DNA of 64,000 nt, from positions 118,236 to 182,235 of the forward strand of contig JAZQJV010000018.1 in the NCBI GenBank assembly GCA_045541795.1, given 5' to 3'. The stretch comes from Patescibacteria group bacterium. GTDB lineage: Bacteria; Patescibacteriota; Microgenomatia; UBA1400; PJMF01. How positions within the stretch are numbered: the first letter of the stretch is position 1; every line of letters starts with the position of its first letter. The translations under genes and the position numbers were made by a program. This document shows positions 1 through 64,000 of this stretch, piece by piece. Under the pieces are notes generated by a model. The model worked only from the letters and a program-made list of their open reading frames with translations. It was not told the DNA's origin and searched no databases.

Positions 1-28
1 CTCAAATGTAGTGGCGGTAAACAACCCC

Positions 29-57
29 TTGACAAAACAAATATTTCTGGTATAATC
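29..57 (+). promoter_or_regulatory. Consensus sigma70 promoter: TTGACA, 17-nt spacer, TATAAT (TG-extended)
   Basis: Sequence ttgacaaaacaaatatttctggtataat is read directly. No annotated gene follows before the terminator at about 326-354. Confidence 0.55.
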
Positions 58-152
58 AGAGTTGTTCTTTGATATTGATTGCCGCTGCCGATTGCATGGC
101 GGTTTGGCGATCCGATAAAGACAAAATCTGGTTTTGCAGGAGGTGGCGGCCA

Positions 153-203
153 ATGATTGTGCGTTTGATGACGACTATGATTACAGATTGGGCGAACATC
201 TAG
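153..203 (+). CDS. Micro-ORF of 16 aa (MIVRLMTTMITDWANI) with a strong Shine-Dalgarno sequence (gcaggaggtgg) 6-7 nt upstream
   Basis: Read directly. It lies inside a promoter-to-terminator unit of about 300 nt. Function unknown (small peptide or sRNA). Confidence 0.2.
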   Translation: MIVRLMTTMITDWANI

Positions 204-325
204 CTCTCAAAAGAAGTGGGACGACAGATAGGAAAAATGCGCTTTTGGGCAGACTGATGGGCTCTACACTGTCAGTCTAGGAAGCAAAGCTGTACCATTG
301 CAAATTCGGAAATAAGGTTCAATTA

Positions 326-354
326 GCCCCGGAAATAATCCCGGGGCTTTTTTT
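326..354 (+). terminator. Rho-independent terminator: gccccgg, loop aaataat, ccggggc, then T7
   Basis: A perfect 7-bp GC stem followed by seven T residues. Confidence 0.7.
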
Positions 355-388
355 ACACAGATACAGGCAGGTAAAACACACAGGTTAA

Positions 389-565
389 GTGGGTAAAGAA
401 TTATCTAGTAATCGCACTGAACACGTAATTTATTTGCTTGACGAGCCAACCACTGGTTTGCATTTTGAGGATGTACAGCGATTGCTTTCGATTTTAAGTT
501 CGCTGGTAGGACAAAACTCCAAGTCATGGACAGGTAAGTTTTTGGTCACTGAATTGGCGCGTTAG
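389..565 (+). pseudogene. uvrA: UvrA C-terminal fragment, roughly a 58-codon remnant
   Basis: Translation ...[37 protein letters not shown]... carries the UvrA-specific [10 protein letters not shown] Walker-B region. The frame is closed by stops on both sides with no upstream part of the gene. Confidence 0.5.
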
Positions 566-834
566 TCGCAGAGAGTAATGTTTAGTTTTTGTGATGAATT
601 ACCCCGACCTTACGGTCGGGGTTATGGACAAATGTGATATGAATTATTTTGAACAATTATGTCTACTCAAAATTATAGTGACTACGCCCAGATTAACCTG
701 ATAACACCTATTGAATATGATCACTATTCAATTAGTTTGTTTAGGTTTTATCAATGTGAAAATTAATAAGTTGCCCAGCACGAGTTTGTTATAATCGGCT
801 TTAGGTTAATAATTTGTCTGGTCACCAGGCATAA

Positions 835-1374
835 GTGCCAACATTATTAACTGGAGGTTATATCACTTTTGCCTGGAAATCCATATGCGACCATCATGAC
901 TATAATCGTATTGATTTGCATGCCTTTAGACTGGACAATAGCTTTACTTATACAGTTTCACTTACAGTCAATTATGACAAGGTTAATCTTTTAGAGAAAC
1001 TGCCAGTCTTACCAAAGTTCGAACAATTATTTATAACTTTCAATCAACCACAAATGCTACTGACCGATACTTTATTGTGGCACGCTGATCGTTGTTACCA
1101 ATTTCAGGGACAAACATTCAATTATGTCCTCATCAGAGCACTGGTAAAAGCCAATGGAGAAATTCCCTGGAACGATCAGCTGCTGCTGATGTATGATCCT
1201 GGTCCTCTTCATCTAAGTAGCTCGAAAATAGATGATAGAAGTACTTTAATTTGTCGTGCTATAGATGACCTTAACTTGGAGCTCAAACAAAAACTTAAAA
1301 TGAATTTTACACCGATACACAGACGTAAAAATAAATTTATTAAATTTGATAAACAAATTATACTATCGACATAG
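835..1374 (+). CDS. Hypothetical protein in the AT-rich region
   Basis: ORF of 179 aa with no recognisable motif. Its low GC matches the surrounding island. Confidence 0.35.
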   Translation: MPTLLTGGYITFAWKSICDHHDYNRIDLHAFRLDNSFTYTVSLTVNYDKVNLLEKLPVLPKFEQLFITFNQPQMLLTDTLLWHADRCYQFQGQTFNYVLIRALVKANGEIPWNDQLLLMYDPGPLHLSSSKIDDRSTLICRAIDDLNLELKQKLKMNFTPIHRRKNKFIKFDKQIILST

Positions 1375-1469
1375 ACTCACTTAGCTGGAGTTACTCTAGG
1401 CTCAGTTTTTGCTTCTCTGGTAGTTTAATATCCCTGTCTAGAAATTAGTCGAGGCTATTAAACGACCGC

Positions 1470-1679
1470 ATGAGACAGAGCACAATAGTAGTACCAGCTC
1501 GCACCGACATCGGGAAAAAATATCGTACTAGCTACGACCCTATATCAGAGCAGGACGTTCACGATTTTATTGCTGCCGTTAAGGCAGATAGTGGATGGGT
1601 ATTGAAGTTTGATGAGGCAAAACAAACAGCCAATGATTTAATAGAGTTGGCCAAATTAGTCAATAAATATCAGGAATAA
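1470..1679 (+). CDS. Hypothetical small protein (69 aa)
   Basis: ORF only. It sits just upstream of the YhcG-like gene. Confidence 0.3.
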   Translation: MRQSTIVVPARTDIGKKYRTSYDPISEQDVHDFIAAVKADSGWVLKFDEAKQTANDLIELAKLVNKYQE

Positions 1680-1735
1680 CTGTCTTAAAAGTCTTGCATT
1701 TTTAATCAATTTGTGATATAAAGACCACATTAATT

Positions 1736-2824
1736 ATGACAAACACAAAAAAGATCCAGACAGTTACTAGTAACGATATGTCGATGTCTAATGATCAAGA
1801 GTATCGGGAATGGTTAGTCGACTTAAAAACAAGATATCAACATAGTCGCATTAAAGCATCTATAAAAATTAATTATGAGGTCATTTTTTATTACTGGTCT
1901 GTTGGTCGTGACATTGTGATTAAAAAAGCCGAATCAAAATGGGGTAGTGGTTTTTATGATAATTTGAGTCGCGATCTACGACGAGAATTACCTGGTATAC
2001 AGGGATTATCAAAAACAAATCTCAAATACATGAAGTACTTTTATGATCTTTTTCCAGATGTGTTTACTGATAAGTCAATTCGTCCACAAGTTGTGGACGA
2101 ATTGGAGCAAATACCTTGGGGACATATCCGATATATTATAGATAAGTGTCGCGGTGATCAACAAAAGGTGATATTTTTCATCAATAAGACCGTGGAAAAC
2201 AACTGGTCGAGAGCAATGCTGCTAAATTTCCTGGATACAGATCTTTACGAGAGGCAAGGGAAGGCGATTACGAATTTTACCAATAAGTTAGCTTCGCCTC
2301 AAGGAGAATTAGCTCAACAGCTTACCAAAGATCCTTACAGTTTTGACTTTCTTACTATGAGAGAAAACTATCAAGAAAAAGAGCTTAAGGATGCCCTGAT
2401 TGCTAATATTGAAAGATTTCTGCTGGAACTTGGCAAAGGTTTTGCTTATATGGGACGGGAATACCGCTTACAAATCGGTGAAACTGAAAAATTTATAGAT
2501 ATGCTCTTTTACAACACTGTCCTGCGTTGTTACGTGGTAGTAGAAGTCAAAGTGGAGAAATTTGAATCCGGACATTTAGGGCAATTGGGATTGTATGTGA
2601 CCGCGGTTAATCATCAGCTCAAAAACGAAACTGACAATCCCACTATCGGTCTGTTGATTTGCAAGAGCAAAGAGAATGTGGTGGCGAAATACTCGCTAGA
2701 AAGCATGGCGGTGCCGATCGGAATATCAGAATATGAGTTGCAAAAAATCTATCCCGCTGATTTCAAGAGTAGTTTGCCAACGATAGAGGAGATAGAGAAT
2801 GAGCTGGCTGATAATAACGATTAG
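1736..2824 (+). CDS. YhcG/DUF1016-family PD-(D/E)xK nuclease-like protein (copy 1)
   Basis: The N-terminal DUF1016-like region (YYWSVGRDIV...KAESKWGSGF...DLSRDL) and the C-terminal PD-ExK motif (FIDMLFYN...CYVVVEVK) are typical of the YhcG family. A paralog lies at 5609-6736. Confidence 0.65.
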   Translation: MTNTKKIQTVTSNDMSMSNDQEYREWLVDLKTRYQHSRIKASIKINYEVIFYYWSVGRDIVIKKAESKWGSGFYDNLSRDLRRELPGIQGLSKTNLKYMKYFYDLFPDVFTDKSIRPQVVDELEQIPWGHIRYIIDKCRGDQQKVIFFINKTVENNWSRAMLLNFLDTDLYERQGKAITNFTNKLASPQGELAQQLTKDPYSFDFLTMRENYQEKELKDALIANIERFLLELGKGFAYMGREYRLQIGETEKFIDMLFYNTVLRCYVVVEVKVEKFESGHLGQLGLYVTAVNHQLKNETDNPTIGLLICKSKENVVAKYSLESMAVPIGISEYELQKIYPADFKSSLPTIEEIENELADNND

Positions 2825-2845
2825 TAAAAATTAAGGTAATAACAT

Positions 2846-4273
2846 ATGTTCACACCTTTTGGCAAGAATCTCGACAATCTAAGTTTTGAAGACATTCAAA
2901 AATTTTGCGATAAAGGTGTTGCTGAAAATATTTATATTGATTACAAGAAAGAAATTAATCAGAAGAATGATCATCTTGCCAAAACTATTGCGTCCTTTGC
3001 TAATACACATGGCGGCTGGATAATAATTGGAGTAGAAGATAAGAATGATCGTCCAAACTCTCCATTTAACGGGATTGACTATACAGATGGAATAGAGTCT
3101 AGTATAACTACTATAATTGTTGACAATATTTATCCATATGTCGAAGTTACATCAAAGGTTATTGTCAACCATGATAATAAAAGAGCTTTTGTTGTAGTGT
3201 ATGTCCCAGAAAGTCATAAAACACCACATTGGATTAACAGCAGAAGGGATCTTTATATTAGAGCTAATACTAGAACAAAAACTGGCAGAGATGATATTAA
3301 GAATAAAAACGAAGACTTGGATATTTACGCCACTTCTGAAAATTGGGAATTCTTAAGAAATAAAAGGGAAAGGTCTCAACAACTGGCAATAGAATTGGAA
3401 ACAGCTTTAAATCGTTTGTTTCTATCATATAAAGATAAAGAAGAACGTTTGTGGTATCAAAATAACGAAAAAGTTAAAAATAATCCGTCGCTGCAAAGTA
3501 TAATATCTGAAGATATGGATACACTCGACTGTGCAGATCCAAGTATCACAACAATTAAAAATAGGCGAGAGTTCAGAAGCGAATGTTATCATGATAACAT
3601 TAGTATTATTGTCCAGCCAGTTTTCCCATCATACGCTATTTCTTCACCGCGTGATTTGAGAGAACACTATTCGTCTAACAGCGGTGCAAACCTCACTAAC
3701 GTTGGTTCACTTGACGAAAACTACAAACTTGATTATTTTCAAAACGGGATAGTAACTTTTTTTACTCCCGACAATAAGACAGGCAACCATTGCGCATTTT
3801 TTGCTCAAGACATCTTTGGTTCGTGCATGGTAAAACACAAGATAGTTCAACACAATCGAAAGAAGATTGATAACTACCAGGGTTATGAAGTGCCGCCAAA
3901 TAGTAACATTATTGACTTTGAATACTTGATAGTTTATATTGAACAATTTTTAAAATATGCATCAGTTTTTTATAAACAAATTGGTTATTTAGGCGAACTT
4001 AGACTTAAGGTGGTCATGAATGTGCCAGAATGGTCATATATGATAATTCATGATTCAACCAAGAATTTTCCGCTTGCATATAGTAATTCTGATAAATATT
4101 TTCTTTGGGAGAAAGTTTTTATTAATGCTGATTTTGTTAACGATCAAGAACGAAATAAAATACTAAATACTATGTATGAAAGTATTGGATTCTTTTTTAA
4201 TTGTGACGAAATTCCTAAACAAATAATTAATAATCTGAGAAAGAATCCAAATAATGCTAATGAGCAACTTTAA
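2846..4273 (+). CDS. AlbA_2 (Schlafen-like, divergent AAA-4) domain protein with an uncharacterised C-terminal region of about 350 aa
   Basis: The N-terminal motif TIASFANTHGGWIIIGVED matches the AlbA_2 DNA-binding domain signature. It lies 21 nt after the YhcG-like gene with an SD (aaggt), so a two-gene operon is likely. Confidence 0.6.
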   Translation: MFTPFGKNLDNLSFEDIQKFCDKGVAENIYIDYKKEINQKNDHLAKTIASFANTHGGWIIIGVEDKNDRPNSPFNGIDYTDGIESSITTIIVDNIYPYVEVTSKVIVNHDNKRAFVVVYVPESHKTPHWINSRRDLYIRANTRTKTGRDDIKNKNEDLDIYATSENWEFLRNKRERSQQLAIELETALNRLFLSYKDKEERLWYQNNEKVKNNPSLQSIISEDMDTLDCADPSITTIKNRREFRSECYHDNISIIVQPVFPSYAISSPRDLREHYSSNSGANLTNVGSLDENYKLDYFQNGIVTFFTPDNKTGNHCAFFAQDIFGSCMVKHKIVQHNRKKIDNYQGYEVPPNSNIIDFEYLIVYIEQFLKYASVFYKQIGYLGELRLKVVMNVPEWSYMIIHDSTKNFPLAYSNSDKYFLWEKVFINADFVNDQERNKILNTMYESIGFFFNCDEIPKQIINNLRKNPNNANEQL

Positions 4274-4299
4274 CTTCCCGTCTCAAAAACTCCCCAATC

Positions 4300-4365
4300 A
4301 TGCTATAATCAACCTCAAGTAACTGGGTTCGGATTTCCCGCCAGAAACCACCAAAAAATAGGATA
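4300..4365. repeat. Direct repeat copy 1: TATAAT box, 15 nt, then conserved 30-mer gggttcggatttcccgccagaaaccacc
   Basis: Aligns over about 65 bp with 6835-6902. The 30-mer (4325-4352) is identical apart from one base. Confidence 0.7.
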
Positions 4366-4423
4366 TTGAAGTACGCAAATTATATCCATATAAAAACGAT
4401 ATTTTAAGCAAATTATTTGGTAT

Positions 4424-5602
4424 TTAATCATTATTGTTAATGTTTAAAAGTAATTGTAATCTTTTCATGATTTCATCGAATGTTATTATTATATTTCTGG
4501 AAACACTCTTTCTGAATAAGTTGAACGATCTTTCTTGTTCTTCAAGAAGTCCTGATTTGTTACCGATAATAATTATTCCTAATGGATCAAGAGCATTCAA
4601 GCGGTTATCTTCATAATCTTTTCCAATAAGAGTTGAAAAATTATCACTCGCAATTCTAATTTGATTTTCTAGTTGAACTATCGCACCACTCAATTCGTCA
4701 GACATGGAATAGCACACATTCTCTCCAACGGCATCTGAATTGCCTCTATATTGATGTCCAATAATGGCACTTTGCGGTGTTTTAATTTCAATAACTGCAA
4801 AGCTTTTATTTGAAAGATTTTGCAAAAGAAAATCAGCGGCGACTCCTCCTTGGCCGTTTCTTCCACGACTGTTCTTTCCTCCTAGATATGTTTCGCCATT
4901 CAAATAACAGACTGGACAATAAAACAAACTCTCAAAAATCCACTGATTTTCTGTGAAGAATGCTTGCCAAAAGTTTTCTTTTTGGTTATTATTCATATTT
5001 TTCGCAATTGTATTAATTGCATTCTGCAATTTGGCTAGTAATATAATATTTTCTAATACTCTGATGTTTCCTTTTCCTAAATCTCTTAACTTGGTAATAA
5101 CCATTTCCTTATTTTTAATATCGCCAATTTGCAATAAAACACTTTCTATATTTCCTTCTCCAATAGATATTGTTGTGGTTCCAAATTTAATACCGTTTTC
5201 ATTTAGAGTCTCTCTAATTAACGGTAAATGCTCAAAGAGATTTTTCATGGCTTCACCATCAAGGTTGAGATCATAAAATTCTCCTTTTCTTAACTTAGTA
5301 ACAGATAGGCCTTTATAACTTTGCCAGTTGTCATTAATTCCTTTTCTTTCCCATCTGAAACCTCCTCGCAATGGTTTGTCAGTTTGAGATGGGTCTACCC
5401 ACTTTGGGTAAAAAAGTAATCTTGTGCTTTCAGTTTCTTTTAGTATAATTGGGGAAATATCAGCGGTTTTATTGGAAGTAGATTTTATTGTTATATCTTT
5501 TGATTCTTTCTGTTTGTCTGTAAATCCCTTGCGAGGTAGCGTGAAATCTATTTCTCCTGAAATATTGCTAAAATCATATTTTGGAGTCATGGTGGCTTTC
5601 AA
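4424..5602 (-). CDS. Shedu-like (DUF4263) PD-(D/E)xK nuclease
   Basis: Of 392 aa. The C-terminal half carries WQAFFTENQWIFESLF, ADFLL and VIEIKTP (a D...ExK motif), and ends in NIIITFDEI, as DUF4263/SduA-type proteins do. It lies 6 nt downstream of YhcG-like copy 2 in the same orientation. Confidence 0.5.
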   Translation of the reverse strand: MKATMTPKYDFSNISGEIDFTLPRKGFTDKQKESKDITIKSTSNKTADISPIILKETESTRLLFYPKWVDPSQTDKPLRGGFRWERKGINDNWQSYKGLSVTKLRKGEFYDLNLDGEAMKNLFEHLPLIRETLNENGIKFGTTTISIGEGNIESVLLQIGDIKNKEMVITKLRDLGKGNIRVLENIILLAKLQNAINTIAKNMNNNQKENFWQAFFTENQWIFESLFYCPVCYLNGETYLGGKNSRGRNGQGGVAADFLLQNLSNKSFAVIEIKTPQSAIIGHQYRGNSDAVGENVCYSMSDELSGAIVQLENQIRIASDNFSTLIGKDYEDNRLNALDPLGIIIIGNKSGLLEEQERSFNLFRKSVSRNIIITFDEIMKRLQLLLNINNND

Positions 5603-5608
5603 TCAAAA

Positions 5609-6736
5609 TTACCTATTTGCTTCTAGCAACTTTTTCTCTATCTCCTCTATCGTCGGCATCGTTCCTTCCACCTTTTGCGGATACAACTTCTCCAGTTCGT
5701 ACTCCGAAATTCCCAATGGTTGATTGCTAGATTCCAAAGCATACTGAGCGATTAAATTATCTTTTTGCTTGCAAATGAGCAAACCGATAGTCGGATTATC
5801 TCGTCCTTCTTTTTGTAAAAGGTGATTGCAAGAAACCACGTAACCGCCAAGTTGCCCCAAATCGGCAAAATCAAATTCGCCAATTTTCACTTCAACCACA
5901 ACGTAACAAGACAACTGTAAATTATAGAAAAGCAAATCAATAAATTTTTCTTTCTCGCCGATTTGCAGTCGATACTCTTTTCCCACATACGCGAAGCCCG
6001 TGCCAAGTTCTAATAAAAATTTGGTTATATTTTCTAGCAGGGCATCTTTTAATTTACGTTCATTGTATTTATCGGTAATACCAGTAAAAGCAAAATTATA
6101 TGGATCTTTTGTTAATTCCTGAGCTAAATCGCTAGTAACATTGGGTAAGGTTTTGCCAAAATTCGTCAATGCTTTTCCTCGTCGATCATAAAGATCGGTT
6201 TCAATAAAATTGAGTAGCATATCTCGGCTCCAACCATTTTCTATTGTTTGGTGAACAAAAAAGAGTGCTTTTTGTGGTTCTGTTTTGAATTTATCAATTA
6301 ACAGCTTATGATGGCCCCACGGAACAGAAAAAATGTCGCTTTCAATTTTCTCAATGACTTGCTGAGTAATTACATTACTTTCTATTTGCTCCCCAACTTG
6401 GGGAGCAATTTCGAAATATTGATGGTAAAGTATATAAAAGTTTTTCATGTACAACAAATTTGTCGGCGAAAAACACGTTGCGTCAGGATTGAGAGTTTTA
6501 AGGTCTCGGCTGAGATTTTTCATGAAACCACTGCTCCATTTACTTTCGGCTTTCATTACCACAATGTCTCTGCCCAAATCATAGTAAAAACGAAGCATTT
6601 CCCGATTAACTTTTACTGCTGCTCTAACTTGGCTCAAGCGATAACGAGAAGAAAGCTTCCCAATCCACGAGGCATAATTTTCATCTAGAATTGTTAGTGA
6701 CTGAACTTGTTTTGCAACCTGTTTTTTCTCTGTCAT
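5609..6736 (-). CDS. YhcG/DUF1016-family PD-(D/E)xK nuclease-like protein (copy 2)
   Basis: Clearly paralogous to 1736-2824 (RFYYDLGRDIVVMKAESKWSSGF; FIDLLFYN...CYVVVEVK). It is the first gene of the minus-strand two-gene operon. Confidence 0.65.
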   Translation of the reverse strand: MTEKKQVAKQVQSLTILDENYASWIGKLSSRYRLSQVRAAVKVNREMLRFYYDLGRDIVVMKAESKWSSGFMKNLSRDLKTLNPDATCFSPTNLLYMKNFYILYHQYFEIAPQVGEQIESNVITQQVIEKIESDIFSVPWGHHKLLIDKFKTEPQKALFFVHQTIENGWSRDMLLNFIETDLYDRRGKALTNFGKTLPNVTSDLAQELTKDPYNFAFTGITDKYNERKLKDALLENITKFLLELGTGFAYVGKEYRLQIGEKEKFIDLLFYNLQLSCYVVVEVKIGEFDFADLGQLGGYVVSCNHLLQKEGRDNPTIGLLICKQKDNLIAQYALESSNQPLGISEYELEKLYPQKVEGTMPTIEEIEKKLLEANR

Positions 6737-6834
6737 AGTGGCTATTACTTATAGCACAATAACGCTATTTTGTCAATACTGATAATTAATTATTATTGGC
6801 ATTTATTTTCAATTCTTGCAAAAACAACTTCATA

Positions 6835-6902
6835 CTGTTATAATCAGTTTCAAATAATTGGGTGCGGATTTCCCGCCAGAAACCACCCCAAAAAGATGGG
6901 AT
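6835..6902. repeat. Direct repeat copy 2: TATAAT box, 15 nt, then conserved 30-mer (6860-6887)
   Basis: Same spacing and sequence as copy 1. Here it serves as promoter and leader of the zinc-ribbon/TM2 gene. Confidence 0.7.
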
Positions 6903-6922
6903 TACTGCGATGAAAGTGAAAC

Positions 6923-7256
6923 ATGACAGATGAAAAAACAAAATACTGTAAACATTGCGGTTCGCTTATTGATGTAGAATTGCATAATATGCCCGAAGTG
7001 TGGCAAGCAGGTCGAACAAGTAAAAGCCGAGCTTCCAAATGTAGTGATCAATAACAATAACACCAATTCGAATATAAACTATGCTGGTGCTGTGGGGAGC
7101 GGGCGGCCTATCAATAAGTGGATAGCTTTGGGTTTATGTCTTTTTCTGGGCATATTCGGTGCTCATAAGTTTTATGAAGGAAAGATTGGCATGGGAATAT
7201 TGTATTTGTTTACATTTGGTTTGTTTAGTCTTGGTTGGTTTTTAGATATTTTTTAA
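6923..7256 (+). pseudogene. Zinc-ribbon plus TM2-domain membrane protein split by an apparent +1 frameshift
   Basis: Frame A reads MTDEKTKYCKHCGSLIDVELHN.... The TM2 frame reads ...CPKCGKQVEQVKAELPNVV then INNNN...GAHKFYEGKIGMGILYLF (TM2 domain). The two CxxC halves of one zinc ribbon sit in different frames around position 6989. Confidence 0.5.
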
Positions 7257-7355
7257 TCCTAACAAAGCCTAATCCTTATTACATATAATACTTTTACATT
7301 TGCGTTTTTATTATAACTACGTTATAATAACACAAACTTTAAGGAAAATATAAAC

Positions 7356-8429
7356 ATGAAAAATCATCGAAAATTCCATCCTCGCATTATTGTCAATATC
7401 ATCTGTCTTTTTTCATTGGCATTATCTCACATTATTTTTTCGCTACCGATTAAAATAATTGATACAGTTTATGCCGTCGAGCGTGAAACTGTCACTGTGA
7501 GCCGTGTGATTGATGGTGATACAATCGTTTTGAATGATGGGCGAAAGGTTAGATATATTGGAATTGATACACCAGAAACAGTTCATCCAACAAAAAATGT
7601 GCAGTGTTTTGGGAAACAAGCCAGTAACAAAAATAGAGAATTAGTCCTTGGTAAAACTGTGGAACTGGAAAAAGATATCAGTGAAACTGATCGCTATGGA
7701 CGTTTACTCAGATATGTATATTTGGATGGCGTCATGATTAATCATAAATTAGTCGCTGAAGGTTATGCCACAACCGTAACCTATCCTCCAGATGTTAAGT
7801 ATAAAGAAGAATTCTCCAAAGCTCAGGCGCAGGCAAGACAAGCAAGACTTGGGCTATGGGGTAATGAATGCAACGAAAGCAGCAGCACTCACGCATCCTC
7901 AAACAACAATGCTAGCTCAAATACAAATAAAATGGATTCGTCAAGCACATCGTCATCATCTCAAAACAACAAAACTCAAAATGACCATGAAGGCAACCAA
8001 GCTTCTACTCAACCAACTAACACTAGCGCACAAAAATGTCCATCAAATTGTAGTGAGGCCAAAAGCATGGGAATGGTTAACATTACACCGTCGCATCCAT
8101 GCTGGCAAGAAAAATTTGATGGCGATAAAGATGGCGTGGGTTGTGAAAGTGACAACCGGTCTACCAATACAAAAACAACTAACAAATCCAATAATGTCAA
8201 TAAACAGACCAGTGCTACGCCGGCACCCACGCCAGTGCCAAGTCGCGCCCCAACGCCAGAACCAACCCCACCGCCTACGTCAGTGCCAGCTCCAGCTGCG
8301 CCAACCCAATCTTGTCCAAATAACTGTACCCAAGCAAAGGCAATGGGAATGGCCAATATGACACCTTCTCATCCTTGTTGGCAATCTAAATTTGACCGAG
8401 ATAAAGACGGTATTGGTTGCGAAGACTAG
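7356..8429 (+). CDS. Secreted thermonuclease (SNase-like) with two C-terminal Excalibur calcium-binding domains
   Basis: SNase motifs are RYIGIDTPE and DRYGRLLRYVY. Two repeats of C..C...MG..N.TPSHPCW..KFD.DKDG.GCE follow. An N-terminal TM or signal segment is present. Confidence 0.75.
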   Translation: MKNHRKFHPRIIVNIICLFSLALSHIIFSLPIKIIDTVYAVERETVTVSRVIDGDTIVLNDGRKVRYIGIDTPETVHPTKNVQCFGKQASNKNRELVLGKTVELEKDISETDRYGRLLRYVYLDGVMINHKLVAEGYATTVTYPPDVKYKEEFSKAQAQARQARLGLWGNECNESSSTHASSNNNASSNTNKMDSSSTSSSSQNNKTQNDHEGNQASTQPTNTSAQKCPSNCSEAKSMGMVNITPSHPCWQEKFDGDKDGVGCESDNRSTNTKTTNKSNNVNKQTSATPAPTPVPSRAPTPEPTPPPTSVPAPAAPTQSCPNNCTQAKAMGMANMTPSHPCWQSKFDRDKDGIGCED

Positions 8430-8438
8430 AAAGTAAAA

Positions 8439-9119
8439 ATGTCACAAAAAGATAATAGCAAACATTCTTGCAGAATAATCATGGCCGCATTGCTAGTGCT
8501 TCTAAGCATTGCATTGCTGCATAAATCTTTTTTTGCTGCCGCCTTCACTATCTGCTACGCATATCTCATCTCGCCACTATCAATTCAATTGGTAAGTAAA
8601 ATATGTAAGAAAGAAAATGAGAAATGGCTATATTCAACCATGACTTTTATTTTTGCTCTTTGCTGGATGACCACAATTCAAACTGGTCAGCCACAAATGG
8701 ATAATGTGTTAACGCAAAATAGTGAAAAAAACGCATCGCTAGAGAATGCGTCAACACAAAATAATGAAAAAATCGCTTCACTAGAAAAAGAGCTCCAATC
8801 AGTTAAGAACGAAAGAGATGAAATTCAAGCAAACAACCAAAAAAGAGCCATTTCAGCTGCCAAATCATATTTGGAATACAGTCCAATGTCGAGCCGAGAG
8901 TTGATTAAGCAACTCGAGTTAGAAGAATTTTCTCATGAAGACGCAGCATACGGTGTAGAGCATGCTGATATCAATTGGAACGATCAAGCATCACGGTCAG
9001 CAGTCCTCTTTATTGAGTTTGCTAATCCGTCAACCGAAGAATTAAAAAAACAACTTGAGTACGAAGGTTTCACAAGCAACGAAATAAAATTCGCCATTGA
9101 GCATAATAGTAATGGGTAA
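8439..9119 (+). CDS. Membrane-anchored protein with two C-terminal Ltp-type repeats (phage superinfection-exclusion lipoprotein family)
   Basis: The repeats AKSYLEYSPMSSRELIKQLELEEFSHEDAAYGV and ...STEELKKQLEYEGFTSNEIKFAIEH match the Ltp repeat pattern (YL..S...LI.QLEYEGF...A.YAV). An N-terminal TM segment and a coiled-coil repeat region are present. Confidence 0.55.
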   Translation: MSQKDNSKHSCRIIMAALLVLLSIALLHKSFFAAAFTICYAYLISPLSIQLVSKICKKENEKWLYSTMTFIFALCWMTTIQTGQPQMDNVLTQNSEKNASLENASTQNNEKIASLEKELQSVKNERDEIQANNQKRAISAAKSYLEYSPMSSRELIKQLELEEFSHEDAAYGVEHADINWNDQASRSAVLFIEFANPSTEELKKQLEYEGFTSNEIKFAIEHNSNG

Positions 9120-9148
9120 ATGACTCTATTGCTTCCAGTAAGGAAAGT

Positions 9149-9490
9149 ATGCCATCTACCAAAAGTTACCTTAATCACCTTCTAACTCAATTCTCGCAGT
9201 TGGATGATATTTCTTACCGCTCGATGATGGGGGAGTATATCATTTATTTCAAAGGCAAAGTAGTAGGTGGAATTTATGATGATCGATTTTTGGTCAAGAC
9301 AACAAAATCTGCACTCGCGTTGATGCCAAACACAAGCAAAGAATTACCATATCCCGGTGCGAAAGAAATGTTGTTGGTAGACGATACGGGAGACAAAGTA
9401 TTTTTACGCGAGCTGCTGACCGCGATATATGAGGAGCTGTCAGTGGTAAAGAAAAAAGAAAGCACATTAAAACGTTTATTAACGAATTGA
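9149..9490 (+). CDS. TfoX N-terminal domain protein
   Basis: MMGEYIIYFKGKVVGGIYDDRFLVK matches the TfoX_N motif (MFGGYGLY..G..FALV.DD.LYLK). Confidence 0.55.
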   Translation: MPSTKSYLNHLLTQFSQLDDISYRSMMGEYIIYFKGKVVGGIYDDRFLVKTTKSALALMPNTSKELPYPGAKEMLLVDDTGDKVFLRELLTAIYEELSVVKKKESTLKRLLTN

Positions 9491-9502
9491 CATTCATTGT
9501 CC

Positions 9503-10204
9503 TCATCTTTGACGTCTCGCTCTCTCCATATACTCTCTTTGCACCCGCATAAATAATTCCTTATCTGCCAAAAGCGTCCGGATCTCATTTAAAAAACGCT
9601 CGTACTCCGGATCAGAAAAAAAGTATTTCGCATAGCCGCCCTCACCAAATTTTTCTTTCAGGTGTTGCCAACTTCTCACAAACAATTGCTCGTCACTAAA
9701 ATCCGGATGTAAATTTTTACCATACACAAAACTTCGATACAAACAATCTTCTACGCTCGTATTTCTGTCCGCCGTGGACACAATTTTCCCGTACACGCTC
9801 CGGGGCTCGTGATTGCTTGAAGCACGATGATCTTCGATTGCCTCTTTAATCAGTTTTAATTGTTTACCGCTAAAAAAATCAGGCAAATGCTTATCCTCAC
9901 TCATCATCCGCGCAGAAATAATCTCATGCTTGGCTGGATCAATGTGATGTCCCAGATCATGATAAGCAGCCACAGTGTAGACAATGTCTAAGTTAACGTC
10001 GGTCAGTTTTTGCGCCAAGTTAATACTTCTTTCAATGACATATTTAATGTGTTTTAAATTATGAGCTGGCTCATTTTGAGCGTACTGCGGGAAAACATTT
10101 TGCTGGATGTATGTTTGTAATTTTCTATTGACGGTAGGATAAAAATTATTTTCTAACATAAACATTACTATATTATAACACGAGCAGACATTTTGAAAGC
10201 TCAA
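9503..10204 (-). CDS. HD-domain phosphohydrolase
   Basis: HD motif (TVAAYHDLGHH). Confidence 0.6.
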   Translation of the reverse strand: MSFQNVCSCYNIVMFMLENNFYPTVNRKLQTYIQQNVFPQYAQNEPAHNLKHIKYVIERSINLAQKLTDVNLDIVYTVAAYHDLGHHIDPAKHEIISARMMSEDKHLPDFFSGKQLKLIKEAIEDHRASSNHEPRSVYGKIVSTADRNTSVEDCLYRSFVYGKNLHPDFSDEQLFVRSWQHLKEKFGEGGYAKYFFSDPEYERFLNEIRTLLADKELFMRVQREYMERARRQR

Positions 10205-10269
10205 AAATATAGCGTCCAGTTTTTACAACTTTCGCTCATTTCACCTTACCGGTATGGTATAATACCCCT

Positions 10270-10695
10270 ATGCAAAAATCAAATAATCTTATTTCAATTA
10301 TTTTGTGTGTGATCGCGGTGGTGAGTCTCGCTCTCAATGTCTACTGTGTCAATCAAAAACACACTCAGCCGGCGCCATCAAGTCAACTTGCCGAGGCACA
10401 GGCGGCCTACAAACTTTACATCGTCATCCCAGATAGTGTCACTGATACAGATAATTACATCCGTGAGCTGGAAACAATACTTGCCAATCGTGTCCCCGGC
10501 TACACGATGTATCCCACTCGTGGCGGCTCGCATGAAGACGACGGCAGCATGAGTTATCAGACCACTTTGGTCTGCGAGCTTTACGGCACTGATAAACAAA
10601 CTGTCACCCAAATTGCCCATCAAGTGATGACCAGTTTTAATGTGAACAGTGTGCCGGTGGCAACTCTTAGTTCACAGTGGGAAATAATTCGTTGA
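10270..10695 (+). CDS. Hypothetical secreted or membrane-anchored protein
   Basis: N-terminal hydrophobic segment. A TGnTATAAT box ends 6 nt before the ATG, so the mRNA looks leaderless. Confidence 0.4.
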   Translation: MQKSNNLISIILCVIAVVSLALNVYCVNQKHTQPAPSSQLAEAQAAYKLYIVIPDSVTDTDNYIRELETILANRVPGYTMYPTRGGSHEDDGSMSYQTTLVCELYGTDKQTVTQIAHQVMTSFNVNSVPVATLSSQWEIIR

Positions 10696-10735
10696 CGATC
10701 ATTACTGTGTAAAACTGGTACAAAACGCTACAGGT

Positions 10736-11833
10736 ATGGTGCAAACATTGATTAGGCGCTATTGGCAAACTGCATTCGCTGTTGTCCTCGTGTGTCTGTC
10801 ACTGTGGCAGCTGAGGTCTTTGTGGACTCTTCACCAATTAGATTTTCACGTTTATTATCAAGCTGGTAAAGCTTGGCGAGATGGCGGTGATCCTTATGGC
10901 GATCTAGGTCTTGGTGAAAGTTTGACCTTCCTTTATCCCGCCCCTGCTTTGCTTATCTTTTGGCCGCTTTCATTTTTGGATCTGGAGACAGCACAAAAAG
11001 TGTGGTTGCTCATCAATCTGAGTTTGATTTTTGCCAGTGTTTATTTGTGTCTCACGCTCCATCGCACGAAAATTGCCTTAGCATCAGTAATGCTGTTTTA
11101 TGCTTTTGTCCTGCAAACATTTAGCGTCAAGTATAATCTTGGCATGGGGCAGATTAATGTTTTAGTGTTATTTTTGGTTTTATCCACCTGTCACTTGCTT
11201 TCTCGCCAGCATACAAGGTTAGCGGGTTTCTTTTTAGGGCTGGCGGGCGTCGTTAAAATCTGGCCTTTGGCCTTGTTGCCGTTTTTGTTATCTAAAAAAC
11301 AGTGGACAGTGTCTATAGTCGCCATTCTCACATTTTTGCTGCTTCAATTGCCTTGGTGGCAGACGACGGCGCGCAGTTTTGCCGCTGTCAGCGCGCACTT
11401 ACATACGGCAGGGTCAATCAGCGATGACGTCTACGACCAGTCGTTTATTGTTGCCCTTAATCGTCTGATGAATTGGTCGGGATGGAAAATAGTAGTGCCG
11501 GCCGCGATGATCGCCATTTACGCCTTTGTAAGCTATCGCTTTGGCCAATGCTTACCAATTGATGAAGTTTGCTTGTTTCTAATCATTCCCATCATTTTTG
11601 CGGCGTCGCCGGTGTACGCTCACTATCTGATTTATCTTTATCCGTGCTTATATCTATTACTCCGGCGCCATTGGCTGGCTTTGCTGTGTGCTTGGTTGTC
11701 GGTGCAAATTAAAATTGGTACGGATACAGTGTGGTATTTACGCTCGTATTATGCATGGTGGGCAGCATTGCTTTGTATTATAGCATTGGTTTATGGCGGC
11801 AGCAAAAAGAATTGGCATCGACTTCCCGTATAA
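10736..11833 (+). CDS. Polytopic membrane protein, DUF2029/GT87-like glycosyltransferase
   Basis: N-terminal DFHVYYQAG....PYGD....FLYPAPALL motif and more than 9 TM helices. Confidence 0.45.
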   Translation: MVQTLIRRYWQTAFAVVLVCLSLWQLRSLWTLHQLDFHVYYQAGKAWRDGGDPYGDLGLGESLTFLYPAPALLIFWPLSFLDLETAQKVWLLINLSLIFASVYLCLTLHRTKIALASVMLFYAFVLQTFSVKYNLGMGQINVLVLFLVLSTCHLLSRQHTRLAGFFLGLAGVVKIWPLALLPFLLSKKQWTVSIVAILTFLLLQLPWWQTTARSFAAVSAHLHTAGSISDDVYDQSFIVALNRLMNWSGWKIVVPAAMIAIYAFVSYRFGQCLPIDEVCLFLIIPIIFAASPVYAHYLIYLYPCLYLLLRRHWLALLCAWLSVQIKIGTDTVWYLRSYYAWWAALLCIIALVYGGSKKNWHRLPV

Positions 11834-12024
11834 ATTTTCTCCTGGTGTCGCGTTTCGGGTTTGTACCTAGGTAATTCCAATTTCCTTTTCGCATTTTTTA
11901 TGGTATAATCACGCATCTTACTCACTTTCACGGTCAGATCATCACGGTTTTGCTCGTGGAGGCGGGTGAAATCAGATCTTTGACAAGTGAAGTGAAATCA
12001 TACATCCTTAAAGGAGGAATTTCC

Positions 12025-14049
12025 ATGAAGTTGAAGTTTTGGGTTTTGAGTTTGGCAGCAGTGTTGTGTTTCCCCGCTCTTGCGTCTGGTGCGAGCATCG
12101 AACAGATCTTGGCTAGCATGAGTACTAGCGATAAGATCTGTCAGCTCCTGATCCCAGCCTACCGCAAGACGGCCAGTAATGACGCCACTGTCTTAAGCAG
12201 CGACGCGGCGGCACTCATCAGTCAGTATCCTTTTGGTGGTTTTATCGTTTACGGCGAAAATCTTGTCGACAATGACGCCGGCGTCCGGTTCATCCATGAC
12301 GTCCAACGTGCTAATATCAGCGCTGATACCGGCCGGCCGCAATTGCTCGTAATGACCGATCAGGAAGGAGGCCTAGTCTATAGGCTTACTCACGGCACAA
12401 GCGGCATCTCGCCGATGGCTATGGGTGCGGCTAGAGACAGCACTGCCACTCAGACGATCGCCAAAATCCTAGGCACTGAAGTGTCGGCCCTCGGCATTAA
12501 TTGTAACCTCGCTCCAGTACTCGACGTCGTCACCAATCCGCGCGGTTATATCGGCCTGCGGGGTTTCGGCATTGATCCGCAGCTGGTAGCCGATCAAGCC
12601 AGTAGCTATCTGCGCGGCCTGCGGGAGGCGGGTGTCCTAGGGGCAGTCAAACATTTCCCCGGCACAGGCAGCGCTCAGGAAAACACAGATGGGGCCAATT
12701 TGCCCGTCGTCATTAGTAAGACCCTTGAAGAGCTAGAGTCTTGCGATCTCATTCCTTTCCGCCAGGTGATCAAGCAGGGCCTGGTAGACATCGTGATGGT
12801 TTGCAATGACAGTTTTTCAAGTATAGAAACGCGCCAATTTACCGGCTCTGACGGCCAGCAATATGCCCTCCCTGCTTCAGTTTCCCCGGCGATTATCAAT
12901 GACCTGCTGCGCTGTGGGCTCGGCTTTGACGGCCTGGTGCTCACTGATGCACTCTTGGGCACAGTCATGGCCGCACAGTTTAGTGCCGTGCAAGTCTTAG
13001 AGTTGGCTTTGCAGGCAGGCGCCGACATGATGCCGTACGCTTTAGACCTCAACTCAGTCGCGAGTGTGGCGGCATTCCAGCAGGCCCTGGAGACTTTCAC
13101 TGCACGGGTGGACGCGGATCAACAATTGCAAGGTCTACTAGACACTGCTGTCAGGAGGATTTTGACGTTTAAAAGTCGCCATGAACTCCTGACTCCGTAT
13201 GCTCGCTCAGATTCTTGGGCGGCTAGTCAGGCACAGACGGTACTCCAGAATGTCAGCAACCAGGCTCATCACGACCTCCAGTGGCCGGTTGCTTTGAGTG
13301 CGGTCACGCTGGTGGAAAACCGTAATCAGGCTTTGCCGCTTAGCGGTGATGAGAGAGTGGCCATCCTCTATTATTACGCTAGTCAGGAAGCATCAGTGCA
13401 ACTTGCTCTTGACCGGCTTGTAGCTGACGGTCAGCTGACAAGCAGCCAGGCGGCAGACGTCCTTAATCTAGACGTCCACGACGAAAACTTAAGCGAACTG
13501 CTCACCGGCGTGGACACCGTAGTCATTTTAAGCTCTGTCTATTATGAATCGGAGTTGAGCCCAGATTCTCCCTCTCCTTACAGCGACGAAATCAGTATCG
13601 TGCTGCCACTCCTGTCAGAACTCGCTGGTCGTGGAGTCAAAATCATTCACGCCAGTTGTCATCTTCCTTACGACATCGGGCTGTATCTGGGGCGAGTGGA
13701 TGCCATCCTGGCTTGCTATTTGGCCAACGGGATCTCCCTTCCTATCACCACACCAGATAATCAGCCTCGTTACGGCGTTATGGTACCGGCACTCGTTTAC
13801 AAGCTTTTTGATCAGCGGGGAGATTTTTCCGCCCGACTGCCCGTAGACATTTACACTATTAATGGCGGGCAGTATCAGCTAGACGATGTCCTTTTGTCTC
13901 GCGGCTGGGGTCTGACACTGGCTGGTGACGTCATCACTGATCCGGTAGCGACTCACCAGAGCTCTAGCGGCGGCTGTAATGCTTTGTCGGGATTGTGGCT
14001 GTGGACGGGCATTCTTGTTTTCGCCTCTAGCAAAAAGTACCACTGCTGA
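12025..14049 (+). CDS. Glycoside hydrolase family 3 (beta-N-acetylhexosaminidase/beta-glucosidase-like), secreted
   Basis: KHFPGTGSAQENTDG is a GH3 motif. Signal peptide MKLKFWVLSLAAVLCFPALASGAS. A strong SD (aaggagg) sits before the ATG at about 12025. The track ORF 11950 start is probably an upstream extension. Confidence 0.7.
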   Translation: MKLKFWVLSLAAVLCFPALASGASIEQILASMSTSDKICQLLIPAYRKTASNDATVLSSDAAALISQYPFGGFIVYGENLVDNDAGVRFIHDVQRANISADTGRPQLLVMTDQEGGLVYRLTHGTSGISPMAMGAARDSTATQTIAKILGTEVSALGINCNLAPVLDVVTNPRGYIGLRGFGIDPQLVADQASSYLRGLREAGVLGAVKHFPGTGSAQENTDGANLPVVISKTLEELESCDLIPFRQVIKQGLVDIVMVCNDSFSSIETRQFTGSDGQQYALPASVSPAIINDLLRCGLGFDGLVLTDALLGTVMAAQFSAVQVLELALQAGADMMPYALDLNSVASVAAFQQALETFTARVDADQQLQGLLDTAVRRILTFKSRHELLTPYARSDSWAASQAQTVLQNVSNQAHHDLQWPVALSAVTLVENRNQALPLSGDERVAILYYYASQEASVQLALDRLVADGQLTSSQAADVLNLDVHDENLSELLTGVDTVVILSSVYYESELSPDSPSPYSDEISIVLPLLSELAGRGVKIIHASCHLPYDIGLYLGRVDAILACYLANGISLPITTPDNQPRYGVMVPALVYKLFDQRGDFSARLPVDIYTINGGQYQLDDVLLSRGWGLTLAGDVITDPVATHQSSSGGCNALSGLWLWTGILVFASSKKYHC

Positions 14050-14088
14050 TTTCACCAGTCTAGCCAAACTAGACATCTTGTCAATCGC

Positions 14089-14112
14089 GCCGCCCTGTAT
14101 AGGGCGGCTTTT
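14089..14112. terminator. Bidirectional hairpin terminator between convergent genes
   Basis: gccgccct, loop gtat, agggcggc, followed by tttt. Confidence 0.55.
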
Positions 14113-14125
14113 ACGGTGTTAATTA

Positions 14126-15766
14126 CTATTTGGCCCCAAGTTTAGCTTCACTAGTGGCTGGTTTTTGCTCCCACAAAATAAACTCTTCTCCCCGCTGCAG
14201 GATTTGATAATTACTCAGCAATGCTGCCGGGAAAAAATAACCTTCATCATCTATCGTATAAGCAGCATACTCATATTCGGGAGCGTATTCATGCTGCATC
14301 TCACTGCTACCGTAGCGTGTTACTATCAGGTCTGGTGTCCGCTTGGCTATCATTTCGATGATCTCACTAAATACTTCTGGCGCCCCGGCGCGTGATAGTG
14401 TTGGCACCATGTAGTAACGCCCAGCATTGACAGCATTTGTCCCGTGGAAAAACGTATACCAACTATACGGATACAAAGCCAAAAGTTTTGGCGCGGGCGC
14501 ATAGCTCATGATGGCCGTCATGACATCTTGTTTTTCGGCGTAGATAAAATCCCTCGTGCTCTGGTAATTACGACTCAAAACAGCTGCTGTCGCCAGCACG
14601 CAGATCACACTATAAGCGGCAAATTCTGGCAAGTGAGGTTGCAAAATTTTCTCGTCCAATACCAATATTAGCATCAGCGCCAAAATCCCCATCACCCAAA
14701 ACCAATCATAAAAATGCCCGAAAACACCGTTAAAAACGATCCCGCCAACCAACAATGAGATCAGCAACACTTTAAACTGTACCGGGCACTTTTTCAAAGT
14801 TAAAAATAGCACGCTCACGAGTAAGTACACGAGCGACCAGGTGTGATTGGCTGGCAAATTCCACATCAAAGCCAATTGCTCCATGATTTTGAGGATTTTA
14901 GCCACCAAACTACCACCGGCTTGATTACCATAAGCACGAAAGGGAAGAAGAAAATAATGATAAATCAAATCAGCCCAAGCTCCATGAACGGTATACCAGG
15001 CAGCAACCAACAAACACACGCCCAAAAAACCGCCACCAAAGCCGGCCCAGAGCCTTATTTGGTCGCCCGCGCGCCGCTTAGAAATCCAGCCTAGGTAACC
15101 CAGTGTCACCAAAAAAATCCCAATATCTGTGTACTTACACCAAAAAACAACTCCAGCTAGCAAGCCCAAAATGACACTAGCTACCAATTTAGACTTGCTA
15201 GGCAATTTGGTCCAGTTTTGCGCCAGGAGCACACATCCCAAAGTGCATGTTAAAAGCAAACTCCCGATCGAACCCAAAGCGGGTGCAATCGGCTGTGGCG
15301 GTAGACCTAGATATACCAATACTGTGGCTAAAAGCGCCAGAACCAGCCGATATTTTTCTTGTACCCGCACTGACACTAAAATTTGGTGCAGCAAAAAGAA
15401 ATTGACTAAAGCGAGACTGCATTGCACCAAAAACATCCCCCGGAAGACATCACCAGGGTAAAGCAGACCTATAAGACCCCACCAATACATCCATATCGGG
15501 CCTTTCATGTCAAAAAAGTCCCGGTGTGGGAGCTCTCCACGCCGGATAAAATCACTATAAGTAGCGTAAATGCCAAAATCATCACCCAGACCAAAAACTG
15601 ACTGCAACGGCGAGAAAGGACTGGCAAGCGTCACCACGCCTAAAATAGCAAAGCAAGTAATGAAAATACCGAAACACAGCCGAAATTTTGTGTTTTCTTG
15701 CCAATAAGTAATTAGTTTGTGCATATTTGCTATTATATCATACCAAGTATTCTTCACGCTTAGCAA
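14126..15766 (-). CDS. GT-C fold membrane glycosyltransferase-like protein
   Basis: Of 546 aa with many TM helices. The first loop contains HRDFFDMKGPIWMYWW. Confidence 0.4.
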   Translation of the reverse strand: MLSVKNTWYDIIANMHKLITYWQENTKFRLCFGIFITCFAILGVVTLASPFSPLQSVFGLGDDFGIYATYSDFIRRGELPHRDFFDMKGPIWMYWWGLIGLLYPGDVFRGMFLVQCSLALVNFFLLHQILVSVRVQEKYRLVLALLATVLVYLGLPPQPIAPALGSIGSLLLTCTLGCVLLAQNWTKLPSKSKLVASVILGLLAGVVFWCKYTDIGIFLVTLGYLGWISKRRAGDQIRLWAGFGGGFLGVCLLVAAWYTVHGAWADLIYHYFLLPFRAYGNQAGGSLVAKILKIMEQLALMWNLPANHTWSLVYLLVSVLFLTLKKCPVQFKVLLISLLVGGIVFNGVFGHFYDWFWVMGILALMLILVLDEKILQPHLPEFAAYSVICVLATAAVLSRNYQSTRDFIYAEKQDVMTAIMSYAPAPKLLALYPYSWYTFFHGTNAVNAGRYYMVPTLSRAGAPEVFSEIIEMIAKRTPDLIVTRYGSSEMQHEYAPEYEYAAYTIDDEGYFFPAALLSNYQILQRGEEFILWEQKPATSEAKLGAK

Positions 15767-15851
15767 TTAGCGCTCGCTTCAAACTACCCAAGATAGTCGC
15801 TTTCGCCCGGTTGGGTCTTGACAAATAGCGATTTTATGGTATAATAAGAAT

Positions 15852-16175
15852 ATGGGTAAGGTACAAGCACATAAAAGAGCAGAAAAAGCCAAAAGACAGG
15901 TGAATTTTCAGCTGGATAAAGTCAAGAATCCAGACATGTTTGAATTTGAAGGCATTGTGGAGGACTGTCTGCCCAATACCAGTTTCCGCCTTAGCGTCAC
16001 CAGTTCCTCGCTCGAACCGCTTGTAGGTAAAAAACTGCTGGCGACACTAGCCGGCAAAATGCGCCTCTACCGCATCCGGGTGATGCCCGGTGATCAGGTC
16101 AAAGGATATGTGTCAAAATATGATCTAACTAAGGCAAAAATCACCTATAGATCCACAAAAAAGACTTCGGCGTAA
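15852..16175 (+). CDS. infA: Translation initiation factor IF-1 with a basic N-terminal extension of about 30 aa
   Basis: ...LPNTSFRLSV...GKMRLYRIRVMPGDQVKGYVSKYDLTKAKITYR matches IF-1. A TGgTATAAT box lies immediately upstream. Confidence 0.85.
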   Translation: MGKVQAHKRAEKAKRQVNFQLDKVKNPDMFEFEGIVEDCLPNTSFRLSVTSSSLEPLVGKKLLATLAGKMRLYRIRVMPGDQVKGYVSKYDLTKAKITYRSTKKTSA

Positions 16176-16245
16176 ATTGGATGTACATTCTTGATAAATT
16201 GTGATATAATAGCGATTCTTAACAGGGAAAAAATGAGAAAGAAAA

Positions 16246-16359
16246 ATGAAAGTCAGATCGTCAGTTAAACCACTCTGCAATAAGTGTAAAGTAGTCAAGC
16301 GTCGTGGCGTCGTGCGTGTAGTCTGCACGAATCCAAAACACAAACAAAGACAAGGTTAA
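16246..16359 (+). CDS. rpmJ: Ribosomal protein L36
   Basis: Translates to [37 protein letters not shown]. It is not in the ORF track because it is shorter than 60 aa. Confidence 0.9.
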
Positions 16360-16367
16360 AGGTCAAT

Positions 16368-16778
16368 ATGTTGCGCATTTCAGGTGTTGATATCCCAGAA
16401 CAAAAGAAAGTGGCGTTTGCCCTCAGATACATTCATGGTGTCGGTCCTAAAGTGGCCGCAGACGTGATTCATCGCTCTAATATTGATGAAAACAAGCGCG
16501 CTCGTGATCTGACCTCAGAAGAGATCGGCCGTATCCAGACTGTATTAGAACAATATGTAATCGAGGGTGACCTCAAGCGCAAAGTAGCTGACGACATCGA
16601 CCGGCTCAAACGTATCCGTTCTTATCGCGGTTTACGGCATATCGCTGGCTTGCCGGTACGCGGACAACGTACCCGCACCAATTCTCGCTCAGTGCGCGGC
16701 AATAAGCGGACTACTATCGGTTCCATGACTAAGGAAATGGCGGCTAAACTGGAGGAAGCCAAAAATAAAAAAGGCTAA
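16368..16778 (+). CDS. rpsM: Ribosomal protein S13
   Basis: MLRISGVDIPEQKKV...IHGVG matches S13. Confidence 0.9.
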   Translation: MLRISGVDIPEQKKVAFALRYIHGVGPKVAADVIHRSNIDENKRARDLTSEEIGRIQTVLEQYVIEGDLKRKVADDIDRLKRIRSYRGLRHIAGLPVRGQRTRTNSRSVRGNKRTTIGSMTKEMAAKLEEAKNKKG

Positions 16779-16784
16779 TAGACT

Positions 16785-17186
16785 ATGAGAAAAAACCACA
16801 ATAATCGTCGTAATTTTAAGAAGAAAAGCAACAGAGTCGTTTCTAAAGGCCGGTTGTATGTGAGCGCTACCTTTAATAGTACCTTGGCCACCGTCACCGA
16901 CGAAAAAGGCAATGCGCTTTGCTGGTCATCCACTGGTGAATCTGGATTTTCTGGCGGTCGCAAATCTACACCTTTTGCCGCCACTGTCGCCGTGGAAAAC
17001 GCGCTCAATAAATCTAAGGCTTTTGGCATGAATGAAATTGATGTCTACATCAAAGGCATCGGCCCGGGGCGTGATGTCGTGCTCAATGTGCTGCGCGCCT
17101 CCAAAATGAAAGTAGGCATGATCGTGGACCGCACTCCTATTCCGCACAACGGTACTCGTTCACGCAAGGCAAAACATAATCGCTAA
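16785..17186 (+). CDS. rpsK: Ribosomal protein S11
   Basis: The C-terminal motif DRTPIPHNGTRSRKAKH and conserved operon position. Confidence 0.9.
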   Translation: MRKNHNNRRNFKKKSNRVVSKGRLYVSATFNSTLATVTDEKGNALCWSSTGESGFSGGRKSTPFAATVAVENALNKSKAFGMNEIDVYIKGIGPGRDVVLNVLRASKMKVGMIVDRTPIPHNGTRSRKAKHNR

Positions 17187-17197
17187 GGAATACTAAT

Positions 17198-17806
17198 ATG
17201 TCAAGATATACCGGACCAAAAACAAGAATTTCTCGCAAATTTAATGAAGACTTGTCGCTCAAGACAAATGCAGCTAAGACGGCACGCCGTCTCATGCAAG
17301 CTCCTGGTCAGCATGGTGCCAAAATGCGCCGCAAGCTCTCCCAGTACGGCATGCAGCTCAAAGAAAAGCAAAAAGTCAAAGCCATTTATGGTGTCAGCGA
17401 GAAGCAACTCGTACGTCTTTATAAGGAAGCTGCCAGCAAGCAGACCAATACGGGTATGACTTTGCTTTCATACTTAGAGCGCCGTCTCGATAATGTGATT
17501 TATCGCGCTGGTTTCGCTCCTACTCGTGCTGCCGCCAGACAGATAGTCAATCATGCTCACATCTGTGTCAATGGTCGTAAGCTAGATATTCCTTCATATA
17601 GAGTACAGGTGGGTGACGTGGTGACTATTGCTCCACGCTCCAATAAAATCAAAATTATCGCTGAAGCGATCAAAAATAGTGAAGTTCCTGAAATGGAATG
17701 GCTACAGGTCAAGGCTGGAGCAATCAAGATTGCTAGCTTGCCCAAGCGCGAAAACACCATGGAAAATATTGAAGAGCAGCTAATTGTGGAGTTCTATTCT
17801 CGATAG
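17198..17806 (+). CDS. rpsD: Ribosomal protein S4
   Basis: MSRYTGPKTRISRKF is the S4 N-terminus. Confidence 0.9.
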   Translation: MSRYTGPKTRISRKFNEDLSLKTNAAKTARRLMQAPGQHGAKMRRKLSQYGMQLKEKQKVKAIYGVSEKQLVRLYKEAASKQTNTGMTLLSYLERRLDNVIYRAGFAPTRAAARQIVNHAHICVNGRKLDIPSYRVQVGDVVTIAPRSNKIKIIAEAIKNSEVPEMEWLQVKAGAIKIASLPKRENTMENIEEQLIVEFYSR

Positions 17807-17812
17807 AGGGGA

Positions 17813-18772
17813 GTGTGTATGAGAGATTTAAGTCAATATGAAGTATTAAATCCAGGTTTTGAGACGAAAGTTCTTGAAGAGTTAGAACCCAATCAAGCAG
17901 TGATTGAGATCTCGCCGCTGATGAATGGCTACGGTCACACCATCGGTAATGCTCTCCGCCGTGTTTTGCTGACCTCCTTAGTGGGCAGTGCGATCACGAG
18001 CGTGAAATTTGCTGATTCTGACCATCCCTATACTGGTGTGGATGGCTTGAGCGATGATTTGCTCAACATTATCCTTAATCTCAAGCAAGTAGTCATCCGT
18101 GGTGATTCTGACGAACGAGTCAATATCAGTCTAGATGTAGTCGGTCCCAAAGTCGTCACTGCTGGCGATATTCAAGTGCCGGCTGGCTTTGAGATCATCA
18201 ATAAAGATCTGGTGATTACCGAAATTGTCACTGATAAAGCTTTCAATGTCGAAATGGAAGTAGAAAGTGGCTTCGGCTATCGTATGGCTCCGGAAAAAGC
18301 CAAATCCTTGATCGGCCAGATAGATATTGATGCGCTCTTTTCTCCTGTCGCGACTGTGTCTTACAAAGTGGAAGAAACTCGTGTCGGCCGTCAGACTGAC
18401 TATGATCGTCTACTTTTAACTGTCAAGACCAAAGGTACGCTCACACCCTTAGAAGCGGTACAGCAGGGCGCACAGATCTTGGCGAAGCAATTCACTCAGA
18501 TCTTTGACCCAGTGGCCTTAGATCCAAGCAAACAAGATTTCTCGCAACGCAAATTTGATCCTAAGGAGGCTAAGATTATGCTCTTGACGGTGGAAGAGTT
18601 GGAACTGCCCACTAGATTGAGTAATGCCTTGCGGCGTGCTGGCTTTAAGACAGTCTATGATTTACTAAGTACCCAAAAGAGCGTTATTGCTAAGGTTAAA
18701 AACCTCGGTGCCAAGAGTATTGGCATCATTGAAGAAGCCTTAGCTGCTCACGGAGTGAAGCTGGAGGATTAA
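17813..18772 (+). CDS. rpoA: DNA-directed RNA polymerase alpha subunit
   Basis: RpoA N-terminal domain motifs (GYGHTIGNALRRVLL) and a C-terminal domain. Confidence 0.9.
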   Translation: MCMRDLSQYEVLNPGFETKVLEELEPNQAVIEISPLMNGYGHTIGNALRRVLLTSLVGSAITSVKFADSDHPYTGVDGLSDDLLNIILNLKQVVIRGDSDERVNISLDVVGPKVVTAGDIQVPAGFEIINKDLVITEIVTDKAFNVEMEVESGFGYRMAPEKAKSLIGQIDIDALFSPVATVSYKVEETRVGRQTDYDRLLLTVKTKGTLTPLEAVQQGAQILAKQFTQIFDPVALDPSKQDFSQRKFDPKEAKIMLLTVEELELPTRLSNALRRAGFKTVYDLLSTQKSVIAKVKNLGAKSIGIIEEALAAHGVKLED

Positions 18773-18774
18773 TT

Positions 18775-19353
18775 ATGAGACACCGCCTAAATAAAAAATC
18801 ATTCAATCGTGACACCAAATCCAGAAGAGCACTTTTGCACGGCGTTGCTGTCGCTGTCTTAGAACATGGCGAAATTATCACCACCAAACCCAAGGGTAAG
18901 GAGGCAAGTAAACTGATTGACAAGGTCATTTCTAAAGCCAAAAAAGGCGATCTGGCCTCCCGCCGACAACTACACCGCATTTTCGGCAGCCGTCAAGTGG
19001 TCAATAATCTGTGCGATCGGGTAGCTCCTGTGTTTGCCAATCGGCAATCTGGCTTTTCTCGCTTGGTATTTTACGGCAATCGTCGCGGTGATAACACGCC
19101 GATGTACCGTTTGAGCCTGGTGGAAGTATTACCCGCTCCCAAGAAAAGTGAAAAGCAAACTTCGCCGGTAAAAACAGCTAAGGCAACTAGTAAGTCAACC
19201 GCGAGCGCTCATGTCCATGACGACCAGGCAAAAAAGGCAGTTAAGACTGACCAAGGCAAGGCAGAAAAAGTGACCAATAAAATCGGTAATCTAGTGCGCC
19301 GTTCTACCAATCGGAATCGGTCTACAGCTAGCGGCGGTGGCAGAGGGAAATAA
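18775..19353 (+). CDS. rplQ: Ribosomal protein L17 with a Lys/Ala-rich C-terminal extension
   Basis: MRHRLNKKSFNR...SRQLHRIFG matches L17. The roughly 60-aa basic tail is unusual. Confidence 0.9.
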   Translation: MRHRLNKKSFNRDTKSRRALLHGVAVAVLEHGEIITTKPKGKEASKLIDKVISKAKKGDLASRRQLHRIFGSRQVVNNLCDRVAPVFANRQSGFSRLVFYGNRRGDNTPMYRLSLVEVLPAPKKSEKQTSPVKTAKATSKSTASAHVHDDQAKKAVKTDQGKAEKVTNKIGNLVRRSTNRNRSTASGGGRGK

Positions 19354-19355
19354 CT

Positions 19356-19787
19356 ATGCAAATCAGACATCAAAAAACGACAACGCTTAAACAAAAACAA
19401 GTGAAAAGAAATTGGCACTTGCTTGACGGCGATAATAAAGTCTTAGGACAGTTAGCCACTCAAATTGTGGAGTTACTTATGGGTAAACAAAAACCCACTT
19501 ATACTCCTAATATTGACGATGGCGACTACGTGGTGGTGGTGAATGCCTCAAACGTGGTCGTTACCGGCAACAAAGCTGATAAGAAAATCTACACTCACCA
19601 CTCCAATTATCCTGGGGGGCTAGTTAGCGAGAGCTTCCGCTCTTTGCAATCTCGTGACCCGGAGGCGGTTATCCGCTTGGCTGTCAAACGGATGCTACCA
19701 GATAACAAATTGCGCGACGTCCGCTTGGGACGGCTCAAGGTTTTTCCGGGATCGGAGCATTCTTATCAGAATTTTATAAAGGAATAA
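19356..19787 (+). CDS. rplM: Ribosomal protein L13
   Basis: KRNWHLLDGDNKVLGQLAT... matches L13. Confidence 0.9.
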   Translation: MQIRHQKTTTLKQKQVKRNWHLLDGDNKVLGQLATQIVELLMGKQKPTYTPNIDDGDYVVVVNASNVVVTGNKADKKIYTHHSNYPGGLVSESFRSLQSRDPEAVIRLAVKRMLPDNKLRDVRLGRLKVFPGSEHSYQNFIKE

Positions 19788-19793
19788 AAGCGT

Positions 19794-20297
19794 ATGGCGA
19801 TCAAGAAAAACAAAAAATCAGTAGCGCAAAAAGTGGTCAAGAAAGAAAAACCAAAAATCATGACTAAATCTGGTCGTGGCGCGGTAGCTATGGCTTCGCC
19901 CAAGGGCGAATACGTGGCTGCGGTGGGTCGCAGACGTACCTCTACAGCTCGCATCCGCCTCTATCCTCGTCCTGGTGATTTTGTCGTTAACGGCGTGCCC
20001 GCAGGCAAGTATTTTGAGAATATTCCCAATGCGGCCACATATTACAATCGCCCGTTTGCAATCACCAATTGTCTGGGACGTTTTGCGGTGACAGTCAAAG
20101 TCACTGGCGGCGGTAAAAACGGCCAACTGGGCGCGCTTGCTCACGGCTTGGCTCGAGCTTTGGTAAAAATGAATCCAGATTATCATGAATTATTTAAAGA
20201 TTCTTCCTTGCTTACACGTGATGACCGGATGAAAGAAAGCCGCAAGATCGGCACTGGCGGTAAGGCTCGCCGCAAACGGCAATCTCCAAAGCGCTAA
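19794..20297 (+). CDS. rpsI: Ribosomal protein S9 with a basic N-terminal extension
   Basis: The C-terminal motif GGGKNGQ...GTGGKARRKRQSPKR matches S9. Confidence 0.9.
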   Translation: MAIKKNKKSVAQKVVKKEKPKIMTKSGRGAVAMASPKGEYVAAVGRRRTSTARIRLYPRPGDFVVNGVPAGKYFENIPNAATYYNRPFAITNCLGRFAVTVKVTGGGKNGQLGALAHGLARALVKMNPDYHELFKDSSLLTRDDRMKESRKIGTGGKARRKRQSPKR

Positions 20298-20322
20298 TAC
20301 ATTGCAAAAGCCAACATCAAAA

Positions 20323-20345
20323 CCCACCAGATACGGTGGGTTTTT
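20323..20345 (+). terminator. Rho-independent terminator after rpsI
   Basis: cccacc, loop agatac, ggtggg, then ttttt. Confidence 0.65.
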
Positions 20346-20389
20346 AAATTGCCTGCCCACAGCCCGCTTTTTGTGGTACAATCAGGAGT

Positions 20390-22195
20390 ATGCAGTTTAG
20401 TAAATTAAGCCAGACGCTACTTGACATCGAAGCAATCAACGCGCGCTTGCAAATCACTCAGATTTTATCAAAACTCTGGCCGCAGCTGGACGAGCGTGAA
20501 TTATGGCAAGCTGCCAACCTTATCCAGGGACAATTACAACCGCCCTATGAACAGCTTGTTTTTAGTCTGTCCGTGAAAATGATCGCCCGCGCTCTGGTGC
20601 AGCTGGCGCTCGCCAATGGTGGCTTGGCTGGCGGCGTAAGTGTGGATTTATTTGGGCAAGCTGATGAACAGTCACTTACTGATCAAATTAAAGCGATACA
20701 TCGCCGTTTTGGTGACTGGGGCGAGACGGCAGCGTCAGTGCACACCGAGCTTTTTGGTGCAAAAGGCTCTAATTTGAGCATTAATGATGTGTATACCAGA
20801 CTGACCGCGATTGCCAAGATCAGTGGCGACGGTTCACAACAGGCTAAGCTTGATGCCTTGGTCTCTTTACTGTCTGCAATTGATGCCTCGAGTGCTAAAT
20901 TTGTGATCAGGATGGTGATCGGCAAACTGCGTTTGGGTTTTTCTACGATGACGATTTTAGACAGCCTTTCGTGGGCGGTTTGCGGTGATAAATCCGAAAG
21001 CAAACTGCTAGAAAGCGCCTGGCAAAAAAAAGCTGATGTTGGCTTACTGGCGGCCGCCTACTTGCCACTGCAAAACCTCACGCCGCTCAAGCGCCGGGAA
21101 AAATTAGCTGCAGACTATCACGCGAGCGTGGGCGTACCTTTAGTGCCGGCTTTGTGCCAACGGCTCAATTCTACCACTGACATCATCGAAAAGGTGGGCG
21201 CTACCATCGCTGAGCCTAAATATGATGGCATGCGCATCCAAATTCACGTCCGCCGTCAGGGTGGGCTGCAAGTTTTTGCTTTCACCAGGAGTTTGGAAAA
21301 TGTTTCTCACATGTTTCCAGAGCTACAAGAATTTGCCAGTAGCCTCGATGTGGATGCCGCCATTTTTGACTCAGAAGCTGTGGGCTTTAATGCTCACACC
21401 GGGCAGATGTTGCCTTTCCAAGAGACCATTAGTCGGCGTCGGCTTCACGACGTCGATCAAAAAGCTCAGTCCATCAAAATGAAATTTTTCATTTTTGACG
21501 TTTTACTTTTAAATGAGCAGGAACTCATCACGACGCCCTTGGCTGAGCGCAAAAAACTACTGCGCCAAACAGTTGCCGATAGCGACGTCGCGCAGGTGAC
21601 GAGTTTTATCGTCACTAGTGATCCCGGACAGCTGCGCCAGTTCCATGAACGCCAGCTCCAGCTTGGTCTGGAGGGGATGGTGGCCAAAGGGGAGAGCAGT
21701 GATTATCAAAGCGGCCGCAAAGGCTGGCACTGGGTCAAGATTAAAGAAGCAGAAGGTACTCGTGGCAAGCTCAATGACACCCTTGATTTAGTAGTCATGG
21801 GTTATTATTATGGTCAGGGCCGGCGGCATGATATGGGCGTGGGAGCGATTCTTACAGGCGTGTTGGCAGATAATGGTGATATTGTCACGATCAGCAAAAT
21901 CGGCACCGGCTTTACTGATGAAAATCTTTCTTCCTTCCACTCTCAAGCAGAAAATTACCGTACAGATACCAAGCCCACCGACTACCAAGTAGGCAAGCAG
22001 CTGATACCGGATGTGTGGTTGAGGCCGCACCTAGTAGCCGAAATTGCTGCTGACGAGCTTACTCGCTCTACCATGCATACAAGCGGCTACGGCCTCCGTT
22101 TCCCCCGCATTATCCGGTGGCGAGACGATAAAACCGCTGCTCAAGCTACCACCCGCAGCGAGCTGGCATCCATTACTATAGATAAAGGAGATTAA
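20390..22195 (+). CDS. ATP-dependent DNA ligase
   Basis: Adenylation motif I is KYDGMR (KxDG), within a 601-aa eukaryotic/archaeal-type ligase architecture. Confidence 0.75.
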   Translation: MQFSKLSQTLLDIEAINARLQITQILSKLWPQLDERELWQAANLIQGQLQPPYEQLVFSLSVKMIARALVQLALANGGLAGGVSVDLFGQADEQSLTDQIKAIHRRFGDWGETAASVHTELFGAKGSNLSINDVYTRLTAIAKISGDGSQQAKLDALVSLLSAIDASSAKFVIRMVIGKLRLGFSTMTILDSLSWAVCGDKSESKLLESAWQKKADVGLLAAAYLPLQNLTPLKRREKLAADYHASVGVPLVPALCQRLNSTTDIIEKVGATIAEPKYDGMRIQIHVRRQGGLQVFAFTRSLENVSHMFPELQEFASSLDVDAAIFDSEAVGFNAHTGQMLPFQETISRRRLHDVDQKAQSIKMKFFIFDVLLLNEQELITTPLAERKKLLRQTVADSDVAQVTSFIVTSDPGQLRQFHERQLQLGLEGMVAKGESSDYQSGRKGWHWVKIKEAEGTRGKLNDTLDLVVMGYYYGQGRRHDMGVGAILTGVLADNGDIVTISKIGTGFTDENLSSFHSQAENYRTDTKPTDYQVGKQLIPDVWLRPHLVAEIAADELTRSTMHTSGYGLRFPRIIRWRDDKTAAQATTRSELASITIDKGD

Positions 22196-22196
22196 A

Positions 22197-23384
22197 ATGC
22201 GCATTGCGATGTTTACTGATACCTTTTACCCCAAAAATGATGGCATGTCTACCAGTACGCAGCATCTGGCCGTCAGTTTAGCTGCCTCTGGTCATCAGGT
22301 CTTGATTGTCGCTCCCAAAGTTCACCGTTCTTCCCTCGATTTTACTCTTCCTGGCGTGCAAATCGTCTGGCTTACTTCCATTCCCGCGGGATTATATCCT
22401 GATCTACGCCTTGCTTCCTGGTCACCGCGCCTCCACAAAAAGCTCCACGACTTCGCGCCAGAAGTTATCCACGTCATGTCACCGATGCCAGTTAGTCTGA
22501 CGGGCATGGCTTACGCCAAAGTACAGCGCCTACCTATCGTCATGACTTTTCACACTTATTTTATGGATCCCGAATACCTCAAAGTCATTCATATAGATAA
22601 ATCCAGTCGGTCAAAATTTGTGGAAGAACTGGGCTGGGATTTGGCCAAAACTGTCCACGCTCGCGCCGATGTCACTATTGCTCCCACAGACTTTGTCGCC
22701 GCCGACCTCAAAAAGCGCAATTTCAAGCAGCCCATCCTCACTATCCCCAGCGGCGTGCAGATCAAAAAAAAACCTCTCTCACGAGAAAAAATCGCCAACC
22801 TGCGTCAATCACTAGGGATTAGTGATGATAAACGGGTGATAGTTAGTATTGGGCGTGTCAGTCAAGAAAAAAACCTGCGCGGTCTGCTGCGGGTGTTTCA
22901 AGCAGCACACCGTGAAGTCCCAGAAGCTTGCCTGCTGGTAGTCGGCGGCGGGCCTGATCTCGAAGCTGTCAAAAAGTACGCCGCTAAACTCGATCTTGCA
23001 GATAGTGTCATTTTCACCGGCGATGTCCCTCACGAAAAAGTTTTGAGCGCTGGTTATTACGCACTGGGTGAATTTTTCACCACCGCCAGCATGAGCGAAA
23101 CTCAAGGCATGACGAGCGTCGAAGCTCAGATATACGGTTTACCAGTAGTGGCTTATCACTCTAAAGGCTTACCTTTTGTCATCGGTCAAGCGGGCGTCAT
23201 GGTGACGGAAAATGACGAGTCAGCTTTGGCGAGGGCAATGATAGATTTGCTGTGTCAGCCGCATCAACTGGAAGCGTTGCGTGAAAAAGTCACTGCCAAC
23301 TTAGCTCGCTTTGACATTAACCATACTACTAAACAAATTGTAGAAGGCTACGAGCTGGCGCTGACAATTAATCATTCCCAATAA
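22197..23384 (+). CDS. Glycosyltransferase family 4
   Basis: GT-B fold with the GT4 signature E..G...E (ETQGMTSVEAQIYGLPVV). Confidence 0.7.
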   Translation: MRIAMFTDTFYPKNDGMSTSTQHLAVSLAASGHQVLIVAPKVHRSSLDFTLPGVQIVWLTSIPAGLYPDLRLASWSPRLHKKLHDFAPEVIHVMSPMPVSLTGMAYAKVQRLPIVMTFHTYFMDPEYLKVIHIDKSSRSKFVEELGWDLAKTVHARADVTIAPTDFVAADLKKRNFKQPILTIPSGVQIKKKPLSREKIANLRQSLGISDDKRVIVSIGRVSQEKNLRGLLRVFQAAHREVPEACLLVVGGGPDLEAVKKYAAKLDLADSVIFTGDVPHEKVLSAGYYALGEFFTTASMSETQGMTSVEAQIYGLPVVAYHSKGLPFVIGQAGVMVTENDESALARAMIDLLCQPHQLEALREKVTANLARFDINHTTKQIVEGYELALTINHSQ

Positions 23385-23781
23385 GATCGGCAAGACTGTC
23401 AACTTTTTTCGGCATAGTCTTGCTCATCACTGTCCACATCCGGATTTGTTTGGGATCTTCGCTAAAGTCAGCGTCAGTGACCTCACTGGTGGCGACTGCA
23501 AGACTATCGCTGCTGTCCTGCACTGCTACTTCTACCCGGCACATCCCCAGCGGGTGCAAATCACTGGCAAAAGTTCGCAAGAAAATCAGTTTACCACCTT
23601 TTTTCTGATAAGCAAAACGTTCCGGCTTAGTGACGGTACTAGCTATTCTTTCAATGAACTCATCAGGATCTTGATTGGCGTTAATGGCGATCATTTTGTC
23701 CTTTTTGTGCGCAATTTGTAAAATTATGTTCACTTTTTCCAGATGTAGGTGTTTAACATTTGTTAAACATTTGTTTAACAA
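23368..23781 (-). CDS. Hypothetical protein of uncertain reality
   Basis: ORF only. It overlaps the GT4 3' end by 17 nt and has no motif. Confidence 0.2.
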   Translation of the reverse strand: MLNKCLTNVKHLHLEKVNIILQIAHKKDKMIAINANQDPDEFIERIASTVTKPERFAYQKKGGKLIFLRTFASDLHPLGMCRVEVAVQDSSDSLAVATSEVTDADFSEDPKQIRMWTVMSKTMPKKVDSLADLIGND

Positions 23782-23816
23782 ACTGCCAAACGCATTGATA
23801 AATTTTACCTACCAAT

Positions 23817-23893
23817 TGGTGACTCCAGAGGGATTCGAACCCTCGATCTTTTGGATGAAAACCAAATATCCTGGACCGCTAGACGATGGAGCC
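23817..23893 (-). tRNA. tRNA-Glu(UUC), CCA encoded
   Basis: The reverse complement reads GGCTCCATCGTCTAGCGGTCCAGGAT..TTTGG-TTTTCAT-CCAAA..GAGGGTTCGAATCCCTCTGGAGTCACCA. It has a 7-bp acceptor stem with one G-U pair, a TCGTCTAG D-arm typical of tRNA-Glu, anticodon TTC and a GGTTCGAATCC T-arm. Confidence 0.85.
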
Positions 23894-23956
23894 AGCTTTC
23901 AAAGAACTCACATATTATATCACATTTCCTGCCAAAAGCAAGAGGAAAAACGAAGA

Positions 23957-26050
23957 TTATGGCTTATTTTTGGTTTTGACCGCTGATTTGCTTTTTAGCG
24001 CAAATAGTAAACTGAGCACGCACTCCTTAATGCTTGGCCGATGATAGGCACGAGCACACACATTTTTTTTATCAAATGTCAGCCGTCGAAACGTAAAATG
24101 ACGTTCGCGTTCCAATAAAAAACGTAAAATTTTCTCGCTGGCCACTCCGGCGGCCACATATGCAGTACTGCCGAGCTGCGGCATCGCGACGCCAAAAGGA
24201 GTAATTTTTTGTCCTCGCACATACAAACCCATTTCATCACGCACGGCATTTTCTAGTCCCACCATCCGTGCTGCCACTTGCAAAAAATCACCTGAGAGCA
24301 TAGCTTGGAGTTTATCGTCACCAAGCCCAAACACCAGCGACTCACCACGCTTAGCGGCATCACTATTTTGGAAGGTAAGCTGAGCGATAGAGCCTACGTC
24401 AGATACCGCCACCACCGCCACGTTTTCTTTCCGGGCAATTTCGAGAATCGCCAATTTATCTTTGAGCGTATCTATCGCTTCTACCACTACGTCCACTTTT
24501 TGACCGGTAATGCCACCGGTCAGCCAGACAGTAAGGTTTTCTCGGTGAAAGCCATCGGCAGATAAATAAATGATTTGCGTGGGGTCTTGACGATGCAGAC
24601 GTCTGGCAAAATCCACACTTTTGGTGTCATGACTGGCGGCATCCAAAACGTCATAATTGGTGCGGTTAAAATTGGTAACATTTGGTCCTTTGGGATCACC
24701 GATACTTAGGTATCCGATCCGGCCGTCGCGGATCAAGTTTTCTGCCGTGGCGCTAGCCACACTTGCTCCGGCCACCAGTACGTGGGCCCGTGCAAAAATC
24801 AAACGAGCCTCCAGCCAAGAAATCGAGTAGGCACGGTCTTGTAGCAGCTGACCTGGGCTGGAGTTGAGTGCCAATTTCCAGGCCGGCAAAGGAGGGAATT
24901 GTACAACTGCTTCCAGTTGTCCGGTACGCGTAAAATAAAAGCCAAAAAACCCGTAATTCATTTTGTCGGTCAAATGCTCCCAAGCACTAAATTGCTCCGC
25001 TAAATATCGTGCCACCGGACCTTTGTCTGTAGAGAGGTTCTCTTTGAGTTTAGCGTAAGTACTCTCGACTAAAGTATAAAACTTGCCGCCTACATTTTCA
25101 AAAGTTTGCCCGGCAAAATTGACACTTAAATGCTGATCGCTCAGATCAAAAATCCGCGCGCTGGCTACTTCTTCCCATGACATCAAAATCGGACGTCCGG
25201 GATAAAAAGTGGCTGGATGAGCGAGTTTGTCTCGTACAAAGCTCAAATTCCATTCGTTGGTAATCAGCTCCTGCCAGATGTACTCGTCGCCAGCTGACGG
25301 CATATTAGTTGTATTTTCGCCTTGATTTTCGGTTTTATTTATACGGTCACTGCGTAAAGCAATTTCGTATGGTCTGCAGTTGTGGAAGTATCGCGGCCAA
25401 TGTGCCAGCATAAATCTCGTCTGCTCGTTGTCTGCAAGTTTGGCCTGCGCCATTTCCCGAGCCTCAATCCCGCACCGATCCATAAATGCTTTCACATTGG
25501 TGCTCATCGTGCAAGCCAACCATGATTTGGGCATATCTAAGTCTGCTGTTAAAGTCTGCACGAGACCATGTAAAATCTGGATTCTTAGCTCGTCATCATG
25601 AGTGAGGTCAAAATAAGGATGAAAGGCCAGTCGTTCAAATTCATAAGGTACTTGCCCGGTTTTTTGGTACGGCCAGCCGTCAGGCATTGTAAAAAACTGG
25701 AAGAGTTCAAGCCTCTCGTGCACTAGTCGTAGTGTCCCCAAAATTACACCTTGGCTGCAAGCAACTGCCGTTTTGATGTGGGCGTCACTGCCTGTTTCGT
25801 TAAAAGTCATGCGTTTGGGATCACTATTTGTCGCATAGCGGCCATTGTAAGCGACGCTTATAAGCGGTTGCAATAAAATGTAATCTGCGGGTTGGGCCAA
25901 ACGGTAAGAAATTCCCGCTTGCGCAAACGAGTTTTTTAAATTGCCCAAATTGCTAATTAAAGCCGCCGCATCCGCTAAAACTGCCTCGTCACTAGTGTGC
26001 TGTTTTAGCTTATTTAGATATAGTTGAGTGGTAGTTGGTGCAAAATTCAT
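23957..26050 (-). CDS. Large protein: an unknown N-terminal region of about 440 aa fused to a C-terminal E1/ThiF-like Rossmann domain with a degenerate Gly loop
   Basis: The C-terminal VLVAGASVASATAENLIRDGRIGYLSIGDPKGPNVTNFNRTNY aligns to the ThiF/MoeB pattern VLVVGAGGLGS...VD.D.V..SNLNRQ but lacks the glycines. The likely start is MNFAPTT at about 26050. Confidence 0.4.
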   Translation of the reverse strand: MNFAPTTTQLYLNKLKQHTSDEAVLADAAALISNLGNLKNSFAQAGISYRLAQPADYILLQPLISVAYNGRYATNSDPKRMTFNETGSDAHIKTAVACSQGVILGTLRLVHERLELFQFFTMPDGWPYQKTGQVPYEFERLAFHPYFDLTHDDELRIQILHGLVQTLTADLDMPKSWLACTMSTNVKAFMDRCGIEAREMAQAKLADNEQTRFMLAHWPRYFHNCRPYEIALRSDRINKTENQGENTTNMPSAGDEYIWQELITNEWNLSFVRDKLAHPATFYPGRPILMSWEEVASARIFDLSDQHLSVNFAGQTFENVGGKFYTLVESTYAKLKENLSTDKGPVARYLAEQFSAWEHLTDKMNYGFFGFYFTRTGQLEAVVQFPPLPAWKLALNSSPGQLLQDRAYSISWLEARLIFARAHVLVAGASVASATAENLIRDGRIGYLSIGDPKGPNVTNFNRTNYDVLDAASHDTKSVDFARRLHRQDPTQIIYLSADGFHRENLTVWLTGGITGQKVDVVVEAIDTLKDKLAILEIARKENVAVVAVSDVGSIAQLTFQNSDAAKRGESLVFGLGDDKLQAMLSGDFLQVAARMVGLENAVRDEMGLYVRGQKITPFGVAMPQLGSTAYVAAGVASEKILRFLLERERHFTFRRLTFDKKNVCARAYHRPSIKECVLSLLFALKSKSAVKTKNKP

Positions 26051-26126
26051 ATTTGACTTTCTGTAAAATTTGTAGTACAACATTAACAATCATAAATTAG
26101 TGATGATTATAAACGAGGAACGTTAT

Positions 26127-27791
26127 ATGTCAAGGACTAAATATGAATTTGAATTATATCAGGCTGAGCCGATGGCCGACCTGAGAGAAGTTATTAATTA
26201 TGCCGCCCAAAGTTACGCCGATAAACCGGCGTTTATTTTTCAGCAGCACCTTGAGGATGAGCCAGAAAAGATCACTTTTGCTCAGTATCGGCAAGATATT
26301 AAAGAAGTCGCCTGCGGGTTGATTAGCGCGCTCCGGATTGACGTTAGTCGTCGTGACAGCAAAAAAATCGCACTGCTTGCGCCTAATAGTTACTGGTGGT
26401 CAGTCTGCTACCTGGCCGTCACTACCATCGGTCATGTCATCGTGCCTCTAGATCCTAATTTGCCTAGTGATGATTTACTATCATTTATGAAGCGCGCGGG
26501 AGTAAGTTCGGTCATTTTCACGCCTACTATCAATGATAAAATTGCCAGCCTTAAAAATTCTTTGGTCAAAATGAAGCATTACATCGCCATGGGCGAAGCC
26601 AGTGAGGCCACAATTACACTAGAAAAAGTGCGCGCTGCCGGCATCAAGCAACTGCAAAAAAATCCGGGTCTTTATGATGAGATCACTATTTTCCCAGATA
26701 GCCTGTCGACTTTGCTTTTTACCTCTGGTACCACTTCTACACCCAAAGCAGTAATGCTCACTCACAAAAACCTCGCCTCAGAGTTGGCTGGTATGCGCCA
26801 GTTTAACGACTTCCAAAACGAACGCCTACTTTCGGTACTTCCACTTTACCACTCGTATGAGTTTATGGTAGGGTTACTTTTCCCGATCTACTGCGGCTGC
26901 ACTATTTACTATTTGCCGGGCGGCTTGCGCGCTTTCACCGATCAACTCGAGCGTGTTCGGCCGACAGTGATGGTCTTAGTACCTTTGGTGATCGAGGAAG
27001 CCTACCGCCGGGTACGAGCAAGTTTGGATGATCCCGAAGATCACGAGGCCTTGGCGGCAGCCCTAAAAAATTACTACGGCGGACAACTGACGAGAATCAT
27101 TGATGGCGGCGCGCCTATCAATAGTGACATCGCCGAGATTTACGACCGCTCCGGCATCAAGCTCCTGCAAGGCTACGGCATCACGGAATGCTCACCAGTA
27201 GTTTCCATGAATCCAGACCGCTATTACAAACCACGCAGTATCGGTATGCCGTTGCCCAATATCCGGGTGAAGATTTTTGAGCCCGATAGTGAGGGAGTGG
27301 GGGAAGTCATCGTGCGCGGGCTCACAGTCATGCTTGGCTACTATAAAGATGAGCGCAAAACTGATCAAGCCATCATTGACAATTGGTTGCACACGGGTGA
27401 TTATGGCCGCTTCGATGAAGATGGTTTTCTCTATGTGGTGGGGCGCAAAAAAAACGTTATCATCGGTAAAAACGCCAAGAAAATCTACCCGGAAGAAGTA
27501 GAATATCATCTCACCTGCTGCCCGGAAATTCGTGAGGCGATGGTTTACGGTCAGGCAGTAGATGATGATACCAAAGTCGCGGCTTTACTGGTGATTGACG
27601 AGGATAATTTCCGCCGTTACCACAGCGAACTCGGCTCTAAGCCGACACCTGAACAAATCCAAAAAGTGATGGCGGGAGTAATTGAAGCTGTCAACCAGGC
27701 GAATGTCAAATACAAGCGCATCTATAATTGGCAGATTGTCACCGCCTTACCGCGGACAGCAACAGGTAAAATAAAAAGGAATCAAGTTTGA
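26127..27791 (+). CDS. Acyl-adenylate-forming enzyme (ANL superfamily; long-chain fatty-acid CoA ligase / FAAL-like)
   Basis: Core motifs TSGTTSTPKAV, GYGITE, TGDYGRFDEDGFLYVVGRKK and a C-terminal GKIKR. An SD (acgaggaa) lies upstream. The gene is divergent from the E1-like gene across a 76-bp gap. Confidence 0.75.
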   Translation: MSRTKYEFELYQAEPMADLREVINYAAQSYADKPAFIFQQHLEDEPEKITFAQYRQDIKEVACGLISALRIDVSRRDSKKIALLAPNSYWWSVCYLAVTTIGHVIVPLDPNLPSDDLLSFMKRAGVSSVIFTPTINDKIASLKNSLVKMKHYIAMGEASEATITLEKVRAAGIKQLQKNPGLYDEITIFPDSLSTLLFTSGTTSTPKAVMLTHKNLASELAGMRQFNDFQNERLLSVLPLYHSYEFMVGLLFPIYCGCTIYYLPGGLRAFTDQLERVRPTVMVLVPLVIEEAYRRVRASLDDPEDHEALAAALKNYYGGQLTRIIDGGAPINSDIAEIYDRSGIKLLQGYGITECSPVVSMNPDRYYKPRSIGMPLPNIRVKIFEPDSEGVGEVIVRGLTVMLGYYKDERKTDQAIIDNWLHTGDYGRFDEDGFLYVVGRKKNVIIGKNAKKIYPEEVEYHLTCCPEIREAMVYGQAVDDDTKVAALLVIDEDNFRRYHSELGSKPTPEQIQKVMAGVIEAVNQANVKYKRIYNWQIVTALPRTATGKIKRNQV

Positions 27792-27847
27792 GCTTGCATT
27801 TTGCGCGCAAACGTTATATAATATTAAAAAGTTGTCTGAAAGGGGTT

Positions 27848-28243
27848 ATGTCAGATAATGCAAAAAAAATCTTACTCGTAGAAGATGAAACAGAACTGCG
27901 AGAGCTATACAAAATCCTCTTACAAGGGGAGAATTATCAGGTAGATGCTGTCGGTGACGGCAAAGCCGGACTGGAAGCAATGAGTCGCGGCGGCTATGAT
28001 TTGGTCCTTTTGGATATCATGCTGCCATTCATTGACGGACTAGATGTGCTTGAGCGCAATGCTAAATCGGATATTGCTACCAAGCAGCCCAATAAATCCG
28101 TGGTTTTGCTTACCAATTTGGCTCAAGACCAGACCATTGCCAAGGGGCTGGAGTACGGCGTGCGTGGTTACATGATCAAAAGTGACTACAACCCAGAACA
28201 GCTATTGGAAGCGGTCGCTGATTTCATCGCCAATCCGGCTTAG
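27848..28243 (+). CDS. Stand-alone response-regulator receiver (CheY-like) domain protein
   Basis: KILLVEDE, the phospho-acceptor Asp in LVLLDIMLP, and the conserved Lys in GYMIKS. No output domain. It overlaps or abuts the ANL gene, so the two are likely co-transcribed. Confidence 0.7.
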   Translation: MSDNAKKILLVEDETELRELYKILLQGENYQVDAVGDGKAGLEAMSRGGYDLVLLDIMLPFIDGLDVLERNAKSDIATKQPNKSVVLLTNLAQDQTIAKGLEYGVRGYMIKSDYNPEQLLEAVADFIANPA

Positions 28244-28250
28244 GTGCCGT

Positions 28251-28631
28251 TTACATCCCATCTACCAATGTGGGGACACTGATGCCACTAGCATCTGTGC
28301 CGAAGGCCACCGTCAGGACGAGCTGGAAAACGGCCCAGGTGCATGCCAACACTAAAATACCGATAATGGCGGCTAAAATCTGATTACGGGCGTCTTCGAC
28401 TTTACCCTTATCGCCGCCAGAAGCGATCCAGTGAATGGCGCCCATGATGAGGTGATAAAGAGTTAGTAAAGCCGCTACCATGATAGTGAGCGTAAACACG
28501 TTATGCAAAAGCGAGCCAGCACTGGGGTTGATTTTCAGACCGCCGACGCCATTGGGATCGAGATCGTTGAGATTAAAAACCCCCGCCGAAAACAGCGGAA
28601 TACTTGCCAGTTGACCGTACTTTTTATTCAT
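28251..28631 (-). CDS. TrbC/VirB2-like pilin family protein (paralog 1)
   Basis: Of 126 aa, with two hydrophobic helices separated by WIASGGDKGKVEDARNQ. Same architecture as 40090-40563 (MISGGNPSGFETAKNT). Confidence 0.45.
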   Translation of the reverse strand: MNKKYGQLASIPLFSAGVFNLNDLDPNGVGGLKINPSAGSLLHNVFTLTIMVAALLTLYHLIMGAIHWIASGGDKGKVEDARNQILAAIIGILVLACTWAVFQLVLTVAFGTDASGISVPTLVDGM

Positions 28632-28880
28632 TTACACTTTCTAACAATAAGTACTATTATATACCCATTTGATCATTTTGTCAAGAGGGGAAACGCATTC
28701 CGCTGTCACCAAGATTATCGGAACTGTATCCCATCTAGTAAATACGGATTGGCTGGCGCCGTGGCTTCATCAGCCGTCAGATTAAAACGTTTCACCGTAT
28801 TCCATAAAAGATATAGTTTGTCAAAGGTGAATGCAACTGCCACCCACATTGTCATCCAAGCGTGATATAATAAGATGTAG

Positions 28881-29546
28881 ATGCAAAAAATTTGGCAAGC
28901 AATTGGTGATTTTTTGGTAGGGTTGATCTATCCACCTTTTTGCGTACGTTGCGGGCAAATCGGCACTCTTTTTTGCGATCGCTGCTATACTCATCTCAAT
29001 TTCATCACCACCAAAAACCTAGTGCCATCACTTTTTCGTGACGAAAAAAACCCGGTGTATCTGGAAAATGTGACAGCCCTGTGCGTCTACGACGCTGTAC
29101 TGAAAAAAGTTTTACATCAATACAAATACGGCGGCGTGCGCGATCTTTTCCGGTCATTGGCTTACTGGCTTTATGAATTTACATCCTGGGACGCAGACAT
29201 TATCACTTACATTCCCATTCATAAAAAAAGGAAAGTGGAGCGCGGCTATAATCAAGCCCAACTTCTAGCACAGGAATTGTCGCGCTTGTCCGGCATTCCT
29301 TGCGTCAGCCTGCTCGCTCGTCCCGTCTACAAACAAAAGCAAGCCTTAAGCAAAAATAAAGCCGAGCGTCTTGCCAAAACTAAAAACATTTTTGCCGCCC
29401 GCGAAAATGACCTCGATCGTCGTCTTAGAGTTCTAATAATTGATGACGTAGTCACTTCTGGCGCTACTCTCAATGAAGCGGCGCGGATTCTGCATGATGC
29501 CGGTTTCCAGCACATCCAAGCCTTGGCAGTAGCGCATGGAGATTGA
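28881..29546 (+). CDS. comFC: ComF family protein (ComFC-type phosphoribosyltransferase)
   Basis: N-terminal 4-Cys zinc finger (CVRCG...CDRCY) and a C-terminal PRTase motif LIIDDVVTSGATL. Confidence 0.7.
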   Translation: MQKIWQAIGDFLVGLIYPPFCVRCGQIGTLFCDRCYTHLNFITTKNLVPSLFRDEKNPVYLENVTALCVYDAVLKKVLHQYKYGGVRDLFRSLAYWLYEFTSWDADIITYIPIHKKRKVERGYNQAQLLAQELSRLSGIPCVSLLARPVYKQKQALSKNKAERLAKTKNIFAARENDLDRRLRVLIIDDVVTSGATLNEAARILHDAGFQHIQALAVAHGD

Positions 29547-31344
29547 TATGTCAGAGATTCAAGACATCAAAGATCGGGTGGTTTTAAGTGAAATTATAGG
29601 CCGTCACGTCAAGCTTACTCCGGCTGGCACTTACCTCAAGGGCCTTTGCCCTTTTCACCATGAAAAATCTCCTAGCTTCCACGTCAACGACCAGCTCGGC
29701 TTTTATAAGTGTTTTGGTTGCGGTGAGGGAGGGGATGTCTTTAATTTCCTGGAAAAATACGAAGGTATGACTTTCCGCGAAGCACTAGAGTATTTGGCAG
29801 AAATGACCGGCGTCCAGCTTGTCAACCGTCAAAGCTCGCCCGAAGACAAACTGCGCGAACGCGTCCTTAAATGCCTAGAGGAAGCCGCTAACTGGTATCA
29901 AAAAAACCTCTCTGAGCCGGTAGGTGAGCAAGCCCGAAAATATCTGCAAACGCGCGGTACTAGTAGCACACTGATCAAAGATTTCAAACTCGGTGCCGCT
30001 CCTGATGATTGGCAAGCACTCTGTACTTTCTTGCGCCGTCAAAAATTTAGTGATGAAGAAATTGTCGCCGCCGGCCTTGCTAGGAAAAAAGATACTGGCC
30101 GGATTTACGATGCTTTCCGTGGTCGGCTGATGTTTCCACTGCGCAACCATCGTGGTCAGGTAGTTGGTTTTTCCGGTCGTCAGCTCGTCACCAATCCCAA
30201 CGAAGGTAAATACATCAATACCCCAGAAACTATGGTCTATCACAAAGGCAAAATGTTATACGGTCTTTATGAACATGCGGGGCCGATCCGCAAAAATAAG
30301 ACCATGCTGATCGTGGAGGGCGAGTTTGACATGCTGTCTAGTACTCAGGCTGGAGTGGACTTTGTCTGCGCGATCAAAGGCTCAGCGCTTACGGCCGATC
30401 ATGCCACACTAATATCCCGGTACACCAATAAAGTTTTGCTCTCGCTTGACAGCGATAATGCCGGCATTAATGCCACCAAAAAAGCCATCAAAGCGCTGCG
30501 TCCGCAAGGAGTAGAACTGCGCGTAGTAATGATAGAAGGCGGCAAAGACCCAGATGAGCTTGCCCGGAGTAATCCTGCCTCATGGCGTGAACAGGTCAAA
30601 AAAGCAGTGAGTGTTTATGAATTTTTCATTCAAGTCATCACGACCCAAAACGATATTCGTACGATCGACGGCCAAAAACACGTCCTCCAGGAACTCGGGC
30701 AAATTTTCCCGCTGATAGACAACCGCCTGGAGTACGAATTCTACCTCAAAAAAGTCGCCTCCATCCTCAATCAAGACCTCGAAGTGGTGCGCGCTGACAT
30801 CCAGCAATACGGCCAACTCTTGCCAAAAGATCCGCCATCATCTCCTAAGCTCCAGGCTCATCCCCCCAAAAAATCCTCTGGCACTCCCAAGCTCAAGCGT
30901 CAGGAGGCCTATGTCTGGTTTCTTTTCTTGCAATGTCTGGCTCGGAGCGAGCAAATTGCCGATGCTAGTACTTACGTCATTCATGCTGACTGGCAGACGC
31001 CGTTTTTGCGCCAACTTGCCAGTGCCTATCAGGATTATTATCAAAAAAATCCTCAAGCCACGCTCAAGGGTTTTCATCAATCACTACCAGAGGATTTCCA
31101 GGATAAAGTCGCACTTTTGAGCCTTAATCAAAATTTCCTCACGCTGGCGGGCAAAACCAATCTCCAGACAGAATGGCTCAAGCAATCAAAAGCTCATGAA
31201 CGCCTGGTGGCGACCCAAAAAATTGCCGTACTTGCGGCGGAAATCGCTGCCTTGGATAAAATTGATGACCCCACTCTGGAGCAAGAAAAACACAAAAATG
31301 AGCTCCTCCAACAGGTGGTCGAGCTGCGCAGATTTAAACTCTAA
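29536..31344 (+). CDS. dnaG: DNA primase
   Basis: CHC2 zinc finger (CPFHHEKSPSFHV), RNA polymerase domain and Toprim (LIVEGEFDMLS...DSDNAG). Confidence 0.85.
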   Translation: MEIDMSEIQDIKDRVVLSEIIGRHVKLTPAGTYLKGLCPFHHEKSPSFHVNDQLGFYKCFGCGEGGDVFNFLEKYEGMTFREALEYLAEMTGVQLVNRQSSPEDKLRERVLKCLEEAANWYQKNLSEPVGEQARKYLQTRGTSSTLIKDFKLGAAPDDWQALCTFLRRQKFSDEEIVAAGLARKKDTGRIYDAFRGRLMFPLRNHRGQVVGFSGRQLVTNPNEGKYINTPETMVYHKGKMLYGLYEHAGPIRKNKTMLIVEGEFDMLSSTQAGVDFVCAIKGSALTADHATLISRYTNKVLLSLDSDNAGINATKKAIKALRPQGVELRVVMIEGGKDPDELARSNPASWREQVKKAVSVYEFFIQVITTQNDIRTIDGQKHVLQELGQIFPLIDNRLEYEFYLKKVASILNQDLEVVRADIQQYGQLLPKDPPSSPKLQAHPPKKSSGTPKLKRQEAYVWFLFLQCLARSEQIADASTYVIHADWQTPFLRQLASAYQDYYQKNPQATLKGFHQSLPEDFQDKVALLSLNQNFLTLAGKTNLQTEWLKQSKAHERLVATQKIAVLAAEIAALDKIDDPTLEQEKHKNELLQQVVELRRFKL

Positions 31345-31389
31345 AAAATTGCCAGCCAAACTGCCCAAAAGTGTGATATAATATAGCAT

Positions 31390-31632
31390 ATGCCAATTTT
31401 GAAAAACGCAAAAAAAGCTTTACGTAGTAGTGAACGCAAACGGGTCATCAACCGCCGCGTCAAAACCCAAGTGAAGACTTTCATGGACAAAGTCAAAAAA
31501 TCTGGTTTGGCCGCTGATGGCAATGCTGCTTATTCCGCTATTGATAAAGCCGTCAAGAAAAACTTGATCCATCACAATAAAGCTGCCAGGCTTAAAGCCC
31601 ACGTCGCCAAGGCCATCAAAGCCAGCAAGTGA
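31390..31632 (+). CDS. rpsT: Ribosomal protein S20
   Basis: MPILKNAKKALRSSERKRVINRRVK matches S20. A TGaTATAAT box ends about 8 nt before the ATG. Confidence 0.85.
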   Translation: MPILKNAKKALRSSERKRVINRRVKTQVKTFMDKVKKSGLAADGNAAYSAIDKAVKKNLIHHNKAARLKAHVAKAIKASK

Positions 31633-31672
31633 GCCCTGTCCTGCTTGCCTGATACAGCCAGAAAGGTGTGGT

Positions 31673-33496
31673 ATGAACTCTGATACTTTACCAGTGTCTA
31701 GTGATAAGATCCGCAACTTTTCTATAATTGCTCATATTGATCACGGCAAGACCACGCTGACCGATCGTCTTTTGGAGCTCACGGGCAACGTCACTCGGGG
31801 ACAGGCGGAGCGAGTCATGGATTCCAATCCCATCGAAAAGGAGCGCGGCATCACCATTAAATTAGCTCCGGTCAGGCTTAATTACCGCGGCTTTCAGCTC
31901 AATTTGATTGATACACCAGGGCATGTAGACTTTAATTACGAGGTTTCCCGGTCTCTGGCAGCCTGCGAAGGCGCGCTCCTCGTGGTGGACGCTACTCAGG
32001 GAGTGCAGGCTCAGACTCTTTCAAATTATTACAAAGCCGCCCGGCTCGGCCTCAAAATCATCCCCGTCATTAATAAAATCGATCTACCAGTGGCCGATGT
32101 GGAAAAAACCACGCTCGAACTGATGGAAGCCTTTGATTTTGCTCCCGAAGATGTGATCGCTGTCTCGGCCAAATCTGGCGTCGGCGTCGAGAAAATCTTA
32201 GACGCCATCATCCGGCAAATCCCGCCACCCTCAAGTAGTCAATACGCCGGAGCGCCGGATGATCCCGCTTGCGGCTCTATCATCACTGCCACTTTTGACC
32301 GCCATCGTGGTGCTGTCGCTTATGTCCGCATGTACCAAGGACAAATCCATCATGATGACAAACTCATCTTCTTGGCCAACGGTCAGACCTGCCATCCGCT
32401 GGAAATTGGCTGCTTTTCGCCGTCAATGACGCCACTGTCGACACTAAGCGCCGGTGAGGTCGGCTATATTTGTACTGGTCTCAAAGACATCCGTCAGCTA
32501 GCCATCGGCGATAGTTTTACCACTTTTCCCGCTGATCCCGCCGTCCAGCCACTGCCGGGATTTAAAAAAGTCCAGCCAGTAGTCTTCATGGAAGTTTATC
32601 CTATTGATGCCGATCTTTTCCCGTCGCTCCAGGATGCCGTCATTAAACTTTCTTATCACGATGCCGCCCTCACTTATTCCACCACTCATTCCAACGCTTT
32701 GGGATCGGGGATCAAAGTGGGTTTTTTGGGAATTTTACATGCTGAGATCGTCCTTGAGCGCCTTAGTCAAGAATTTAATCTCGATCTGATCGCTACCGCG
32801 CCCACCGTGGATTATAAAGTAACTCTCACCACGGGTGAGCAGTTGCACGTCTTCACGCCTTCGGATCTACCGGATCCGTCGCAAATCGCCCAGATCGAAG
32901 AACCGATCGTCCGCCTCGAAATTTTCACGCCTGAGCTTTACGGCAGCGACATTATCCAATTTGTCCGTTCTCGGCGCGGCGAGCTGACCAGTAGCGAGTT
33001 TACCGCTGGCAACCTCAAAATTATTTTTAAGCTCCCCCTAAGCGAACTCATCACCGATTTTCACGATCAGCTCAAATCATTAAGTTCTGGTTTTGCTTCT
33101 CTTGAGTACGAACAAATTGGTTACCGGGCAGTAGACGCTGTCAAAGTCAGTATCCTTTTGGCCGGTGAGCCAGTGGAAGCCCTCAGTTTTATTGCCCTCG
33201 AGTCACAAGCAGAAGCCAAAGGTCGAGCAATGGTGGAAAAACTCAAAAAAGTTGTCCCGCGCCAGATGTTTGAAATCCCCATCCAAGCCGCCATCGGGGC
33301 CAAAGTTATCGCTCGCGAGACAATCAAAGCCTACCGCAAAGACGTGACAGCTAAACTTTACGGCGGCGACGTCACTAGGCGTCAAAAACTCCTCAAAAAG
33401 CAAGCTCGCGGCAAAAAACGGATGAAGCAATTTGGCAAAGTCAATCTCGATCAGGATGTATTTTTAAGCCTTTTGCGCCAAAACACGAATGAGTAG
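31673..33496 (+). CDS. lepA: Elongation factor 4
   Basis: The G-domain IRNFSIIAHIDHGKTTL with LepA-specific C-terminal domain length (607 aa). Confidence 0.85.
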   Translation: MNSDTLPVSSDKIRNFSIIAHIDHGKTTLTDRLLELTGNVTRGQAERVMDSNPIEKERGITIKLAPVRLNYRGFQLNLIDTPGHVDFNYEVSRSLAACEGALLVVDATQGVQAQTLSNYYKAARLGLKIIPVINKIDLPVADVEKTTLELMEAFDFAPEDVIAVSAKSGVGVEKILDAIIRQIPPPSSSQYAGAPDDPACGSIITATFDRHRGAVAYVRMYQGQIHHDDKLIFLANGQTCHPLEIGCFSPSMTPLSTLSAGEVGYICTGLKDIRQLAIGDSFTTFPADPAVQPLPGFKKVQPVVFMEVYPIDADLFPSLQDAVIKLSYHDAALTYSTTHSNALGSGIKVGFLGILHAEIVLERLSQEFNLDLIATAPTVDYKVTLTTGEQLHVFTPSDLPDPSQIAQIEEPIVRLEIFTPELYGSDIIQFVRSRRGELTSSEFTAGNLKIIFKLPLSELITDFHDQLKSLSSGFASLEYEQIGYRAVDAVKVSILLAGEPVEALSFIALESQAEAKGRAMVEKLKKVVPRQMFEIPIQAAIGAKVIARETIKAYRKDVTAKLYGGDVTRRQKLLKKQARGKKRMKQFGKVNLDQDVFLSLLRQNTNE

Positions 33497-33512
33497 ATGA
33501 TATAATAGTACC

Positions 33513-34127
33513 ATGCAAGATAAAGATGGACGCCAACTTGATCAAAAAACTATTGCCGCTAAAGTGAGCCGCCGGTTGCAGGCGTATTGGCTAGAATTTG
33601 TCACTGGTTTTTTATGGTGGTTCGTCGGTCATATCCCGTTTCACACCGTCCGCAAACTTTTTTACCGTCTTTCTGGCATACGTATCGGCCGTCATTCCAC
33701 CATTCATATGCGCGCGCGCATTTTTGATCCCCGTTTTATCACTATCGGCGATGACACGATTATTGGCGAACGCGCGACGCTTGATGGTCGCCGTCAACTG
33801 CCGGGCTCTGACAGCTATCTGTGCATCGGCAATCATGTGGATATTGCCTCGGAAGTGATGATTTGGAATAGTGAACATGATCTAAAAAGCCCTACTTGGG
33901 CGGCTCGTGAAGAGCCGGTAATCATTGATGATTATGTTTTTATCGGCCCGCGCGCCATCATCTTGCCGGGGGTCAGGCTGGGGCGGGGGAGTGTGGTCGC
34001 CGCGGGGGCGGTGGTCACCAAAGACGTGCCAGCCATGACCATTGTCGCTGGCGTCCCCGCCAAAAAAATCGGCGAACGTCAGGGAGCGCTTGATTATCAG
34101 CTCGGCCGGTATCGGCTGTGGCAATAG
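33513..34127 (+). CDS. Hexapeptide-repeat acetyltransferase (WcaF / sugar O-acetyltransferase-like)
   Basis: Left-handed beta-helix repeats (VFIGPRAIILPGVRLGRGSVVAAGAVVTKDVPAMTIVAGVPAKKI). Confidence 0.6.
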   Translation: MQDKDGRQLDQKTIAAKVSRRLQAYWLEFVTGFLWWFVGHIPFHTVRKLFYRLSGIRIGRHSTIHMRARIFDPRFITIGDDTIIGERATLDGRRQLPGSDSYLCIGNHVDIASEVMIWNSEHDLKSPTWAAREEPVIIDDYVFIGPRAIILPGVRLGRGSVVAAGAVVTKDVPAMTIVAGVPAKKIGERQGALDYQLGRYRLWQ

Positions 34128-34472
34128 TCATTCCCAATCAGTGACAGATTGGCAGGAATTTGGAATGGGAGAGCCAGCAAAATTGCGTCCCCTCATTTCC
34201 CTTTCTTGTGTTATAATAGCGACAGCACAAGTACAAATTATTGCTGAAGGGAGACGTGAAGAGTTAACAGAAGAAAAATGAACCGCACCAACACGAAATT
34301 ACGATGGATGGCAATCGAAAGCGGAAAGAAGCGAGTGACGTATTCTGGCTTAAGTATAGGTTTTCGATTGAGGAAGCTGTTATAGCGACTCCTGAGATAA
34401 TTTGTGCTTGTGCGGGTCGGAGAGTCGCTCGTTTCTTTGCGTCAGCATACCTTTTGCAGCTAGAAAGCACGT

Positions 34473-35684
34473 ATGAACGGGAAAATAGTGCCGGTGTTTT
34501 TGGCGGCAGTTTTACTTCTCCCCTTATGGAGGGGAGATAGGCATACCACAGGTACAGCCAGAGGGGAGGTGCAAGCAGCCAGTAGTGCCACCACCAAAAA
34601 ACTCAAAGACGTGGCGCTTGGTGAGGTTATCCAAATTGGTGTTACTAAGTACGTCAAGATCGCTGCCAATAGCTATCAGGCGGTAAAGCCGTATACCTGT
34701 GCTGACCCAGTACTCACTTATGCCGGTGCTAGCAAAAGTTTCACTTATACGGGGAACTATCAGACATTTACGGCATATGCTGGGTGCCAGTACCAGGTGG
34801 AGCTGTGGGGTGCACAGGGCAATGACAACGGTTCAGTACTTGGCGGCAGAGGCAGTTACACTGCCGGATTATTTACGCCAGACGGCACAAGCTCACTTTA
34901 CGTTTATGTCGGCCAACATCAACAGTCAGTGCTAGCAGCTTCCTTTAATTGCGGTTCTACCGGCCCCTTAAATCACGGCGGCGATGCTGTTGGCTACGGG
35001 GGCGGCGGTGCTACAGATATTCGCACCGTAAGCGGAACTTGGGATAATGAAAACTCACTGCGTTCCCGGATCATTGTCGCCGCCGGCGGTGGTGGCAGTA
35101 AAATCTGGGGCGGTTGTAATTCAGTCGGATCTCAAGAAGGGATTTTTGCTGGCGGTATTAGCGGCTATACTGGTCCAGGCTCTGGTTACGCACCCAATGC
35201 TTGCGTCGCCGGGACTGGCGGTACTCAAGTGGCTGGTGGCAGTGCCTCTACGTGTACTGGTAATGGTGGCACCAGAGCGAGTGCGGGCAGCTTTGGTAAA
35301 GGCGGCAATCCTGGCAGTACATATAGCGCCGGTGGTGGCGGCGGCTGGTATGGTGGGGGCGGCGGCACTGCTAGTCACTGTTATATTGCCTGCGGCGGTT
35401 CTGGTTCCTCTTACATCTCCGGCCACACTGGCTGCGTCGGCGTCACTTCACTAAGCGACACTACTCCCAAATCCGGCTGCACCACCGGTACGACTAATAA
35501 TGCCTGTTCGCTTAGCCCTACTGGTCTGAGCTTCACTGACACCGTGATGATTGACGGTGCTGGTTATTCCTGGACAAATGTAAAAGGATCACTTCAACAA
35601 ATGCCCAATCCTGCCGGCGGTTACTACGCGAGCGGCGTGGGTCATACCGGCAATGGTGCCGCCCGTATCACCCGCCTTAATTAA
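34473..35684 (+). CDS. Secreted glycine-rich protein
   Basis: Signal peptide, then poly-Gly tracts (GGGGSKIWGG, GGGGGWYGGGGGTASHCY) and a Cys-containing C-terminal region. Function unknown. Confidence 0.45.
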   Translation: MNGKIVPVFLAAVLLLPLWRGDRHTTGTARGEVQAASSATTKKLKDVALGEVIQIGVTKYVKIAANSYQAVKPYTCADPVLTYAGASKSFTYTGNYQTFTAYAGCQYQVELWGAQGNDNGSVLGGRGSYTAGLFTPDGTSSLYVYVGQHQQSVLAASFNCGSTGPLNHGGDAVGYGGGGATDIRTVSGTWDNENSLRSRIIVAAGGGGSKIWGGCNSVGSQEGIFAGGISGYTGPGSGYAPNACVAGTGGTQVAGGSASTCTGNGGTRASAGSFGKGGNPGSTYSAGGGGGWYGGGGGTASHCYIACGGSGSSYISGHTGCVGVTSLSDTTPKSGCTTGTTNNACSLSPTGLSFTDTVMIDGAGYSWTNVKGSLQQMPNPAGGYYASGVGHTGNGAARITRLN

Positions 35685-35718
35685 TCACTTACCACTCTTT
35701 CTACCTTTTAGATGTGCT

Positions 35719-35748
35719 CACGCCCGCGAAAGCGGGCGCGGGTTTTTT
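35719..35748 (+). terminator. Rho-independent terminator
   Basis: gcccgc, loop gaaa, gcgggc, then gcggg and tttttt. Confidence 0.6.
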
Positions 35749-35841
35749 AATCTCGTATTTTGTACACAAAACATACCCATTTAACCCCTTGCAATGTGCA
35801 CCACACGATGATAAAATAAAAACGAGAAAGAAAGAATTTTT

Positions 35842-37059
35842 ATGCTCAACAACCGCAAACTGATTTACTTCATCTTAGTACTCGCCATTGCCATCGTGAG
35901 CGCCGGCATCGGCGCCTGGTTCGGCTACGGCCAAAAAGTAAGCACCGGCACCAAACTGCTAACTGCCAATCATGTTGCTCCCGCAGACTCATCACTTGCC
36001 GAAAGTCAAGAATACGAATCGCTGCTGGCCGATATCGAGGCTGGTAACTTTGCACAAACCGAGGCAGCTCCAACGACACCGGCCTCAATTGCTCCTGTCA
36101 TGTCTGGCAGCGTCGAGCCGTCAGGCACAGTTCCCAAAACCGTCTCCATCCCCACGCTGGGAGAAGCCAACGCCATCAGCTACACGAGCAGGGATCTCGG
36201 TGGCGGCAACTGGGAGAGTCACTTTTACATCTATACGGTGGATTTTGGCGGCGATGTCTTTAACTTTTTGGATCTGTCGCTTCCCGTCCATGCTGCCGCT
36301 TACGTGGGCGCCGTGCCAGGATTTAGTGACCACACCATGGTTTTCAGCTCTTCAGATGACGCTGGTATGCCGATCATTTATGCTGTCGACCTGGCAGAAA
36401 ATCCGGATCAATACGTCACTTTCGCCAGCGTCGCCGATCAGAAGGCCTTTTGTCAGTTGGTGCCTAACTGCGATCTTGGTTCCTCGATTTTTGCGCTGCA
36501 AAAAGTAAACGGCCGGCTCGCTTTTAACACCGGCGTAGATTGCTACGCTAATTCCTGTCCTACTTATTATATCGATTTGTTTAAAGGCGGTCACCTGGAA
36601 AACGCTACCAGTCAACCAGCAAACGCACCATTAGCTTATCCCAATAGCCTTTCTGCCAGTGACGGTTTCAGCGTCCAGCGGGAGGGCGGCAGCTTATATT
36701 TAACCGATCCTTCTGGTAAATCAAGCGAAGTTCTAAGCGGTGTCATTAGTTACTTTTTCTGGCGCAATCACATTTTTTACCTGCTCAATAACGACCGCAC
36801 CAACGTCTACCGTTTTGATATCCGCTCTGGCAAGTCGGACTCAATCTATACAGTCACTGGCGGCCGCTTGCTTGGTCTGTCCACCATGGGTCAAAATAAA
36901 ATCTTGCTCACCTTCCAACCCGATGGCTCCAATCAGTGGCAGTCCCGGATCATTGATCATGATGGTCAAGCGGCGAGCTTCACCTATTACCAAGCTGGCG
37001 CAGCTGTACCCGTAGATTTCAGCGACACTCACAGTATTACGGTGCAGTACTTTGAGTAG
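35842..37059 (+). CDS. Hypothetical membrane-anchored extracytoplasmic protein
   Basis: N-terminal TM (LIYFILVLAIAIVSAGIGAWF) and a Gly/Ser/Thr-rich body. No motif assigned. Confidence 0.4.
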   Translation: MLNNRKLIYFILVLAIAIVSAGIGAWFGYGQKVSTGTKLLTANHVAPADSSLAESQEYESLLADIEAGNFAQTEAAPTTPASIAPVMSGSVEPSGTVPKTVSIPTLGEANAISYTSRDLGGGNWESHFYIYTVDFGGDVFNFLDLSLPVHAAAYVGAVPGFSDHTMVFSSSDDAGMPIIYAVDLAENPDQYVTFASVADQKAFCQLVPNCDLGSSIFALQKVNGRLAFNTGVDCYANSCPTYYIDLFKGGHLENATSQPANAPLAYPNSLSASDGFSVQREGGSLYLTDPSGKSSEVLSGVISYFFWRNHIFYLLNNDRTNVYRFDIRSGKSDSIYTVTGGRLLGLSTMGQNKILLTFQPDGSNQWQSRIIDHDGQAASFTYYQAGAAVPVDFSDTHSITVQYFE

Positions 37060-37212
37060 TCACTAGCAAAATTGCAGAGTGCATCAACGCTCACAAAAAT
37101 GTCAGCGCAAAAATTAGCAGTCTCATGTCTACTCTGCTAATGATTTTAATGGTGTTAAAAAATACTGAAACACAAAGCAAAATTCATTTATTGTACACAA
37201 TAAATACTCAAT

Positions 37213-38655
37213 TTAATCTTCCACCACGTATGCCACCAGCTCATCACCAGCTTGGAAGTCGAGCTTTTTTTGCCGGAAAGTGATACCACCCTCAGTTGGC
37301 GCTTTAAAATGATCCACTTCGAGTTTACCGTGCATCATTGACGAGACAATGGGATCGGCGATGATCTGTCCGTCACGCTTGAGATGGTATTTATCATTTT
37401 TCTTGAGTTCACCACTGGTCACTTTCACGCCCGCAATCCGCAAGCCTTTCATCTCAAAAATTTCTTGGATCGTAGCCGTGCCCGTCACTACCTCATCAAT
37501 GGTTGGCTCCAAAAGCTTGAGCATCTTTTTTTGGATGTATTCAATCAACTCATAAATAATGTCATATGATTTAATCTTGACACCATGCGCTTTGGCCACT
37601 TGGGTGATATGTGGACTGACTTTCACTTGGAAACTTAAAATCTTTGCCCCGGCAGTGTGTGCTAATTCTACATCTGTATCCGTCACTTCGCCCACACCTT
37701 GGCTAATGATCTCGACACTGTCCGGATCGCAGTTGGCAGCAATTGCCTCCAGCGTTCCCTGGGTGTCAGCTTTGAGGATAAATTTGAGCTTGTTGCTATC
37801 GCCTAAAACAGAAAAATCAATTCCGGCATAAGGATCATTACTGACACTTTGCTTCTCCACTGCTGGGCTGTGGTCTTGAGGATGGCACGTGACGATCGAA
37901 CCGACGGCAGGCACATCTTTGAAACCAATTATTTGTCCCGGCTCACCAGGAAGAAGTTGCTGTACCGGTTTACCAAAATCATTGAGGATGTTTTTGACTT
38001 TACCACTCGTCTCTGCCGTGTAAATATCATCACGCACTTTGAGCGTGCCCGACTGGACGATAATATTAGCGACCGCTCCCCGGCGTGGATCTTTGGCCGA
38101 CTCAATCACTACAGCCTGGAAGTCATCATTTGGATCGGCTTGCAGCTCTAGCAAATCAGCCGTAATGACCAAAGTTTCCAATAGCTTGTCAATTCCTTTG
38201 CCGGTTTTGGCGGATATTTCTACTGCTTCGGTGTCGCCGCCAAAATCAGTCACCACTACATCATGCTCGGCCAGCTGTGACTTGACGTTGATCACATTAA
38301 TGTCTGGTAAATCAATTTTATTGATGGCTACCACCACCGGTACACCAGCCGTTTTGATGTGACGGATAGACTCGATGGTTTGCGGTTTGACGCCATCATT
38401 AGCGGCCACTACTAGTACTACAATATCCGTGATCGCTGCACCTCGCTCCCGCATCGCGCTAAAAGCAGCGTGGCCTGGTGTATCAATAAAAGTCAGCTGA
38501 GCATCGCCCACCTTTACCTGGTAAGCGCCGATATGCTGAGTGATCCCCCCTTGTTCTTTGGCCGTGAGCCGCGAGCGGCGCAAGAAGTCCAAAAGCGTCG
38601 TCTTACCGTGGTCTACATGGCCCATGATGGTGATGACTGGGGATCTTTTGCTCAT
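37213..38655 (-). CDS. infB: Translation initiation factor IF-2, short form (480 aa) lacking an N-terminal region
   Basis: The G domain begins at residue 8 ([14 protein letters not shown]) and IF-2 C-terminal domains follow. The gene sits downstream of nusA. Confidence 0.85.
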
Positions 38656-39959
38656 GCTTTCTTTGCTAAAGGATTCGGGGTCAGAAGCGACGGCGAATTC
38701 TGATAATCAGTTTCTACTTGCTTGGTCGCGCGCTCAATGATTGCTTGCTTGTCTTCGGCTGAAAGCACTTCATTATCCTGCAAGCGGTTTTGGAAACGCA
38801 CGATGTCGTTACTATTGGTCAGCTTAAGGTTGACGAGCTCTTCGCGGACTTGCGGGCTTAGTCCAAAACTATCAATTTCATATTCCTCGCTACCGCTCAC
38901 TTGCTTGGCCACGTCGCCAGCTTCATCCACGATCGTGATCGACATGCCCAAAAGTTTGCCGGCTAAACGCACGTTTTGCCCACTGCGACCGATCGCGAGA
39001 GAAATTTGATCCGCCGGTGCTTTTACCGTGGCGGTATTAGTCTTGGCATCATAGTTGATGGTTAAGTTTTCGGCTGGCGCCAAAGCCGCAGCAATTAGCT
39101 GTGTCTTATCATCATAAAAGGGGATAATGTCAATTTTTTCGTTATTTAGTTCCTTGATGATTTCTTGTACTCGGACACCACGCTGGCCGACACAAGAACC
39201 TACCGGATCTACGCCTTGAGGCTGGTTGCTGGAGACCGCCAACTTGGTGCGGATACCCGCTTCCCGGGCGATCATACGGATCTGGACGGCCCCACTGGCA
39301 ATTTCTGGGACTTCTCGCTCAAATAGTAACTCTACCAAGCGGGCATCGGCCCTGGAGACGATAATCGTCCGGTGACCAGCCACCTCACCAATCTCCTTGA
39401 TGAGTACGGCCAGCCGAGCGTTACTCTTGTAAAACTCACCGCGCATCTGCTCGCGTGGCGGCATCGCAGCATAACCACGTCCCACATCCATCCAGACCAC
39501 ACCCCGCTCCATCCGGACTACTTGCGCCGTAATCATCTGACCGATTTGATTTTGGTATTCACCAATGATCTGGTCACGCTCGGCATCACGCATCCGGGCA
39601 ATAATAATTTGCTTAGCCAACTGTGCTGCAATCCGCCCAAAACCAGACGGCGTAACGTCTTCGGCTTGCGTCTCATCATAGCTTTCGTCTTCGGGATCAT
39701 CAGGATGAAGCCGTGGCGCACGGAAAACATACATCTCGCCAGTAAGCCGGTCCACTTGACCCCAATAATAAAAAGCGGGATCTAGAGGGATGTCATTTTC
39801 TCCGCCTGCCTGCTTGCGGTAAGCACCGACAAGGCCCGCTTCAATCGCCAGATAAACTTGCTCTGGATCAATTTTGCGTTCGGCAGACACCTGGGCGATG
39901 GCCGCGGCAAATTCTGTTCTCTGGGATTTTTTTGCTTTTAGATCGTTTTTTCTTGCCAT
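38652..39959 (-). CDS. nusA: Transcription termination/antitermination factor NusA
   Basis: S1 and tandem KH domains (GQRGVRVQEIIKELNNEKIDII) in the conserved nusA-infB arrangement. Confidence 0.85.
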   Translation of the reverse strand: MARKNDLKAKKSQRTEFAAAIAQVSAERKIDPEQVYLAIEAGLVGAYRKQAGGENDIPLDPAFYYWGQVDRLTGEMYVFRAPRLHPDDPEDESYDETQAEDVTPSGFGRIAAQLAKQIIIARMRDAERDQIIGEYQNQIGQMITAQVVRMERGVVWMDVGRGYAAMPPREQMRGEFYKSNARLAVLIKEIGEVAGHRTIIVSRADARLVELLFEREVPEIASGAVQIRMIAREAGIRTKLAVSSNQPQGVDPVGSCVGQRGVRVQEIIKELNNEKIDIIPFYDDKTQLIAAALAPAENLTINYDAKTNTATVKAPADQISLAIGRSGQNVRLAGKLLGMSITIVDEAGDVAKQVSGSEEYEIDSFGLSPQVREELVNLKLTNSNDIVRFQNRLQDNEVLSAEDKQAIIERATKQVETDYQNSPSLLTPNPLAKKA

Positions 39960-40089
39960 GTTATCCTTGCTTGCTTACTAAAAATCGGCAACTGGGAGGA
40001 TGCCGAGCTTGGCTAAGGTCAATAACTACATTATATCACAAAAACTGCTTCTTGTCAAGGGCTAATTTTGGTGTATAATTGGGGAACTT

Positions 40090-40563
40090 ATGAAAAAATG
40101 GAGTGTGATCGCAGTTTTAATTTTGAGCCTGTTTGCGGGACGGCCAGCACATGCTGCCCCTTACGAAAGTTGGAAGAGTTCCAAAATGTGCACAGGCGCT
40201 AAAGACACGCTTTCTGAAGACGTTGCCACTATCGCTGGTATCGTTTGCCTGATCGCCAATGCCTTAAATGCCGTCCTGACGCTGTTTTCCTTCGTCGGCT
40301 TCCTCATGTTTGTGTATGCCAGTTTTATGCTCATGATCTCTGGCGGTAATCCCAGCGGCTTTGAAACAGCGAAAAATACCTTTACTTACGCAATTTTTGG
40401 CTTCGTGCTGGCTTTATCATCATTTGTGATCATCAATCTTATTTCTTATTACACTGGCCTCAATAGCTTCTTTGTCATCAAATTCTTGCCCAATACTATT
40501 TCTGGCAGCGCCAGCAGTGGCGGTACAGGCGGTAGCGGTACGGGAGGTACAAGCGGGCCATAA
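40090..40563 (+). CDS. TrbC/VirB2-like pilin family protein (paralog 2)
   Basis: Signal peptide followed by two hydrophobic helices flanking MISGGNPSGFETAKNT. Its stop and the next gene's ATG are 1 nt apart. Confidence 0.45.
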   Translation: MKKWSVIAVLILSLFAGRPAHAAPYESWKSSKMCTGAKDTLSEDVATIAGIVCLIANALNAVLTLFSFVGFLMFVYASFMLMISGGNPSGFETAKNTFTYAIFGFVLALSSFVIINLISYYTGLNSFFVIKFLPNTISGSASSGGTGGSGTGGTSGP

Positions 40564-40564
40564 T

Positions 40565-43500
40565 ATGCGCATTGATAAATTCTTACCGGCAAAACGTTGG
40601 CAAACTGTTATCATTGGGGTCAGTTTGGTTTTTGGCTGCATGATGTCGCTGCAAAATTTGCACCTAGACCTAGTTTCTGACGTCTGGAGTGCGCAGTATC
40701 AGGATGTTTATAGTCAAGTGATGAGTATTTTCCAGTCACGAGGTGAGACCATCCCTACTAATGTCGCCGCCGACATCATCGAGCGTTCTGGCGGTGATCA
40801 AAATCAAGCTATAGCTACTCTGGAAAAGTATCTCAACGTCTACAAAGCTTTGCAAGCGCGTAATCCTGATGTCTCTTCTCTAGTCATCAGTTTGATCGCC
40901 AAACAGTACCCAGATAATTACTCACAGGCCAGCACAGCTTTGTCGCAGACGGTCTCGACAGCTAAGCAGATCCAGGACTACCAAAATATAAATACTATTG
41001 CGGCGCAAATTGTGGCCGCTTTAGGGATTAATAATAGTTTCACGCAGACACTCTCAGACGCTTATGACGTCGTCAATAATGCCAGTAATATGGGCCAGCA
41101 GATGAACGTCAACAATATCGCCGCTCAAATTTTGTCTGCGCTCGATCTTACCGGAGAACTATCCTCGGGTTTTGGCAGCCAGGCTGATTTGCAAAATACG
41201 CTTCAAAGCATGACTAGATCGTCCCTCTTGCAAAGTCAAGACGCTAAGGATGTCCTCGGTGCCTTAGACATTTTCACGCCGGGTAATTTCTCGTCTGATG
41301 CCGGCAGCGTGAGTAAAATTGCCAGTGATCTTTTAGGCGGAAAACTTTCAGACACGGTCAAAAGTGTGGTAGATAAAGAAATTGCCGAAAGTTTGGGCGC
41401 GCTTAATCTAGGTAGTTTGTCTGGTCTTAGCGAAGGTAAAGGGAATTTTTCTGGCATTCTTGAGCAGGTGACATCTAAAACTGCCGGTGAAGCTGGCAAA
41501 TACAAGGATGTCTACGAAACCGTCACCAAAGGTATGAGCACTCAGGACATCGTCAAAATGGGCACCGACAAAATCAAAGACAGTATCTTAGATAATTCTA
41601 CCCTCGACCAGGAAAAAGCCGCTCAGGAAACCAAAAAAGAACTTGACCAAGAGGCAAAAAAAGCCGTAGACGAGGAAAAAAAACTACAGGATGAAGGATT
41701 GATTGATCCGTCGAGCGTACCAAGCAGTAGCCCTTCGCCTTCTTCAACTCCCGATCCTTCAGCCAGTCCTTCACCATCACCTTCCGCAAGTCCTTCTCCT
41801 GGTGCCAGCCCGTCGCCAGGGGCGAGCCCGAGTCCCTCTCCGTCTGCTAGTCCGTCACCGAGCGCTTCGCCGTCGCCGTCAGCGTCACCGAAAGCAACTG
41901 AATACATCAGAAGTGGTGCACAGGGATCCTTTATCACCGCTATCATAGATAAACTCAGAATGAGCGGCACGGCCGAAAATATTAAGGAAGGTTTTGCTGC
42001 TAAAATGATCGCCAAGAATTTATCGCTGGAGGGATATGAAGCCTATCATATCAAAACTGTCAGCCGTTTGCAGCCCTATATGAATTTTTCTCATCGCCGT
42101 AACAATGTAGATTTTAGCCAAGCCAAAGTACCCCTCATGCGCAATAGTAACTACAAACCTGAACGGCTTAATTCTGCCGAAAATTATTACGGCTATAATG
42201 CCCGGGTAGGAGTGAATGACACTGATATCCTTACTGAGTCAGCCTGGGTCGCCAAAATGTCGCAGCCTGTCAAATGCAGCCTCAAAGCCGCCAATCTTGC
42301 CTATATCGTGCGCACTTGCGACATTCTTCATGAAGACACATGCGAAGGTCTATACCTGACCGCTGATGGCAGTGAAACCATCAAAGATACTAAGATCAAA
42401 GTCCATGATTTGGCTCTTGCGGTGACAGCCATTCTCATCACTGATGGCAGCCAACGTGACGAGTTAATCAATGCGGTGGCGCTCGCTTTGGCGACGGGCA
42501 AAGGCGATCTTAGCGGCATCATGGGACAAGTAACCAATATTATTAATAGTATTGGCGGTGAGAATTCAGATGTACTGTCGCGTTTGCTGGCTATGGCTTC
42601 AGATAAAGTCATGGAACCTATCTATGATAACCGGATTCCTTTTTGTGAGACACTTTATAATACTCCAGCCACAGCGGCTACGGATGAGACGGGCTTACTG
42701 CTAGAAATGGCCAAAGGCAACATCCAAGCGGAGGATATGGGCAAAATTTATCTGCGCTGGGCGATGGAAAAATTGGACTTTTACCTGGCACGTGAATACC
42801 GCACTGCATACCTAGTGCAAACTACAAGAATCTGCCCGGTACGTCGGCAATTTATCTGCTCTAAATCCTCACCCGTATATAAGTATGCACCAGCACCCAC
42901 AGGCACCTGCTTAGTACAACTCCCCTGTATACCTGGTATCACCCCAGATCAGGTGCGTGTATATCCATTCAAAATCCCAGATCTTTTCACCAATAAGAAT
43001 TTTTGCAAAACGTCTGATCTAGAATATCCTGGGCTCTTGAATGACGTCAAATGTGAGCCCTCTGAGCAATTCCAATATGCAGACATGATACAAGAATATC
43101 ACGATCCGGCACTTTTACAAAAAAATTTCCTCATGAATATGGAGCAGATCCGCGCTGAACGTGAAGAGTTTTTAGCAAAACGCAAAACTCGCGCCCAGCA
43201 CTCTGCCGAAGCCTGTACGGCCAATAGTGCTACCACTCTTGCCAAAATGCAAGAGGCCGACTTAACATGCACCGACAAAAATGTGCTTAGCGGTGATCTG
43301 ATTGACTGTGAAAACTGCAATGGCGAAGCCAGACGAGTCAAAGCGGCTCTAGTGAAAGTCATCAACGGTGCCATCAAACATGGCGAACTTTACAAAATCG
43401 AAAATCCCAACGGCAACTCGCCGGGTACTGATGATGTCAGCGGCGGGCTTAGTAGTTCCGCCATTACCACTTCTGCCGTGAATCCGCTCGAACCAGCTAT

Positions 43501-44137
43501 CACTGATGTCAACTATTTTAATGATTTCTGCTTATGTCGGGAAAAAATGTTCCTTTGGGTCCCGTGGTTTGCCTACGCTAAACTTGATTACTTTGTCGTC
43601 GAGCCGATCAGTGATGAGGTGGAAAGTATTGAGGAGCACATTGTCTCGCCGTTTTTCCGCACTAGTCAATACCAGCAATTCCTCAAAAATGACAGCCGTC
43701 AAAATCGTAAAATCCAAGTCACTGGCGCCAAGAGTAACCTGAGTGACATCCCGATTTGGCTGCCTGCTGGCGGGCCGATCAGTAATGTCTTTTTGCAGCA
43801 GCAAGTTTTATACAATCAAGATCAAGACATTTATAAGAACTTTAAAAAATGCGTTTCCGCCGCCTCATATTTTGAGTCACAGTGCATGGGTGCGGATAGC
43901 GGCAAAGAGGATGAGGCTTTTGACGAGGCTAAAAGTCAGTGCATATTGCGTGCGGAAGCTGGCTGTACTCGTGGCTGTGGCGAGAACGGAGTGATTTCGC
44001 TTACCTATGGTAGCGAGGACGGTAAGACTATTATTGACTGTGAATGCGGCAATACTGGCGGTGAAGACAGTAGCGGGCCAAGAAATTATCATTATGAATG
44101 TGAAAATTCCACCGATACTGAATGGGATGACGTCTAA
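40565..44137 (+). CDS. Large (about 1190 aa) membrane-anchored surface protein with Ala/Gln-rich repeats, a Pro/Ser linker and a Cys-rich C-terminal region
   Basis: N-terminal TM (WQTVIIGVSLVFGCMM), the internal repeat INTIAAQIVAALGINNSF / VNNIAAQILSALDLTGEL, and (SPSPSA/SPSPGA)n. The likely start is MRIDKF at about 40565; the track start at 40472 overlaps the pilin gene. Confidence 0.5.
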   Translation: MRIDKFLPAKRWQTVIIGVSLVFGCMMSLQNLHLDLVSDVWSAQYQDVYSQVMSIFQSRGETIPTNVAADIIERSGGDQNQAIATLEKYLNVYKALQARNPDVSSLVISLIAKQYPDNYSQASTALSQTVSTAKQIQDYQNINTIAAQIVAALGINNSFTQTLSDAYDVVNNASNMGQQMNVNNIAAQILSALDLTGELSSGFGSQADLQNTLQSMTRSSLLQSQDAKDVLGALDIFTPGNFSSDAGSVSKIASDLLGGKLSDTVKSVVDKEIAESLGALNLGSLSGLSEGKGNFSGILEQVTSKTAGEAGKYKDVYETVTKGMSTQDIVKMGTDKIKDSILDNSTLDQEKAAQETKKELDQEAKKAVDEEKKLQDEGLIDPSSVPSSSPSPSSTPDPSASPSPSPSASPSPGASPSPGASPSPSPSASPSPSASPSPSASPKATEYIRSGAQGSFITAIIDKLRMSGTAENIKEGFAAKMIAKNLSLEGYEAYHIKTVSRLQPYMNFSHRRNNVDFSQAKVPLMRNSNYKPERLNSAENYYGYNARVGVNDTDILTESAWVAKMSQPVKCSLKAANLAYIVRTCDILHEDTCEGLYLTADGSETIKDTKIKVHDLALAVTAILITDGSQRDELINAVALALATGKGDLSGIMGQVTNIINSIGGENSDVLSRLLAMASDKVMEPIYDNRIPFCETLYNTPATAATDETGLLLEMAKGNIQAEDMGKIYLRWAMEKLDFYLAREYRTAYLVQTTRICPVRRQFICSKSSPVYKYAPAPTGTCLVQLPCIPGITPDQVRVYPFKIPDLFTNKNFCKTSDLEYPGLLNDVKCEPSEQFQYADMIQEYHDPALLQKNFLMNMEQIRAEREEFLAKRKTRAQHSAEACTANSATTLAKMQEADLTCTDKNVLSGDLIDCENCNGEARRVKAALVKVINGAIKHGELYKIENPNGNSPGTDDVSGGLSSSAITTSAVNPLEPAITDVNYFNDFCLCREKMFLWVPWFAYAKLDYFVVEPISDEVESIEEHIVSPFFRTSQYQQFLKNDSRQNRKIQVTGAKSNLSDIPIWLPAGGPISNVFLQQQVLYNQDQDIYKNFKKCVSAASYFESQCMGADSGKEDEAFDEAKSQCILRAEAGCTRGCGENGVISLTYGSEDGKTIIDCECGNTGGEDSSGPRNYHYECENSTDTEWDDV
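41700..41895 (+). repeat. Tandem Pro/Ser/Ala codon repeats encoding an SPSPSASPSPGA linker
   Basis: Read directly in the DNA and in the translated protein. Confidence 0.7.
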
Positions 44138-45725
44138 ATGGCGCCAACTTCAATCTTGGCGCTGCTGGCTGCCATACCTGGTTTTGGCACTAGCGATGGC
44201 GATCGCCATCGCCCTCAAAAAGGATTATTACATTGATGAAATTTACAGCTATGGTCTCGCCAATAGTCTGACGCCGCAAATAGATATTAGCAATCCTGGT
44301 ATTTTCCGGCCGGCTTGGTCAGTGTTTCGCCCGTACGTGACCGCTTCCTGGTGGCACGTGCTTGATTTACCTTCTGTGTGGCAAAATCAGGCCGCTGATG
44401 TCCATCCTCCATTTTACTATTTGTTGCTGCATGTGGTTTCCTCACTTGCGCCAGGTATTTTCTCGCGTGGCTTTGCGGGCTTGATTAATATCATTTCTGC
44501 TCTAGTGTGCCTTTATTTTGTGGGGAGTATCTTGCGTCGTCTGGAAGTCAGCCCAGCTGCTCGGCATTGGATCAGCCTGTGTCTCTCGCTCCATCCAGCC
44601 ATCATTGGCGCTGGTAGCTTTTTGCGGATGTACTTGTTGCTGTCAGCACTCCTTTTGGCCATTACTGATCAAACGCTTGCCCTCATCCAAAATCCTGTGT
44701 CAATCAAATCCTGGTATCGCACTCCGCTTACGTGGCTTGTCACCGCCGCTTGCCTTACCCATTACTATGCATACGTCTATCTGATTGGACTTGTCGGTGC
44801 CGCTCTCATTTTGTTTTGGCGGCGTGGTCAAAAACAAGCCTGTCGCCATTTGTTGGCTTGTGCCGTTGCTGGCGTCGCCAGCGCCTTAATACTATTCCCG
44901 TATGCGCTGCGCCATGTATTTTTTGCTGACCGCGGGACTCAGTCATGGAGCAACTTTTTGCAGCTGTCTGCCTTTCGCGCGCGTTTAGATCTTTATACGA
45001 ATTTGCTCAATAGACAGCTTTTTGGCGGTTTTGGCTGGTTGCTTATTGGTATGATCGGTATTGCTTTGGCGGTTTATCTTTGGCAAGGAAGACGCCGGCT
45101 CCAAGCGAGTGTAAATAAACTTGGTCTTTGGCTGGTGGTGACGGCGCCAGCGTGTGCTTACCTGATTCTTGTTGGTATTTCTTCAGTCTTTACTGTGGAC
45201 CGGTACATGCAGCCGCTGTATTTCCCCGTTATCACCATTGTGTACGGCAGTTTGGCACTACTAATTTGGCGCCATGCGCCTTCTCGTTGGCGATCAGGAC
45301 TATTAATAGCAGTACTCAGCGTGTGTACTGTTTTTTCTTGGCGCGTACAAGAATGGCCCTATCTTTATTGGGAGAGAGAGCAAGAAATTGCCAGAGCACG
45401 CGCTCACGAGGGCTTAGATTGCCTCTTCCTGTATCAAGATCGTTGGACCGCTCTTTACTATTTTGAGGAATTGCGTCATTACCGTTCTGTCACCTTTATC
45501 CCTGTAGAGGCCAATGACCGCATCCGTTATTATATGGAAGTCATCAAGCACGCCCATATAGATGAATTAGTAGTCGCTTTTGGTTTGGGTGATGACGATC
45601 CTCGTGAACCAGAAGCAGTTCTTAATAAATTCCTTGATATATCGGGATTTTTAGAGTACAAGCAAACAATTTGGCAGCATAGCCCCAAATCAGCAAGTTA
45701 TCTAGTGGGCAGTAAAGTCGACTGA
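44127..45725 (+). CDS. GT-C membrane glycosyltransferase (ArnT/PMT-like, GT39/GT83-type)
   Basis: VHPPFYYLLLH motif and many TM helices. The ATG at about 44127 overlaps the upstream stop. Confidence 0.5.
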   Translation: MTSKWRQLQSWRCWLPYLVLALAMAIAIALKKDYYIDEIYSYGLANSLTPQIDISNPGIFRPAWSVFRPYVTASWWHVLDLPSVWQNQAADVHPPFYYLLLHVVSSLAPGIFSRGFAGLINIISALVCLYFVGSILRRLEVSPAARHWISLCLSLHPAIIGAGSFLRMYLLLSALLLAITDQTLALIQNPVSIKSWYRTPLTWLVTAACLTHYYAYVYLIGLVGAALILFWRRGQKQACRHLLACAVAGVASALILFPYALRHVFFADRGTQSWSNFLQLSAFRARLDLYTNLLNRQLFGGFGWLLIGMIGIALAVYLWQGRRRLQASVNKLGLWLVVTAPACAYLILVGISSVFTVDRYMQPLYFPVITIVYGSLALLIWRHAPSRWRSGLLIAVLSVCTVFSWRVQEWPYLYWEREQEIARARAHEGLDCLFLYQDRWTALYYFEELRHYRSVTFIPVEANDRIRYYMEVIKHAHIDELVVAFGLGDDDPREPEAVLNKFLDISGFLEYKQTIWQHSPKSASYLVGSKVD

Positions 45726-47348
45726 TTATTTTAGCCGCCACACTTGTAGTGTTGGCGCATCTGCCTGTGGTCGCTCATACTCCTGTACCAATGCGACGGG
45801 CTTGATGTCCTCATCCAAATCCAGCCGGTGCGAATTAGCGACCAGTAAGACCTCGTCATATTCATCCCAGTTTGGCTGGGGAGAAAGTTTATCAAAATTG
45901 TGTATCGGCGGCGCACCCAAACCTAGGACTTTGATGTTGTCACGCACACTACTTTTCCATAAATATATCTGCAAACCGTCGGGTAATGTCCCCACAAAAC
46001 CTTCAGTAAGAACCAACAGCTTCTTACTCGCCGCCAACTCTTGTAAATATTCGGCCGTTTGCTTGATCCCATGTCCGGAAGACCAGTCCCAAAATAATTG
46101 CTGTCTGTCGGCTGGCAGTAGCGGCAGTTTAAATGGATTGGTATGAATCCGCCAGCTCCAATAATGGCCAGTAACTAATACAATTAAAATTAACGCGAGT
46201 TTAAAATTTATCAATTCAATCCGACGAATCAGGGATAAGCACACCACAAAGCTGACGATAATAAACGGTACCACCGGTAGAAAATAACGCGGGTAGACGA
46301 CTTTACCCAGCATGATGATAGGCAAAGCATAGGCGAATCCTGAGATTAAAATCAAAAGCGGTAACGCTGTCCGTGAACGCCGGCGACAAACATAAATCAA
46401 AGCCATACACAAAGTAGTGACAGTCATCGTGAGTCCAGTATAATTTGTAATTACGCGGGCAAAGTTGAGCACATTGTAAGTTAAAATCGCAAACGGTTGA
46501 CGCAAAAAGTCACCCACGCTATATAAAAAGTCACCACCGCGACTAAATAGCATCGGGAATGCGGGGCTGATTTTTAAGACAGCAAAAATTATCACTCCGA
46601 TCGCACTAATGACAAAAAGTGGCATTAACTGCGAGGCAAGCGAGCGCCAAAAACTTTCTCGGTTTTGTTTGTTTTTTATCTTTGACCACTGCGCGTGGTA
46701 AAACGGCACAGTGGCTAAAACTGGCGCCAACAAAAGACAGGAAAACTTTGTCCACATCGCCAGTCCCCACGAGGTGCCAGCAGCCAGCGTCCACCAGTAC
46801 CAACTGTTTTTGTCCTTGTCTCGGCTCAAATATGCGCCAGTCGCTTGATAAGTAAGGATGAACGTGAGACTGATGAAAAAAGACACGGCGCTGTCCATCA
46901 GTGCCAAACGATTAGTCAGCATTAATCCAGGCGAGAAAATTACCAGCAACCCTGCTAAAAGTTGATAACGCCTTTTATGGACGAAAACTTTGACCATATA
47001 AATCGTCACGAGCAATTGACCCAGACCAAAAAGAATCGCCGCCACCCGTCCTGCCACCAGCGGATCGGCAAAAATTTTGATCAAAGGTATCGCCGTCCAA
47101 ATGACCAGCGGCGTTTTACCATCATTGAGAGCAAAAAAACTATACTGCTGCCAATCAGAAATAGCCAGCTGCGACCAATAAATATAAATTGCTTCATCCA
47201 CAAAAACAGGGATGGATTGCAGTTTGGCCAGCCGCTGCCAACAAAAGATTACAATGATTATTCCTAAAAGATAATAGTACCAATACCGAGCTAAATGAAT
47301 GCTAGCCTTGAGCGTTTTTTTCAATTTTGTATACCAATCCCACCACAT
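45726..47348 (-). CDS. GT-C membrane glycosyltransferase (ArnT/PMT-like)
   Basis: VFVDEAIYIYW (the DE motif) and KTPLVIW, with at least 10 TM helices. Confidence 0.5.
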   Translation of the reverse strand: MWWDWYTKLKKTLKASIHLARYWYYYLLGIIIVIFCWQRLAKLQSIPVFVDEAIYIYWSQLAISDWQQYSFFALNDGKTPLVIWTAIPLIKIFADPLVAGRVAAILFGLGQLLVTIYMVKVFVHKRRYQLLAGLLVIFSPGLMLTNRLALMDSAVSFFISLTFILTYQATGAYLSRDKDKNSWYWWTLAAGTSWGLAMWTKFSCLLLAPVLATVPFYHAQWSKIKNKQNRESFWRSLASQLMPLFVISAIGVIIFAVLKISPAFPMLFSRGGDFLYSVGDFLRQPFAILTYNVLNFARVITNYTGLTMTVTTLCMALIYVCRRRSRTALPLLILISGFAYALPIIMLGKVVYPRYFLPVVPFIIVSFVVCLSLIRRIELINFKLALILIVLVTGHYWSWRIHTNPFKLPLLPADRQQLFWDWSSGHGIKQTAEYLQELAASKKLLVLTEGFVGTLPDGLQIYLWKSSVRDNIKVLGLGAPPIHNFDKLSPQPNWDEYDEVLLVANSHRLDLDEDIKPVALVQEYERPQADAPTLQVWRLK

Positions 47349-47419
47349 ATCACTTATTATACCCTAGATTTTGCAAAATTTCCCTGCGATTACACTTATA
47401 AGTGTGGTAAAATACAACC

Positions 47420-48238
47420 ATGTCAAAAAACGCCAAAAAATTACTTGTTATTGCAGTTTCGTTGTTTGTTTTGGCAGCTGTCTTTTACTGGACGAAAACC
47501 CAGCAGCCTGCTCCAGATCGCCTTTCACGACAAACTGCTATCACTCCGCAAACCCGCTATTTATCTACACTTGAAAGTCTCGATACATTTGTGGTCCGCC
47601 ACACAGCAATTTTTACCTCTCCCGACGAAACTTCTGACGGCACACCGTTTACCATTACCGAAACTGTCCGCCATGAATACTCACTCTCACCCAATCTGCG
47701 CGTCGAGACGAGCTTGCCCGCTTCTGTCAGTGCTAGTTTGAGCAGTAATCCTCAAGTGCAATCGCGCGTCGCCCAAATCTCCCAAGCTTACACTGACCAA
47801 GAGAATTTTCCACTTTATATCGTCACTGATCATCAAGCACAAACCATCACTTACTACGAAAACTTTGGCGGTGACTGGACGTATTCCACTAAACCCCTTT
47901 ATCAAGTGGACCGTCAGCATTTTTACGGCGGACTGTGGGAGACCAACCAGACGCCAAAGTTAATCAGTGATGGCGTCTTACAGGCTCGCGATAGTGCCGA
48001 CACTGGTACTTACAACTTTTATTTCAATGATCAAGATCAGCTCACAATGGTGGAATTCATTGAAGACGGCGACATGATGAGTGAAGAGTATCAGATTTTA
48101 GACGAACTTCCTATAGTCACGATCCCAGCCACAGTAATGGAAAGCGCTGTAGAATTCCAGCCGGAAATAATTTTTGAGGACACTAGTGAGTATTTGCCTA
48201 CAGTCGGTGAGAGTGTCTATGTTCCTGACATGGAGTAG
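47420..48238 (+). CDS. Hypothetical membrane-anchored secreted protein
   Basis: N-terminal TM. No motif. Confidence 0.4.
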   Translation: MSKNAKKLLVIAVSLFVLAAVFYWTKTQQPAPDRLSRQTAITPQTRYLSTLESLDTFVVRHTAIFTSPDETSDGTPFTITETVRHEYSLSPNLRVETSLPASVSASLSSNPQVQSRVAQISQAYTDQENFPLYIVTDHQAQTITYYENFGGDWTYSTKPLYQVDRQHFYGGLWETNQTPKLISDGVLQARDSADTGTYNFYFNDQDQLTMVEFIEDGDMMSEEYQILDELPIVTIPATVMESAVEFQPEIIFEDTSEYLPTVGESVYVPDME

Positions 48239-48253
48239 GGCAGACGCTATCGT

Positions 48254-50128
48254 TTATATCCACCGTTGCAGGTGTCCCACTATTGCGCTGGCGAGCTCGC
48301 TATCGAGTAATCCTCTCCGGGCAAAATCCAGACAGTATTCTCGCACTAAGTGATACTGCGATAGCTTGTAATAGCGATCCAGAAGTAAGCGTGCAAACTG
48401 CCAGCTCCAGCGTCTATCACGCATGAGTAATGTCCACTCATCTTCTTCATTCCAAGTCAAAAGTTGACTCTCACCGCTCGCTTCCCGATTATAACTAAAT
48501 GTCATGTTGACTCCTTCATTAATCCGCAGCGTCTCTTCATGATAAGTGGCTACCTCACCATGAGTATTGTAAGCAAAAAGACTAAAAGTCGCTCCCGGAT
48601 CGCCGCTCGAGAGTGCGAGTCGATATTTTTCATCCCTGGGCTTAGGTAGTAGATACTGATACCCCACCTGCTTGCCGGTGTCTTGATCATAAAAAGGTGC
48701 TTTGATACCACCAACTTCCACGCCGTTTGTATTATAGACACCGATTTCACTCTCGCCGATTACATTTACGATTAAGTAACTTTGGTCAGTAAATGATGGC
48801 ACAAAACGCCTTCGGGAAATAATTTTGCCAGCATATGTCTTTAAGCTTCGCTTGCCATAATAAGGATCATTGATTTGCGCCTCCAAATTATTTATCGCGA
48901 CACCGCTGCCTACTACAAAGTGCCCCGTTACTTCCTGGATGAATGGCTCATATTTGAGCAGTCCTATAGGCGCGCTTGCATAGAGAAAGTCACTTTTTTC
49001 AAAACGGTATTCAAATTTGGGGAAAGACATGTCCCAAGCTTGATAATAGTCATGTAGCCAATTTGACAGTCTCATGATTGCTGCCATATTGAGATAAGTT
49101 TTATTGACGTAACCATCTTTTTGCCCCTTAAGCCATTCATTTAAGTGTGGCACATCTAGTTGCTGACTATTAGGAAATTGCAAGTAACCGTACGAGTTGA
49201 GCAGCATTACGACACTGGTAAGTAAGCACCCATGACTGCCGATGGTGAGCGTATCTGAGTGACCCAACTTAATGTCGCGCCAGCGTTCATCTGTTTGGAA
49301 TAATTGAGGCACGTTTAAATTGAGCTGGTAATTATCTGGAGTGTAGGCTACCCAGTGTAAATTAAAGCTTGATGTATCGGGATGCGTCAGCATACTGCTG
49401 TCAATCAAAAAACTTGGGTGCGCAAGTGTTGGCTCTAAGTGCACCGTCTTTGACTCAATCACCTGACCGTGAGCGTAATACTCGCGGTGCGCCTCATCCG
49501 TAGGGTACATTTTAATCAGTCTGTTATCTGCAAACTCCTGGATCGTGACGATGAAATGTTCTCCTTCAGGCACGGCATACACAGTTAAGCGTTCATGACT
49601 GCTGACGGTTTCGAGTCCTTCGGCATCACGATTACCAGTCAGACAATAAAAAGCGGTATCCCGCCTGTCTTCGCCCAAATCTAGCCGACAACGCAAAAAA
49701 TCTACACTCCCGTCCTCATGAGTGCGCCAGTCGACCTCCCAGCGGTCGCCAAGCTGATAATCCGTCACAGAAAACTCAAACGTGAGCGCATACTCCACTG
49801 GCAAACCGATCGACTGACCATCGTAACCATGTATCTGCGATCGCGCCAAATCATTTTCACCAGGCCTTAGATGCAGTGTCCCGGTAGCCAAGGGATTGCG
49901 AGTTTTATCGGGCGGCTCTACCCAGACATCTCCAGTCTTACTCCAGTTAGTGTCACTTGCAAAAAAATCCAGCAAAAAAGCTCGTGGTGATTCCTGCGCT
50001 CCTGCGGACTGACTCGTGATCAGCAGCCAGACAAGTGCCGCCCACATTACTACTATATTTTGTATCATTTGTTTTAATTTGTTTTGCATATTGGCAAATA
50101 TACACACAATTCTTTCAAATTCTTTCAT
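48254..50128 (-). CDS. Secreted protein with a possible C39-like papain-fold peptidase domain
   Basis: Signal peptide. TIGSHGCLLTSVVMLLNSYGY resembles the Peptidase_C39_2 catalytic-Cys region. The call is tentative. Confidence 0.35.
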   Translation of the reverse strand: MKEFERIVCIFANMQNKLKQMIQNIVVMWAALVWLLITSQSAGAQESPRAFLLDFFASDTNWSKTGDVWVEPPDKTRNPLATGTLHLRPGENDLARSQIHGYDGQSIGLPVEYALTFEFSVTDYQLGDRWEVDWRTHEDGSVDFLRCRLDLGEDRRDTAFYCLTGNRDAEGLETVSSHERLTVYAVPEGEHFIVTIQEFADNRLIKMYPTDEAHREYYAHGQVIESKTVHLEPTLAHPSFLIDSSMLTHPDTSSFNLHWVAYTPDNYQLNLNVPQLFQTDERWRDIKLGHSDTLTIGSHGCLLTSVVMLLNSYGYLQFPNSQQLDVPHLNEWLKGQKDGYVNKTYLNMAAIMRLSNWLHDYYQAWDMSFPKFEYRFEKSDFLYASAPIGLLKYEPFIQEVTGHFVVGSGVAINNLEAQINDPYYGKRSLKTYAGKIISRRRFVPSFTDQSYLIVNVIGESEIGVYNTNGVEVGGIKAPFYDQDTGKQVGYQYLLPKPRDEKYRLALSSGDPGATFSLFAYNTHGEVATYHEETLRINEGVNMTFSYNREASGESQLLTWNEEDEWTLLMRDRRWSWQFARLLLDRYYKLSQYHLVREYCLDFARRGLLDSELASAIVGHLQRWI

Positions 50129-50280
50129 CTTTTTACCGCAAAATATGCGGTAATAACCAATTTACCTGCGTTCACCAGCAATATTCATCAGTCAAAATCT
50201 ATCATAATTTGCTACCACCACCTGCAAAAAATACCAATATAACAGCACATTTTTCTCTTATAATGACTAAAAGTGACGGC

Positions 50281-50314
50281 GGGAAAAATTTCGACCTTAG
50301 TCGAAATTTTTCCC
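50281..50314. promoter_or_regulatory. Perfect 15-bp inverted repeat (gggaaaaatttcgac, ctta, gtcgaaatttttccc) in a divergent intergenic region
   Basis: Read directly. It lies about 15 nt downstream of a TATAAT box (50259-50264) and about 55 nt upstream of the DUF360 gene, a position typical of an operator. Confidence 0.5.
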
Positions 50315-50370
50315 CAAACCCCTCACTAAATTGCCCCGCCAACTTCAAGAATTTGTGCTATAATAACCTC

Positions 50371-50781
50371 ATGATTACAAAATTCATTCGCAATTATATA
50401 ATTATTGTCCTGGCTTTATTTGTCACTGACTGGCTGATGAATAACATCTCTTTCGGCTATCCCACCGGCAAAAATTTTTCATTTGCTGTTTTTTGGGACG
50501 GCTTGCCCGTGCTTTTGGTCACCGCACTCGTGCTCACATTACTTTCATTGATCGCCAAGCCTATTCTCAAAATTCTTTCTGCGCCCATTAATTTTGTCAC
50601 TCTCGGCCTATTTAATGTCGTTATTGATGTCCTGATTTTTTGGCTGACGGCATATTTGGTGTCTGGCTTTAGCATTGGTGAGCTCTCACTCGGGCAGATT
50701 CACCTCGGCGCCTTCTTTTCGTATGCCGCAGTTTCTCTCGTTTTTGGCTTTTTACAGGGGCTTTTGGCTTTGATTTTGTGA
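50371..50781 (+). CDS. DUF360-type (phage holin family IV-like) small membrane protein
   Basis: Four hydrophobic helices; ...PILKILSAPINFVTLGLFNVVIDVLIFWL resembles DUF360. The likely start is MITKF at 50371, 7 nt after TGcTATAAT; the track start at 50035 is an upstream extension. Confidence 0.45.
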   Translation: MITKFIRNYIIIVLALFVTDWLMNNISFGYPTGKNFSFAVFWDGLPVLLVTALVLTLLSLIAKPILKILSAPINFVTLGLFNVVIDVLIFWLTAYLVSGFSIGELSLGQIHLGAFFSYAAVSLVFGFLQGLLALIL

Positions 50782-50846
50782 CATTGCCCATTTTGTACCT
50801 TTAAGATAGGGTTGATTTTTGTGGCGGCTTAGATTACAATGAAACT

Positions 50847-52145
50847 ATGGCAATACTTACAGCACAAAATAATAGCGTTACAATTAGTAGCTTGATTGCA
50901 AGGGAAATTCTTGACTCGCGTGGCATTCCCACCATCGAATGCTCCCTTACCCTCTCGAACGGAGTGATGGTCGTCACCAGCGTCTCTACTGCCAATCTGA
51001 CCGGCAATGTGGGCTATCATGAACTTCGTGATCATGATCCCAATCGCATGCTCGGCATGGGCGTCACCAAAGCTGTAGACATCATCAATACTCAAATTGC
51101 CGGACGGCTAATCGGCAAAAATCCTATTGACCAAGAAAGCATTGATGCTCTGCTCATTAGTCTTGATTCCTCCAAAAGTCTCGAAAACATCGGCGCTAAT
51201 ACAACTATGGTCGTTTCTCAAGCAGTGCTCAAAGCTGCGGCTTTATCCTACGGCTGGCCGCCATACTATTATATTTTCAAACGTTACGCTCTTTCGAGCG
51301 TGCTGGCTGTGCCTACCTGTATTTACGGCCTGATTGATGGCGGAAAACACGGCACTGATAATCTTGATTTCCAAGAATTTCAAGTCATCCCCGCCAATCA
51401 TCTCAATTTCCAGCGTTCACTGGAAATTGCTGTTTCTCTTTTTAAAGCACTAGGCGATCTGCTCAAATCCAAAGGTGCCATCCGCTCAGTCGGGCCAAAT
51501 GGCGGTTATACGCCAAATTTGTACAAAAACACTGATGCCTTCGATTTGATGTCTGAAGCCGCCCGTCAAATCAGTCTCATTATCGGCCGTGATATTTTCT
51601 TTGGTGCGGATTTCAACGCCGATAGCTTTTATTCTGCTGGCCGCTACAAGATCAAAGACAAAACCGAAGCCTTTAGCGCGAAACAATGGATGGATTATCT
51701 CAAAGATCTCAATAAACTTTACGCTCTGTACTCATTCGAGGATCCATTTGCCAGTGCAGATTTGGGCTCTTGGCGTGAATTTACCAATGAATTTGACAAA
51801 GCCGCACGCATTGTCTCGGATTCCATGACTCGCACTGATGCCAAGCTGACTGCGGGCGCCATCAAAGAGCGTATCGGCAACACTCTTATCGTCAAGACGG
51901 GTCAAGTGCCCACGATCACTGATCTGATCGAGGCCGTCAAAACCGCTCGTCAGGCCAACTGGCAGATCGTCGTCTCTAATCGCGAAGGTGAAACTATGGA
52001 TGACTTTATCGCTGATTTGGGCGTAGGTTTGGGTGCAGAATTTGTCAAATTTGGCCCGCCTAATCGTGGTGAGCGCATTATCAAGTACAACCGCTTGCTC
52101 CAGATCAATAACGAATTGCAGATGATCAATCAGGCAAGTAAATAG
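50847..52145 (+). CDS. eno: Enolase
   Basis: ILDSRGIPTIE N-terminus and enolase length and motifs. Confidence 0.85.
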   Translation: MAILTAQNNSVTISSLIAREILDSRGIPTIECSLTLSNGVMVVTSVSTANLTGNVGYHELRDHDPNRMLGMGVTKAVDIINTQIAGRLIGKNPIDQESIDALLISLDSSKSLENIGANTTMVVSQAVLKAAALSYGWPPYYYIFKRYALSSVLAVPTCIYGLIDGGKHGTDNLDFQEFQVIPANHLNFQRSLEIAVSLFKALGDLLKSKGAIRSVGPNGGYTPNLYKNTDAFDLMSEAARQISLIIGRDIFFGADFNADSFYSAGRYKIKDKTEAFSAKQWMDYLKDLNKLYALYSFEDPFASADLGSWREFTNEFDKAARIVSDSMTRTDAKLTAGAIKERIGNTLIVKTGQVPTITDLIEAVKTARQANWQIVVSNREGETMDDFIADLGVGLGAEFVKFGPPNRGERIIKYNRLLQINNELQMINQASK

Positions 52146-52147
52146 TT

Positions 52148-53842
52148 ATGCTCAAAGTTAACAAACACATCATCCAGCCAATGCTCTCCGGTAAAGATTT
52201 TACTGATGAGTTTCCGCGTAAACCGTACGGTCGCCCGCCCACTGTCCTCCTGATTCTTGATGGCTGGGGGATTGGCCCCAATAATGCCGGTAATGCAATT
52301 TCTTTGGGCAAAACACCCAACATGGATCTTTTTTGGTTATCATTTCCGCATACCCAACTAGCAGCTTCTGGTGAGGCCGTCGGCTTGCCTAAAGGTGAAG
52401 ACGGTAATAGTGAGACTGGGCACGTCAATATCGGTGCTGGCAATATCGTGTATCAGGATTTACCGCGGGTTAATATGTCGATTAATGATGGCAGTTTCCA
52501 GCGTAATACCGCTTTCCTAGGCGCTTTTGAGCACGTCAAAAAAAATAATTCTGCTCTCCACATTATGGGATTAGCCGGCAGCGGCGGAGTGCATGCCAAC
52601 CTCCAACACATGCTTACCTTAATCGAAATGGCGGCCGCTCACAATGTCCCACACGTGTACTTACATCTTTTTACTGACGGCCGTGATTCACCGCCCTATC
52701 AATCACCAGATATTATCCAGACTGTGCTCAATAAATGCCAGCAGGTAGGTAAAGGTGAAATTGTCTCGGTGATGGGTCGTTTTTACGCTATGGATCGTGA
52801 TTTACGCTGGGATCGGGTAGAAGCTGCATATGACTGCCTTACCTCTGGCATCGGCGAAAAGGCCAACGATCCTTTTGCCGCTATCAATCTCGAACATCAA
52901 AAAGGCAATACTGATGAGTTCGTCACTCCTACCAATATTCTTGACAGCGAGGGTAAGCTCATTACCATCACTGACAACGACGCCGTCATTTTCACCAATT
53001 ACCGTATTGACCGGCCGCGCGAACTCACACGTGCTTTTGTGTTGCAAGAATTTGGTGAGCAGACAGTGAGTTTTGATCCTTATGCTGAAAAGTACGAAAA
53101 AACCAATCTTCACCAAAACCAGGTCTCCGTCGCCTTCCCTCGCAAACGCTATCTGCAAAATCTGTATTTCGTCACGATGACGCGTTATGAGGATAACTTG
53201 CCAGTGGTAGAAGCATTTCCGCCTCAGCCCGTCAAAATGCCTATTGGTCGCATTTTTGCAGAAAACGGTCTCAAGCAATTACGCGTGAGTGAGACGGAAA
53301 AAGAACGTTTTGTCACTTACTACATGAATGGCCAGAAAGAATTCATTTACCCGGGTGAAGATCGCGTAATCCTGCCCTCCAAAGGTGAGCGATCTTATGA
53401 TCTCGTGCCAGAAATGAGCGCTTTTGAAATCACTGATGAAGTTTGCAGTCGTGTCACTCAGTCAGATTACGATGTGATCGTCATTAATATTGCTAATGGC
53501 GACATGGTCGGGCATACCGGCAATCTTCAAGCCGGCATTAAGGCCTGTGAATACGTGGATGAGTGCGTCGGGCGCATTGCCAAAGCAGTTTACCAAAAAG
53601 GCGGCAATCTCATCATCACTGCCGATCACGGCAACGTGGAAGAAATGATTGACATGAACACTGGCAACATGGATACCGAGCACTCCACTTTCCCAGTGCC
53701 TTTCATCGTGATCTCGCCGCAATTTTTTAATCAATCTCGCACCCTGCCCTCCGGCGTATTGGCCGATATTGCTCCCACTATGCTAGCGCTTATGGGCATT
53801 CCTCAACCCGTCTCTATGACCGGTCGCAATCTGCTGCAATAA
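52148..53842 (+). CDS. gpmI: 2,3-bisphosphoglycerate-independent phosphoglycerate mutase
   Basis: iPGM architecture (LILDGWG...; ITADHGN). Confidence 0.85.
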   Translation: MLKVNKHIIQPMLSGKDFTDEFPRKPYGRPPTVLLILDGWGIGPNNAGNAISLGKTPNMDLFWLSFPHTQLAASGEAVGLPKGEDGNSETGHVNIGAGNIVYQDLPRVNMSINDGSFQRNTAFLGAFEHVKKNNSALHIMGLAGSGGVHANLQHMLTLIEMAAAHNVPHVYLHLFTDGRDSPPYQSPDIIQTVLNKCQQVGKGEIVSVMGRFYAMDRDLRWDRVEAAYDCLTSGIGEKANDPFAAINLEHQKGNTDEFVTPTNILDSEGKLITITDNDAVIFTNYRIDRPRELTRAFVLQEFGEQTVSFDPYAEKYEKTNLHQNQVSVAFPRKRYLQNLYFVTMTRYEDNLPVVEAFPPQPVKMPIGRIFAENGLKQLRVSETEKERFVTYYMNGQKEFIYPGEDRVILPSKGERSYDLVPEMSAFEITDEVCSRVTQSDYDVIVINIANGDMVGHTGNLQAGIKACEYVDECVGRIAKAVYQKGGNLIITADHGNVEEMIDMNTGNMDTEHSTFPVPFIVISPQFFNQSRTLPSGVLADIAPTMLALMGIPQPVSMTGRNLLQ

Positions 53843-53916
53843 GTCCAGTGACTACAGCTGAGAAGGTTTCCGGTCACAAGCCACTGCTTACGACTGCATG
53901 ATCGTAATATCAGTGC

Positions 53917-55734
53917 TTATATTTTTTTGAGTAAAGCCACGCCTTCTATATTATCCAGCCGAAATTCCCCAGTGTCATTGTCACGCTCGCCGTGCCAGTG
54001 ACTGAGCAAAACGTGCGCCTCCCAGCCGTCGAGATTTACTTTCCAGCTGGCGCCCGCACCATCTTGGAAATGTTCCAGGCCGTGCGGCTTGAGCTTTGTA
54101 AGCACCGCGCCAAAGTTTTCGCTGTCGCCGCAACCGTAAACGTACTGACTACTTTCAGCATTTGTAAGCTCACACTGCGTATTCAACTCGGCCACCAGCG
54201 GCGTCACGTCCAAAGTTAACTGCGCACTCGGACTGGCCAAAAGTAATACACCCACCTTGTCGTCTAGCGGAGTTTCACTTTCACTCCAGCGCCACGTCCA
54301 CGTCTCACCATTCCAATTTACACTTTGCATTTCATTATTGACACTCACGAGCAGATCATAATCACTCACATCTGGGTAAAACCGCAACAGCGATGTCAAA
54401 TTGCCGTAAAAGTGGACCACTTGCGCCGCCGGCTTATCATTATCTTCGCGCGTCGGGCCAGTATAATAATGCCGGTGCGGATAAAGCTCGGCCAACCACG
54501 CGTCCGCATGCAGACTTTTTTGCGACCATGCTACCACGACGGGACTAAGTAAGCATATACTCAAGGCGATCAAAGCGGTGCTCAGTAAAATGCCTATAGT
54601 CTGGCGCCGCCACCACAAATACAAAGTTGTTAAGACCCAGATTACTCCTGCTACCACCAAAAACCGCGGCTGTGTCCAGCCAAAAGCACTTATCCGAGTC
54701 CCAATCCCCCAAATCACTAAAGCCATTAATGGCACTAAGCTTACAGCCAAAATTTTGGCAAAAGTATCAGCCAAGCTTTTGCTATTTTTGCGCATGCAAT
54801 CGGTCAATATCAGCCATAGACCAGCGCCAATAGCAAACCACAACGCTAGATGTGTCATCCCGTACTCCGGCCATTGCCGGATCAGAGCCTGCTTGATTAA
54901 GTATACATATAAAATCACGTCATACAAAGCCAAAAGCGGCCCGGCCAAATAAATCCCGCAAATCCGCCAAAATTTATTCACGCGCCAGGACTCTAAATCA
55001 AAATCTTTCTCCGGCCACACCAAAAGCAGTGCTAAGCTCGGCCAGATCAACTCGCATCCTGTCAGCCACATGAGTGTCCAGTCCCATACGTGCTTCACGT
55101 CAAATAATACTTCCAAAAGGCCCAAAGCCAAAAGCACACCGATAAAAACGATGCTGCCAAAAACATACGCCAACGCTGCCTGATGTATAAAATACAGCCC
55201 TAGTTTGCCTAGCAGGCGTGGCTTTTTTACAGCCAACAACAAGTGATACCAGGCAGCGCACGCGAGCATTATCAACATACATATCCCGCCTGTCACTACG
55301 ATTCCTTCCCACCAATCCATGAGGTCTGCCGGCGGGTTTAAATCGCGCAAGTATCTAAGCAGTCCACCGCTGGCACGCTCCAAGATTAGTCCGCCCGTTA
55401 GCGCTAGTGTCGTTACCAAGCACGCCGGTGGGATTCTTCCCAAAAACTTCGGCAAACGGCAATTATCCTGTTGCAAGTAAGTCCTCGCAGTCAAGGCCAA
55501 AAGCCAGCTCCAAGTTAAAAAGTTCAACCAGATTACCAATGTCTCCACGGCGGGTTCTACCCACTCTGGCTGCGGATAATTTAAGACCTCGGTCAAATAA
55601 ACAATCGCCAAAATCACACCACTCCAAGCCGCCCACAGCATCACGGTCTCTGGCATCCGCCGGAAAAGTCGCAGCCAAGCCTGCCGCACGCGAGCGGAAA
55701 AATCATGAATAAAACCAGCAACTCTATTTGTCAT
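53917..55734 (-). CDS. Polytopic membrane protein with a C-terminal extracytoplasmic domain; function unknown
   Basis: At least 12 TM helices. It is the last gene of the minus-strand surface-glycan operon. Confidence 0.4.
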   Translation of the reverse strand: MTNRVAGFIHDFSARVRQAWLRLFRRMPETVMLWAAWSGVILAIVYLTEVLNYPQPEWVEPAVETLVIWLNFLTWSWLLALTARTYLQQDNCRLPKFLGRIPPACLVTTLALTGGLILERASGGLLRYLRDLNPPADLMDWWEGIVVTGGICMLIMLACAAWYHLLLAVKKPRLLGKLGLYFIHQAALAYVFGSIVFIGVLLALGLLEVLFDVKHVWDWTLMWLTGCELIWPSLALLLVWPEKDFDLESWRVNKFWRICGIYLAGPLLALYDVILYVYLIKQALIRQWPEYGMTHLALWFAIGAGLWLILTDCMRKNSKSLADTFAKILAVSLVPLMALVIWGIGTRISAFGWTQPRFLVVAGVIWVLTTLYLWWRRQTIGILLSTALIALSICLLSPVVVAWSQKSLHADAWLAELYPHRHYYTGPTREDNDKPAAQVVHFYGNLTSLLRFYPDVSDYDLLVSVNNEMQSVNWNGETWTWRWSESETPLDDKVGVLLLASPSAQLTLDVTPLVAELNTQCELTNAESSQYVYGCGDSENFGAVLTKLKPHGLEHFQDGAGASWKVNLDGWEAHVLLSHWHGERDNDTGEFRLDNIEGVALLKKI

Positions 55735-56981
55735 CAGTTAATTATATCACTTATCACTGCCTTTGTGCTGCCCGATACCGGCGAGTTTTTACTTTTCGTC
55801 ATTTGGGCCACCAAGCAGACATTCATCAATACAAGCAGTCCCTCTCCGCCTACCATTGCCCACACGCCGCCCGAGATCCCCAAGCGCGGCACTAGCAAAT
55901 AATTAAGGCACAAATTAAAAACCGTCGAGCCTAACAAAAACGGTACGTAACGGGCGACCCCGTCACTGCTTTGCAGCACGGTATTTAGTGGAGCGTTAAA
56001 AAAGAACAAAATCACCACCACGCCAAACAGCCGCAAAATCTTGGCCGCTGGAGCGTATGCCTCACCCAAAAGTCCCGTCGTCAAAAAATTGGCGCCCAGC
56101 GCCATTCCTCCCGCCACCACAAAGCCCAGCCCACACATCACTGCGACCATTTTCGCAATTTGCAGCCTAGAAAGTCCTCCTTTTTTTGCCGCCAGCGGGA
56201 AAAGATTATGGAAAAGCGCCTGCGGGAGCAAGTTAAACGCATCCAAATATCGGTACGCCGCCGAATAAATTCCCAGACTGCTACTCGCCAAAAACCGGTT
56301 GATGATCAGCTGATCCGCCCGCGAGTAAATTACGCCCAAACTGTCAATTGCCGCATACGGCCAACTAGACCACCAGTTGATCCGTCCACTCTGCTTGTAA
56401 TGCTTGAGGCTGCGCCAACAAACCGTCACGGGGAAGTACCACGGTATCATGATCAGCCACGTCAGTAAATAAGCCAGATAAAACTTCCCGCTATCATCCG
56501 GTGTGCGGATAAAAAACAAACTCCCAAAAAGCAGCACGTTGCGGACAATCAGCTTGACACCCAGCATAAAACTGCGCTCATGACTCAAGTAATAAGCATC
56601 CGCCACCGTCACCAAGGCTTCAATTGCCAGACTGCCCAAAAAAAACGGCCAGACGCCAGCTTGCAGCCAGCCAAAATGCTGCTCAGCCACCATAAAAATC
56701 ACCGCCGAGCAGACCAGCAGCAGTCCCCGCCAAGCGGTCAGCCGCCCCAATAGTCCCGGCGTTTTGGCGAGGGCTGTTTGTTTGAGGTACCAGTTTTTGA
56801 CGCCCAAGTCCCCAATCGTCGTCACCAGCTGGATGAGCGTCACAAAAAGCATGATTTGTCCAAATTTTTCCGGCAAGACTGCCCGCGCAATGATCATAAA
56901 ATACACCGCCGAAAGCAGCTTGCCGCCCACCAAAAGTCCAAAATAAATGAGTGATTTTCCCAGTAGTCGGCGCAACATCAA
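55734..56981 (-). CDS. Oligosaccharide/polysaccharide flippase (Wzx-like, MOP superfamily)
   Basis: About 12 TM helices with Wzx-like topology and context. Confidence 0.55.
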   Translation of the reverse strand: MMLRRLLGKSLIYFGLLVGGKLLSAVYFMIIARAVLPEKFGQIMLFVTLIQLVTTIGDLGVKNWYLKQTALAKTPGLLGRLTAWRGLLLVCSAVIFMVAEQHFGWLQAGVWPFFLGSLAIEALVTVADAYYLSHERSFMLGVKLIVRNVLLFGSLFFIRTPDDSGKFYLAYLLTWLIMIPWYFPVTVCWRSLKHYKQSGRINWWSSWPYAAIDSLGVIYSRADQLIINRFLASSSLGIYSAAYRYLDAFNLLPQALFHNLFPLAAKKGGLSRLQIAKMVAVMCGLGFVVAGGMALGANFLTTGLLGEAYAPAAKILRLFGVVVILFFFNAPLNTVLQSSDGVARYVPFLLGSTVFNLCLNYLLVPRLGISGGVWAMVGGEGLLVLMNVCLVAQMTKSKNSPVSGSTKAVISDIIN

Positions 56982-57904
56982 GCCCTCCGGTACTCAGCCC
57001 ACAAATCCTCAGGATACACGCCGTCGGCGATCAGCTGCTTGATCGCACCCACCGTAGTCTGCTTATCGGCCGCATACGTCACGCCAAACCAGCGCTCATG
57101 AGTCGGTAACATCTGCATCTGCGCGATCCCAGCCTGGATCAAATCATTGACCACATTGGGAGTAAAAAATTCTCGGCTTTCATCGTGGCCGTACTGGGTC
57201 AAAAACGCCAGCAGCCCTTCATCTAAGTAGCTAAAAATATCCGGTGTAAAAGCGAAAAGTATCATGGATACCGGCCGATCAGGCGCGATCTCATGATCGA
57301 CGCCTTGCTTGTCTCGGCTCACGATTTTCCCGTCACACCAGCCGATCTTGGTGTGCTCGTGGATAGACGTCACCAGGCCCGCCTCATTGGTTTTTAGCAA
57401 TCCGCGCGCCACCCAACCGTTGGCAGAAAGCGTCTTGCTGATCTGGTAGCCGACGACTCCATATCGCTTGCGGCTATCCGCCGGTAAGCTGTCTATCCAC
57501 TCGGCCGCTTGGAGGAAAGCCCCCCGGCCGTAAAAATCGTCAGCGCTGATCACCGCAAACGGTTCCTGGATCGTTTTTCTGGCCGTCCAGACGGCATGAC
57601 CAGTACCCCAGGGCTTAGTCCGTCCCGGCGGAGCGCTAAAGCCCTCCGGCAAATCTGTCATTTCTTGATTTAAATATATAAGTTCTGCCTGCGCCTGTGC
57701 CCCAGTAGCGGCAAAATGCGCCTGAAAATCAGCGGCAAATTCCTGGCGGATCACAAACACCACGCGCTCAAATCCCGCCTGAAGCGCATCATACACCGAA
57801 TAATCTATCAGGTACTGTCCGCCCGGCCCCACACAGTCAATTTGCTTGAGCCCGCCATAGCGCGAACCCATCCCTGCTGCCATGATCAAAAGCGTTTTGC
57901 GCAT
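56978..57904 (-). CDS. Sugar-phosphate nucleotidyltransferase
   Basis: MRKTLLIMAAGMGSRYGGLKQ is the NTP_transferase G-x-G-x-R loop. The likely start is at 57904; the track ORF extends to 58093. Confidence 0.6.
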   Translation of the reverse strand: MRKTLLIMAAGMGSRYGGLKQIDCVGPGGQYLIDYSVYDALQAGFERVVFVIRQEFAADFQAHFAATGAQAQAELIYLNQEMTDLPEGFSAPPGRTKPWGTGHAVWTARKTIQEPFAVISADDFYGRGAFLQAAEWIDSLPADSRKRYGVVGYQISKTLSANGWVARGLLKTNEAGLVTSIHEHTKIGWCDGKIVSRDKQGVDHEIAPDRPVSMILFAFTPDIFSYLDEGLLAFLTQYGHDESREFFTPNVVNDLIQAGIAQMQMLPTHERWFGVTYAADKQTTVGAIKQLIADGVYPEDLWAEYRRA

Positions 57905-57959
57905 ATGCGTTATTATACCATACAAAAAGCTGTCTGCATCGGTAAAATTCACCCAGGCA

Positions 57960-58000
57960 AAAATTGCCTCTTGACAAATGACCCATAATGTGATATAATA
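57960..58000 (+). promoter_or_regulatory. Consensus sigma70 promoter, copy 1 (aaaattgcctcttgacaaatgacccataatgtgatataata)
   Basis: TTGACA, 17 nt, then tgaTATAAT. It matches 61687-61727 at 38 of 40 positions. It sits on the plus strand inside the minus-strand operon and is followed by a 31-codon K-rich ORF (MIEKRIKKNNYY...). Confidence 0.55.
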
Positions 58001-58049
58001 TAAGATATTATGATAGAAAAAAGAATAAAGAAAAATAATTATTATAGGT

Positions 58050-59090
58050 TTAGACAAAAACTGCCCACTGCTTGGGGTTTTGCCCGGCCACAATCTGACA
58101 GCTAATTTCCAGCGCTCCGTAAACTGGGGATTTTTCCGGGATGATGAGCACGGCTGGCAGTCCTGAGTCTGCTATCATTTTGGCAAATTCCTCCCGCCAG
58201 CAAAGCAAGAAACTCCCGCCCGCCACCAAGTCAAATTGCGTCTCCGCCAGCCCCAATTTGTAAGCCAACGCCTGCACATGAGTGAACAATTGCCCCAGAC
58301 AATAATTGACGATGTGGATGGCTACCTGGTCACCAGCTAGGGCCTGCGTACTGCATACCTTAGCCAAAGCCGCGATCTCATCTTTGCCCGGGACACGGCT
58401 ATATATGACGTCTTTAAGCTCTGCCAAATTGTCCACTTCAAAATGCCGTAAAACTGGTTTTGTCAGCGTTGTCTCCATGCCGCGCCCATCGAGTGCTCGT
58501 GCCACCGCGCGCAAAGTCAGTCTACCGGCGTCAAAGCCGCTGCCTTCGTCACTCAAAAGGTAATCCAGTCCGCCCATGCGCGACCATTGACCCTCACTGC
58601 TCACGCCGATACAATTACTGCCCGTCCCGCCGATAATTACCATTGCTGGCCGCTTGCTGGTCCCGGCTGTCAGCGCCGCCACCGCGTCATTAATGATCAC
58701 GATTTTTTTAATTGGCCACTCACGCAAGGTCTCGCCCAAAACTTGCTCTGCTCGCCGCAGATCCTGCTTGGTATCCAGCCCCGCAGTCGCGATCACCGCT
58801 AATTCTATTTCTTCATCCAGTGTCTGCTGGACAAACAACGCTGGTGGCACTTGATCGCTGTCGGTGTTTGTCGCTTCTTTTTGTAAAAGTTGACGCACGC
58901 CTTCGCGCGCATTATAGCCGGCCACGCCTACGCTTACCGCTGATACATTGACACTACCACCACTGACAATTTTTTCTATCCTGCCGCTGGCGTCTGCGAG
59001 TAAGTATTCCGATCGGCTCGCGCCGCCATCTATAGCAATGATCTTGCCGCTCACGCGCACCTTTCTTGCAGATCTGCCAGTACGATACAA
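58050..59090 (-). CDS. BadF/BadG/BcrA/BcrD-type ATPase (N-acetylglucosamine kinase-like)
   Basis: IAIDGGASRSEYLL is the N-terminal ASKHA phosphate-1 motif. Confidence 0.55.
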   Translation of the reverse strand: MYRTGRSARKVRVSGKIIAIDGGASRSEYLLADASGRIEKIVSGGSVNVSAVSVGVAGYNAREGVRQLLQKEATNTDSDQVPPALFVQQTLDEEIELAVIATAGLDTKQDLRRAEQVLGETLREWPIKKIVIINDAVAALTAGTSKRPAMVIIGGTGSNCIGVSSEGQWSRMGGLDYLLSDEGSGFDAGRLTLRAVARALDGRGMETTLTKPVLRHFEVDNLAELKDVIYSRVPGKDEIAALAKVCSTQALAGDQVAIHIVNYCLGQLFTHVQALAYKLGLAETQFDLVAGGSFLLCWREEFAKMIADSGLPAVLIIPEKSPVYGALEISCQIVAGQNPKQWAVFV

Positions 59091-60274
59091 TAGCGCCGGT
59101 AAGCCTCATACGGCGAATCATAAGCACTAAAGTAAGCGTGCACATCACCGTCAGCAAAGTATTTGGTGCACATATAATAAAAATGATCACTCGTCTGCAA
59201 ACGACGCCAGTCAGTCAGCAAACGCTCATCTTTTTTGCGCCACACCGCTTTTTCTAAGTCATAAATTTTCCGGAGGGTGTCCCATTGCAAATCATTTGAC
59301 CGCCACGCGGATAAGTCGCGGTCTTCATCTGCCCACGAGATCGGCTCATCCACATTATAAACTGGTAAAGTTTTCACCCACGCTGCCCAGTCTTTTTTGG
59401 TCCGGTATTTTTTGGGCGTCAGTTCATCGCGCGGATTGACGAAATTAATGTGCTCATCATTGCAGCCCAGCTCTACAAACTTTTCAAAAAAAGGAAAGAT
59501 ACCCGTGCTCGCCCACTGATGTTCGCCAAAAGTTTCAAAGTCCATGAAAAGATTAATAATTTCTTCATCGCGGTAGTCATGTAGCCAACGGCAATATTTG
59601 TCTGCGGTCAATGGCCACTCACTCCAGCTTTTTTGCGAAAAACGGAAAGCAATATCATCACTTAAAGGAGCATGCTTGAGCAACATCGGCAGTGCTGGGT
59701 CGCAATTTGCCCGGTAAACCTGTGTTTTTGGCCGGCCGGCCATTAGCCTGTCCACTCCTTCCACCAAAATCCCGCGGAAACCCAAATTAGCCACCTGCCA
59801 GCCGATATAATTACTGTAAATCATTTCGGTATTGCGGAAAACCACCGGTTTGACGTCAAAGAGTTCCCGCAGTAAATCCTTGTGCATTTTTACCTGACGT
59901 TTAAATTCCGTCTCTGAGTAAAGCGCTGACAAAGAGTGATAATAGTTTTCGCCCACAATTTCTACTTGACCGCGATGCTGGCTCAAGCGATAAAGCAAAT
60001 CCAAAACGTCCTGACCCCAAGCTTGACATTGCTCCAAAAATACTCCCGAGCACGAAAACGCAAATTTAAAATCCGGATATTTTTCCACTAGTTTTAAAAG
60101 TAAGCCCAGCATCGGCCGGTAGCTTTTTTCGGCCACCTTCAAAAAGACCTCATGATTTTGGTCGCGGCAATCATCACAAAAATAACGATGCCGCTCATCC
60201 CCGAGATCCGTCACCGCAAAATTTGTCAACCGGTAAGGCTGATGGAGCAAAAAATAAAAACAAACTTTCGGCAT
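59051..60274 (-). CDS. Glycoside hydrolase family 57 (alpha-glucan-active)
   Basis: N-terminal FYFLLHQPYR and the length typical of a GH57 catalytic domain. Confidence 0.5.
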   Translation of the reverse strand: MPKVCFYFLLHQPYRLTNFAVTDLGDERHRYFCDDCRDQNHEVFLKVAEKSYRPMLGLLLKLVEKYPDFKFAFSCSGVFLEQCQAWGQDVLDLLYRLSQHRGQVEIVGENYYHSLSALYSETEFKRQVKMHKDLLRELFDVKPVVFRNTEMIYSNYIGWQVANLGFRGILVEGVDRLMAGRPKTQVYRANCDPALPMLLKHAPLSDDIAFRFSQKSWSEWPLTADKYCRWLHDYRDEEIINLFMDFETFGEHQWASTGIFPFFEKFVELGCNDEHINFVNPRDELTPKKYRTKKDWAAWVKTLPVYNVDEPISWADEDRDLSAWRSNDLQWDTLRKIYDLEKAVWRKKDERLLTDWRRLQTSDHFYYMCTKYFADGDVHAYFSAYDSPYEAYRRYCIVLADLQERCA

Positions 60275-61557
60275 TAACTCGTTTTCCTTTTTTTGGTCGT
60301 CACCTTACGTTTACGGGATGTTTTTTTCTTAGCGTCACTGGCCACTTTTTGATATACTTTTTCAATTTTGGCCGCCGACTTTTTCCAGGTGTTTTGGTCT
60401 AGGTGCGCCAACTGATCGCTCACTACTTGTTCGCGGTAAGCGTGATCATTGATCAAATGTAACACTTCCGCCGCCATCGCGTCTACGTCCCAAAAATCAA
60501 ATTTCGGGCTGCCGGTCATCACTTCTACCACTCCAGAATTTTTGGAAGCAATCACCGGCGTGTGTGCCATGGCCGCCTCCGCCGCCGACAGCCCAAAAGG
60601 CTCACTTACACTCGGCATCACAAACACATCCGCTCGCCGCAAAATTGCTTGCTGCGCTCCGCCGCGCACAAATCCCGAAAACAGCAAATTGGCAGACAAA
60701 GATTTACTGGCGGTGCTCAAAAGTAAATGCTGGTACATGTCGCCCATGCCCGAAACAATAAACAAGATGTCTGGCCGCACCGTCATCAGTTTTTCGGCCA
60801 ACTGTACGAAGTAATCCGGGCCTTTTTGCATCGTCAGCCGCCCCATGAACACCACTACCGGCCGGCCGGTGGCAAATACTTTCTCGCCGCCGCTCATTTT
60901 TTGTAAGAAACGCACCACGCCGTTGTGCACTACGTCGATTTTGCAAGGATCAATCCCGTACTGCTCTACCAACACCCGTTTGGTGTAATAGCTCACGGCT
61001 AACACTCTGTCGGCCAGCCGCATTCCGGTCACCTCACACTGTCCGATATAAGTAGCTAAGTCTGCTCCACCACTGCGGTCATATTCGGTAGAATGGATAT
61101 GAGCAATGAAAGGCTTGCCGAGTTTTTGTTTGATCCGGATCGCCGCTGGCATACTCATCCAGTCGTGGGCATGCACCACATCAAACTCATCAATGTGGGC
61201 CAGGGCATAATCAAAAACTTTGGCCGCGTATTCTTCTACTCGGTCTTCCATCCATGATCCCGGGCGCGGGCAAAATTCAGTCTCAGCACTATCGGTATTT
61301 TTGCTATTGGCGTAAGCATTAAAAGGCGGGCGAGAATTTGAGTCTTCCGGCAAGAAATCAGCCCAACTACTATTATAACAGTCCACCACATCGATGTTTT
61401 CCGGCACATCCTGGGCGATGTAGGGCAGAGTAAACTTTACGCTCACACCATCAGCATGCAGCGCTTGTGCCATCTGCGCACAGGCAGTGCCCAAACCGCC
61501 ACTATTGTGTGGTGGTAACTCCCAGCCGATCATTAATACTCTTGGTTTTTCTTGCAC
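60274..61557 (-). CDS. Glycogen-synthase-like glycosyltransferase (GT4/GT5) with a Lys-rich C-terminal tail
   Basis: N-terminal WELPPHNSGGLGTA resembles the K-x-GGL nucleotide-sugar motif. GT-B fold. Confidence 0.5.
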   Translation of the reverse strand: MQEKPRVLMIGWELPPHNSGGLGTACAQMAQALHADGVSVKFTLPYIAQDVPENIDVVDCYNSSWADFLPEDSNSRPPFNAYANSKNTDSAETEFCPRPGSWMEDRVEEYAAKVFDYALAHIDEFDVVHAHDWMSMPAAIRIKQKLGKPFIAHIHSTEYDRSGGADLATYIGQCEVTGMRLADRVLAVSYYTKRVLVEQYGIDPCKIDVVHNGVVRFLQKMSGGEKVFATGRPVVVFMGRLTMQKGPDYFVQLAEKLMTVRPDILFIVSGMGDMYQHLLLSTASKSLSANLLFSGFVRGGAQQAILRRADVFVMPSVSEPFGLSAAEAAMAHTPVIASKNSGVVEVMTGSPKFDFWDVDAMAAEVLHLINDHAYREQVVSDQLAHLDQNTWKKSAAKIEKVYQKVASDAKKKTSRKRKVTTKKRKTS

Positions 61558-61686
61558 GGACTTATGTTATCACGAATTGGGATGTCCTGCAAGTAGATAT
61601 TTTATACTCATAAGGGGTCAGATTTTTATAGGTCCTAAACTTAAAATATTATAGGGTATGCAAATTTAGGCCTATAATATTAAATC

Positions 61687-61727
61687 AAAATTGACTCTTG
61701 ACAAATGACCCATAATGTGGTATAATA
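61687..61727 (+). promoter_or_regulatory. Consensus sigma70 promoter, copy 2 (aaaattgactcttgacaaatgacccataatgtggtataata)
   Basis: Near-identical to copy 1. It drives a 27-codon K-rich ORF (MKGKQVIKNSQKY...) and the gene at 61831. Confidence 0.6.
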
Positions 61728-61830
61728 GGTAATTATGAAAGGTAAACAGGTGATAAAAAACAGTCAAAAATACTCGCGAATGTGGTCGGCGTGGATTTTG
61801 GGGGTTGACAATATGTGAATTGATGGTAAA

Positions 61831-62334
61831 ATGCACACCATGGAAGAAAGATATACACCCATCATTACAATTAGCGTCGTGATTGCAGCTTTGTTTGCGA
61901 CTTTGGTCTTTGTCCGGCTACATCGTACCCCGCTCGCCACCCCAGAGACATATAATGAAGTTTCACCCAGTGCTGAGCTGGCATTAGATTTTAATGCTCA
62001 CCGTCATTATATCTTTAGTCGTGACGACTGCATCCACTGTCAAAACCTAGAAAGCTACCTTGATAGTCATGAAGGCAGCCGTTCTCGTCTCGACATCGAG
62101 ATAGCCAATCTCTCTCAAACGGCCACTGCCAACTACTTCTATAATAAAGCCGTGGAATTTAGTGAAGTTTGCGGCCAGGATTCCAGCCAGTTGGGTACAC
62201 CGTTCCTCTATATCAATGATGAGAGTGTGCCCATGAGTGAACGTTGCATCGCTGGCGATACGCCGATCATGGCTTACTTTGACGGTTTGCTCGCGCCAGA
62301 GACAGCCAGTATGCCTGCTGCCGATAATCAATGA
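61831..62334 (+). CDS. Membrane-anchored thioredoxin/glutaredoxin-fold protein
   Basis: N-terminal TM. CIHC (CxxC) and a downstream GTPFLYIND resemble the glutaredoxin fold. Confidence 0.35.
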   Translation: MHTMEERYTPIITISVVIAALFATLVFVRLHRTPLATPETYNEVSPSAELALDFNAHRHYIFSRDDCIHCQNLESYLDSHEGSRSRLDIEIANLSQTATANYFYNKAVEFSEVCGQDSSQLGTPFLYINDESVPMSERCIAGDTPIMAYFDGLLAPETASMPAADNQ

Positions 62335-62381
62335 CTATTAGTGAATTAGCCGTGGTAAGTAGTGAGTAGAAATGGGGTTTT

Positions 62382-63368
62382 GTGAAAAAAGTGATCTGGG
62401 CAGCATTGATTTTAGGTTTGGTCGTAGTTTTTGGCGGATTCTTTGGTCTGGTGTGGTATGTGCAAGCTCTATTTGCTCCCATCAATCCTGCCGACCAGAC
62501 AGAAATTCACTATGTGGTGGCAAAGGGTAGCTCACTGGGGGCGGTGGCCGCTGATCTGGAAGCTCAAGGCATTGTCAAGAGTGCGGAAGGCTTGCGGCTT
62601 TATGCCCGGATTTTCCATGTGGGCGATAGCGTCCAGGCTGGAGAGCATATCTTGCATCGCAGTGATGATGCCGCCGGGATTATCTCGAGCCTAGAAATGC
62701 CACCCGCTCAGGTGACGTTTACCATTTTGCCCGGGTGGCGGCGTGAAGAAATCGCTGCTTATCTGAGCACTGCTGGTTTGAGCGAATTTGATGACAAGCA
62801 GTTTTTGGCGCTCACTGCCGATCTGGAAGGTCAGCTCATGCCCGAAACCTACAAAATTGCTCCCTTGAGTGATACAGCGACCATCGTGGATGTGCTCCAT
62901 GGACAATTTGTACACGACATCCTAGAAAACCCCGAGCTGCAGCCACAGTTTGCCGCCTCCAGCTATAGTCAAAATGAAATCATTACTCTCGCCTCCTTGC
63001 TCCAGCGCGAGGGCAAATCTCTATCCGAAATGAAAATGATCGCCGGGATCTTGTATTCCCGTCTGGAAGACCATTATCCGCTTCAGCTGTGCGCTAGTGC
63101 GCAATACGCCACGGGTCAAGACAGTGAGAGTGGCAAATGGTGGGAACCGCCCACCCTGGCCGATACTCAGTTTGACTCACCATACAATACTTACGTCAAC
63201 AAGGGGCTGCCACCAGGGCCGATCAGTACTGTCAGCGTGGATGCCGTGCGCGCCGCTCTGGATCCCACGCCGAGTGACTATTATTACTATTTACATGATA
63301 GTGATGGGCAGATTCACTATGCCACCACGCTTGATGGTCACGAACGTAATAAAAGTTTATATTTATAG
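62382..63368 (+). CDS. mltG: Endolytic murein transglycosylase MltG (YceG family)
   Basis: N-terminal TM and YceG-like motifs (GLPPGPIST...). Confidence 0.7.
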   Translation: MKKVIWAALILGLVVVFGGFFGLVWYVQALFAPINPADQTEIHYVVAKGSSLGAVAADLEAQGIVKSAEGLRLYARIFHVGDSVQAGEHILHRSDDAAGIISSLEMPPAQVTFTILPGWRREEIAAYLSTAGLSEFDDKQFLALTADLEGQLMPETYKIAPLSDTATIVDVLHGQFVHDILENPELQPQFAASSYSQNEIITLASLLQREGKSLSEMKMIAGILYSRLEDHYPLQLCASAQYATGQDSESGKWWEPPTLADTQFDSPYNTYVNKGLPPGPISTVSVDAVRAALDPTPSDYYYYLHDSDGQIHYATTLDGHERNKSLYL

Positions 63369-63370
63369 TC

Positions 63371-64000
63371 ATGAAAAAAACCGTCTTGGCACTCGTTTTT
63401 TCGCTTACATGGGTAAGCAGCGTGCAGGCGGCCGAATTTGACGCGGATTTACAGGCGGAGTATAGTTTTGCACCCAGTAGTCCGGCTAAAGTTACCCTTG
63501 ATTATACCCTGACCAACACCAACGCTGCCGTCTTTGTCCAAAATTACCAGGTGATTTTGCCTGGCAGCGCGGCCAGTATTGTCGTCCAAAACAAAGACGA
63601 GGATATTACGAAAGAAGTGCATACCGATCACGATCGGCAGGTTTTAGACCTCGCTTTTCAAAATGATACCGTGGGTCAAGGCAAAAAAAGAAAGTTTGCC
63701 CTTGAATACATAGACAGCAAGCTCCTCGGGCGCCGGGGCGGCAGTCAGCTGATCCGGATCCCAGCTCTTGAAGGCTACGAAAACCTCACAACGTACAAAA
63801 CTATCGTCCGCTTGCCGCTAGGCTTTGGCAGCCCAGATCTACTCACCCCGCAGCCGAGTAAGGTGGGCACGGCTTCTGGGCAACTGGTATATACCTTTGA
63901 CCAAAAAGACGGCCAGACGATTAATATCGGTTTTGGGCAAAAACAAGTCCTCCAGTTTAATTACGAGCGGATCTTGACCAACCTCAGTAATTATCCGGCC
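63371..64000 (+). CDS. Secreted protein, partial (continues past the window end)
   Basis: Signal peptide MKKTVLALVFSLTWVSSVQA. Truncated at the window end. Confidence 0.4.
   Translation, partial: MKKTVLALVFSLTWVSSVQAAEFDADLQAEYSFAPSSPAKVTLDYTLTNTNAAVFVQNYQVILPGSAASIVVQNKDEDITKEVHTDHDRQVLDLAFQNDTVGQGKKRKFALEYIDSKLLGRRGGSQLIRIPALEGYENLTTYKTIVRLPLGFGSPDLLTPQPSKVGTASGQLVYTFDQKDGQTINIGFGQKQVLQFNYERILTNLSNYPA

Follow-up and report, generated by a model that had tools for sequence, protein, structure and literature searches.

An SNase-Excalibur nuclease, an Ltp-repeat protein and a TfoX_N-domain protein encoded side by side in a low-GC defence island of a Patescibacteria group bacterium

The Ltp protein of TP-J34, a temperate phage of S. 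thermophilus, is a superinfection-exclusion lipoprotein of 142 aa with a lipid anchor, a serine-rich spacer and two tandem three-helix repeats (4EQQ), and it acts alone (PMC3952083). Staphylococcal nuclease (Nuc/NucI) has the SNase fold with its Ca2+-binding and catalytic residues and an N-terminal export signal, and YokF of Bacillus SPbeta carries a C-terminal Excalibur Ca2+-binding module. Patescibacteria typically possess SNc nucleases, for which a function in nucleobase salvage was proposed (PMC11495043). TfoX_N genes are found as cargo of streptococcal IMEs (PMC7563843), and some stand-alone TfoX_N proteins of Clostridia are named 'TfoX/Sxy family'.

Here, we analyzed a DNA stretch of 64 kb, referred to as the window, in which relatives of these proteins are encoded by three adjacent ORFs on the + strand: a Ca2+-dependent SNase-family nuclease, predicted to be secreted or anchored (7356-8429; 357 aa), an Ltp-repeat protein with a predicted TM anchor (8439-9119; 226 aa), and a stand-alone TfoX_N-domain protein predicted to be cytoplasmic (9149-9490; 113 aa). 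These ORFs had been delimited before in an annotation made without database searches (the sequence-only reading), and their coordinates and common strand proved to be exact. The three genes probably represent functionally independent cargo, arranged as one co-oriented string in an acquired defence island, and their products are new members of known families, each most likely acting alone according to its family role.

The Ltp-repeat protein shares with TP-J34 Ltp the two tandem three-helix repeats as well as a flexible spacer between anchor and repeats, and its repeats are likewise predicted to lie outside the membrane. Unlike TP-J34 Ltp, it has about three TM helices in place of the lipobox and lipid anchor, a length of 226 aa instead of 142 aa with a long helix preceding the repeats, a spacer without the serine-richness described for TP-J34 (PMC3952083), and a divergent second repeat; also, its gene is part of a cellular defence island and has no integrase or repressor gene as neighbour.

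The nuclease resembles Nuc/NucI in its SNase fold and the full set of Ca2+-binding and catalytic residues, possibly also in an N-terminal export signal, and YokF in its C-terminal Excalibur module (34% identity over aa 46-264), but differs from both by two Excalibur copies, linkers rich in S/N/T and in P/T, and the lack of a lipobox. By sequence, it is nearest to the secreted SNc nucleases of Patescibacteria/CPR (Gottesman-, Woese-, Saccharibacteria and similar MAGs), with which it would share the proposed role in nucleobase salvage (PMC11495043). In contrast to two relatives inspected, which have housekeeping neighbours, it has defence genes as neighbours and lies in a low-GC island. The TfoX_N protein has the same size as the stand-alone Clostridia proteins and about 70% identity to them throughout, and related genes travel on mobile elements, as in the streptococcal IMEs (PMC7563843). 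It differs from TfoX/Sxy competence regulators by the absence of the C-terminal domain, and from the 104-aa Clostridia consensus by a slightly longer C-terminal tail.

Island limits, neighbouring genes and the co-oriented gene string

All three ORFs are located in a low-GC accessory/defence island of about 9.6 kb (576-10204, without strand), which is complete within the window. GC steps at position ~575 and at ~10.2 kb mark its edges, with a uvrA remnant and core genes as flanks. The GC content is 0.363 in the island versus 0.437 in the uvrA remnant (1-575) and 0.475-0.481 in the core (10270-64000), and GC3 per gene is 25-42% in the island versus 46-58% in the core. The island is horizontally acquired, AT-rich and of the defence/accessory type, in agreement with the chromosomal island named in the sequence-only reading. 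It is also a defence island by content, as it harbors Shedu SduA, two PDC-S02/YhcG nucleases and an AlbA_2 protein.

Two YhcG/DUF1016 PDDEXK nucleases of the PADLOC candidate system PDC-S02 type, which are paralogues with 53% identity, are encoded at 1736-2824 (+ strand; Pfam YhcG_C 7.6e-60, DUF1016_N 4.3e-34) and at 5609-6736 (- strand; PADLOC PDC-S02 5.3e-150, Pfam YhcG_C 7.5e-57). Between them lie the gene of a Schlafen/AlbA_2-domain protein (2846-4273, + strand; Pfam SLFN_AlbA_2 6.9e-17), for which the PADLOC scan gave no match, and that of the Shedu defence protein SduA (4424-5602, - strand; Pfam SduA_C 9.2e-22, SduA_N 7.4e-12; PADLOC SduA 1.3e-68). The final low-GC gene of the island is convergent and encodes an HD-domain phosphohydrolase (9503-10204, - strand; Pfam HD 6.7e-9, phrog_3921 2.4e-33; GC 0.39). 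An HD gene is also present near TfoX_N in Clostridia, but a linkage of HD and TfoX_N genes was rejected, as the two HD proteins share the HD motif alone. Searches at the DNA level with the island yielded no match among plasmids and, among phage records, short TfoX_N and TM2 segments only. The single contig (JGI) of a near-identical strain stops just short of the island, and upstream of infA the more distant relative GCA_017431625.1 carries another flank; neither of them tells whether these relatives possess the island.

At the right end of the island, a zinc-ribbon/TM2 gene and the nuclease, Ltp-repeat and TfoX_N genes form a string, all in + orientation. The first of these (6923-7256; TM2 Pfam 1.4e-17) is split by a frameshift near 6977 into an ORF at 6923-7054 and a frame at 6978-7256, the annotated ORF being 7044-7256; after repair of the frameshift, the sequence matched TM2 (4.4e-17) and, below threshold, a zinc ribbon. 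The intergenic gaps are 9 bp between the nuclease and Ltp genes and 29 bp between the Ltp and TfoX_N genes, and no terminator-like site was found on the + strand between 7256 and 9490. The string is probably co-transcribed, and because of the gap of only 9 bp the nuclease and Ltp genes are almost certainly co-expressed. Such a gap is the layout expected of a functional pair and, as such, runs counter to independence of the two genes.

The best promoter-like site upstream of the string (6816-6844, + strand; TTGCAA-17-TATAAT with TG) is a match to consensus only. It falls in a 75-nt direct repeat, of which copy 1 is located at 4284-4358 and copy 2, the one with the site, at 6819-6893. Permissive Rfam scans of small regions matched no family to the repeat, its folding was not significant (z = -1.4 and -0.5), ARAGORN called no tRNA at this position, and no further copies were found in IMG/VR or in 325 related loci. 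Lacking Rfam, folding and tRNA support, the repeat was discarded as a candidate for a riboswitch, a leader RNA or a tRNA-derived att site.

Domain composition of the three proteins

The first protein had been described as a secreted thermonuclease with two Excalibur domains, and Pfam confirmed these domains, with SNase (PF00565) at E=2e-28 over aa 64-169 (99.4 bits; cut-off 21) and Excalibur (PF05901) at E=3.8e-21 in two stretches. The protein is predicted to be extracellular by virtue of an N-terminal signal/anchor (aa 9-36; 7380-7463): the N-terminus is basic, followed by hydrophobic residues 9-36 and a possible cleavage site VYA-VE at residue 40, features by which a cleaved signal is not told apart from an uncleaved anchor. 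No lipobox was found. Then follow the SNase domain (aa 41-173; 7476-7874) with its S/N/T-rich linker, Excalibur 1 (aa 226-264; 8031-8147) with its P/T-rich linker, and Excalibur 2 (aa 318-356; 8307-8423).

The S. aureus nuclease matched across aa 41-173 (E ~1e-23), and the residues D53/D55/T56, R66, D71/T72/E74 and R113/Y114/R116 are present. The Ca2+ ligands D21, D40 and T41 of the S. aureus enzyme correspond to D55, D71 and T72, and its catalytic residues R35, E43 and R87 to R66, E74 and R116; in 26 aligned homologues these positions are mostly invariant, T72 being nearly so. The DxDxDGxxCE motif of the Excalibur domains is found as DGDKDGVGCE at 255 and as DRDKDGIGCE at 347, and each domain contains four of the eight cysteines. 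With ~76% identity at the protein and ~70% at the DNA level, the two copies apparently arose by internal duplication.

The score against the NCBIfam NucI equivalog NF047694 (137.9 bits) is below the cut-off of 250, and the nuclease is therefore a family member but not an orthologue of NucI. The PADLOC model 'C3a212 SNc+LTD' was matched at 3e-39, and membership in an SNc+LTD system was rejected because this match is limited to the SNase domain. Most of the best 80 genome hits came from MAGs of Patescibacteria, to which the SNase core is 60-70% identical. Altogether, SNase+Excalibur nucleases gave >5,400 matches and are very common as stand-alone genes, usually located next to housekeeping genes.

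For the second protein, the assignment as an Ltp-type repeat protein passed the test against the Ltp profile (Pfam Lipoprotein_Ltp, PF07553; E=6.5e-19, two stretches) and was supported by both sequence and fold of 4EQQ. The PDB sequence search retrieved 4EQQ at E=5e-6 with both repeats covered, and the AF2 model, with pLDDT 96-98 across the repeats, was aligned to it by Foldseek with TM 0.84-0.87 and an rmsd of 0.9-1.0 Å over 91 columns at 30% identity. A PHROG 'superinfection exclusion' family matched as well (6e-28). The protein begins with a helical membrane region (aa 13-80; 8475-8678) containing the hydrophobic helices 13-28, 31-50 and 63-80, and no lipobox [LVI][ASTVI][GAS]C is present in the first 80 residues. 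The proposed membrane anchoring is supported, with a predicted TM anchor in place of a lipid anchor. A disordered linker and a long helix follow (aa 81-133; 8679-8837), the spacer residues 81-100 being disordered (pLDDT <50) and rich in N/Q/S/E and the helix extending over residues 101-147, and the two three-helix repeats occupy aa 134-223 (8838-9107). The TM-anchored layout is seen again in other Ltp homologues, e.g. L175 and P0112. The repeats resemble phage and gut proteins, with an identity to any relative of at most 45-49% in the repeat region only. Some other Ltp homologues are found in non-prophage, defence-type contexts with pPIWI_RE, NERD and PLD-helicase genes.

The third protein has TfoX_N (PF04993) as its sole Pfam match, with a marginal score (E=3.7e-7; 30.6 bits versus a cut-off of 30.1). 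The domain assignment of the sequence-only reading holds, since the marginal score is backed by ~70% identity to proteins that include members named 'TfoX/Sxy family' and by a weak fold match to 2OD0. The identity extends over the full length of 104-aa Clostridia proteins (Lachnospiraceae, Oscillospiraceae, Mogibacterium), and there are thousands of homologues at this level, some of which are named 'TfoX/Sxy family protein' by NCBI. The AF2 model (pLDDT 86) shows a single alpha/beta domain plus a C-terminal helix; its best match in the fold search, 2OD0, is weak (TM ~0.5), and the PDB gave no match to its sequence or profile. At the nucleotide level, the gene is 72% identical to a gene that adjoins the recombinases in a phage/element of S. 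suis. As the protein is devoid of signal peptide and TM segments, the "surface-level" of the sequence-only reading does not apply to it.

A module for DNA scavenging or competence, with the TfoX_N protein as regulator of DNA uptake and the nuclease acting on extracellular DNA, would fit the name TfoX, which derives from competence regulators, the co-orientation of the Ltp and TfoX_N genes with their 29-bp gap, and a nuclease that plausibly feeds nucleotide salvage. We consider it highly improbable, because the 113-aa protein consists of the N domain only, without TfoX_C in the Pfam search and without an assigned NCBIfam name. Moreover, its Clostridia homologues adjoin TRAM/tRNA-U5 methyltransferase, NUDIX, RibD_C and HTH genes instead of competence genes, the annotation of the window contains no com or pil gene, and an SNase gene was present at 0 of 20 TfoX_N loci.

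Linkage of the genes elsewhere and the question of phage origin

Linkage was assessed in genomes, metagenomes and viral contigs, with no more than the 80 best hits taken from each scan and flanks of at most 6 kb, a sample in which some loci are near-duplicates or shortened by contig ends. The loci numbered 133 for SNase, 164 for Ltp and 20 for TfoX_N (317 in total), and at none of them was a second of the three families present within ~6 kb. Within this sample, Ltp or TfoX_N was found at 0/84 SNase loci, and SNase, Excalibur or TfoX_N at 0/160 Ltp loci; in viral loci, co-occurrence was 0/13 for TfoX_N and 0/49 for SNase. As its source sequences are ~70% identical, the local TfoX_N HMM used covers a narrow range. 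Domain fusions were absent among the 120 top matches listed per search.

For each of the genes, the nearest homologues are found in unrelated genomic contexts, and the relatives differ from gene to gene, with Patescibacteria for the nuclease, Clostridia for the TfoX_N protein, and phage and gut proteins for the Ltp repeats. Because the genes are of differing ancestry and unlinked elsewhere, they are regarded as independent passengers and not as parts of one machine. The "surface-level DNA-exclusion or DNA-scavenging module" of the sequence-only reading is not borne out by these data, with 0 family pairs in the 317 loci and no fusions among the listed matches. At 90% identity, each of the three proteins is a singleton, and therefore no close relative of the island is available for comparison.

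The same data bear on a two-part surface barrier against phages, in which the Ltp protein would stall DNA injection and the co-expressed Ca2+-dependent nuclease would destroy the exposed phage DNA. Consistent with this idea are the 9-bp distance of the two genes on the same strand without a terminator-like site between them, the predicted outward-facing position of both products, the setting in a defence island, and the match of the SNase domain to the PADLOC 'SNc+LTD' model (3e-39), though at the domain level only. However, the two families did not co-occur in the 133 SNase and 164 Ltp loci, they were not fused in the 120 top matches listed per search, SNase+Excalibur nucleases (>5,400 matches) are common alone and usually accompany housekeeping genes, and TP-J34 Ltp is sufficient alone (PMC3952083), so that we regard such a barrier as quite unlikely. 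That nuclease and Ltp protein constitute a new composite superinfection-exclusion system, a two-step envelope barrier assembled from genes of different origins, appears very unlikely.

A phage origin of the gene cluster had also been suggested. It is not supported, as the whole 9.6-kb island is devoid of phage genes and, of the three families, only Ltp is common in viral contigs, with 487 relatives (IMG/VR) versus 49 for SNase and 13 for TfoX_N. The neighbours of viral Ltp genes, represented by their 132 largest ORFs, included 30 tyrosine integrases, 8 resolvase-type recombinases and 9 ImmA-like (M78) peptidases. By contrast, no integrase, recombinase, repressor, terminase, portal, tail, lysis or structural gene was found in the island (576-10204). 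Prophage genes were likewise absent from the ORFs scanned in the rest of the 64-kb window, which were all but eight ORFs of 58-64 kb and several ORFs <140 aa, and no att-like repeats flank the island.

These observations also speak against a prophage remnant, which we consider unlikely and in which the string would derive from a lysogeny or moron region whose prophage has decayed, Ltp being the gene for superinfection exclusion. Such a remnant would be in line with the abundance of Ltp relatives in viral contigs and their typical position beside integrases, with PHROG matches of the TM2, HD, YhcG and nuclease proteins, with the occurrence of SNase+Excalibur proteins in SPbeta-type prophages as YokF, with the TfoX_N homologue that adjoins recombinases in a phage record of S. 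suis, and with nearby signs of decay, i.e. the frameshifted TM2 gene and the uvrA remnant. Besides the absence of phage genes and att-like repeats, DNA matches to phage records were restricted to the short TfoX_N and TM2 segments, plasmids gave none, and the remaining island genes are typical of cellular defence islands.

Proposed roles and significance

With the three genes regarded as independent cargo, we infer their secretion, membrane topology and biological roles as follows. The nuclease would be exported via its N-terminal signal/anchor, bind Ca2+ by the SNase site and the two Excalibur modules, and degrade extracellular DNA and RNA; in an organism with a small genome, its role is most plausibly nucleotide salvage. 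About three helices of the Ltp-repeat protein would reside in the membrane, with the two acidic repeats exposed outside the cell on the flexible linker and the long helix. By analogy with TP-J34 Ltp, the protein may block genome injection by incoming phages, which would make it one more single-gene defence beside Shedu and the two PDC-S02 nucleases. The TfoX_N protein would be a small cytoplasmic protein acquired from Clostridia-like bacteria, in which close homologues are very abundant.

If this explanation is true, its value is modest: an Ltp-type surface protein would be encoded outside a prophage, beside Shedu and PDC-S02. The locus would also caution against deducing function from adjacency alone, as three DNA-themed domains lie side by side without conserved linkage. 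Furthermore, an uncultured bacterium from ruminant-gut metagenomes, probably of the CPR, would possess a compact defence island whose cargo apparently stems from several donor lineages including Clostridia. For the Ltp family, TM-anchored versions would exist beside the lipoprotein prototype, and the locus would support the view of Ltp-repeat proteins as general, horizontally traded single-gene defences.

Low-GC island and its gene string

Near the left end of the window lies a block (576–10204) with a GC content of 36.3%, compared to 43.7% in 1–575 and 47.5–48.1% in 10270–64000, which bears out the island location proposed in the sequence-only reading. Also, GC3 is 25–42% in the island genes versus 46–58% in the core genes. 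Judged from its sequence, the block represents a compact defence/accessory island of 9.6 kb. Its left border is a decayed uvrA remnant (1–565), in which ORF 389–565 aligns to UvrA of the PDB (E = 1.6e-14) over the Walker-B region and then continues directly into the extreme C-terminal tail, thereby implying an internal deletion of about 40 aa; further frame breaks are present upstream. The right flank is core-like and comprises genes for a small membrane protein, GT87 and GH3, followed by infA-rpsM-rpsK-rpsD-rpoA-rplQ-rplM-rpsI, ATP-dependent ligase, tRNA-Glu, dnaG, lepA, infB, nusA, eno, and gpmI. The GH3 glycosidase (11950–14049), related to beta-N-acetylhexosaminidases, has a GC content of 0.54, unusually high for the window, and ends with a hydrophobic segment followed by KKYHC, an arrangement reminiscent of the C-terminal sorting signals of cell-surface proteins.

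Starting from its left border, the island carries an ORF without assignment (179 aa), a YhcG/DUF1016 PDDEXK nuclease gene (PADLOC PDC-S02; 1736–2824, + strand), an AlbA_2/Schlafen gene, Shedu sduA, a second YhcG nuclease gene (PDC-S02; 5609–6736, − strand), a frameshifted zinc-ribbon/TM2 gene, the nuclease, Ltp-like and TfoX_N genes at the right end, and a convergent HD hydrolase gene. The YhcG nucleases are inverted paralogues (53% identical) flanking the AlbA_2/Schlafen gene and sduA. A frameshift near 6977 divides the TM2 gene (6923–7256) into an N-terminal CxxC ORF (6923–7054) and a frame open in 6978–7256 with CPKC and TM2; after repair, TM2 was found at 4.4e-17, and the gene is either a pseudogene or affected by an assembly error.

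The positions of the three ORFs at the right end and all their domains agreed exactly with those proposed from the sequence. Pfam searches identified SNase (E = 2e-28) and two Excalibur copies (E = 3.8e-21) in the nuclease ORF (7356–8429, + strand; 357 aa), two Lipoprotein_Ltp copies (E = 6.5e-19) in the second ORF (8439–9119, + strand; 226 aa), whose repeats thus do match the Ltp profile, and TfoX_N (E = 3.7e-7; 30.6 bits with a cut-off of 30.1) in the third ORF (9149–9490, + strand; 113 aa). The intergenic gaps are 9 bp between the nuclease and Ltp genes and 29 bp between the Ltp and TfoX_N genes. Since the best predicted + strand promoter-like site (6816–6844) lies upstream of the TM2 gene and no + strand terminator-like site was found between 7256 and 9490, the four co-oriented genes TM2-nuclease-Ltp-TfoX_N are probably transcribed as one transcript.

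A 75-nt direct repeat (4284–4358 and 6819–6893), the copies of which share 79% identity and a core of 23 nt without any mismatch, CGGATTTCCCGCCAGAAACCACC, brackets the SduA and second YhcG block. It occurs only twice in the window, with 0 copies expected by chance, and each copy contains a TATAAT box, the second directly upstream of the TM2-nuclease-Ltp-TfoX_N string. No Rfam family match, significant folding or tRNA call was obtained for the repeat, and no copies were detected in IMG/VR or any fetched locus. It could be a junction scar of cassette insertion or a shared promoter/leader.

Ltp-repeat protein and the question of phage origin

Residues 134–221 of the Ltp protein aligned to both repeats of 4EQQ, the structure of the superinfection-exclusion lipoprotein Ltp of Streptococcus thermophilus phage TP-J34 (E = 5e-6), and 'superinfection exclusion' families were found in PHROGs (6e-28). 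In the AlphaFold model (mean pLDDT 82; repeats 96–98), the repeats superimposed on 4EQQ with TM 0.84–0.87 and rmsd 0.9–1.0 Å; RecX three-helix repeats were the second-best fold matches. In TP-J34 Ltp, a serine-rich spacer connects the lipid anchor with the repeat domain (PMC3952083), whereas the protein studied here, in which inspection of the sequence revealed no lipobox, has hydrophobic helices (13–28, 31–50, 63–80) instead of the anchor, followed by a disordered linker (81–100) and a long helix (101–147). The net charge of +2 each in the N-tail and the 51–62 loop favours an N-in, C-out topology, which would place the acidic repeats outside the cell. Among the matches listed, homologues align over the repeats only, i.e. 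about 40% of the protein, with identities not exceeding 45–49%, and a few, such as the homologues L175 and P0112, share the layout of several TM segments plus Ltp. The protein may act alone as a TM-anchored injection blocker.

With 487 Ltp, 49 SNase and 13 TfoX_N relatives in IMG/VR, clear enrichment in phages is confined to the Ltp family. The 132 largest ORFs flanking viral Ltp genes included 30 tyrosine integrases, 8 resolvase-type recombinases, and 9 ImmA-like peptidases, and cI-type HTH proteins were also found nearby. Ltp of viral contigs therefore sits in lysogeny modules, as in TP-J34, where ltp adjoins int (PMC3952083). None of this context is present in the island: profile searches of 576–10204 detected no gene for an integrase or other recombinase, a repressor or a structural protein of phages, and the island has no flanking repeats. 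Other cellular Ltp homologues adjoin defence genes (pPIWI_RE, NERD, PLD-helicase). Of the phage origin suggested for the cluster, a plausible ultimate phage ancestry of the Ltp gene remains, but the whole cluster cannot be called a prophage remnant.

TfoX_N protein and linkage of the three genes

The TfoX_N protein shows about 70% full-length identity to a very abundant 104-aa stand-alone Clostridia family, some members of which are named 'TfoX/Sxy family protein' by NCBI; no NCBIfam name was given to the protein itself. PDB sequence and profile searches revealed no related solved structure, and the model (pLDDT 86) bears weak likeness to 2OD0, followed by the DNA-binding domain of MotA from phage T4 and folds of the YjbR/YdhG type. 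In Clostridia, the homologues have housekeeping neighbours (TRAM/tRNA-U5 methyltransferase, NUDIX, RibD_C). The TRAM/tRNA-U5-methyltransferase gene lies immediately upstream of stand-alone TfoX_N in two distinct contexts (Clostridia contigs L009–L014), a conserved linkage that may be a clue to what the family actually does. A copy with 72% nucleotide identity in an S. suis phage record directly follows recombinases amid metal-resistance cargo, and TfoX_N genes are listed cargo of streptococcal IMEs (PMC7563843). Together with the lack of a TM segment, signal peptide and TfoX_C domain in sequence analysis and Pfam searches, these neighbourhoods indicate a cytoplasmic protein that would be neither a Sxy-type regulator of competence nor a cell-surface component, so its proposed membership of a surface-level module was not upheld.

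Linkage was analyzed from the side of all three genes using local HMMs built from homologue sets, with a narrow one for TfoX_N, and the best 80 matches per scan, some of them redundant or ending at contig ends. Among best matches in genomes and metagenomes, none of 84 SNase loci contained Ltp or TfoX_N within about 6 kb, and SNase, Excalibur or TfoX_N was absent near Ltp in all 160 loci (80 viral, 80 metagenomic). The viral SNase (0/49) and TfoX_N (0/13) loci also lacked co-occurrences. Including individually fetched loci, the totals were 133 for SNase, 164 for Ltp, and 20 for TfoX_N, with no co-occurrence in any of them, and no domain fusions occurred among the 120 top matches listed per search. 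All three proteins are singletons, and the contigs of relatives either stop short of the island or are different at this site, so the sample comprises no close relatives of the lineage; within these limits, the juxtaposition is unique to the window. The dedicated DNA-exclusion or DNA-scavenging module proposed earlier thus found no support in the sampled loci. A cooperative barrier formed by Ltp and nuclease, the products of adjacent genes, appears quite improbable to us. The evolutionary affinities differ from gene to gene, which together with the missing linkage elsewhere argues for independently acquired cargo instead of a co-evolving system. Overall, we consider it likely that the genes for an extracellular nuclease, a lone Ltp-type blocker, and a cytoplasmic TfoX_N protein are cargo of the 9.6-kb defence island, transcribed together as a string but independent of each other in function; the initial observation was confirmed and its interpretation partly supported.

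Nuclease and host

The SNase domain (aa 41–173) aligned to S. aureus nuclease (E about 1e-23) with a complete set of Ca2+ ligands and catalytic residues (D55, D71, T72, R66, E74, R116), most of them invariant in 26 aligned homologues. The basic N-terminus, the following hydrophobic stretch (9–36) and possible VYA|VE cleavage site, the absence of a lipobox on inspection of the sequence, and four cysteines per Excalibur module point to export. The Excalibur modules (8031–8147 and 8307–8423, + strand; DGDKDGVGCE and DRDKDGIGCE) have a P/T-rich linker between them and, with identities of about 76% at the protein and about 70% at the DNA level, look like an internal tandem duplication. The SNase-Excalibur architecture is very common (>5,400 matches at E <1e-10); of the 133 related loci with SNase, no more than 51 showed any Excalibur domain. 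The score was under the cut-off of the NCBIfam NucI equivalog. Only 38 of 50,697 phage records had any match, the nearest being of SPbeta YokF type (about 34% identity), and the best genome matches were largely Patescibacteria/CPR MAGs (60–70% identity in the SNase core).

Besides this CPR affinity, a short IF-2 (480 aa), the ATP-dependent ligase, many large Pfam-less proteins, PMT/GT87 glycosyltransferases, and a weak T4SS-pilin match in a relative's contig fit a host from Patescibacteria/CPR, which we regard as more likely than not. An ALK/LTK glycine-rich-domain protein (6.6e-34) lies among the core genes beside large ORFs of 405, 1221, and 624 aa without Pfam match (set 34473–35681, 35842–37056, 40472–44134, 48257–50128); small-genome lineages of which little is known typically encode such proteins. 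Exact copies of the S4, S11, and S13 proteins were found in JGI and ENA contigs, and the sample-name prefix XIEF21 suggests that the ENA samples are ruminant-gut metagenomes.

By sequence, each of the three proteins would add to an already known family. The nuclease may act outside the cell in Ca2+-dependent degradation and salvage of nucleic acids and, if the host belongs to Patescibacteria/CPR, would fit the nucleobase-salvage role proposed for secreted SNc nucleases of Patescibacteria (PMC11495043).

Follow-up and report, generated by a model that had tools for sequence, protein, structure and literature searches.

A conserved GNAT–ThiF, ANL ligase and receiver module as a probable divergent relative of bacterial oxazolone pathways

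Bacterial N-acyl oxazolones were first discovered in 2021, and the biochemical work published so far concerns three systems, OxzAB, TyzACB and TrzAS. In these systems, acyl-CoA is the donor with which OxzA, TyzA and TrzA acylate amino acids, and cyclisation by the ThiF parts uses ATP (PMC10404671, PMC12856293). TyzACB corresponds to Rv2336, Rv2338c and Rv2337c of Mycobacterium tuberculosis and functions in N-acyl tyrazolone biosynthesis (PMC10404671), and TrzAS (Rv1356c/Rv1355c) and OxzAB of Pseudoalteromonas rubra are ThiF–nitroreductase fusion oxazolone synthetases (PMC12856293; bioRxiv 10.1101/2020.06.11.147165). According to a 2025 review, no ThiF-like enzyme other than the oxazolone cyclase is known to have a small-molecule substrate (PMC12596934). 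Related N-acyl tyrosine producers have been reported from Pseudomonadota, Actinomycetota and Planctomycetota, and NasY/ThiF/nitroreductase clusters are associated with N-acyl dehydrotyrosines (stieleriacines, kyonggic acids and thalassotalic acids), where the role of ThiF was called enigmatic (PMC12479983). The physiological role of oxazolones has been described as a major unresolved question, signalling being one suggestion (PMC12856293).

Here, we analysed a stretch of 64,000 nucleotides (the window) from a probable Patescibacteria gut bacterium, in which a preliminary description had placed four genes, and all four were found where it had placed them. The large fusion ORF (23957-26089, minus strand; stop codon at 23957-23959, minus strand) spans 710 aa when read from a TTG; its homologues place the start at M14, an ATG at 26050, giving 697 aa, in keeping with the roughly 700 aa first described. 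It is transcribed divergently from a gene for an ANL-superfamily acyl-CoA/acyl-AMP ligase (26127..27791, plus strand), which probably starts at the ATG at 26127, preceded by a GAGGA ribosome-binding site, so that the gap between the two genes is exactly the 76 bp reported before (26051-26126). The fusion gene has a sigma-70-type promoter (TTGACA-16-TATAAT, 12/12; 26133-26106, minus strand), which overlaps both the start codon and the ribosome-binding site of the ANL gene, and the intergenic and promoter region was delimited as 26051..26133 (no strand assigned), extending seven bases into the ANL gene for this promoter. The gene for a stand-alone CheY-like receiver (27848..28243, plus strand; Response_reg, 74 bits) has its true start at the ATG at 27848, giving 131 aa, and the sequence is identical in NCBI and JGI; no output domain is present, as expected of the orphan receiver described. 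Converging on this pair, again as described, is a pilin gene (T4SS_pilin, PF18895; 28251-28631, minus strand; 28.4 bits against a cut-off of 26.6), separated from the receiver gene by 7 bp. A search of 20-32 kb for ORFs of 30-130 aa ending in Gly-Gly returned none, in agreement with the reported absence of a ubiquitin-like partner.

The N-terminal region of about 440 aa, previously called motif-less, in fact consists of a FeeM/LuxI-like GNAT domain and an extension with homology to the N-terminal part of Rv1355c-family proteins. The GNAT-fold domain (25352..26050, minus strand), a putative N-acyl amino acid synthase analogous to OxzA and TyzA, matched FeeM weakly in Pfam, and a structural search with it returned FeeM first and AHL synthase next, a result of the same kind as that for the TyzACB acyltransferase. 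On the basis of fold, the domain appears to be related to OxzA, TyzA and TrzA. It is joined to the cyclase part at a fusion point, a low-confidence linker (25295..25351, minus strand; pLDDT <50 at N-domain residues 234-251) that coincides with the end and start points of split-gene homologues. The following alpha/beta region of about 160 aa (24818..25294, minus strand) is a family-specific N-extension of the cyclase, which is present in every stand-alone 445-aa homologue and which, from about core residue 64, aligned with the N-terminal region of stand-alone Rv1355c-family proteins in hhalign and in the alignment. Oxazolone synthetases have an acyltransferase adjoining or fused to the cyclase, and here a FeeM/LuxI-like GNAT is fused to it.

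The C-terminal ThiF/E1-like adenylating (cyclase) domain (23957..24817, minus strand) was recognised by Pfam, NCBIfam, hhalign and Foldseek. The Pfam ThiF match on ORF residues 434-677 scored 26.3 bits, just below the cut-off of 28.1, and the best NCBIfam match of the protein was the Rv1355c (TrzS) family at 41 bits (family cut-off 476), only slightly above the TcdA (35 bits) and ThiF (30 bits) models. By these scores, the window protein is not an equivalog of the Rv1355c family, and its likeness to characterised enzymes is remote. Comparison with Rv1355c-type proteins by hhalign gave 99.8% (E 1.8e-29, 294 columns), all 10 sampled next-tier matches of the family profile belonged to the Rv1355c family, and intermediate relatives scored 76-115 bits against the Rv1355c model and <40 bits against ThiF. 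The structure model of the cyclase domain (pLDDT 81.6) returned E1-like folds in Foldseek, in line with the E1-like assignment made earlier.

G, S, D, NxNR, K, D, K and Q were invariant across the alignment. The AGASVAS loop (24752-24772, minus strand; ORF residues 440-446) is invariant within the family and has G-x-S-V-G/A in common with the AGLSVGS loop of the Rv1355c family. Since this motif is common to the Rv1355c family and the adenylation residues (Asp, NxNR, Lys and Asp) are invariant, the loop is the conserved loop of the clade and not a degenerate, non-catalytic loop of the RiPP type as had been proposed. A catalytic-type Asp, D540 in ORF numbering, lies at 24470-24472 (minus strand); the last invariant Asp aligned with D219 of family members, close to D217 of TrzS, and the TrzS D217A variant lost cyclase activity (PMC12856293). 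Sequence comparison thus places the domain closest to the Rv1355c (TrzS) clade of ATP-dependent oxazolone cyclases, and, as in oxazolone synthetases, the ThiF-like domain belongs to the Rv1355c/TyzB branch and its adenylation residues are intact. A canonical ThiF/MoeB/E1-type activator was considered and rejected: the loop G-A-S-V-A-S is one residue shorter than GxGxxG, no ORF of 30-130 aa in 20-32 kb ends in Gly-Gly as a partner would, and the domain lacks CxxC and has two Cys only, neither of them conserved. By sequence, the nearest solved structure was that of TcdA (tRNA ct6A synthase; E 6e-6), whose chemistry is the same in kind, an ATP-dependent cyclodehydration of an N-acylated amino-acid carboxylate; TcdA differs from the window protein in its tRNA substrate, its canonical GxGGxG loop and its lack of a GNAT partner.

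The ANL ligase, typed as such from the start, matched AMP-binding at 234 bits, and its PDB relatives are acyl/aryl-CoA ligases; the best NCBIfam match was a long-chain-fatty-acid--CoA ligase subfamily, below its cut-off. It has the adenylation motifs of the superfamily (FTSGTTSTPK, GYGITE, TGD and GKIKR, including the A10 Lys), which are kept as FTSGTxSxPK, GYGxxE, TGD and GK[IV]KR in 10 orthologues, and its hinge residue is Asn where Asp is usual. We propose that it provides the fatty-acid activation step.

Taken together, the ANL ligase, the GNAT–ThiF fusion and the receiver, without the pilin, probably constitute an acyl-amino-acid oxazolone-type pathway that is a divergent relative of the bacterial oxazolone pathways. 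We infer that the ANL enzyme would turn a free, probably scavenged, fatty acid into acyl-AMP and then acyl-CoA or another thioester, and that the GNAT domain would move the acyl group onto the alpha-amino group of a free amino acid to give an N-acyl amino acid. The ThiF-like domain would then adenylate the carboxylate of the latter with ATP, and attack by the amide oxygen would close a 5(4H)-oxazolone, as in TyzB and the ThiF domains of OxzB and TrzS. The co-transcribed receiver, with the adjacent 7TM kinase of many relatives, may couple the pathway to a phosphorelay in either direction. What the analysis shows is the identity of the domains, the retention of catalytic residues and the conservation of gene linkage; the substrates, ring closure, product and direction of signalling are inferred. 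As in TyzACB, a FeeM/LuxI-like N-acyl amino acid synthase adjoins a ThiF-like ATP-dependent cyclase, whereas in the window the two are fused, the cyclase has the extra N-extension, sequence similarity is remote, no oxidase is present, and a dedicated ANL and receiver (with a kinase in relatives) are attached. TrzAS and OxzAB have a ThiF-like domain of the same superfamily branch, by NCBIfam, hhalign, the G-x-S-V-G loop and the Asp, and share the acyltransferase gene immediately upstream, but their fusion partner is an oxidase rather than a GNAT, and their hosts are Proteobacteria and Actinomycetota rather than a probable Patescibacteria gut bacterium. The NasY clusters likewise combine an N-acyl amino acid synthase with a ThiF-family protein; they carry a nitroreductase and methyltransferases, and none has an ANL or a two-component pair.

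Several features speak against the oxazolone reading, the remote similarity to the characterised enzymes among them. Every characterised oxazolone cluster has an adjacent or fused flavin oxidase, while tblastn found none of the nitroreductase superfamily in the 64-kb window or in related CPR-like loci, and the known oxz, tyz and trz clusters have no ANL. With no flavin oxidase nearby, the product would be a saturated oxazolone or a derivative of that activated intermediate. The same absence of an oxidase that could stabilise an oxazolone by desaturation would fit an alternative that we regard as unlikely, in which the N-acyl amino acid is made and not cyclised, and the ThiF-like domain adenylates its carboxylate for ligation to an amine, alcohol, lipid head group or cell-surface acceptor, giving a lipo-dipeptide or lipid conjugate. 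ThiF-like acyl-adenylates are passed to many different nucleophiles (PMC12596934), a 160-aa N-extension is specific to the family, which branches apart from the characterised cyclases, and oxazolones were not observed from the stieleriacine, kyonggic acid and thalassotalic acid producers, which have ThiF genes (PMC12479983). However, the nearest profile relatives are the oxazolone-cyclase clade, an oxidase-dead TrzS variant still releases a saturated cyclised product (PMC12856293), and no acceptor or transferase gene is conserved in the module.

The arrangement REC<-ANL<-|->GNAT->ThiF was found in 11 distinct loci, so the co-occurrence of E1-like, ANL and receiver genes seen in the window is that of a conserved unit. 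Where present, the ANL gene always adjoined the GNAT/ThiF genes, in three arrangements: divergent in the 11 loci, co-directional directly after the ThiF gene in L027, and in a GNAT->ThiF->ANL operon in L026, where the ANL is a different one (28% identical) and an MFS transporter and an HTH regulator are present. Bacteroidota relatives keep the GNAT and ThiF pair without ANL and receiver and, like TyzACB, have a separate TyzC-like flavin oxidase (E 1e-46 to 1e-89; 11423-12565 in L006 and 19251-20420 in L005), which adjoins the pair in Tannerella and lies at a distance of 8 kb in Parabacteroides. That these relatives lack both ANL and receiver, that most module-bearing genomes seemingly belong to one broad lineage, and that a 3.3-kb insertion splits the two halves in L018 would be consistent with mere inherited synteny of two functionally unrelated pairs, with the ANL serving general lipid scavenging. 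We consider this distinctly improbable: the four genes stay together while the flanks are shuffled in almost every locus and the cyclase part has diverged to 42-69% identity, the ANL is linked in two other orders, once as a different subfamily in an operon with the MFS exporter, and the divergent promoters overlap within 76 bp.

The receiver has the canonical residues E12/D13, D56 (the phospho-acceptor), T89 and K111, and lies 3′ of the ANL gene in all 10 loci with this flank available, where, at 65-85% identity, it is more conserved than any other gene of the module. A 7TM histidine kinase (HisKA_7TM, HisKA, HATPase_c) is encoded beside the ThiF gene in 6 of the 11 loci, a neighbourhood that supports the phosphorelay link suggested in the preliminary description; in the 64-kb window, no such kinase was found. 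Canonical Rv1355c-family ThiF genes elsewhere adjoin two-component genes in two of three sampled cases, with a homologous 7TM kinase and a receiver in L029 and a receiver in L028, which hints that the pairing of ThiF with two-component genes is general. In autoinducer pairs such as LuxM/LuxN and CqsA/CqsS, genes for the synthesis of acyl-derived small molecules likewise lie beside that of a polytopic membrane histidine kinase; the gene adjacency is alike, but the sequences are unrelated and the receiver of the window type is a separate single-domain protein.

The pilin is not part of the conserved module: its gene is adjacent only in the window and in the closest relative, L001 (64% identical), is absent beside the other 9 of the 11 loci, and has its own sigma-70-type consensus promoter (12/12), all of which weighs against the pilin as the substrate. 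The earlier suggestion of an undescribed system acting on a peptide or protein also gives way, as the pairing of GNAT with a ThiF-like domain matches the small-molecule pathways OxzAB, TyzACB and TrzAS (PMC10404671, PMC12856293). A RiPP-like or protein-lipidation system, in which the GNAT acylates a peptide or protein, perhaps the pilin, and the E1-like domain binds it or modifies its C-terminus, would suit the peptide or protein substrates of most characterised ThiF-like enzymes, the RiPP E1-like protein PaaA among the Foldseek matches and the adjacency of the pilin gene in two loci, but is highly improbable, given that PaaA ranked no better than other E1-like folds, the pilin is not conserved there, the module has no conserved small ORF, YcaO, protease or Gly-Gly-ended ORF, the N-extension aligns with the Rv1355c-family N-terminus rather than with a recognised peptide-binding element, active small-molecule cyclases have the same loop and catalytic residues, and the Bacteroidota relatives have the full small-molecule triad.

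New in comparison with the known pathways are the fusion of GNAT to ThiF, the missing oxidase, an ANL of the pathway's own, the linkage to a kinase and a receiver, and a host that probably belongs to the Patescibacteria. The locus carries oxazolone-type gene logic into Bacteroidota and a probable Patescibacteria gut lineage, and the repeated adjacency of a 7TM kinase and a receiver gives the signalling hypothesis a concrete receptor candidate. A further step, rather unlikely as it stands, would be a self-contained lipid-signal circuit of a reduced-genome (CPR) bacterium, in which the ANL and GNAT–ThiF proteins make a labile saturated N-acyl oxazolone or derivative from host-derived fatty acid and amino acid, as a ligand of the 7TM kinase that phosphorylates the receiver; if true, lipids of the oxazolone type would have a dedicated receptor and would act as signals between cells or between symbiont and host. 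The pathway would rank among the few specialised-metabolite pathways kept by a bacterium with a strongly reduced genome.

All four genes named in the preliminary description, an E1/ThiF-like fusion, an ANL enzyme, a stand-alone receiver and a pilin, were present in this region of the window. The large ORF (23957-26089, minus strand) comprises 710 aa when counted from a TTG codon. The start of every homologue of the fusion gene falls at the residue matching M14 of this ORF, indicating that translation in fact begins at the ATG at 26050 and gives a protein of 697 aa. For the ANL gene, the most probable start codon is the ATG at 26127, ahead of which lies a GAGGA ribosome-binding site, and with this start the 76-bp divergent gap described previously is exact. 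The fusion-gene promoter, a 12/12 match to the consensus, overlaps the ANL start codon, so that the two units of transcription physically interlock. The receiver gene starts at the ATG at 27848 and encodes 131 aa, identical in NCBI and JGI, with the canonical residues E12/D13, D56, T89 and K111 and without an output domain. The pilin gene (28251-28631, minus strand) matched T4SS_pilin at 28.4 bits against a Pfam cut-off of 26.6. The reported lack of a ubiquitin-like partner was upheld, since a search of nearby short ORFs ending in Gly-Gly returned none. Using tblastn, a histidine kinase, a flavin oxidase, a second pilin, a second ANL and a second GNAT were likewise not found in the window. Directly downstream of the large gene lies a tRNA-Glu gene, and between this and a GT4 gene is a 137-aa ORF (23368-23781) that may not be a genuine gene. 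It was left out of the module because it had neither a Pfam match nor a counterpart in related loci.

Elsewhere in the window, a low-GC stretch at 1736-9119 (0.34-0.38 versus about 0.47 elsewhere) is probably an acquired defence island. It carries two YhcG/DUF1016 PDDEXK nucleases (1736-2824 and 5609-6736), a Schlafen AlbA_2 protein (2846-4273) and a Shedu SduA homologue (4424-5602), followed by a secreted SNase+Excalibur nuclease and an Ltp-like lipoprotein. Two large ORFs, at 40472-44137 (1221 aa) and 14126-15766 (546 aa), had no Pfam match at E ≤ 1e-4. The window contains no rRNA. Its LepA has its closest named relatives, at 60-65% identity, among bacteria assigned to Microgenomates and Patescibacteria, and at this distance the Patescibacteria placement is tentative.

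The preliminary description had treated the E1-like, ANL and receiver genes as a set whose conservation could be checked in other genomes. Only 15 proteins resembling the large protein were found in a collection of 5.8 billion sequences, four of them full length and 11 of about 445 aa covering residues 265-710 only; in these 11, the N-domain is a separate gene of 237-249 aa directly upstream. The arrangement of a receiver behind an ANL gene, divergent from the N-domain and the cyclase part, occurs at 11 distinct loci, counting the window, and the flanking genes vary (for example enolase, SmpB, PMT, a diversity-generating retroelement and thioredoxin reductase), showing that the set is a conserved unit. 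The receiver is better conserved than any other member of the set, with 65-85% identity to the window protein; the corresponding ranges are 41-73% for the ANL enzyme, 42-69% for the cyclase part and 29-59% for the N-domain. In one of these related modules (L020), a diversity-generating retroelement (4982-6792) composed of bAvd and a reverse transcriptase adjoins the receiver gene. In another (L022, 5827-7382), the ANL gene lies in pieces of 422 aa and 69 aa, which may reflect a frameshift or a pseudogene; the other genes of this module, for the GNAT, cyclase, kinase and receiver, are all intact.

Other relatives differ in gene order or content; a metagenome scan yielded only three loci. In L027, a co-directional ANL gene comes after the cyclase gene, and its product is 45% identical to the ANL enzyme of the window. 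In L026, a GNAT-like gene (320 aa), a cyclase gene (432 aa) and a different ANL gene (535 aa, just 28% identical to that of the window) form an operon flanked by an MFS transporter and HTH regulators. This compact cluster (6450-14083), on a 50.8-kb metagenome contig, begins with an HTH regulator and ends with an MFS transporter in convergent orientation and a double-HTH protein, and it resembles classic clusters for the export of small molecules. Parabacteroides and Tannerella carry, of the module genes, the N-domain and cyclase pair only. In a member of the wider cyclase family (L023/L024), the upstream protein bears a GTLRM-type motif, and its score of 4 bits against the N-domain profile was not significant.

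The pilin, which had been put forward as a possible substrate, is outside the conserved module. It adjoins the module only in the window and in L001, a locus with 64% identity, and the end of its gene lies 7 bp from that of the receiver. A perfect sigma-70-type promoter of its own, TTGACA-17-TATAAT, is present at 28684-28656 on the minus strand. Its role as the substrate is therefore not supported.

In a model of the cyclase part, the C-terminal 286 aa adopt an E1/ThiF fold (pLDDT 81.6, pTM 0.84). Foldseek matches include UBA5, PaaA, BubCD and ThiF; for another match, AclA (9egb), a literature search gave nothing useful. When 1.84 billion representative proteins were searched with a profile, 1219 matches were obtained at E ≤ 1e-3, among them a wider family of 400-450-aa proteins in which the N-extension occurs together with the loop G-A-S-V-G. 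All ten sampled next-tier matches belonged to the NCBIfam 'Rv1355c family', some stand-alone and some fused to a flavin oxidase, and three of the ten exceeded the family cut-off of 476 bits (706-734 bits). Intermediate family members scored 76-115 bits against the Rv1355c model and <40 bits against ThiF models. The family profile aligned with stand-alone Rv1355c-type proteins at 99.8% probability (E 1.8e-29, 294 columns), and the alignment took in the second half of the N-extension. The glycine loop had been read as degenerate and non-catalytic. However, the sampled Rv1355c-family proteins carry AGLSVGS where the window protein has AGASVAS, indicating that the latter is a conserved signature of its branch. 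Moreover, the adenylation residues (the ribose Asp, NxNR, Lys and second Asp) and a Lys following them were invariant in 14/14 aligned sequences. The second Asp (D540 in the ORF numbering) aligns with D219 of Rv1355c-family members, two residues from TrzS D217, and the TrzS D217A variant has lost cyclase activity (PMC12856293).

The N-terminal region is also not motif-less, as had been thought. The N-domain model has a GNAT fold (pLDDT 81.5) with FeeM ranked third in Foldseek, Pfam gave weak matches to FeeM and T_hemolysin, and the domain carries an invariant block, EFERLAFHP, which we take to be comparable to the E-x-S-R-F/L-A block of LuxI-type synthases. The three strands and the helices in the N-extension were considered as a peptide-recognition element; this idea was dropped in view of the alignment of the region with the Rv1355c-family N-terminus.

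Rv1355c is TrzS, which together with TrzA gives N-acyl tryptazolones, while TyzA, TyzB and TyzC produce tyrazolones and OxzAB is the founding system. In these pathways, a FeeM/LuxI-like acyltransferase converts acyl-CoA to an N-acyl aromatic amino acid, a ThiF-like enzyme drives its cyclisation with ATP, and a nitroreductase-type flavin oxidase carries out desaturation (PMC10404671, PMC12856293, bioRxiv 10.1101/2020.06.11.147165, PMC12596934). The same triad of acyltransferase, ThiF-like protein and flavin oxidase is present in the Bacteroidota relatives of the window pair. Their oxidase (380-389 aa) gave E 1e-46 to 1e-49 against the oxidase half of Rv1355c-family proteins and about 1e-87 against the ThiF–oxidase fusion families; its gene is adjacent in Tannerella and 8 kb off in Parabacteroides. 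Within the DNA available, no flavin oxidase was found in the window or in any CPR-like locus, and a 366-aa gene following a TyzB-like ThiF gene in L030 could not be shown to encode one.

The suggested phosphorelay link was also borne out by the gene neighbourhoods. Along with the conserved receiver, a histidine kinase of roughly 720 aa lies directly beside the cyclase gene in 6/11 module loci. Its 7TM N-terminus (HisKA_7TM) is a polytopic sensor domain in the membrane, and HisKA and HATPase_c come after it. Among canonical Rv1355c-family genes sampled elsewhere, two of three adjoin two-component genes, which suggests, in this small sample of three genes, that the link between ThiF-like and two-component genes did not arise by chance in a single lineage. 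In L028 (960-3809), a ThiF–flavin-oxidase fusion of the Rv1355c family (732 bits) is divergent from an adjoining stand-alone receiver gene. On an unrelated contig (L029, 2480-7886), a PaaK-like adenylating enzyme of 506 aa precedes a ThiF-like gene, a 7TM-GAF kinase gene and a receiver gene, and the kinase is homologous to the module kinase in both its 7TM and catalytic parts. The locus resembles a parallel unit of ligase, ThiF, kinase and receiver; no GNAT was found in the 4 kb flank fetched on either side of its ThiF-like gene. The phosphorelay may either control the pathway or sense what it makes.

Taken together, we favour the reading that the system is a variant of the recently described N-acyl-amino-acid/oxazolone pathways. 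Its likeness to characterised enzymes is remote, and this reading is therefore given moderate confidence; the specific oxazolone product is proposed more tentatively. In this pathway, the ANL enzyme would activate a fatty acid, the GNAT domain would N-acylate a free amino acid, and the ThiF-like domain would adenylate the new N-acyl amino acid and then close the oxazolone ring. If no oxidase takes part, the product would be a saturated oxazolone, or something derived from that reactive species; a saturated oxazolone was observed with oxidase-dead TrzS (PMC12856293). The ANL enzyme is of the generic acyl-CoA-ligase type and retains all adenylation motifs including the A10 Lys, and in 10/10 module orthologues motif A8 (27450-27470) has Asn at the hinge, GRKKN, instead of the usual Asp (GRxKD). 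Several features set this system apart from the Oxz, Tyz and Trz systems: its GNAT and ThiF parts are fused, its cyclase carries an additional N-extension, it lacks an oxidase, it is linked to a receiver and in relatives to a kinase, and its host phyla are new. It also has a dedicated ANL enzyme, which would make sense if the host, tentatively placed in Patescibacteria, is unable to make its own acyl-CoA.

Follow-up and report, generated by a model that had tools for sequence, protein, structure and literature searches.

A VirB2-like pilin gene paired with the gene of a giant Cys-rich protein from a new family in a member of the Patescibacteria

T4SS-associated peptidoglycan hydrolases include VirB1, PrgK, TraG(pIP501) and TcpG, the Agrobacterium VirB1* promotes assembly of the T-pilus, and in Gram-negative T4SS, minor pilins of the VirB5/TraC type serve as adhesins at the tip of the pilus. 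Monoderm ultrasmall bacteria are known to have VirB2-like pilins: these are widespread in the Patescibacteria and essential in one case, the sole species tested, and in this group VirB1 homologues are rarely found and adhesins were not detected (PMC12102498, PMC10633639, PMC12857230). PrgB-type adhesins are reported absent from the Patescibacteria, and a pilin gene in the vicinity of virB4 is missing from 813 of the 1948 assemblies that contain both VirB4 and a VirB2-like pilin (PMC12102498).

The window analysed here, a 64-kb stretch of patescibacterial DNA, encodes two such pilins, pil1 and pil2, the first of which directly precedes the gene of a very large exported protein (the giant). The pair of pil1 and the giant gene is referred to below as the cassette. 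The features of the locus are as follows:

28251..28631, minus strand: pil2, solitary PF18895 pilin paralog of 126 aa (HMM match)
37213..38655, minus strand: infB, conserved divergent neighbour of the cassette
38652..39959, minus strand: nusA, conserved divergent neighbour of the cassette
40030..40079, both strands: putative pair of sigma-70-type promoters close to the consensus, placed back to back so that their -35 hexamers overlap (consensus scan, pattern match)
40090..40563, plus strand: pil1, VirB2-like pilin of 157 aa (PF18895 match, hydropathy, ortholog alignment)
40565..44137, plus strand: giant exported protein of 1190 aa (ORF reading, alignment, hydropathy)
44127..45725, plus strand: polytopic membrane protein, 532 aa from MTSKW (ORF, neighbourhood comparison)
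45726..47348, minus strand: PMT/GT39-family glycosyltransferase (family match), convergent with the cassette

The pilins and their genomic setting

Against the Pfam family T4SS_pilin (PF18895), whose gathering score is 26.6 bits, pil2 scored 28.4 bits, above the cut-off, and pil1 scored 26.0 bits (E=1e-5), 0.6 bits short of it. The same family was matched at E<=0.01 by all 17 aligned relatives of pil1 (best 3.3e-9), one of which additionally matched PF04956 (TrbC/VirB2), and it is the precomputed database annotation of P0026, a protein identical to pil1. Judged by these profile matches, the two small proteins are most probably members of the VirB2-like T4SS_pilin family, in line with the TrbC/VirB2-type assignment of the initial annotation. 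The topology expected of such pilins was found in both, since hydropathy analysis displayed a signal-peptide-like N-terminus and two hydrophobic helices with a short polar loop in between (hydrophobic windows at aa 41-86 and 96-124 of pil1, and at aa 38-70 and 83-112 of pil2). In pil1 the signal peptide comprises aa 1-22 with an AHA/A end, the mature N-terminus carries a subtype-specific motif, W..C..DVATIQG..C, with two Cys conserved in the ortholog alignment (C34 and C53), and helix 1 (approximately aa 45-83), the loop SGGNPSGFETAKN and helix 2 (approximately aa 97-122) are followed by a Gly/Ser tail. The two pilins share only 20% identity, and pil2 has neither the N-terminal Cys motif of pil1 nor a partner gene. 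Of the core sequence that the two loops had been proposed to share, SGGN-PSGF-E-T-A-K-N in pil1 versus SGGD-KGKV-E-D-A-R-N in pil2, the spacing and the position between the two hydrophobic helices agree, while the middle G sits in different columns.

The large ORFs scanned in the 64-kb window gave no match to VirB4, VirB6 or VirD4, a few other ORFs (e.g. 26100-27791 and 29536-31344) being judged by eye only, and none of VirB4, VirB3 and VirB6 was found among the ORFs of the window or in the sequences flanking the cassette in related loci. For these ORFs, the earlier statement that the window has no VirB4-type ATPase holds, and applies likewise to VirB3, VirB6 and VirD4.

The sigma-70-type pattern pair between nusA and pil1, which presumably functions as a pair of promoters, consists of TTGACA-17-TATAAT on the minus strand, directed towards nusA-infB (12/12 consensus matches), and of TTGTCA-16-TATAAT on the plus strand (40052-40079; 11/12 consensus matches), directed towards pil1, with 10 nt separating the -10 hexamer from the ATG of this gene. 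On the other side of the cassette, the gene of the polytopic membrane protein overlaps the end of the giant gene by 11 nt; among the relatives, only L001, the closest one, has kept it, and it is outside the conserved core. From a DEIYSY motif alone its product may be a GT-C-type glycosyltransferase, an identity for which searches on this protein gave no support. The PMT/GT39-family glycosyltransferase is found beside the cassette in L001 and L003 only.

The TAA stop codon of pil1 ends at 40563 and the ATG of the giant is located at 40565, which confirms the gap of 1 nt described initially; in the relatives, the gaps between the pilin and module protein genes are -4, -4, 2, 6-8, 27, 48 and 62 nt. 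The same pilin subtype is encoded directly before the module protein, as the giant and its relatives are called here for the Cys-rich module described below, in 11/11 related loci with upstream sequence (the pair was seen in the window and in L001, L002, L003, L005, L006, L008, L011-13, L014, L015 and L016). This includes L002, where the neighbourhood is changed and the pair is retained, and loci where the identity between the modules, which spans 26-68% overall, drops to 26-28%. That the two genes are unrelated, their adjacency being fortuitous or an artefact of annotation, is effectively refuted by this distribution and has a negligible probability; as far as gene order and alignments tell, the pilin and the giant are conserved together. 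The initial reading of a pilin coupled to a giant partner, which was open to challenge from small proteins falling outside the VirB2/TrbC profiles and from a pair not kept together elsewhere, thus withstands both, given the PF18895 matches and the conservation of the pair. The nusA-infB genes are divergent from the pair in 9 of the 10 testable loci. Across the relatives, the identity to the proteins of the window ranges from 85 to 60% for NusA, from 67 to 43% for the pilin and from 56 to 26% for the module protein, a rate order that fits an exposed, fast-evolving partner.

The giant protein and its Cys-rich module

The giant, whose start at ATG 40565 is favoured over an upstream TTG or GTG by alignment with its homolog P0001, is composed of the following regions:

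40697..41674, plus strand: N-terminal helical domain (N-domain), approximately aa 45-370 (alignment)
41705..41899, plus strand: low-complexity Ser/Pro/Ala linker, aa 381-445 (sequence composition)
41900..43888, plus strand: conserved Cys-rich module, approximately aa 446-1108 (family alignments)
43889..44134, plus strand: short additional C-terminal tail rich in Cys, aa 1109-1190 (read directly from the sequence)

Its single hydrophobic segment (approximately aa 12-30) is N-terminal, as was to be expected from the transmembrane anchor annotated initially; since the relatives have classic signal peptides, the segment may instead be a signal peptide that is cleaved off. The large module proteins of the relatives have N-terminal signal peptides or anchors. 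The repeated INxIAAQI(V/L)xAL segments were located twice, at aa 141-154 and 181-194, within the N-domain, whose motifs are AAQI..A, AAQIL.ALD.TGEL and LAALNIFTPGNF.SDA. This domain is common only to the 'class A' members of the family, evolves fast (38% identity to P0001, versus 68% for the module), and its profile had no match among PDB sequences. Both the Pro/Ser linker and the Cys-containing region described earlier were recovered: the linker contains 43% S and 32% P, and 24 Cys, each of them conserved in P0001, lie between aa 571 and 1179. The linker differs in length among the relatives and is a site of assembly chimerism; a 438-aa 'short giant' on a JGI contig, considered as a split gene, was rejected because the contig proved to be chimeric, its break falling at the linker. 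The C-terminal tail occupies the position of the SLT, 3D, SpoIID or esterase domains in distant relatives. No LPXTG motif is present in the giant, its C-terminus reading ...YECENSTDTEWDDV, and no domain of Pfam or NCBIfam, including SLT, CHAP and M23, was detected.

The module has a length of approximately 660 aa and carries, among others, the motifs PLLRN..Y...RLNSAE.YYGY, YRT.Y.VQ..RICPV and PDQVR.YPFK.PDLF.NKNFC, the further motifs INC.NC, D.RQN+K and PGAGPI.N.F..QQ.LY, and ten Cys conserved family-wide (C571, C694, C757, C765, C788, C814, C830, C915, C918 and C989), and the module protein is probably disulfide-stabilised. When the full-length giant was used as query, 23 of the 24 matches were spurious and came from the Pro/Ser linker; homologs were therefore searched with the C-terminal region alone, followed by an exhaustive profile search. 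Of 1.84 billion cluster representatives, the latter found no more than 16 with the module. The sole PHROG match was a linker artefact. No match to the module was obtained in Pfam, NCBIfam, PHROG or PDB sequences, nor in a fold comparison based on a structure model of moderate quality (pLDDT 57, pTM 0.57), and a scan of the JGI metagenome gave nothing. By these sequence criteria the Cys-rich region stands as a separate module that had not been described before and forms a new protein family, occurring in a lineage for which sampling is so thin that close relatives of its ribosomal proteins are almost absent from public data. Plasmids, phages and viral contigs also gave no match to the module, which argues against a cassette borne by a mobile element.

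In the relatives, the module is fused to an SLT domain (P0046, P0047, P0049 and P0054), an M23 domain (P0052, P0053 and L006), a 3D domain (P0048) or a SpoIID domain (P0050), and in other distant members to PHB-depolymerase-type esterases or an EEP nuclease; a CHAP domain was seen in no member of the module family. P0046, P0053 and P0048 are examples of the 'class B' members. These fusions to peptidoglycan hydrolases, esterases and a nuclease shift the likely role of the family from pure adhesion towards engagement or penetration of the cell wall.

Enzymes swapped on a constant module (SLT, M23, 3D, SpoIID, esterase, nuclease) could also belong to a secreted polymorphic effector or toxin, the module being the delivery or receptor-binding scaffold of exchangeable hydrolytic 'warheads' and the two-helix protein a holin-like exporter, an immunity or a chaperone factor, and a small membrane protein encoded just upstream, often in overlap, does recall holin-endolysin cassettes. 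We consider this quite improbable, however: the small protein carries a signal peptide of its own and finds its matches among pilins instead of holins (no holin match of pil1 or pil2 in PHROG or Pfam, and no PHROG match), the large proteins possess their own Sec signals, which makes a holin unnecessary, conservation is far stronger in the small protein than in its partner, contrary to immunity proteins, and the cassette is present in a single copy per genome at a fixed locus and not in variable islands.

The same fusions bear on whether the module protein acts on the bacterium's own wall, remodelling or scaffolding peptidoglycan, e.g. at sites of division or growth, with the small protein as a membrane partner or regulator merely descended from pilins. 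Fused SLT, M23, 3D and SpoIID domains are typical of autolysins and remodelling, and the conserved chromosomal place beside nusA-infB, the vertical inheritance and the failure to find T4SS genes nearby would suit such a housekeeping function. The esterase and EEP-nuclease fusions, however, are better suited to attack or scavenging, divergence of the module and N-domain far outpaces that of the neighbouring housekeeping genes, the giant of the window carries no enzyme, and the family is confined to a tiny clade, unlike wall remodelling, which is universal, so that we regard this explanation as credible but unlikely.

Proposed role of the cassette

Our leading interpretation, which we hold tentatively and at somewhat less than even confidence, is that of a chromosomal two-gene cassette encoding a VirB2-like pilin and a pilus-associated partner that engages a cell wall. 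The cassette, which is divergent from nusA-infB, would be vertically inherited and placed behind an apparently strong promoter. Its first gene would encode a VirB2-like pilin exported through Sec, its special subtype marked by the added two-Cys N-terminal motif, and its second gene, co-transcribed and usually translationally coupled, a Sec-exported product built on the module of approximately 660 aa. The pilin would form a membrane-embedded or filamentous element at the cell surface, and the module protein, as a partner dedicated to it, would engage a cell wall, either that of the host or that of the cell itself. This engagement is proposed because the modules of the relatives carry lytic transglycosylase, M23, 3D, SpoIID, esterase and EEP nuclease domains; as the giant of the window has no enzymatic domain, its link to the cell wall rests on these relatives. 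In the subclade of the window, the fast-evolving helical N-domain and the flexible Pro/Ser linker appear to replace the enzymes, and the giant is therefore most likely a non-enzymatic adhesin or spacer. The physical association of pilin and module protein, their surface location, their target and a link to a T4SS are what we infer from this arrangement. Against it count the score of pil1 just under the Pfam cut-off and the failure to find VirB4, VirB6, VirB3 or VirD4 within the 64 kb. For the pilus-tip adhesin or attachment organelle of an epibiotic lifestyle suggested initially, neither structure nor homology gave backing, as no connection of the giant with VirB5-type tip proteins or with known adhesins was found, and the giant could at most be presumed to be a 'tip adhesin'.

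A bolder version, possible but rather doubtful, would see a new lineage-specific component of a surface organelle, in which a VirB2-like pilus and a disulfide-rich module carrying hydrolases, esterases or nucleases form a pilus-borne 'drill'. The module would then be an interchangeable carrier presenting enzymes to the envelope of another cell, and in the subclade of the window it would present the helical adhesin domain instead. If true, the adhesin and VirB1-like functions that are missing from the T4SS-like pili of monoderms would have a first candidate here. The invariable coupling of pilin and giant offers a concrete, testable candidate partner for VirB2-like pilins, and the muralytic, esterase and nuclease fusions of the module suggest what the apparatus does to its target cell.

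Comparison with known systems

The cassette differs from a holin-endolysin cassette in that pil1 lacks a holin match and the module proteins have their own export signal. Like VirB5/TraC, the giant is an accessory protein encoded with a major pilin, its N-domain is helical by prediction, and it could conceivably act at the tip of a pilus; unlike VirB5/CagL, to which it has no sequence match (Pfam VirB5/TraC/CagL families), it is five times larger, Cys-rich and of another architecture. With the Gram-positive conjugation adhesins of the PrgB type and other large Pro/Ser-stalk adhesins it shares its size, its export and a low-complexity, stalk-like linker between domains, and unlike these it is without an LPXTG motif and an adhesin, Ig-like or glucan-binding domain. 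The distant module proteins resemble VirB1, PrgK, TraG and TcpG in being N-terminally anchored or secreted and multidomain, with SLT and/or M23 domains and an adjacent pilin gene. Unlike in the VirB1/PrgK type, the constant element of the family is the Cys-rich module and not a hydrolase, the giant of the window has no SLT, CHAP or M23 domain, and the partners in the relatives include esterases and a nuclease.

The closest likeness is with the T4SS pilins of the Patescibacteria, such as those encoded in arrays by Southlakia epibionticum ML1 and Nanosynbacter lyticus TM7x, which belong to PF18895, the Pfam family matched here (PMC12102498, PMC10633639). Like pil1 and pil2, these pilins have a signal peptide and two hydrophobic helices with a short polar loop, and in both cases the genes are chromosomal, with several divergent paralogs per genome. 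Unlike the ML1 and TM7x pilins, pil1 is located neither in an array nor near virB4, and it is distinguished by the additional two-Cys motif conserved at its N-terminus, by a fixed large partner gene and by a fixed place beside nusA.

A pilin gene and its large neighbour

The locus is built around a pilin-like gene, pil1, and the gene of a 1190-aa protein, here called the giant protein; together they form the cassette, and a pilin paralog, pil2, lies elsewhere in the window.

28251-28631, minus strand: pil2, a second small pilin protein
40030-40079: two back-to-back near-consensus promoters between nusA and pil1 (pattern match)
40090-40563, plus strand: pil1, a 157-aa ORF (ORF listing and translation)
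40565-44137, plus strand: giant protein, an ORF starting 1 nt past the pil1 TAA
From 44127: polytopic membrane protein, overlapping the end of the giant gene by 11 nt

Hydropathy gives pil1 and pil2 alike a pair of hydrophobic helices behind an N-terminus that resembles a signal peptide, and their alignment reveals a common loop, SGG[ND]-x4-E-x-A-[KR]-N, at an overall identity of only 20%. Against the Pfam family PF18895 (T4SS_pilin, gathering score 26.6), pil2 scores 28.4 bits and pil1 26.0 bits, just under the gathering score; NCBIfam gave weak matches of the small proteins to a Mycoplasma ICE pilin-like family. PF18895 was matched by 17 of 17 aligned relatives (best E 3.3e-9), one of which additionally matched TrbC/VirB2 (PF04956). 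Judged from these profiles, the PF18895 assignment appears solid at the family level, and matches across the family support the VirB2-like pilin claimed in the initial annotation. The mature N-terminus of aligned pil1-type pilins carries the motif W..C(V/T)G..G.L..DVATIQG..C(L/V)IAN.LN with two conserved Cys, which is absent from pil2. A distant pil1-type pilin from the related locus L014 (7323-7952) has a 70-aa insertion after its signal peptide, made up of Cys-rich sequence plus a Pro/Ser linker (CTCDNPARTGTICVPASECVTGC...SPTPSSSPTPS); elements of both types also occur in the giant protein.

The genes and layout first described around the 1-nt gap proved real. For the giant protein, alignment with its closest homolog (P0001, from locus L001) favours the ATG at 40565 over an upstream in-frame TTG or GTG. 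One N-terminal hydrophobic segment is followed by a helical region (N-domain) with two INxIAAQI(V/L)xAL motifs, a 65-aa Ser/Pro/Ala linker and a C-terminal region whose 24 Cys are all kept in P0001; Pfam and NCBIfam scans found no domain in it. Alignment of all family members delimits a module of ~660 aa (aa 446-1108 of the window's protein) whose motifs are strongly conserved and in which ten Cys are shared throughout the family; this module, by sequence comparison, appears to be a rare, previously undescribed Cys-rich family.

Chromosomal setting

The window is ordinary chromosome: translation and replication are represented by infB, nusA, lepA, dnaG and a ribosomal-protein/rpoA cluster, central metabolism by enolase, iPGM, glycogen-type enzymes and an ATP-dependent DNA ligase, and there are also a small defence island and several glycosyltransferases of the GT-C and GT4 types. 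Its GC content is 46%, and that of the cassette is the same. Among the ORFs scanned in the 64-kb window, none matched VirB4, VirB6, VirB3, VirD4 or a relaxase, in line with the earlier statement that it holds no VirB4-type ATPase.

The -35 hexamers of the two candidate promoters overlap (TTGACA/TTGTCA palindrome), and the pilin mRNA is predicted to be nearly leaderless because the ATG lies only 10 nt past the -10 hexamer. No terminator-like site was found 3' of the giant gene on the same strand. The motif DEIYSY of the downstream membrane protein resembles DEAIYIY of a convergent PMT/GT39 glycosyltransferase (45726-47348), and this likeness, together with the Pro/Ser linker, suggests that the giant protein may be O-mannosylated; no significant similarity was found.

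Other genes include a defence-like island (1736-6736), in which two YhcG/DUF1016 PDDEXK nucleases (1736-2824, plus strand; 5609-6736, minus strand) form the borders and the genes between them encode a Schlafen/AlbA_2 protein (2846-4273) and, on the minus strand, a homolog of Shedu SduA (4424-5602). At 7356-8429 lies the gene of a secreted nuclease of staphylococcal type that carries Excalibur Ca-binding domains, and next to it, at 8439-9119, that of an Ltp-like surface lipoprotein; nucleic-acid scavenging would be in keeping with this. The ATP-dependent DNA ligase (20390-22195) is of archaeal/eukaryotic type, and region 23957-27791 holds a 710-aa protein that has a ThiF-like domain at its C-terminus and, adjoining it, a 563-aa ORF, a putative AMP-binding enzyme judged by eye only. 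Region 34473-37059 encodes a bacterial protein in which an ALK/LTK glycine-rich domain is recognized (34473-35684; PF12810, E=6.6e-34) and, after it, a 405-aa ORF without family; a homolog is present in locus L003.

Conservation of the pair and architectures of the module

Among 5.8 billion proteins, a word-indexed search yielded just two true homologs of the giant protein; a profile run exhaustively against 1.84 billion cluster representatives yielded 16 module homologs, 13 of them at E<1e-30; six loci came from scanned GTDB species representatives, and the cassette was not found in the plasmids, phages and viral contigs scanned. Each locus with sequence 5' of the module gene (L001, L002, L003, L005, L006, L008, L011-13, L014, L015 and L016, whose contig starts within the pilin gene) has a pil1-type pilin ORF directly upstream on the same strand, with gaps of -4, -4, 1, 2, 6, 6, 7, 8, 27, 48 and 62 nt. 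The pair is thus conserved elsewhere, and chance adjacency is excluded. The divergent upstream nusA-infB arrangement of the window recurs in nine of ten testable loci; the neighbourhood of L002 differs, and the pair is kept. Identity to the window across loci ranges from 85 to 60% for NusA, 67 to 43% for the pilin and 56 to 26% for the module protein, and between the giant protein and P0001 it is 38% in the N-domain versus 68% in the module; within this lineage the cassette is therefore old and passed on vertically, and its large gene is fast-evolving.

That lineage is very sparsely sampled, since clusters at 90% identity that contain S12, S7 and EF-G of cassette genomes have just one to three members, and ribosomal proteins, EF-G and NusA (window 16368-20297; L014 661-4070) lie in clusters of only 1-13. 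In L014, an S15 gene lies between the S12-S7-EF-G cluster and infB. Gene content and the type of pilin agree with a placement in Patescibacteria (CPR), which, like an epibiotic lifestyle, is only inferred.

Two architectures were recognized. In class A (window, P0001/L001, L002/P0025, L003, L005, P0044, P0045), a signal peptide or anchor is followed by a helical N-domain that is conserved, then by a variable repeat or linker and the module, and no enzymatic domain is present. In class B, a signal peptide precedes a module flanked by hydrolytic domains, and the nusA-pilin context is the same as in class A.

Domains of class B proteins
SLT / SLT_3: P0046, P0047, P0049, P0054 (= L008)
Peptidase_M23: P0052, P0053, L006
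3D: P0048
SpoIID: P0050
PHB-depolymerase-type or other alpha/beta esterases: P0052, P0053, P0054
EEP nuclease-like: P0047
C39-like peptidase: P0054

Two gene models were corrected. A 100-N scaffold gap splits the L002 gene (GCA_964418385.1, CAYQLH010000016.1, about 9750-9950), so the public call P0025 (650 aa) is only the C-terminal part of a protein of ~1800 aa, which contains a long additional stretch of repeats (GSSDLKNILSQT-like). The 438-aa "short" giant protein of L010 (JGI 3300011008, contig Ga0139362_1019996) is false, because the contig is a chimera joined at the low-complexity linker: it is 95% identical to window 36657-41668 up to nt 41668, with unrelated sequence beyond.

Proposed role of the module protein

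The pilin-family and module genes share their orientation, lie close together and are inherited together. Export signals are present on both products, the Cys pattern of the module is conserved, and enzymes cutting peptidoglycan or other envelope polymers have been combined with the module repeatedly. On these grounds the two proteins would act together outside the membrane, the module protein presumably being the pilin's dedicated cell-wall-engaging partner. There are two rival explanations of the same combination: the module may remodel the cell's own wall, with a membrane partner derived from pilins, or the large protein may be a polymorphic effector whose small helper is holin-like or immunity-like. 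The reading as a wall-engaging pilin partner fits published data: VirB2-like pilins occur widely among Patescibacteria, being essential in S. epibionticum, whereas VirB1 homologues are scarce there and no adhesins were detected (PMC12102498, PMC10633639, PMC12857230).

The pilus-tip adhesin suggested in the initial annotation is plausible, and the outcome here is new and more specific: a Cys-rich module family that has a specialised VirB2-like pilin as its obligate partner and in which fusions to cell-wall hydrolases are frequent. The class A protein of the window would be a non-enzymatic adhesin or spacer, with the helical N-domain and flexible linker in place of enzymes, whereas class B proteins would resemble VirB1/PrgK.
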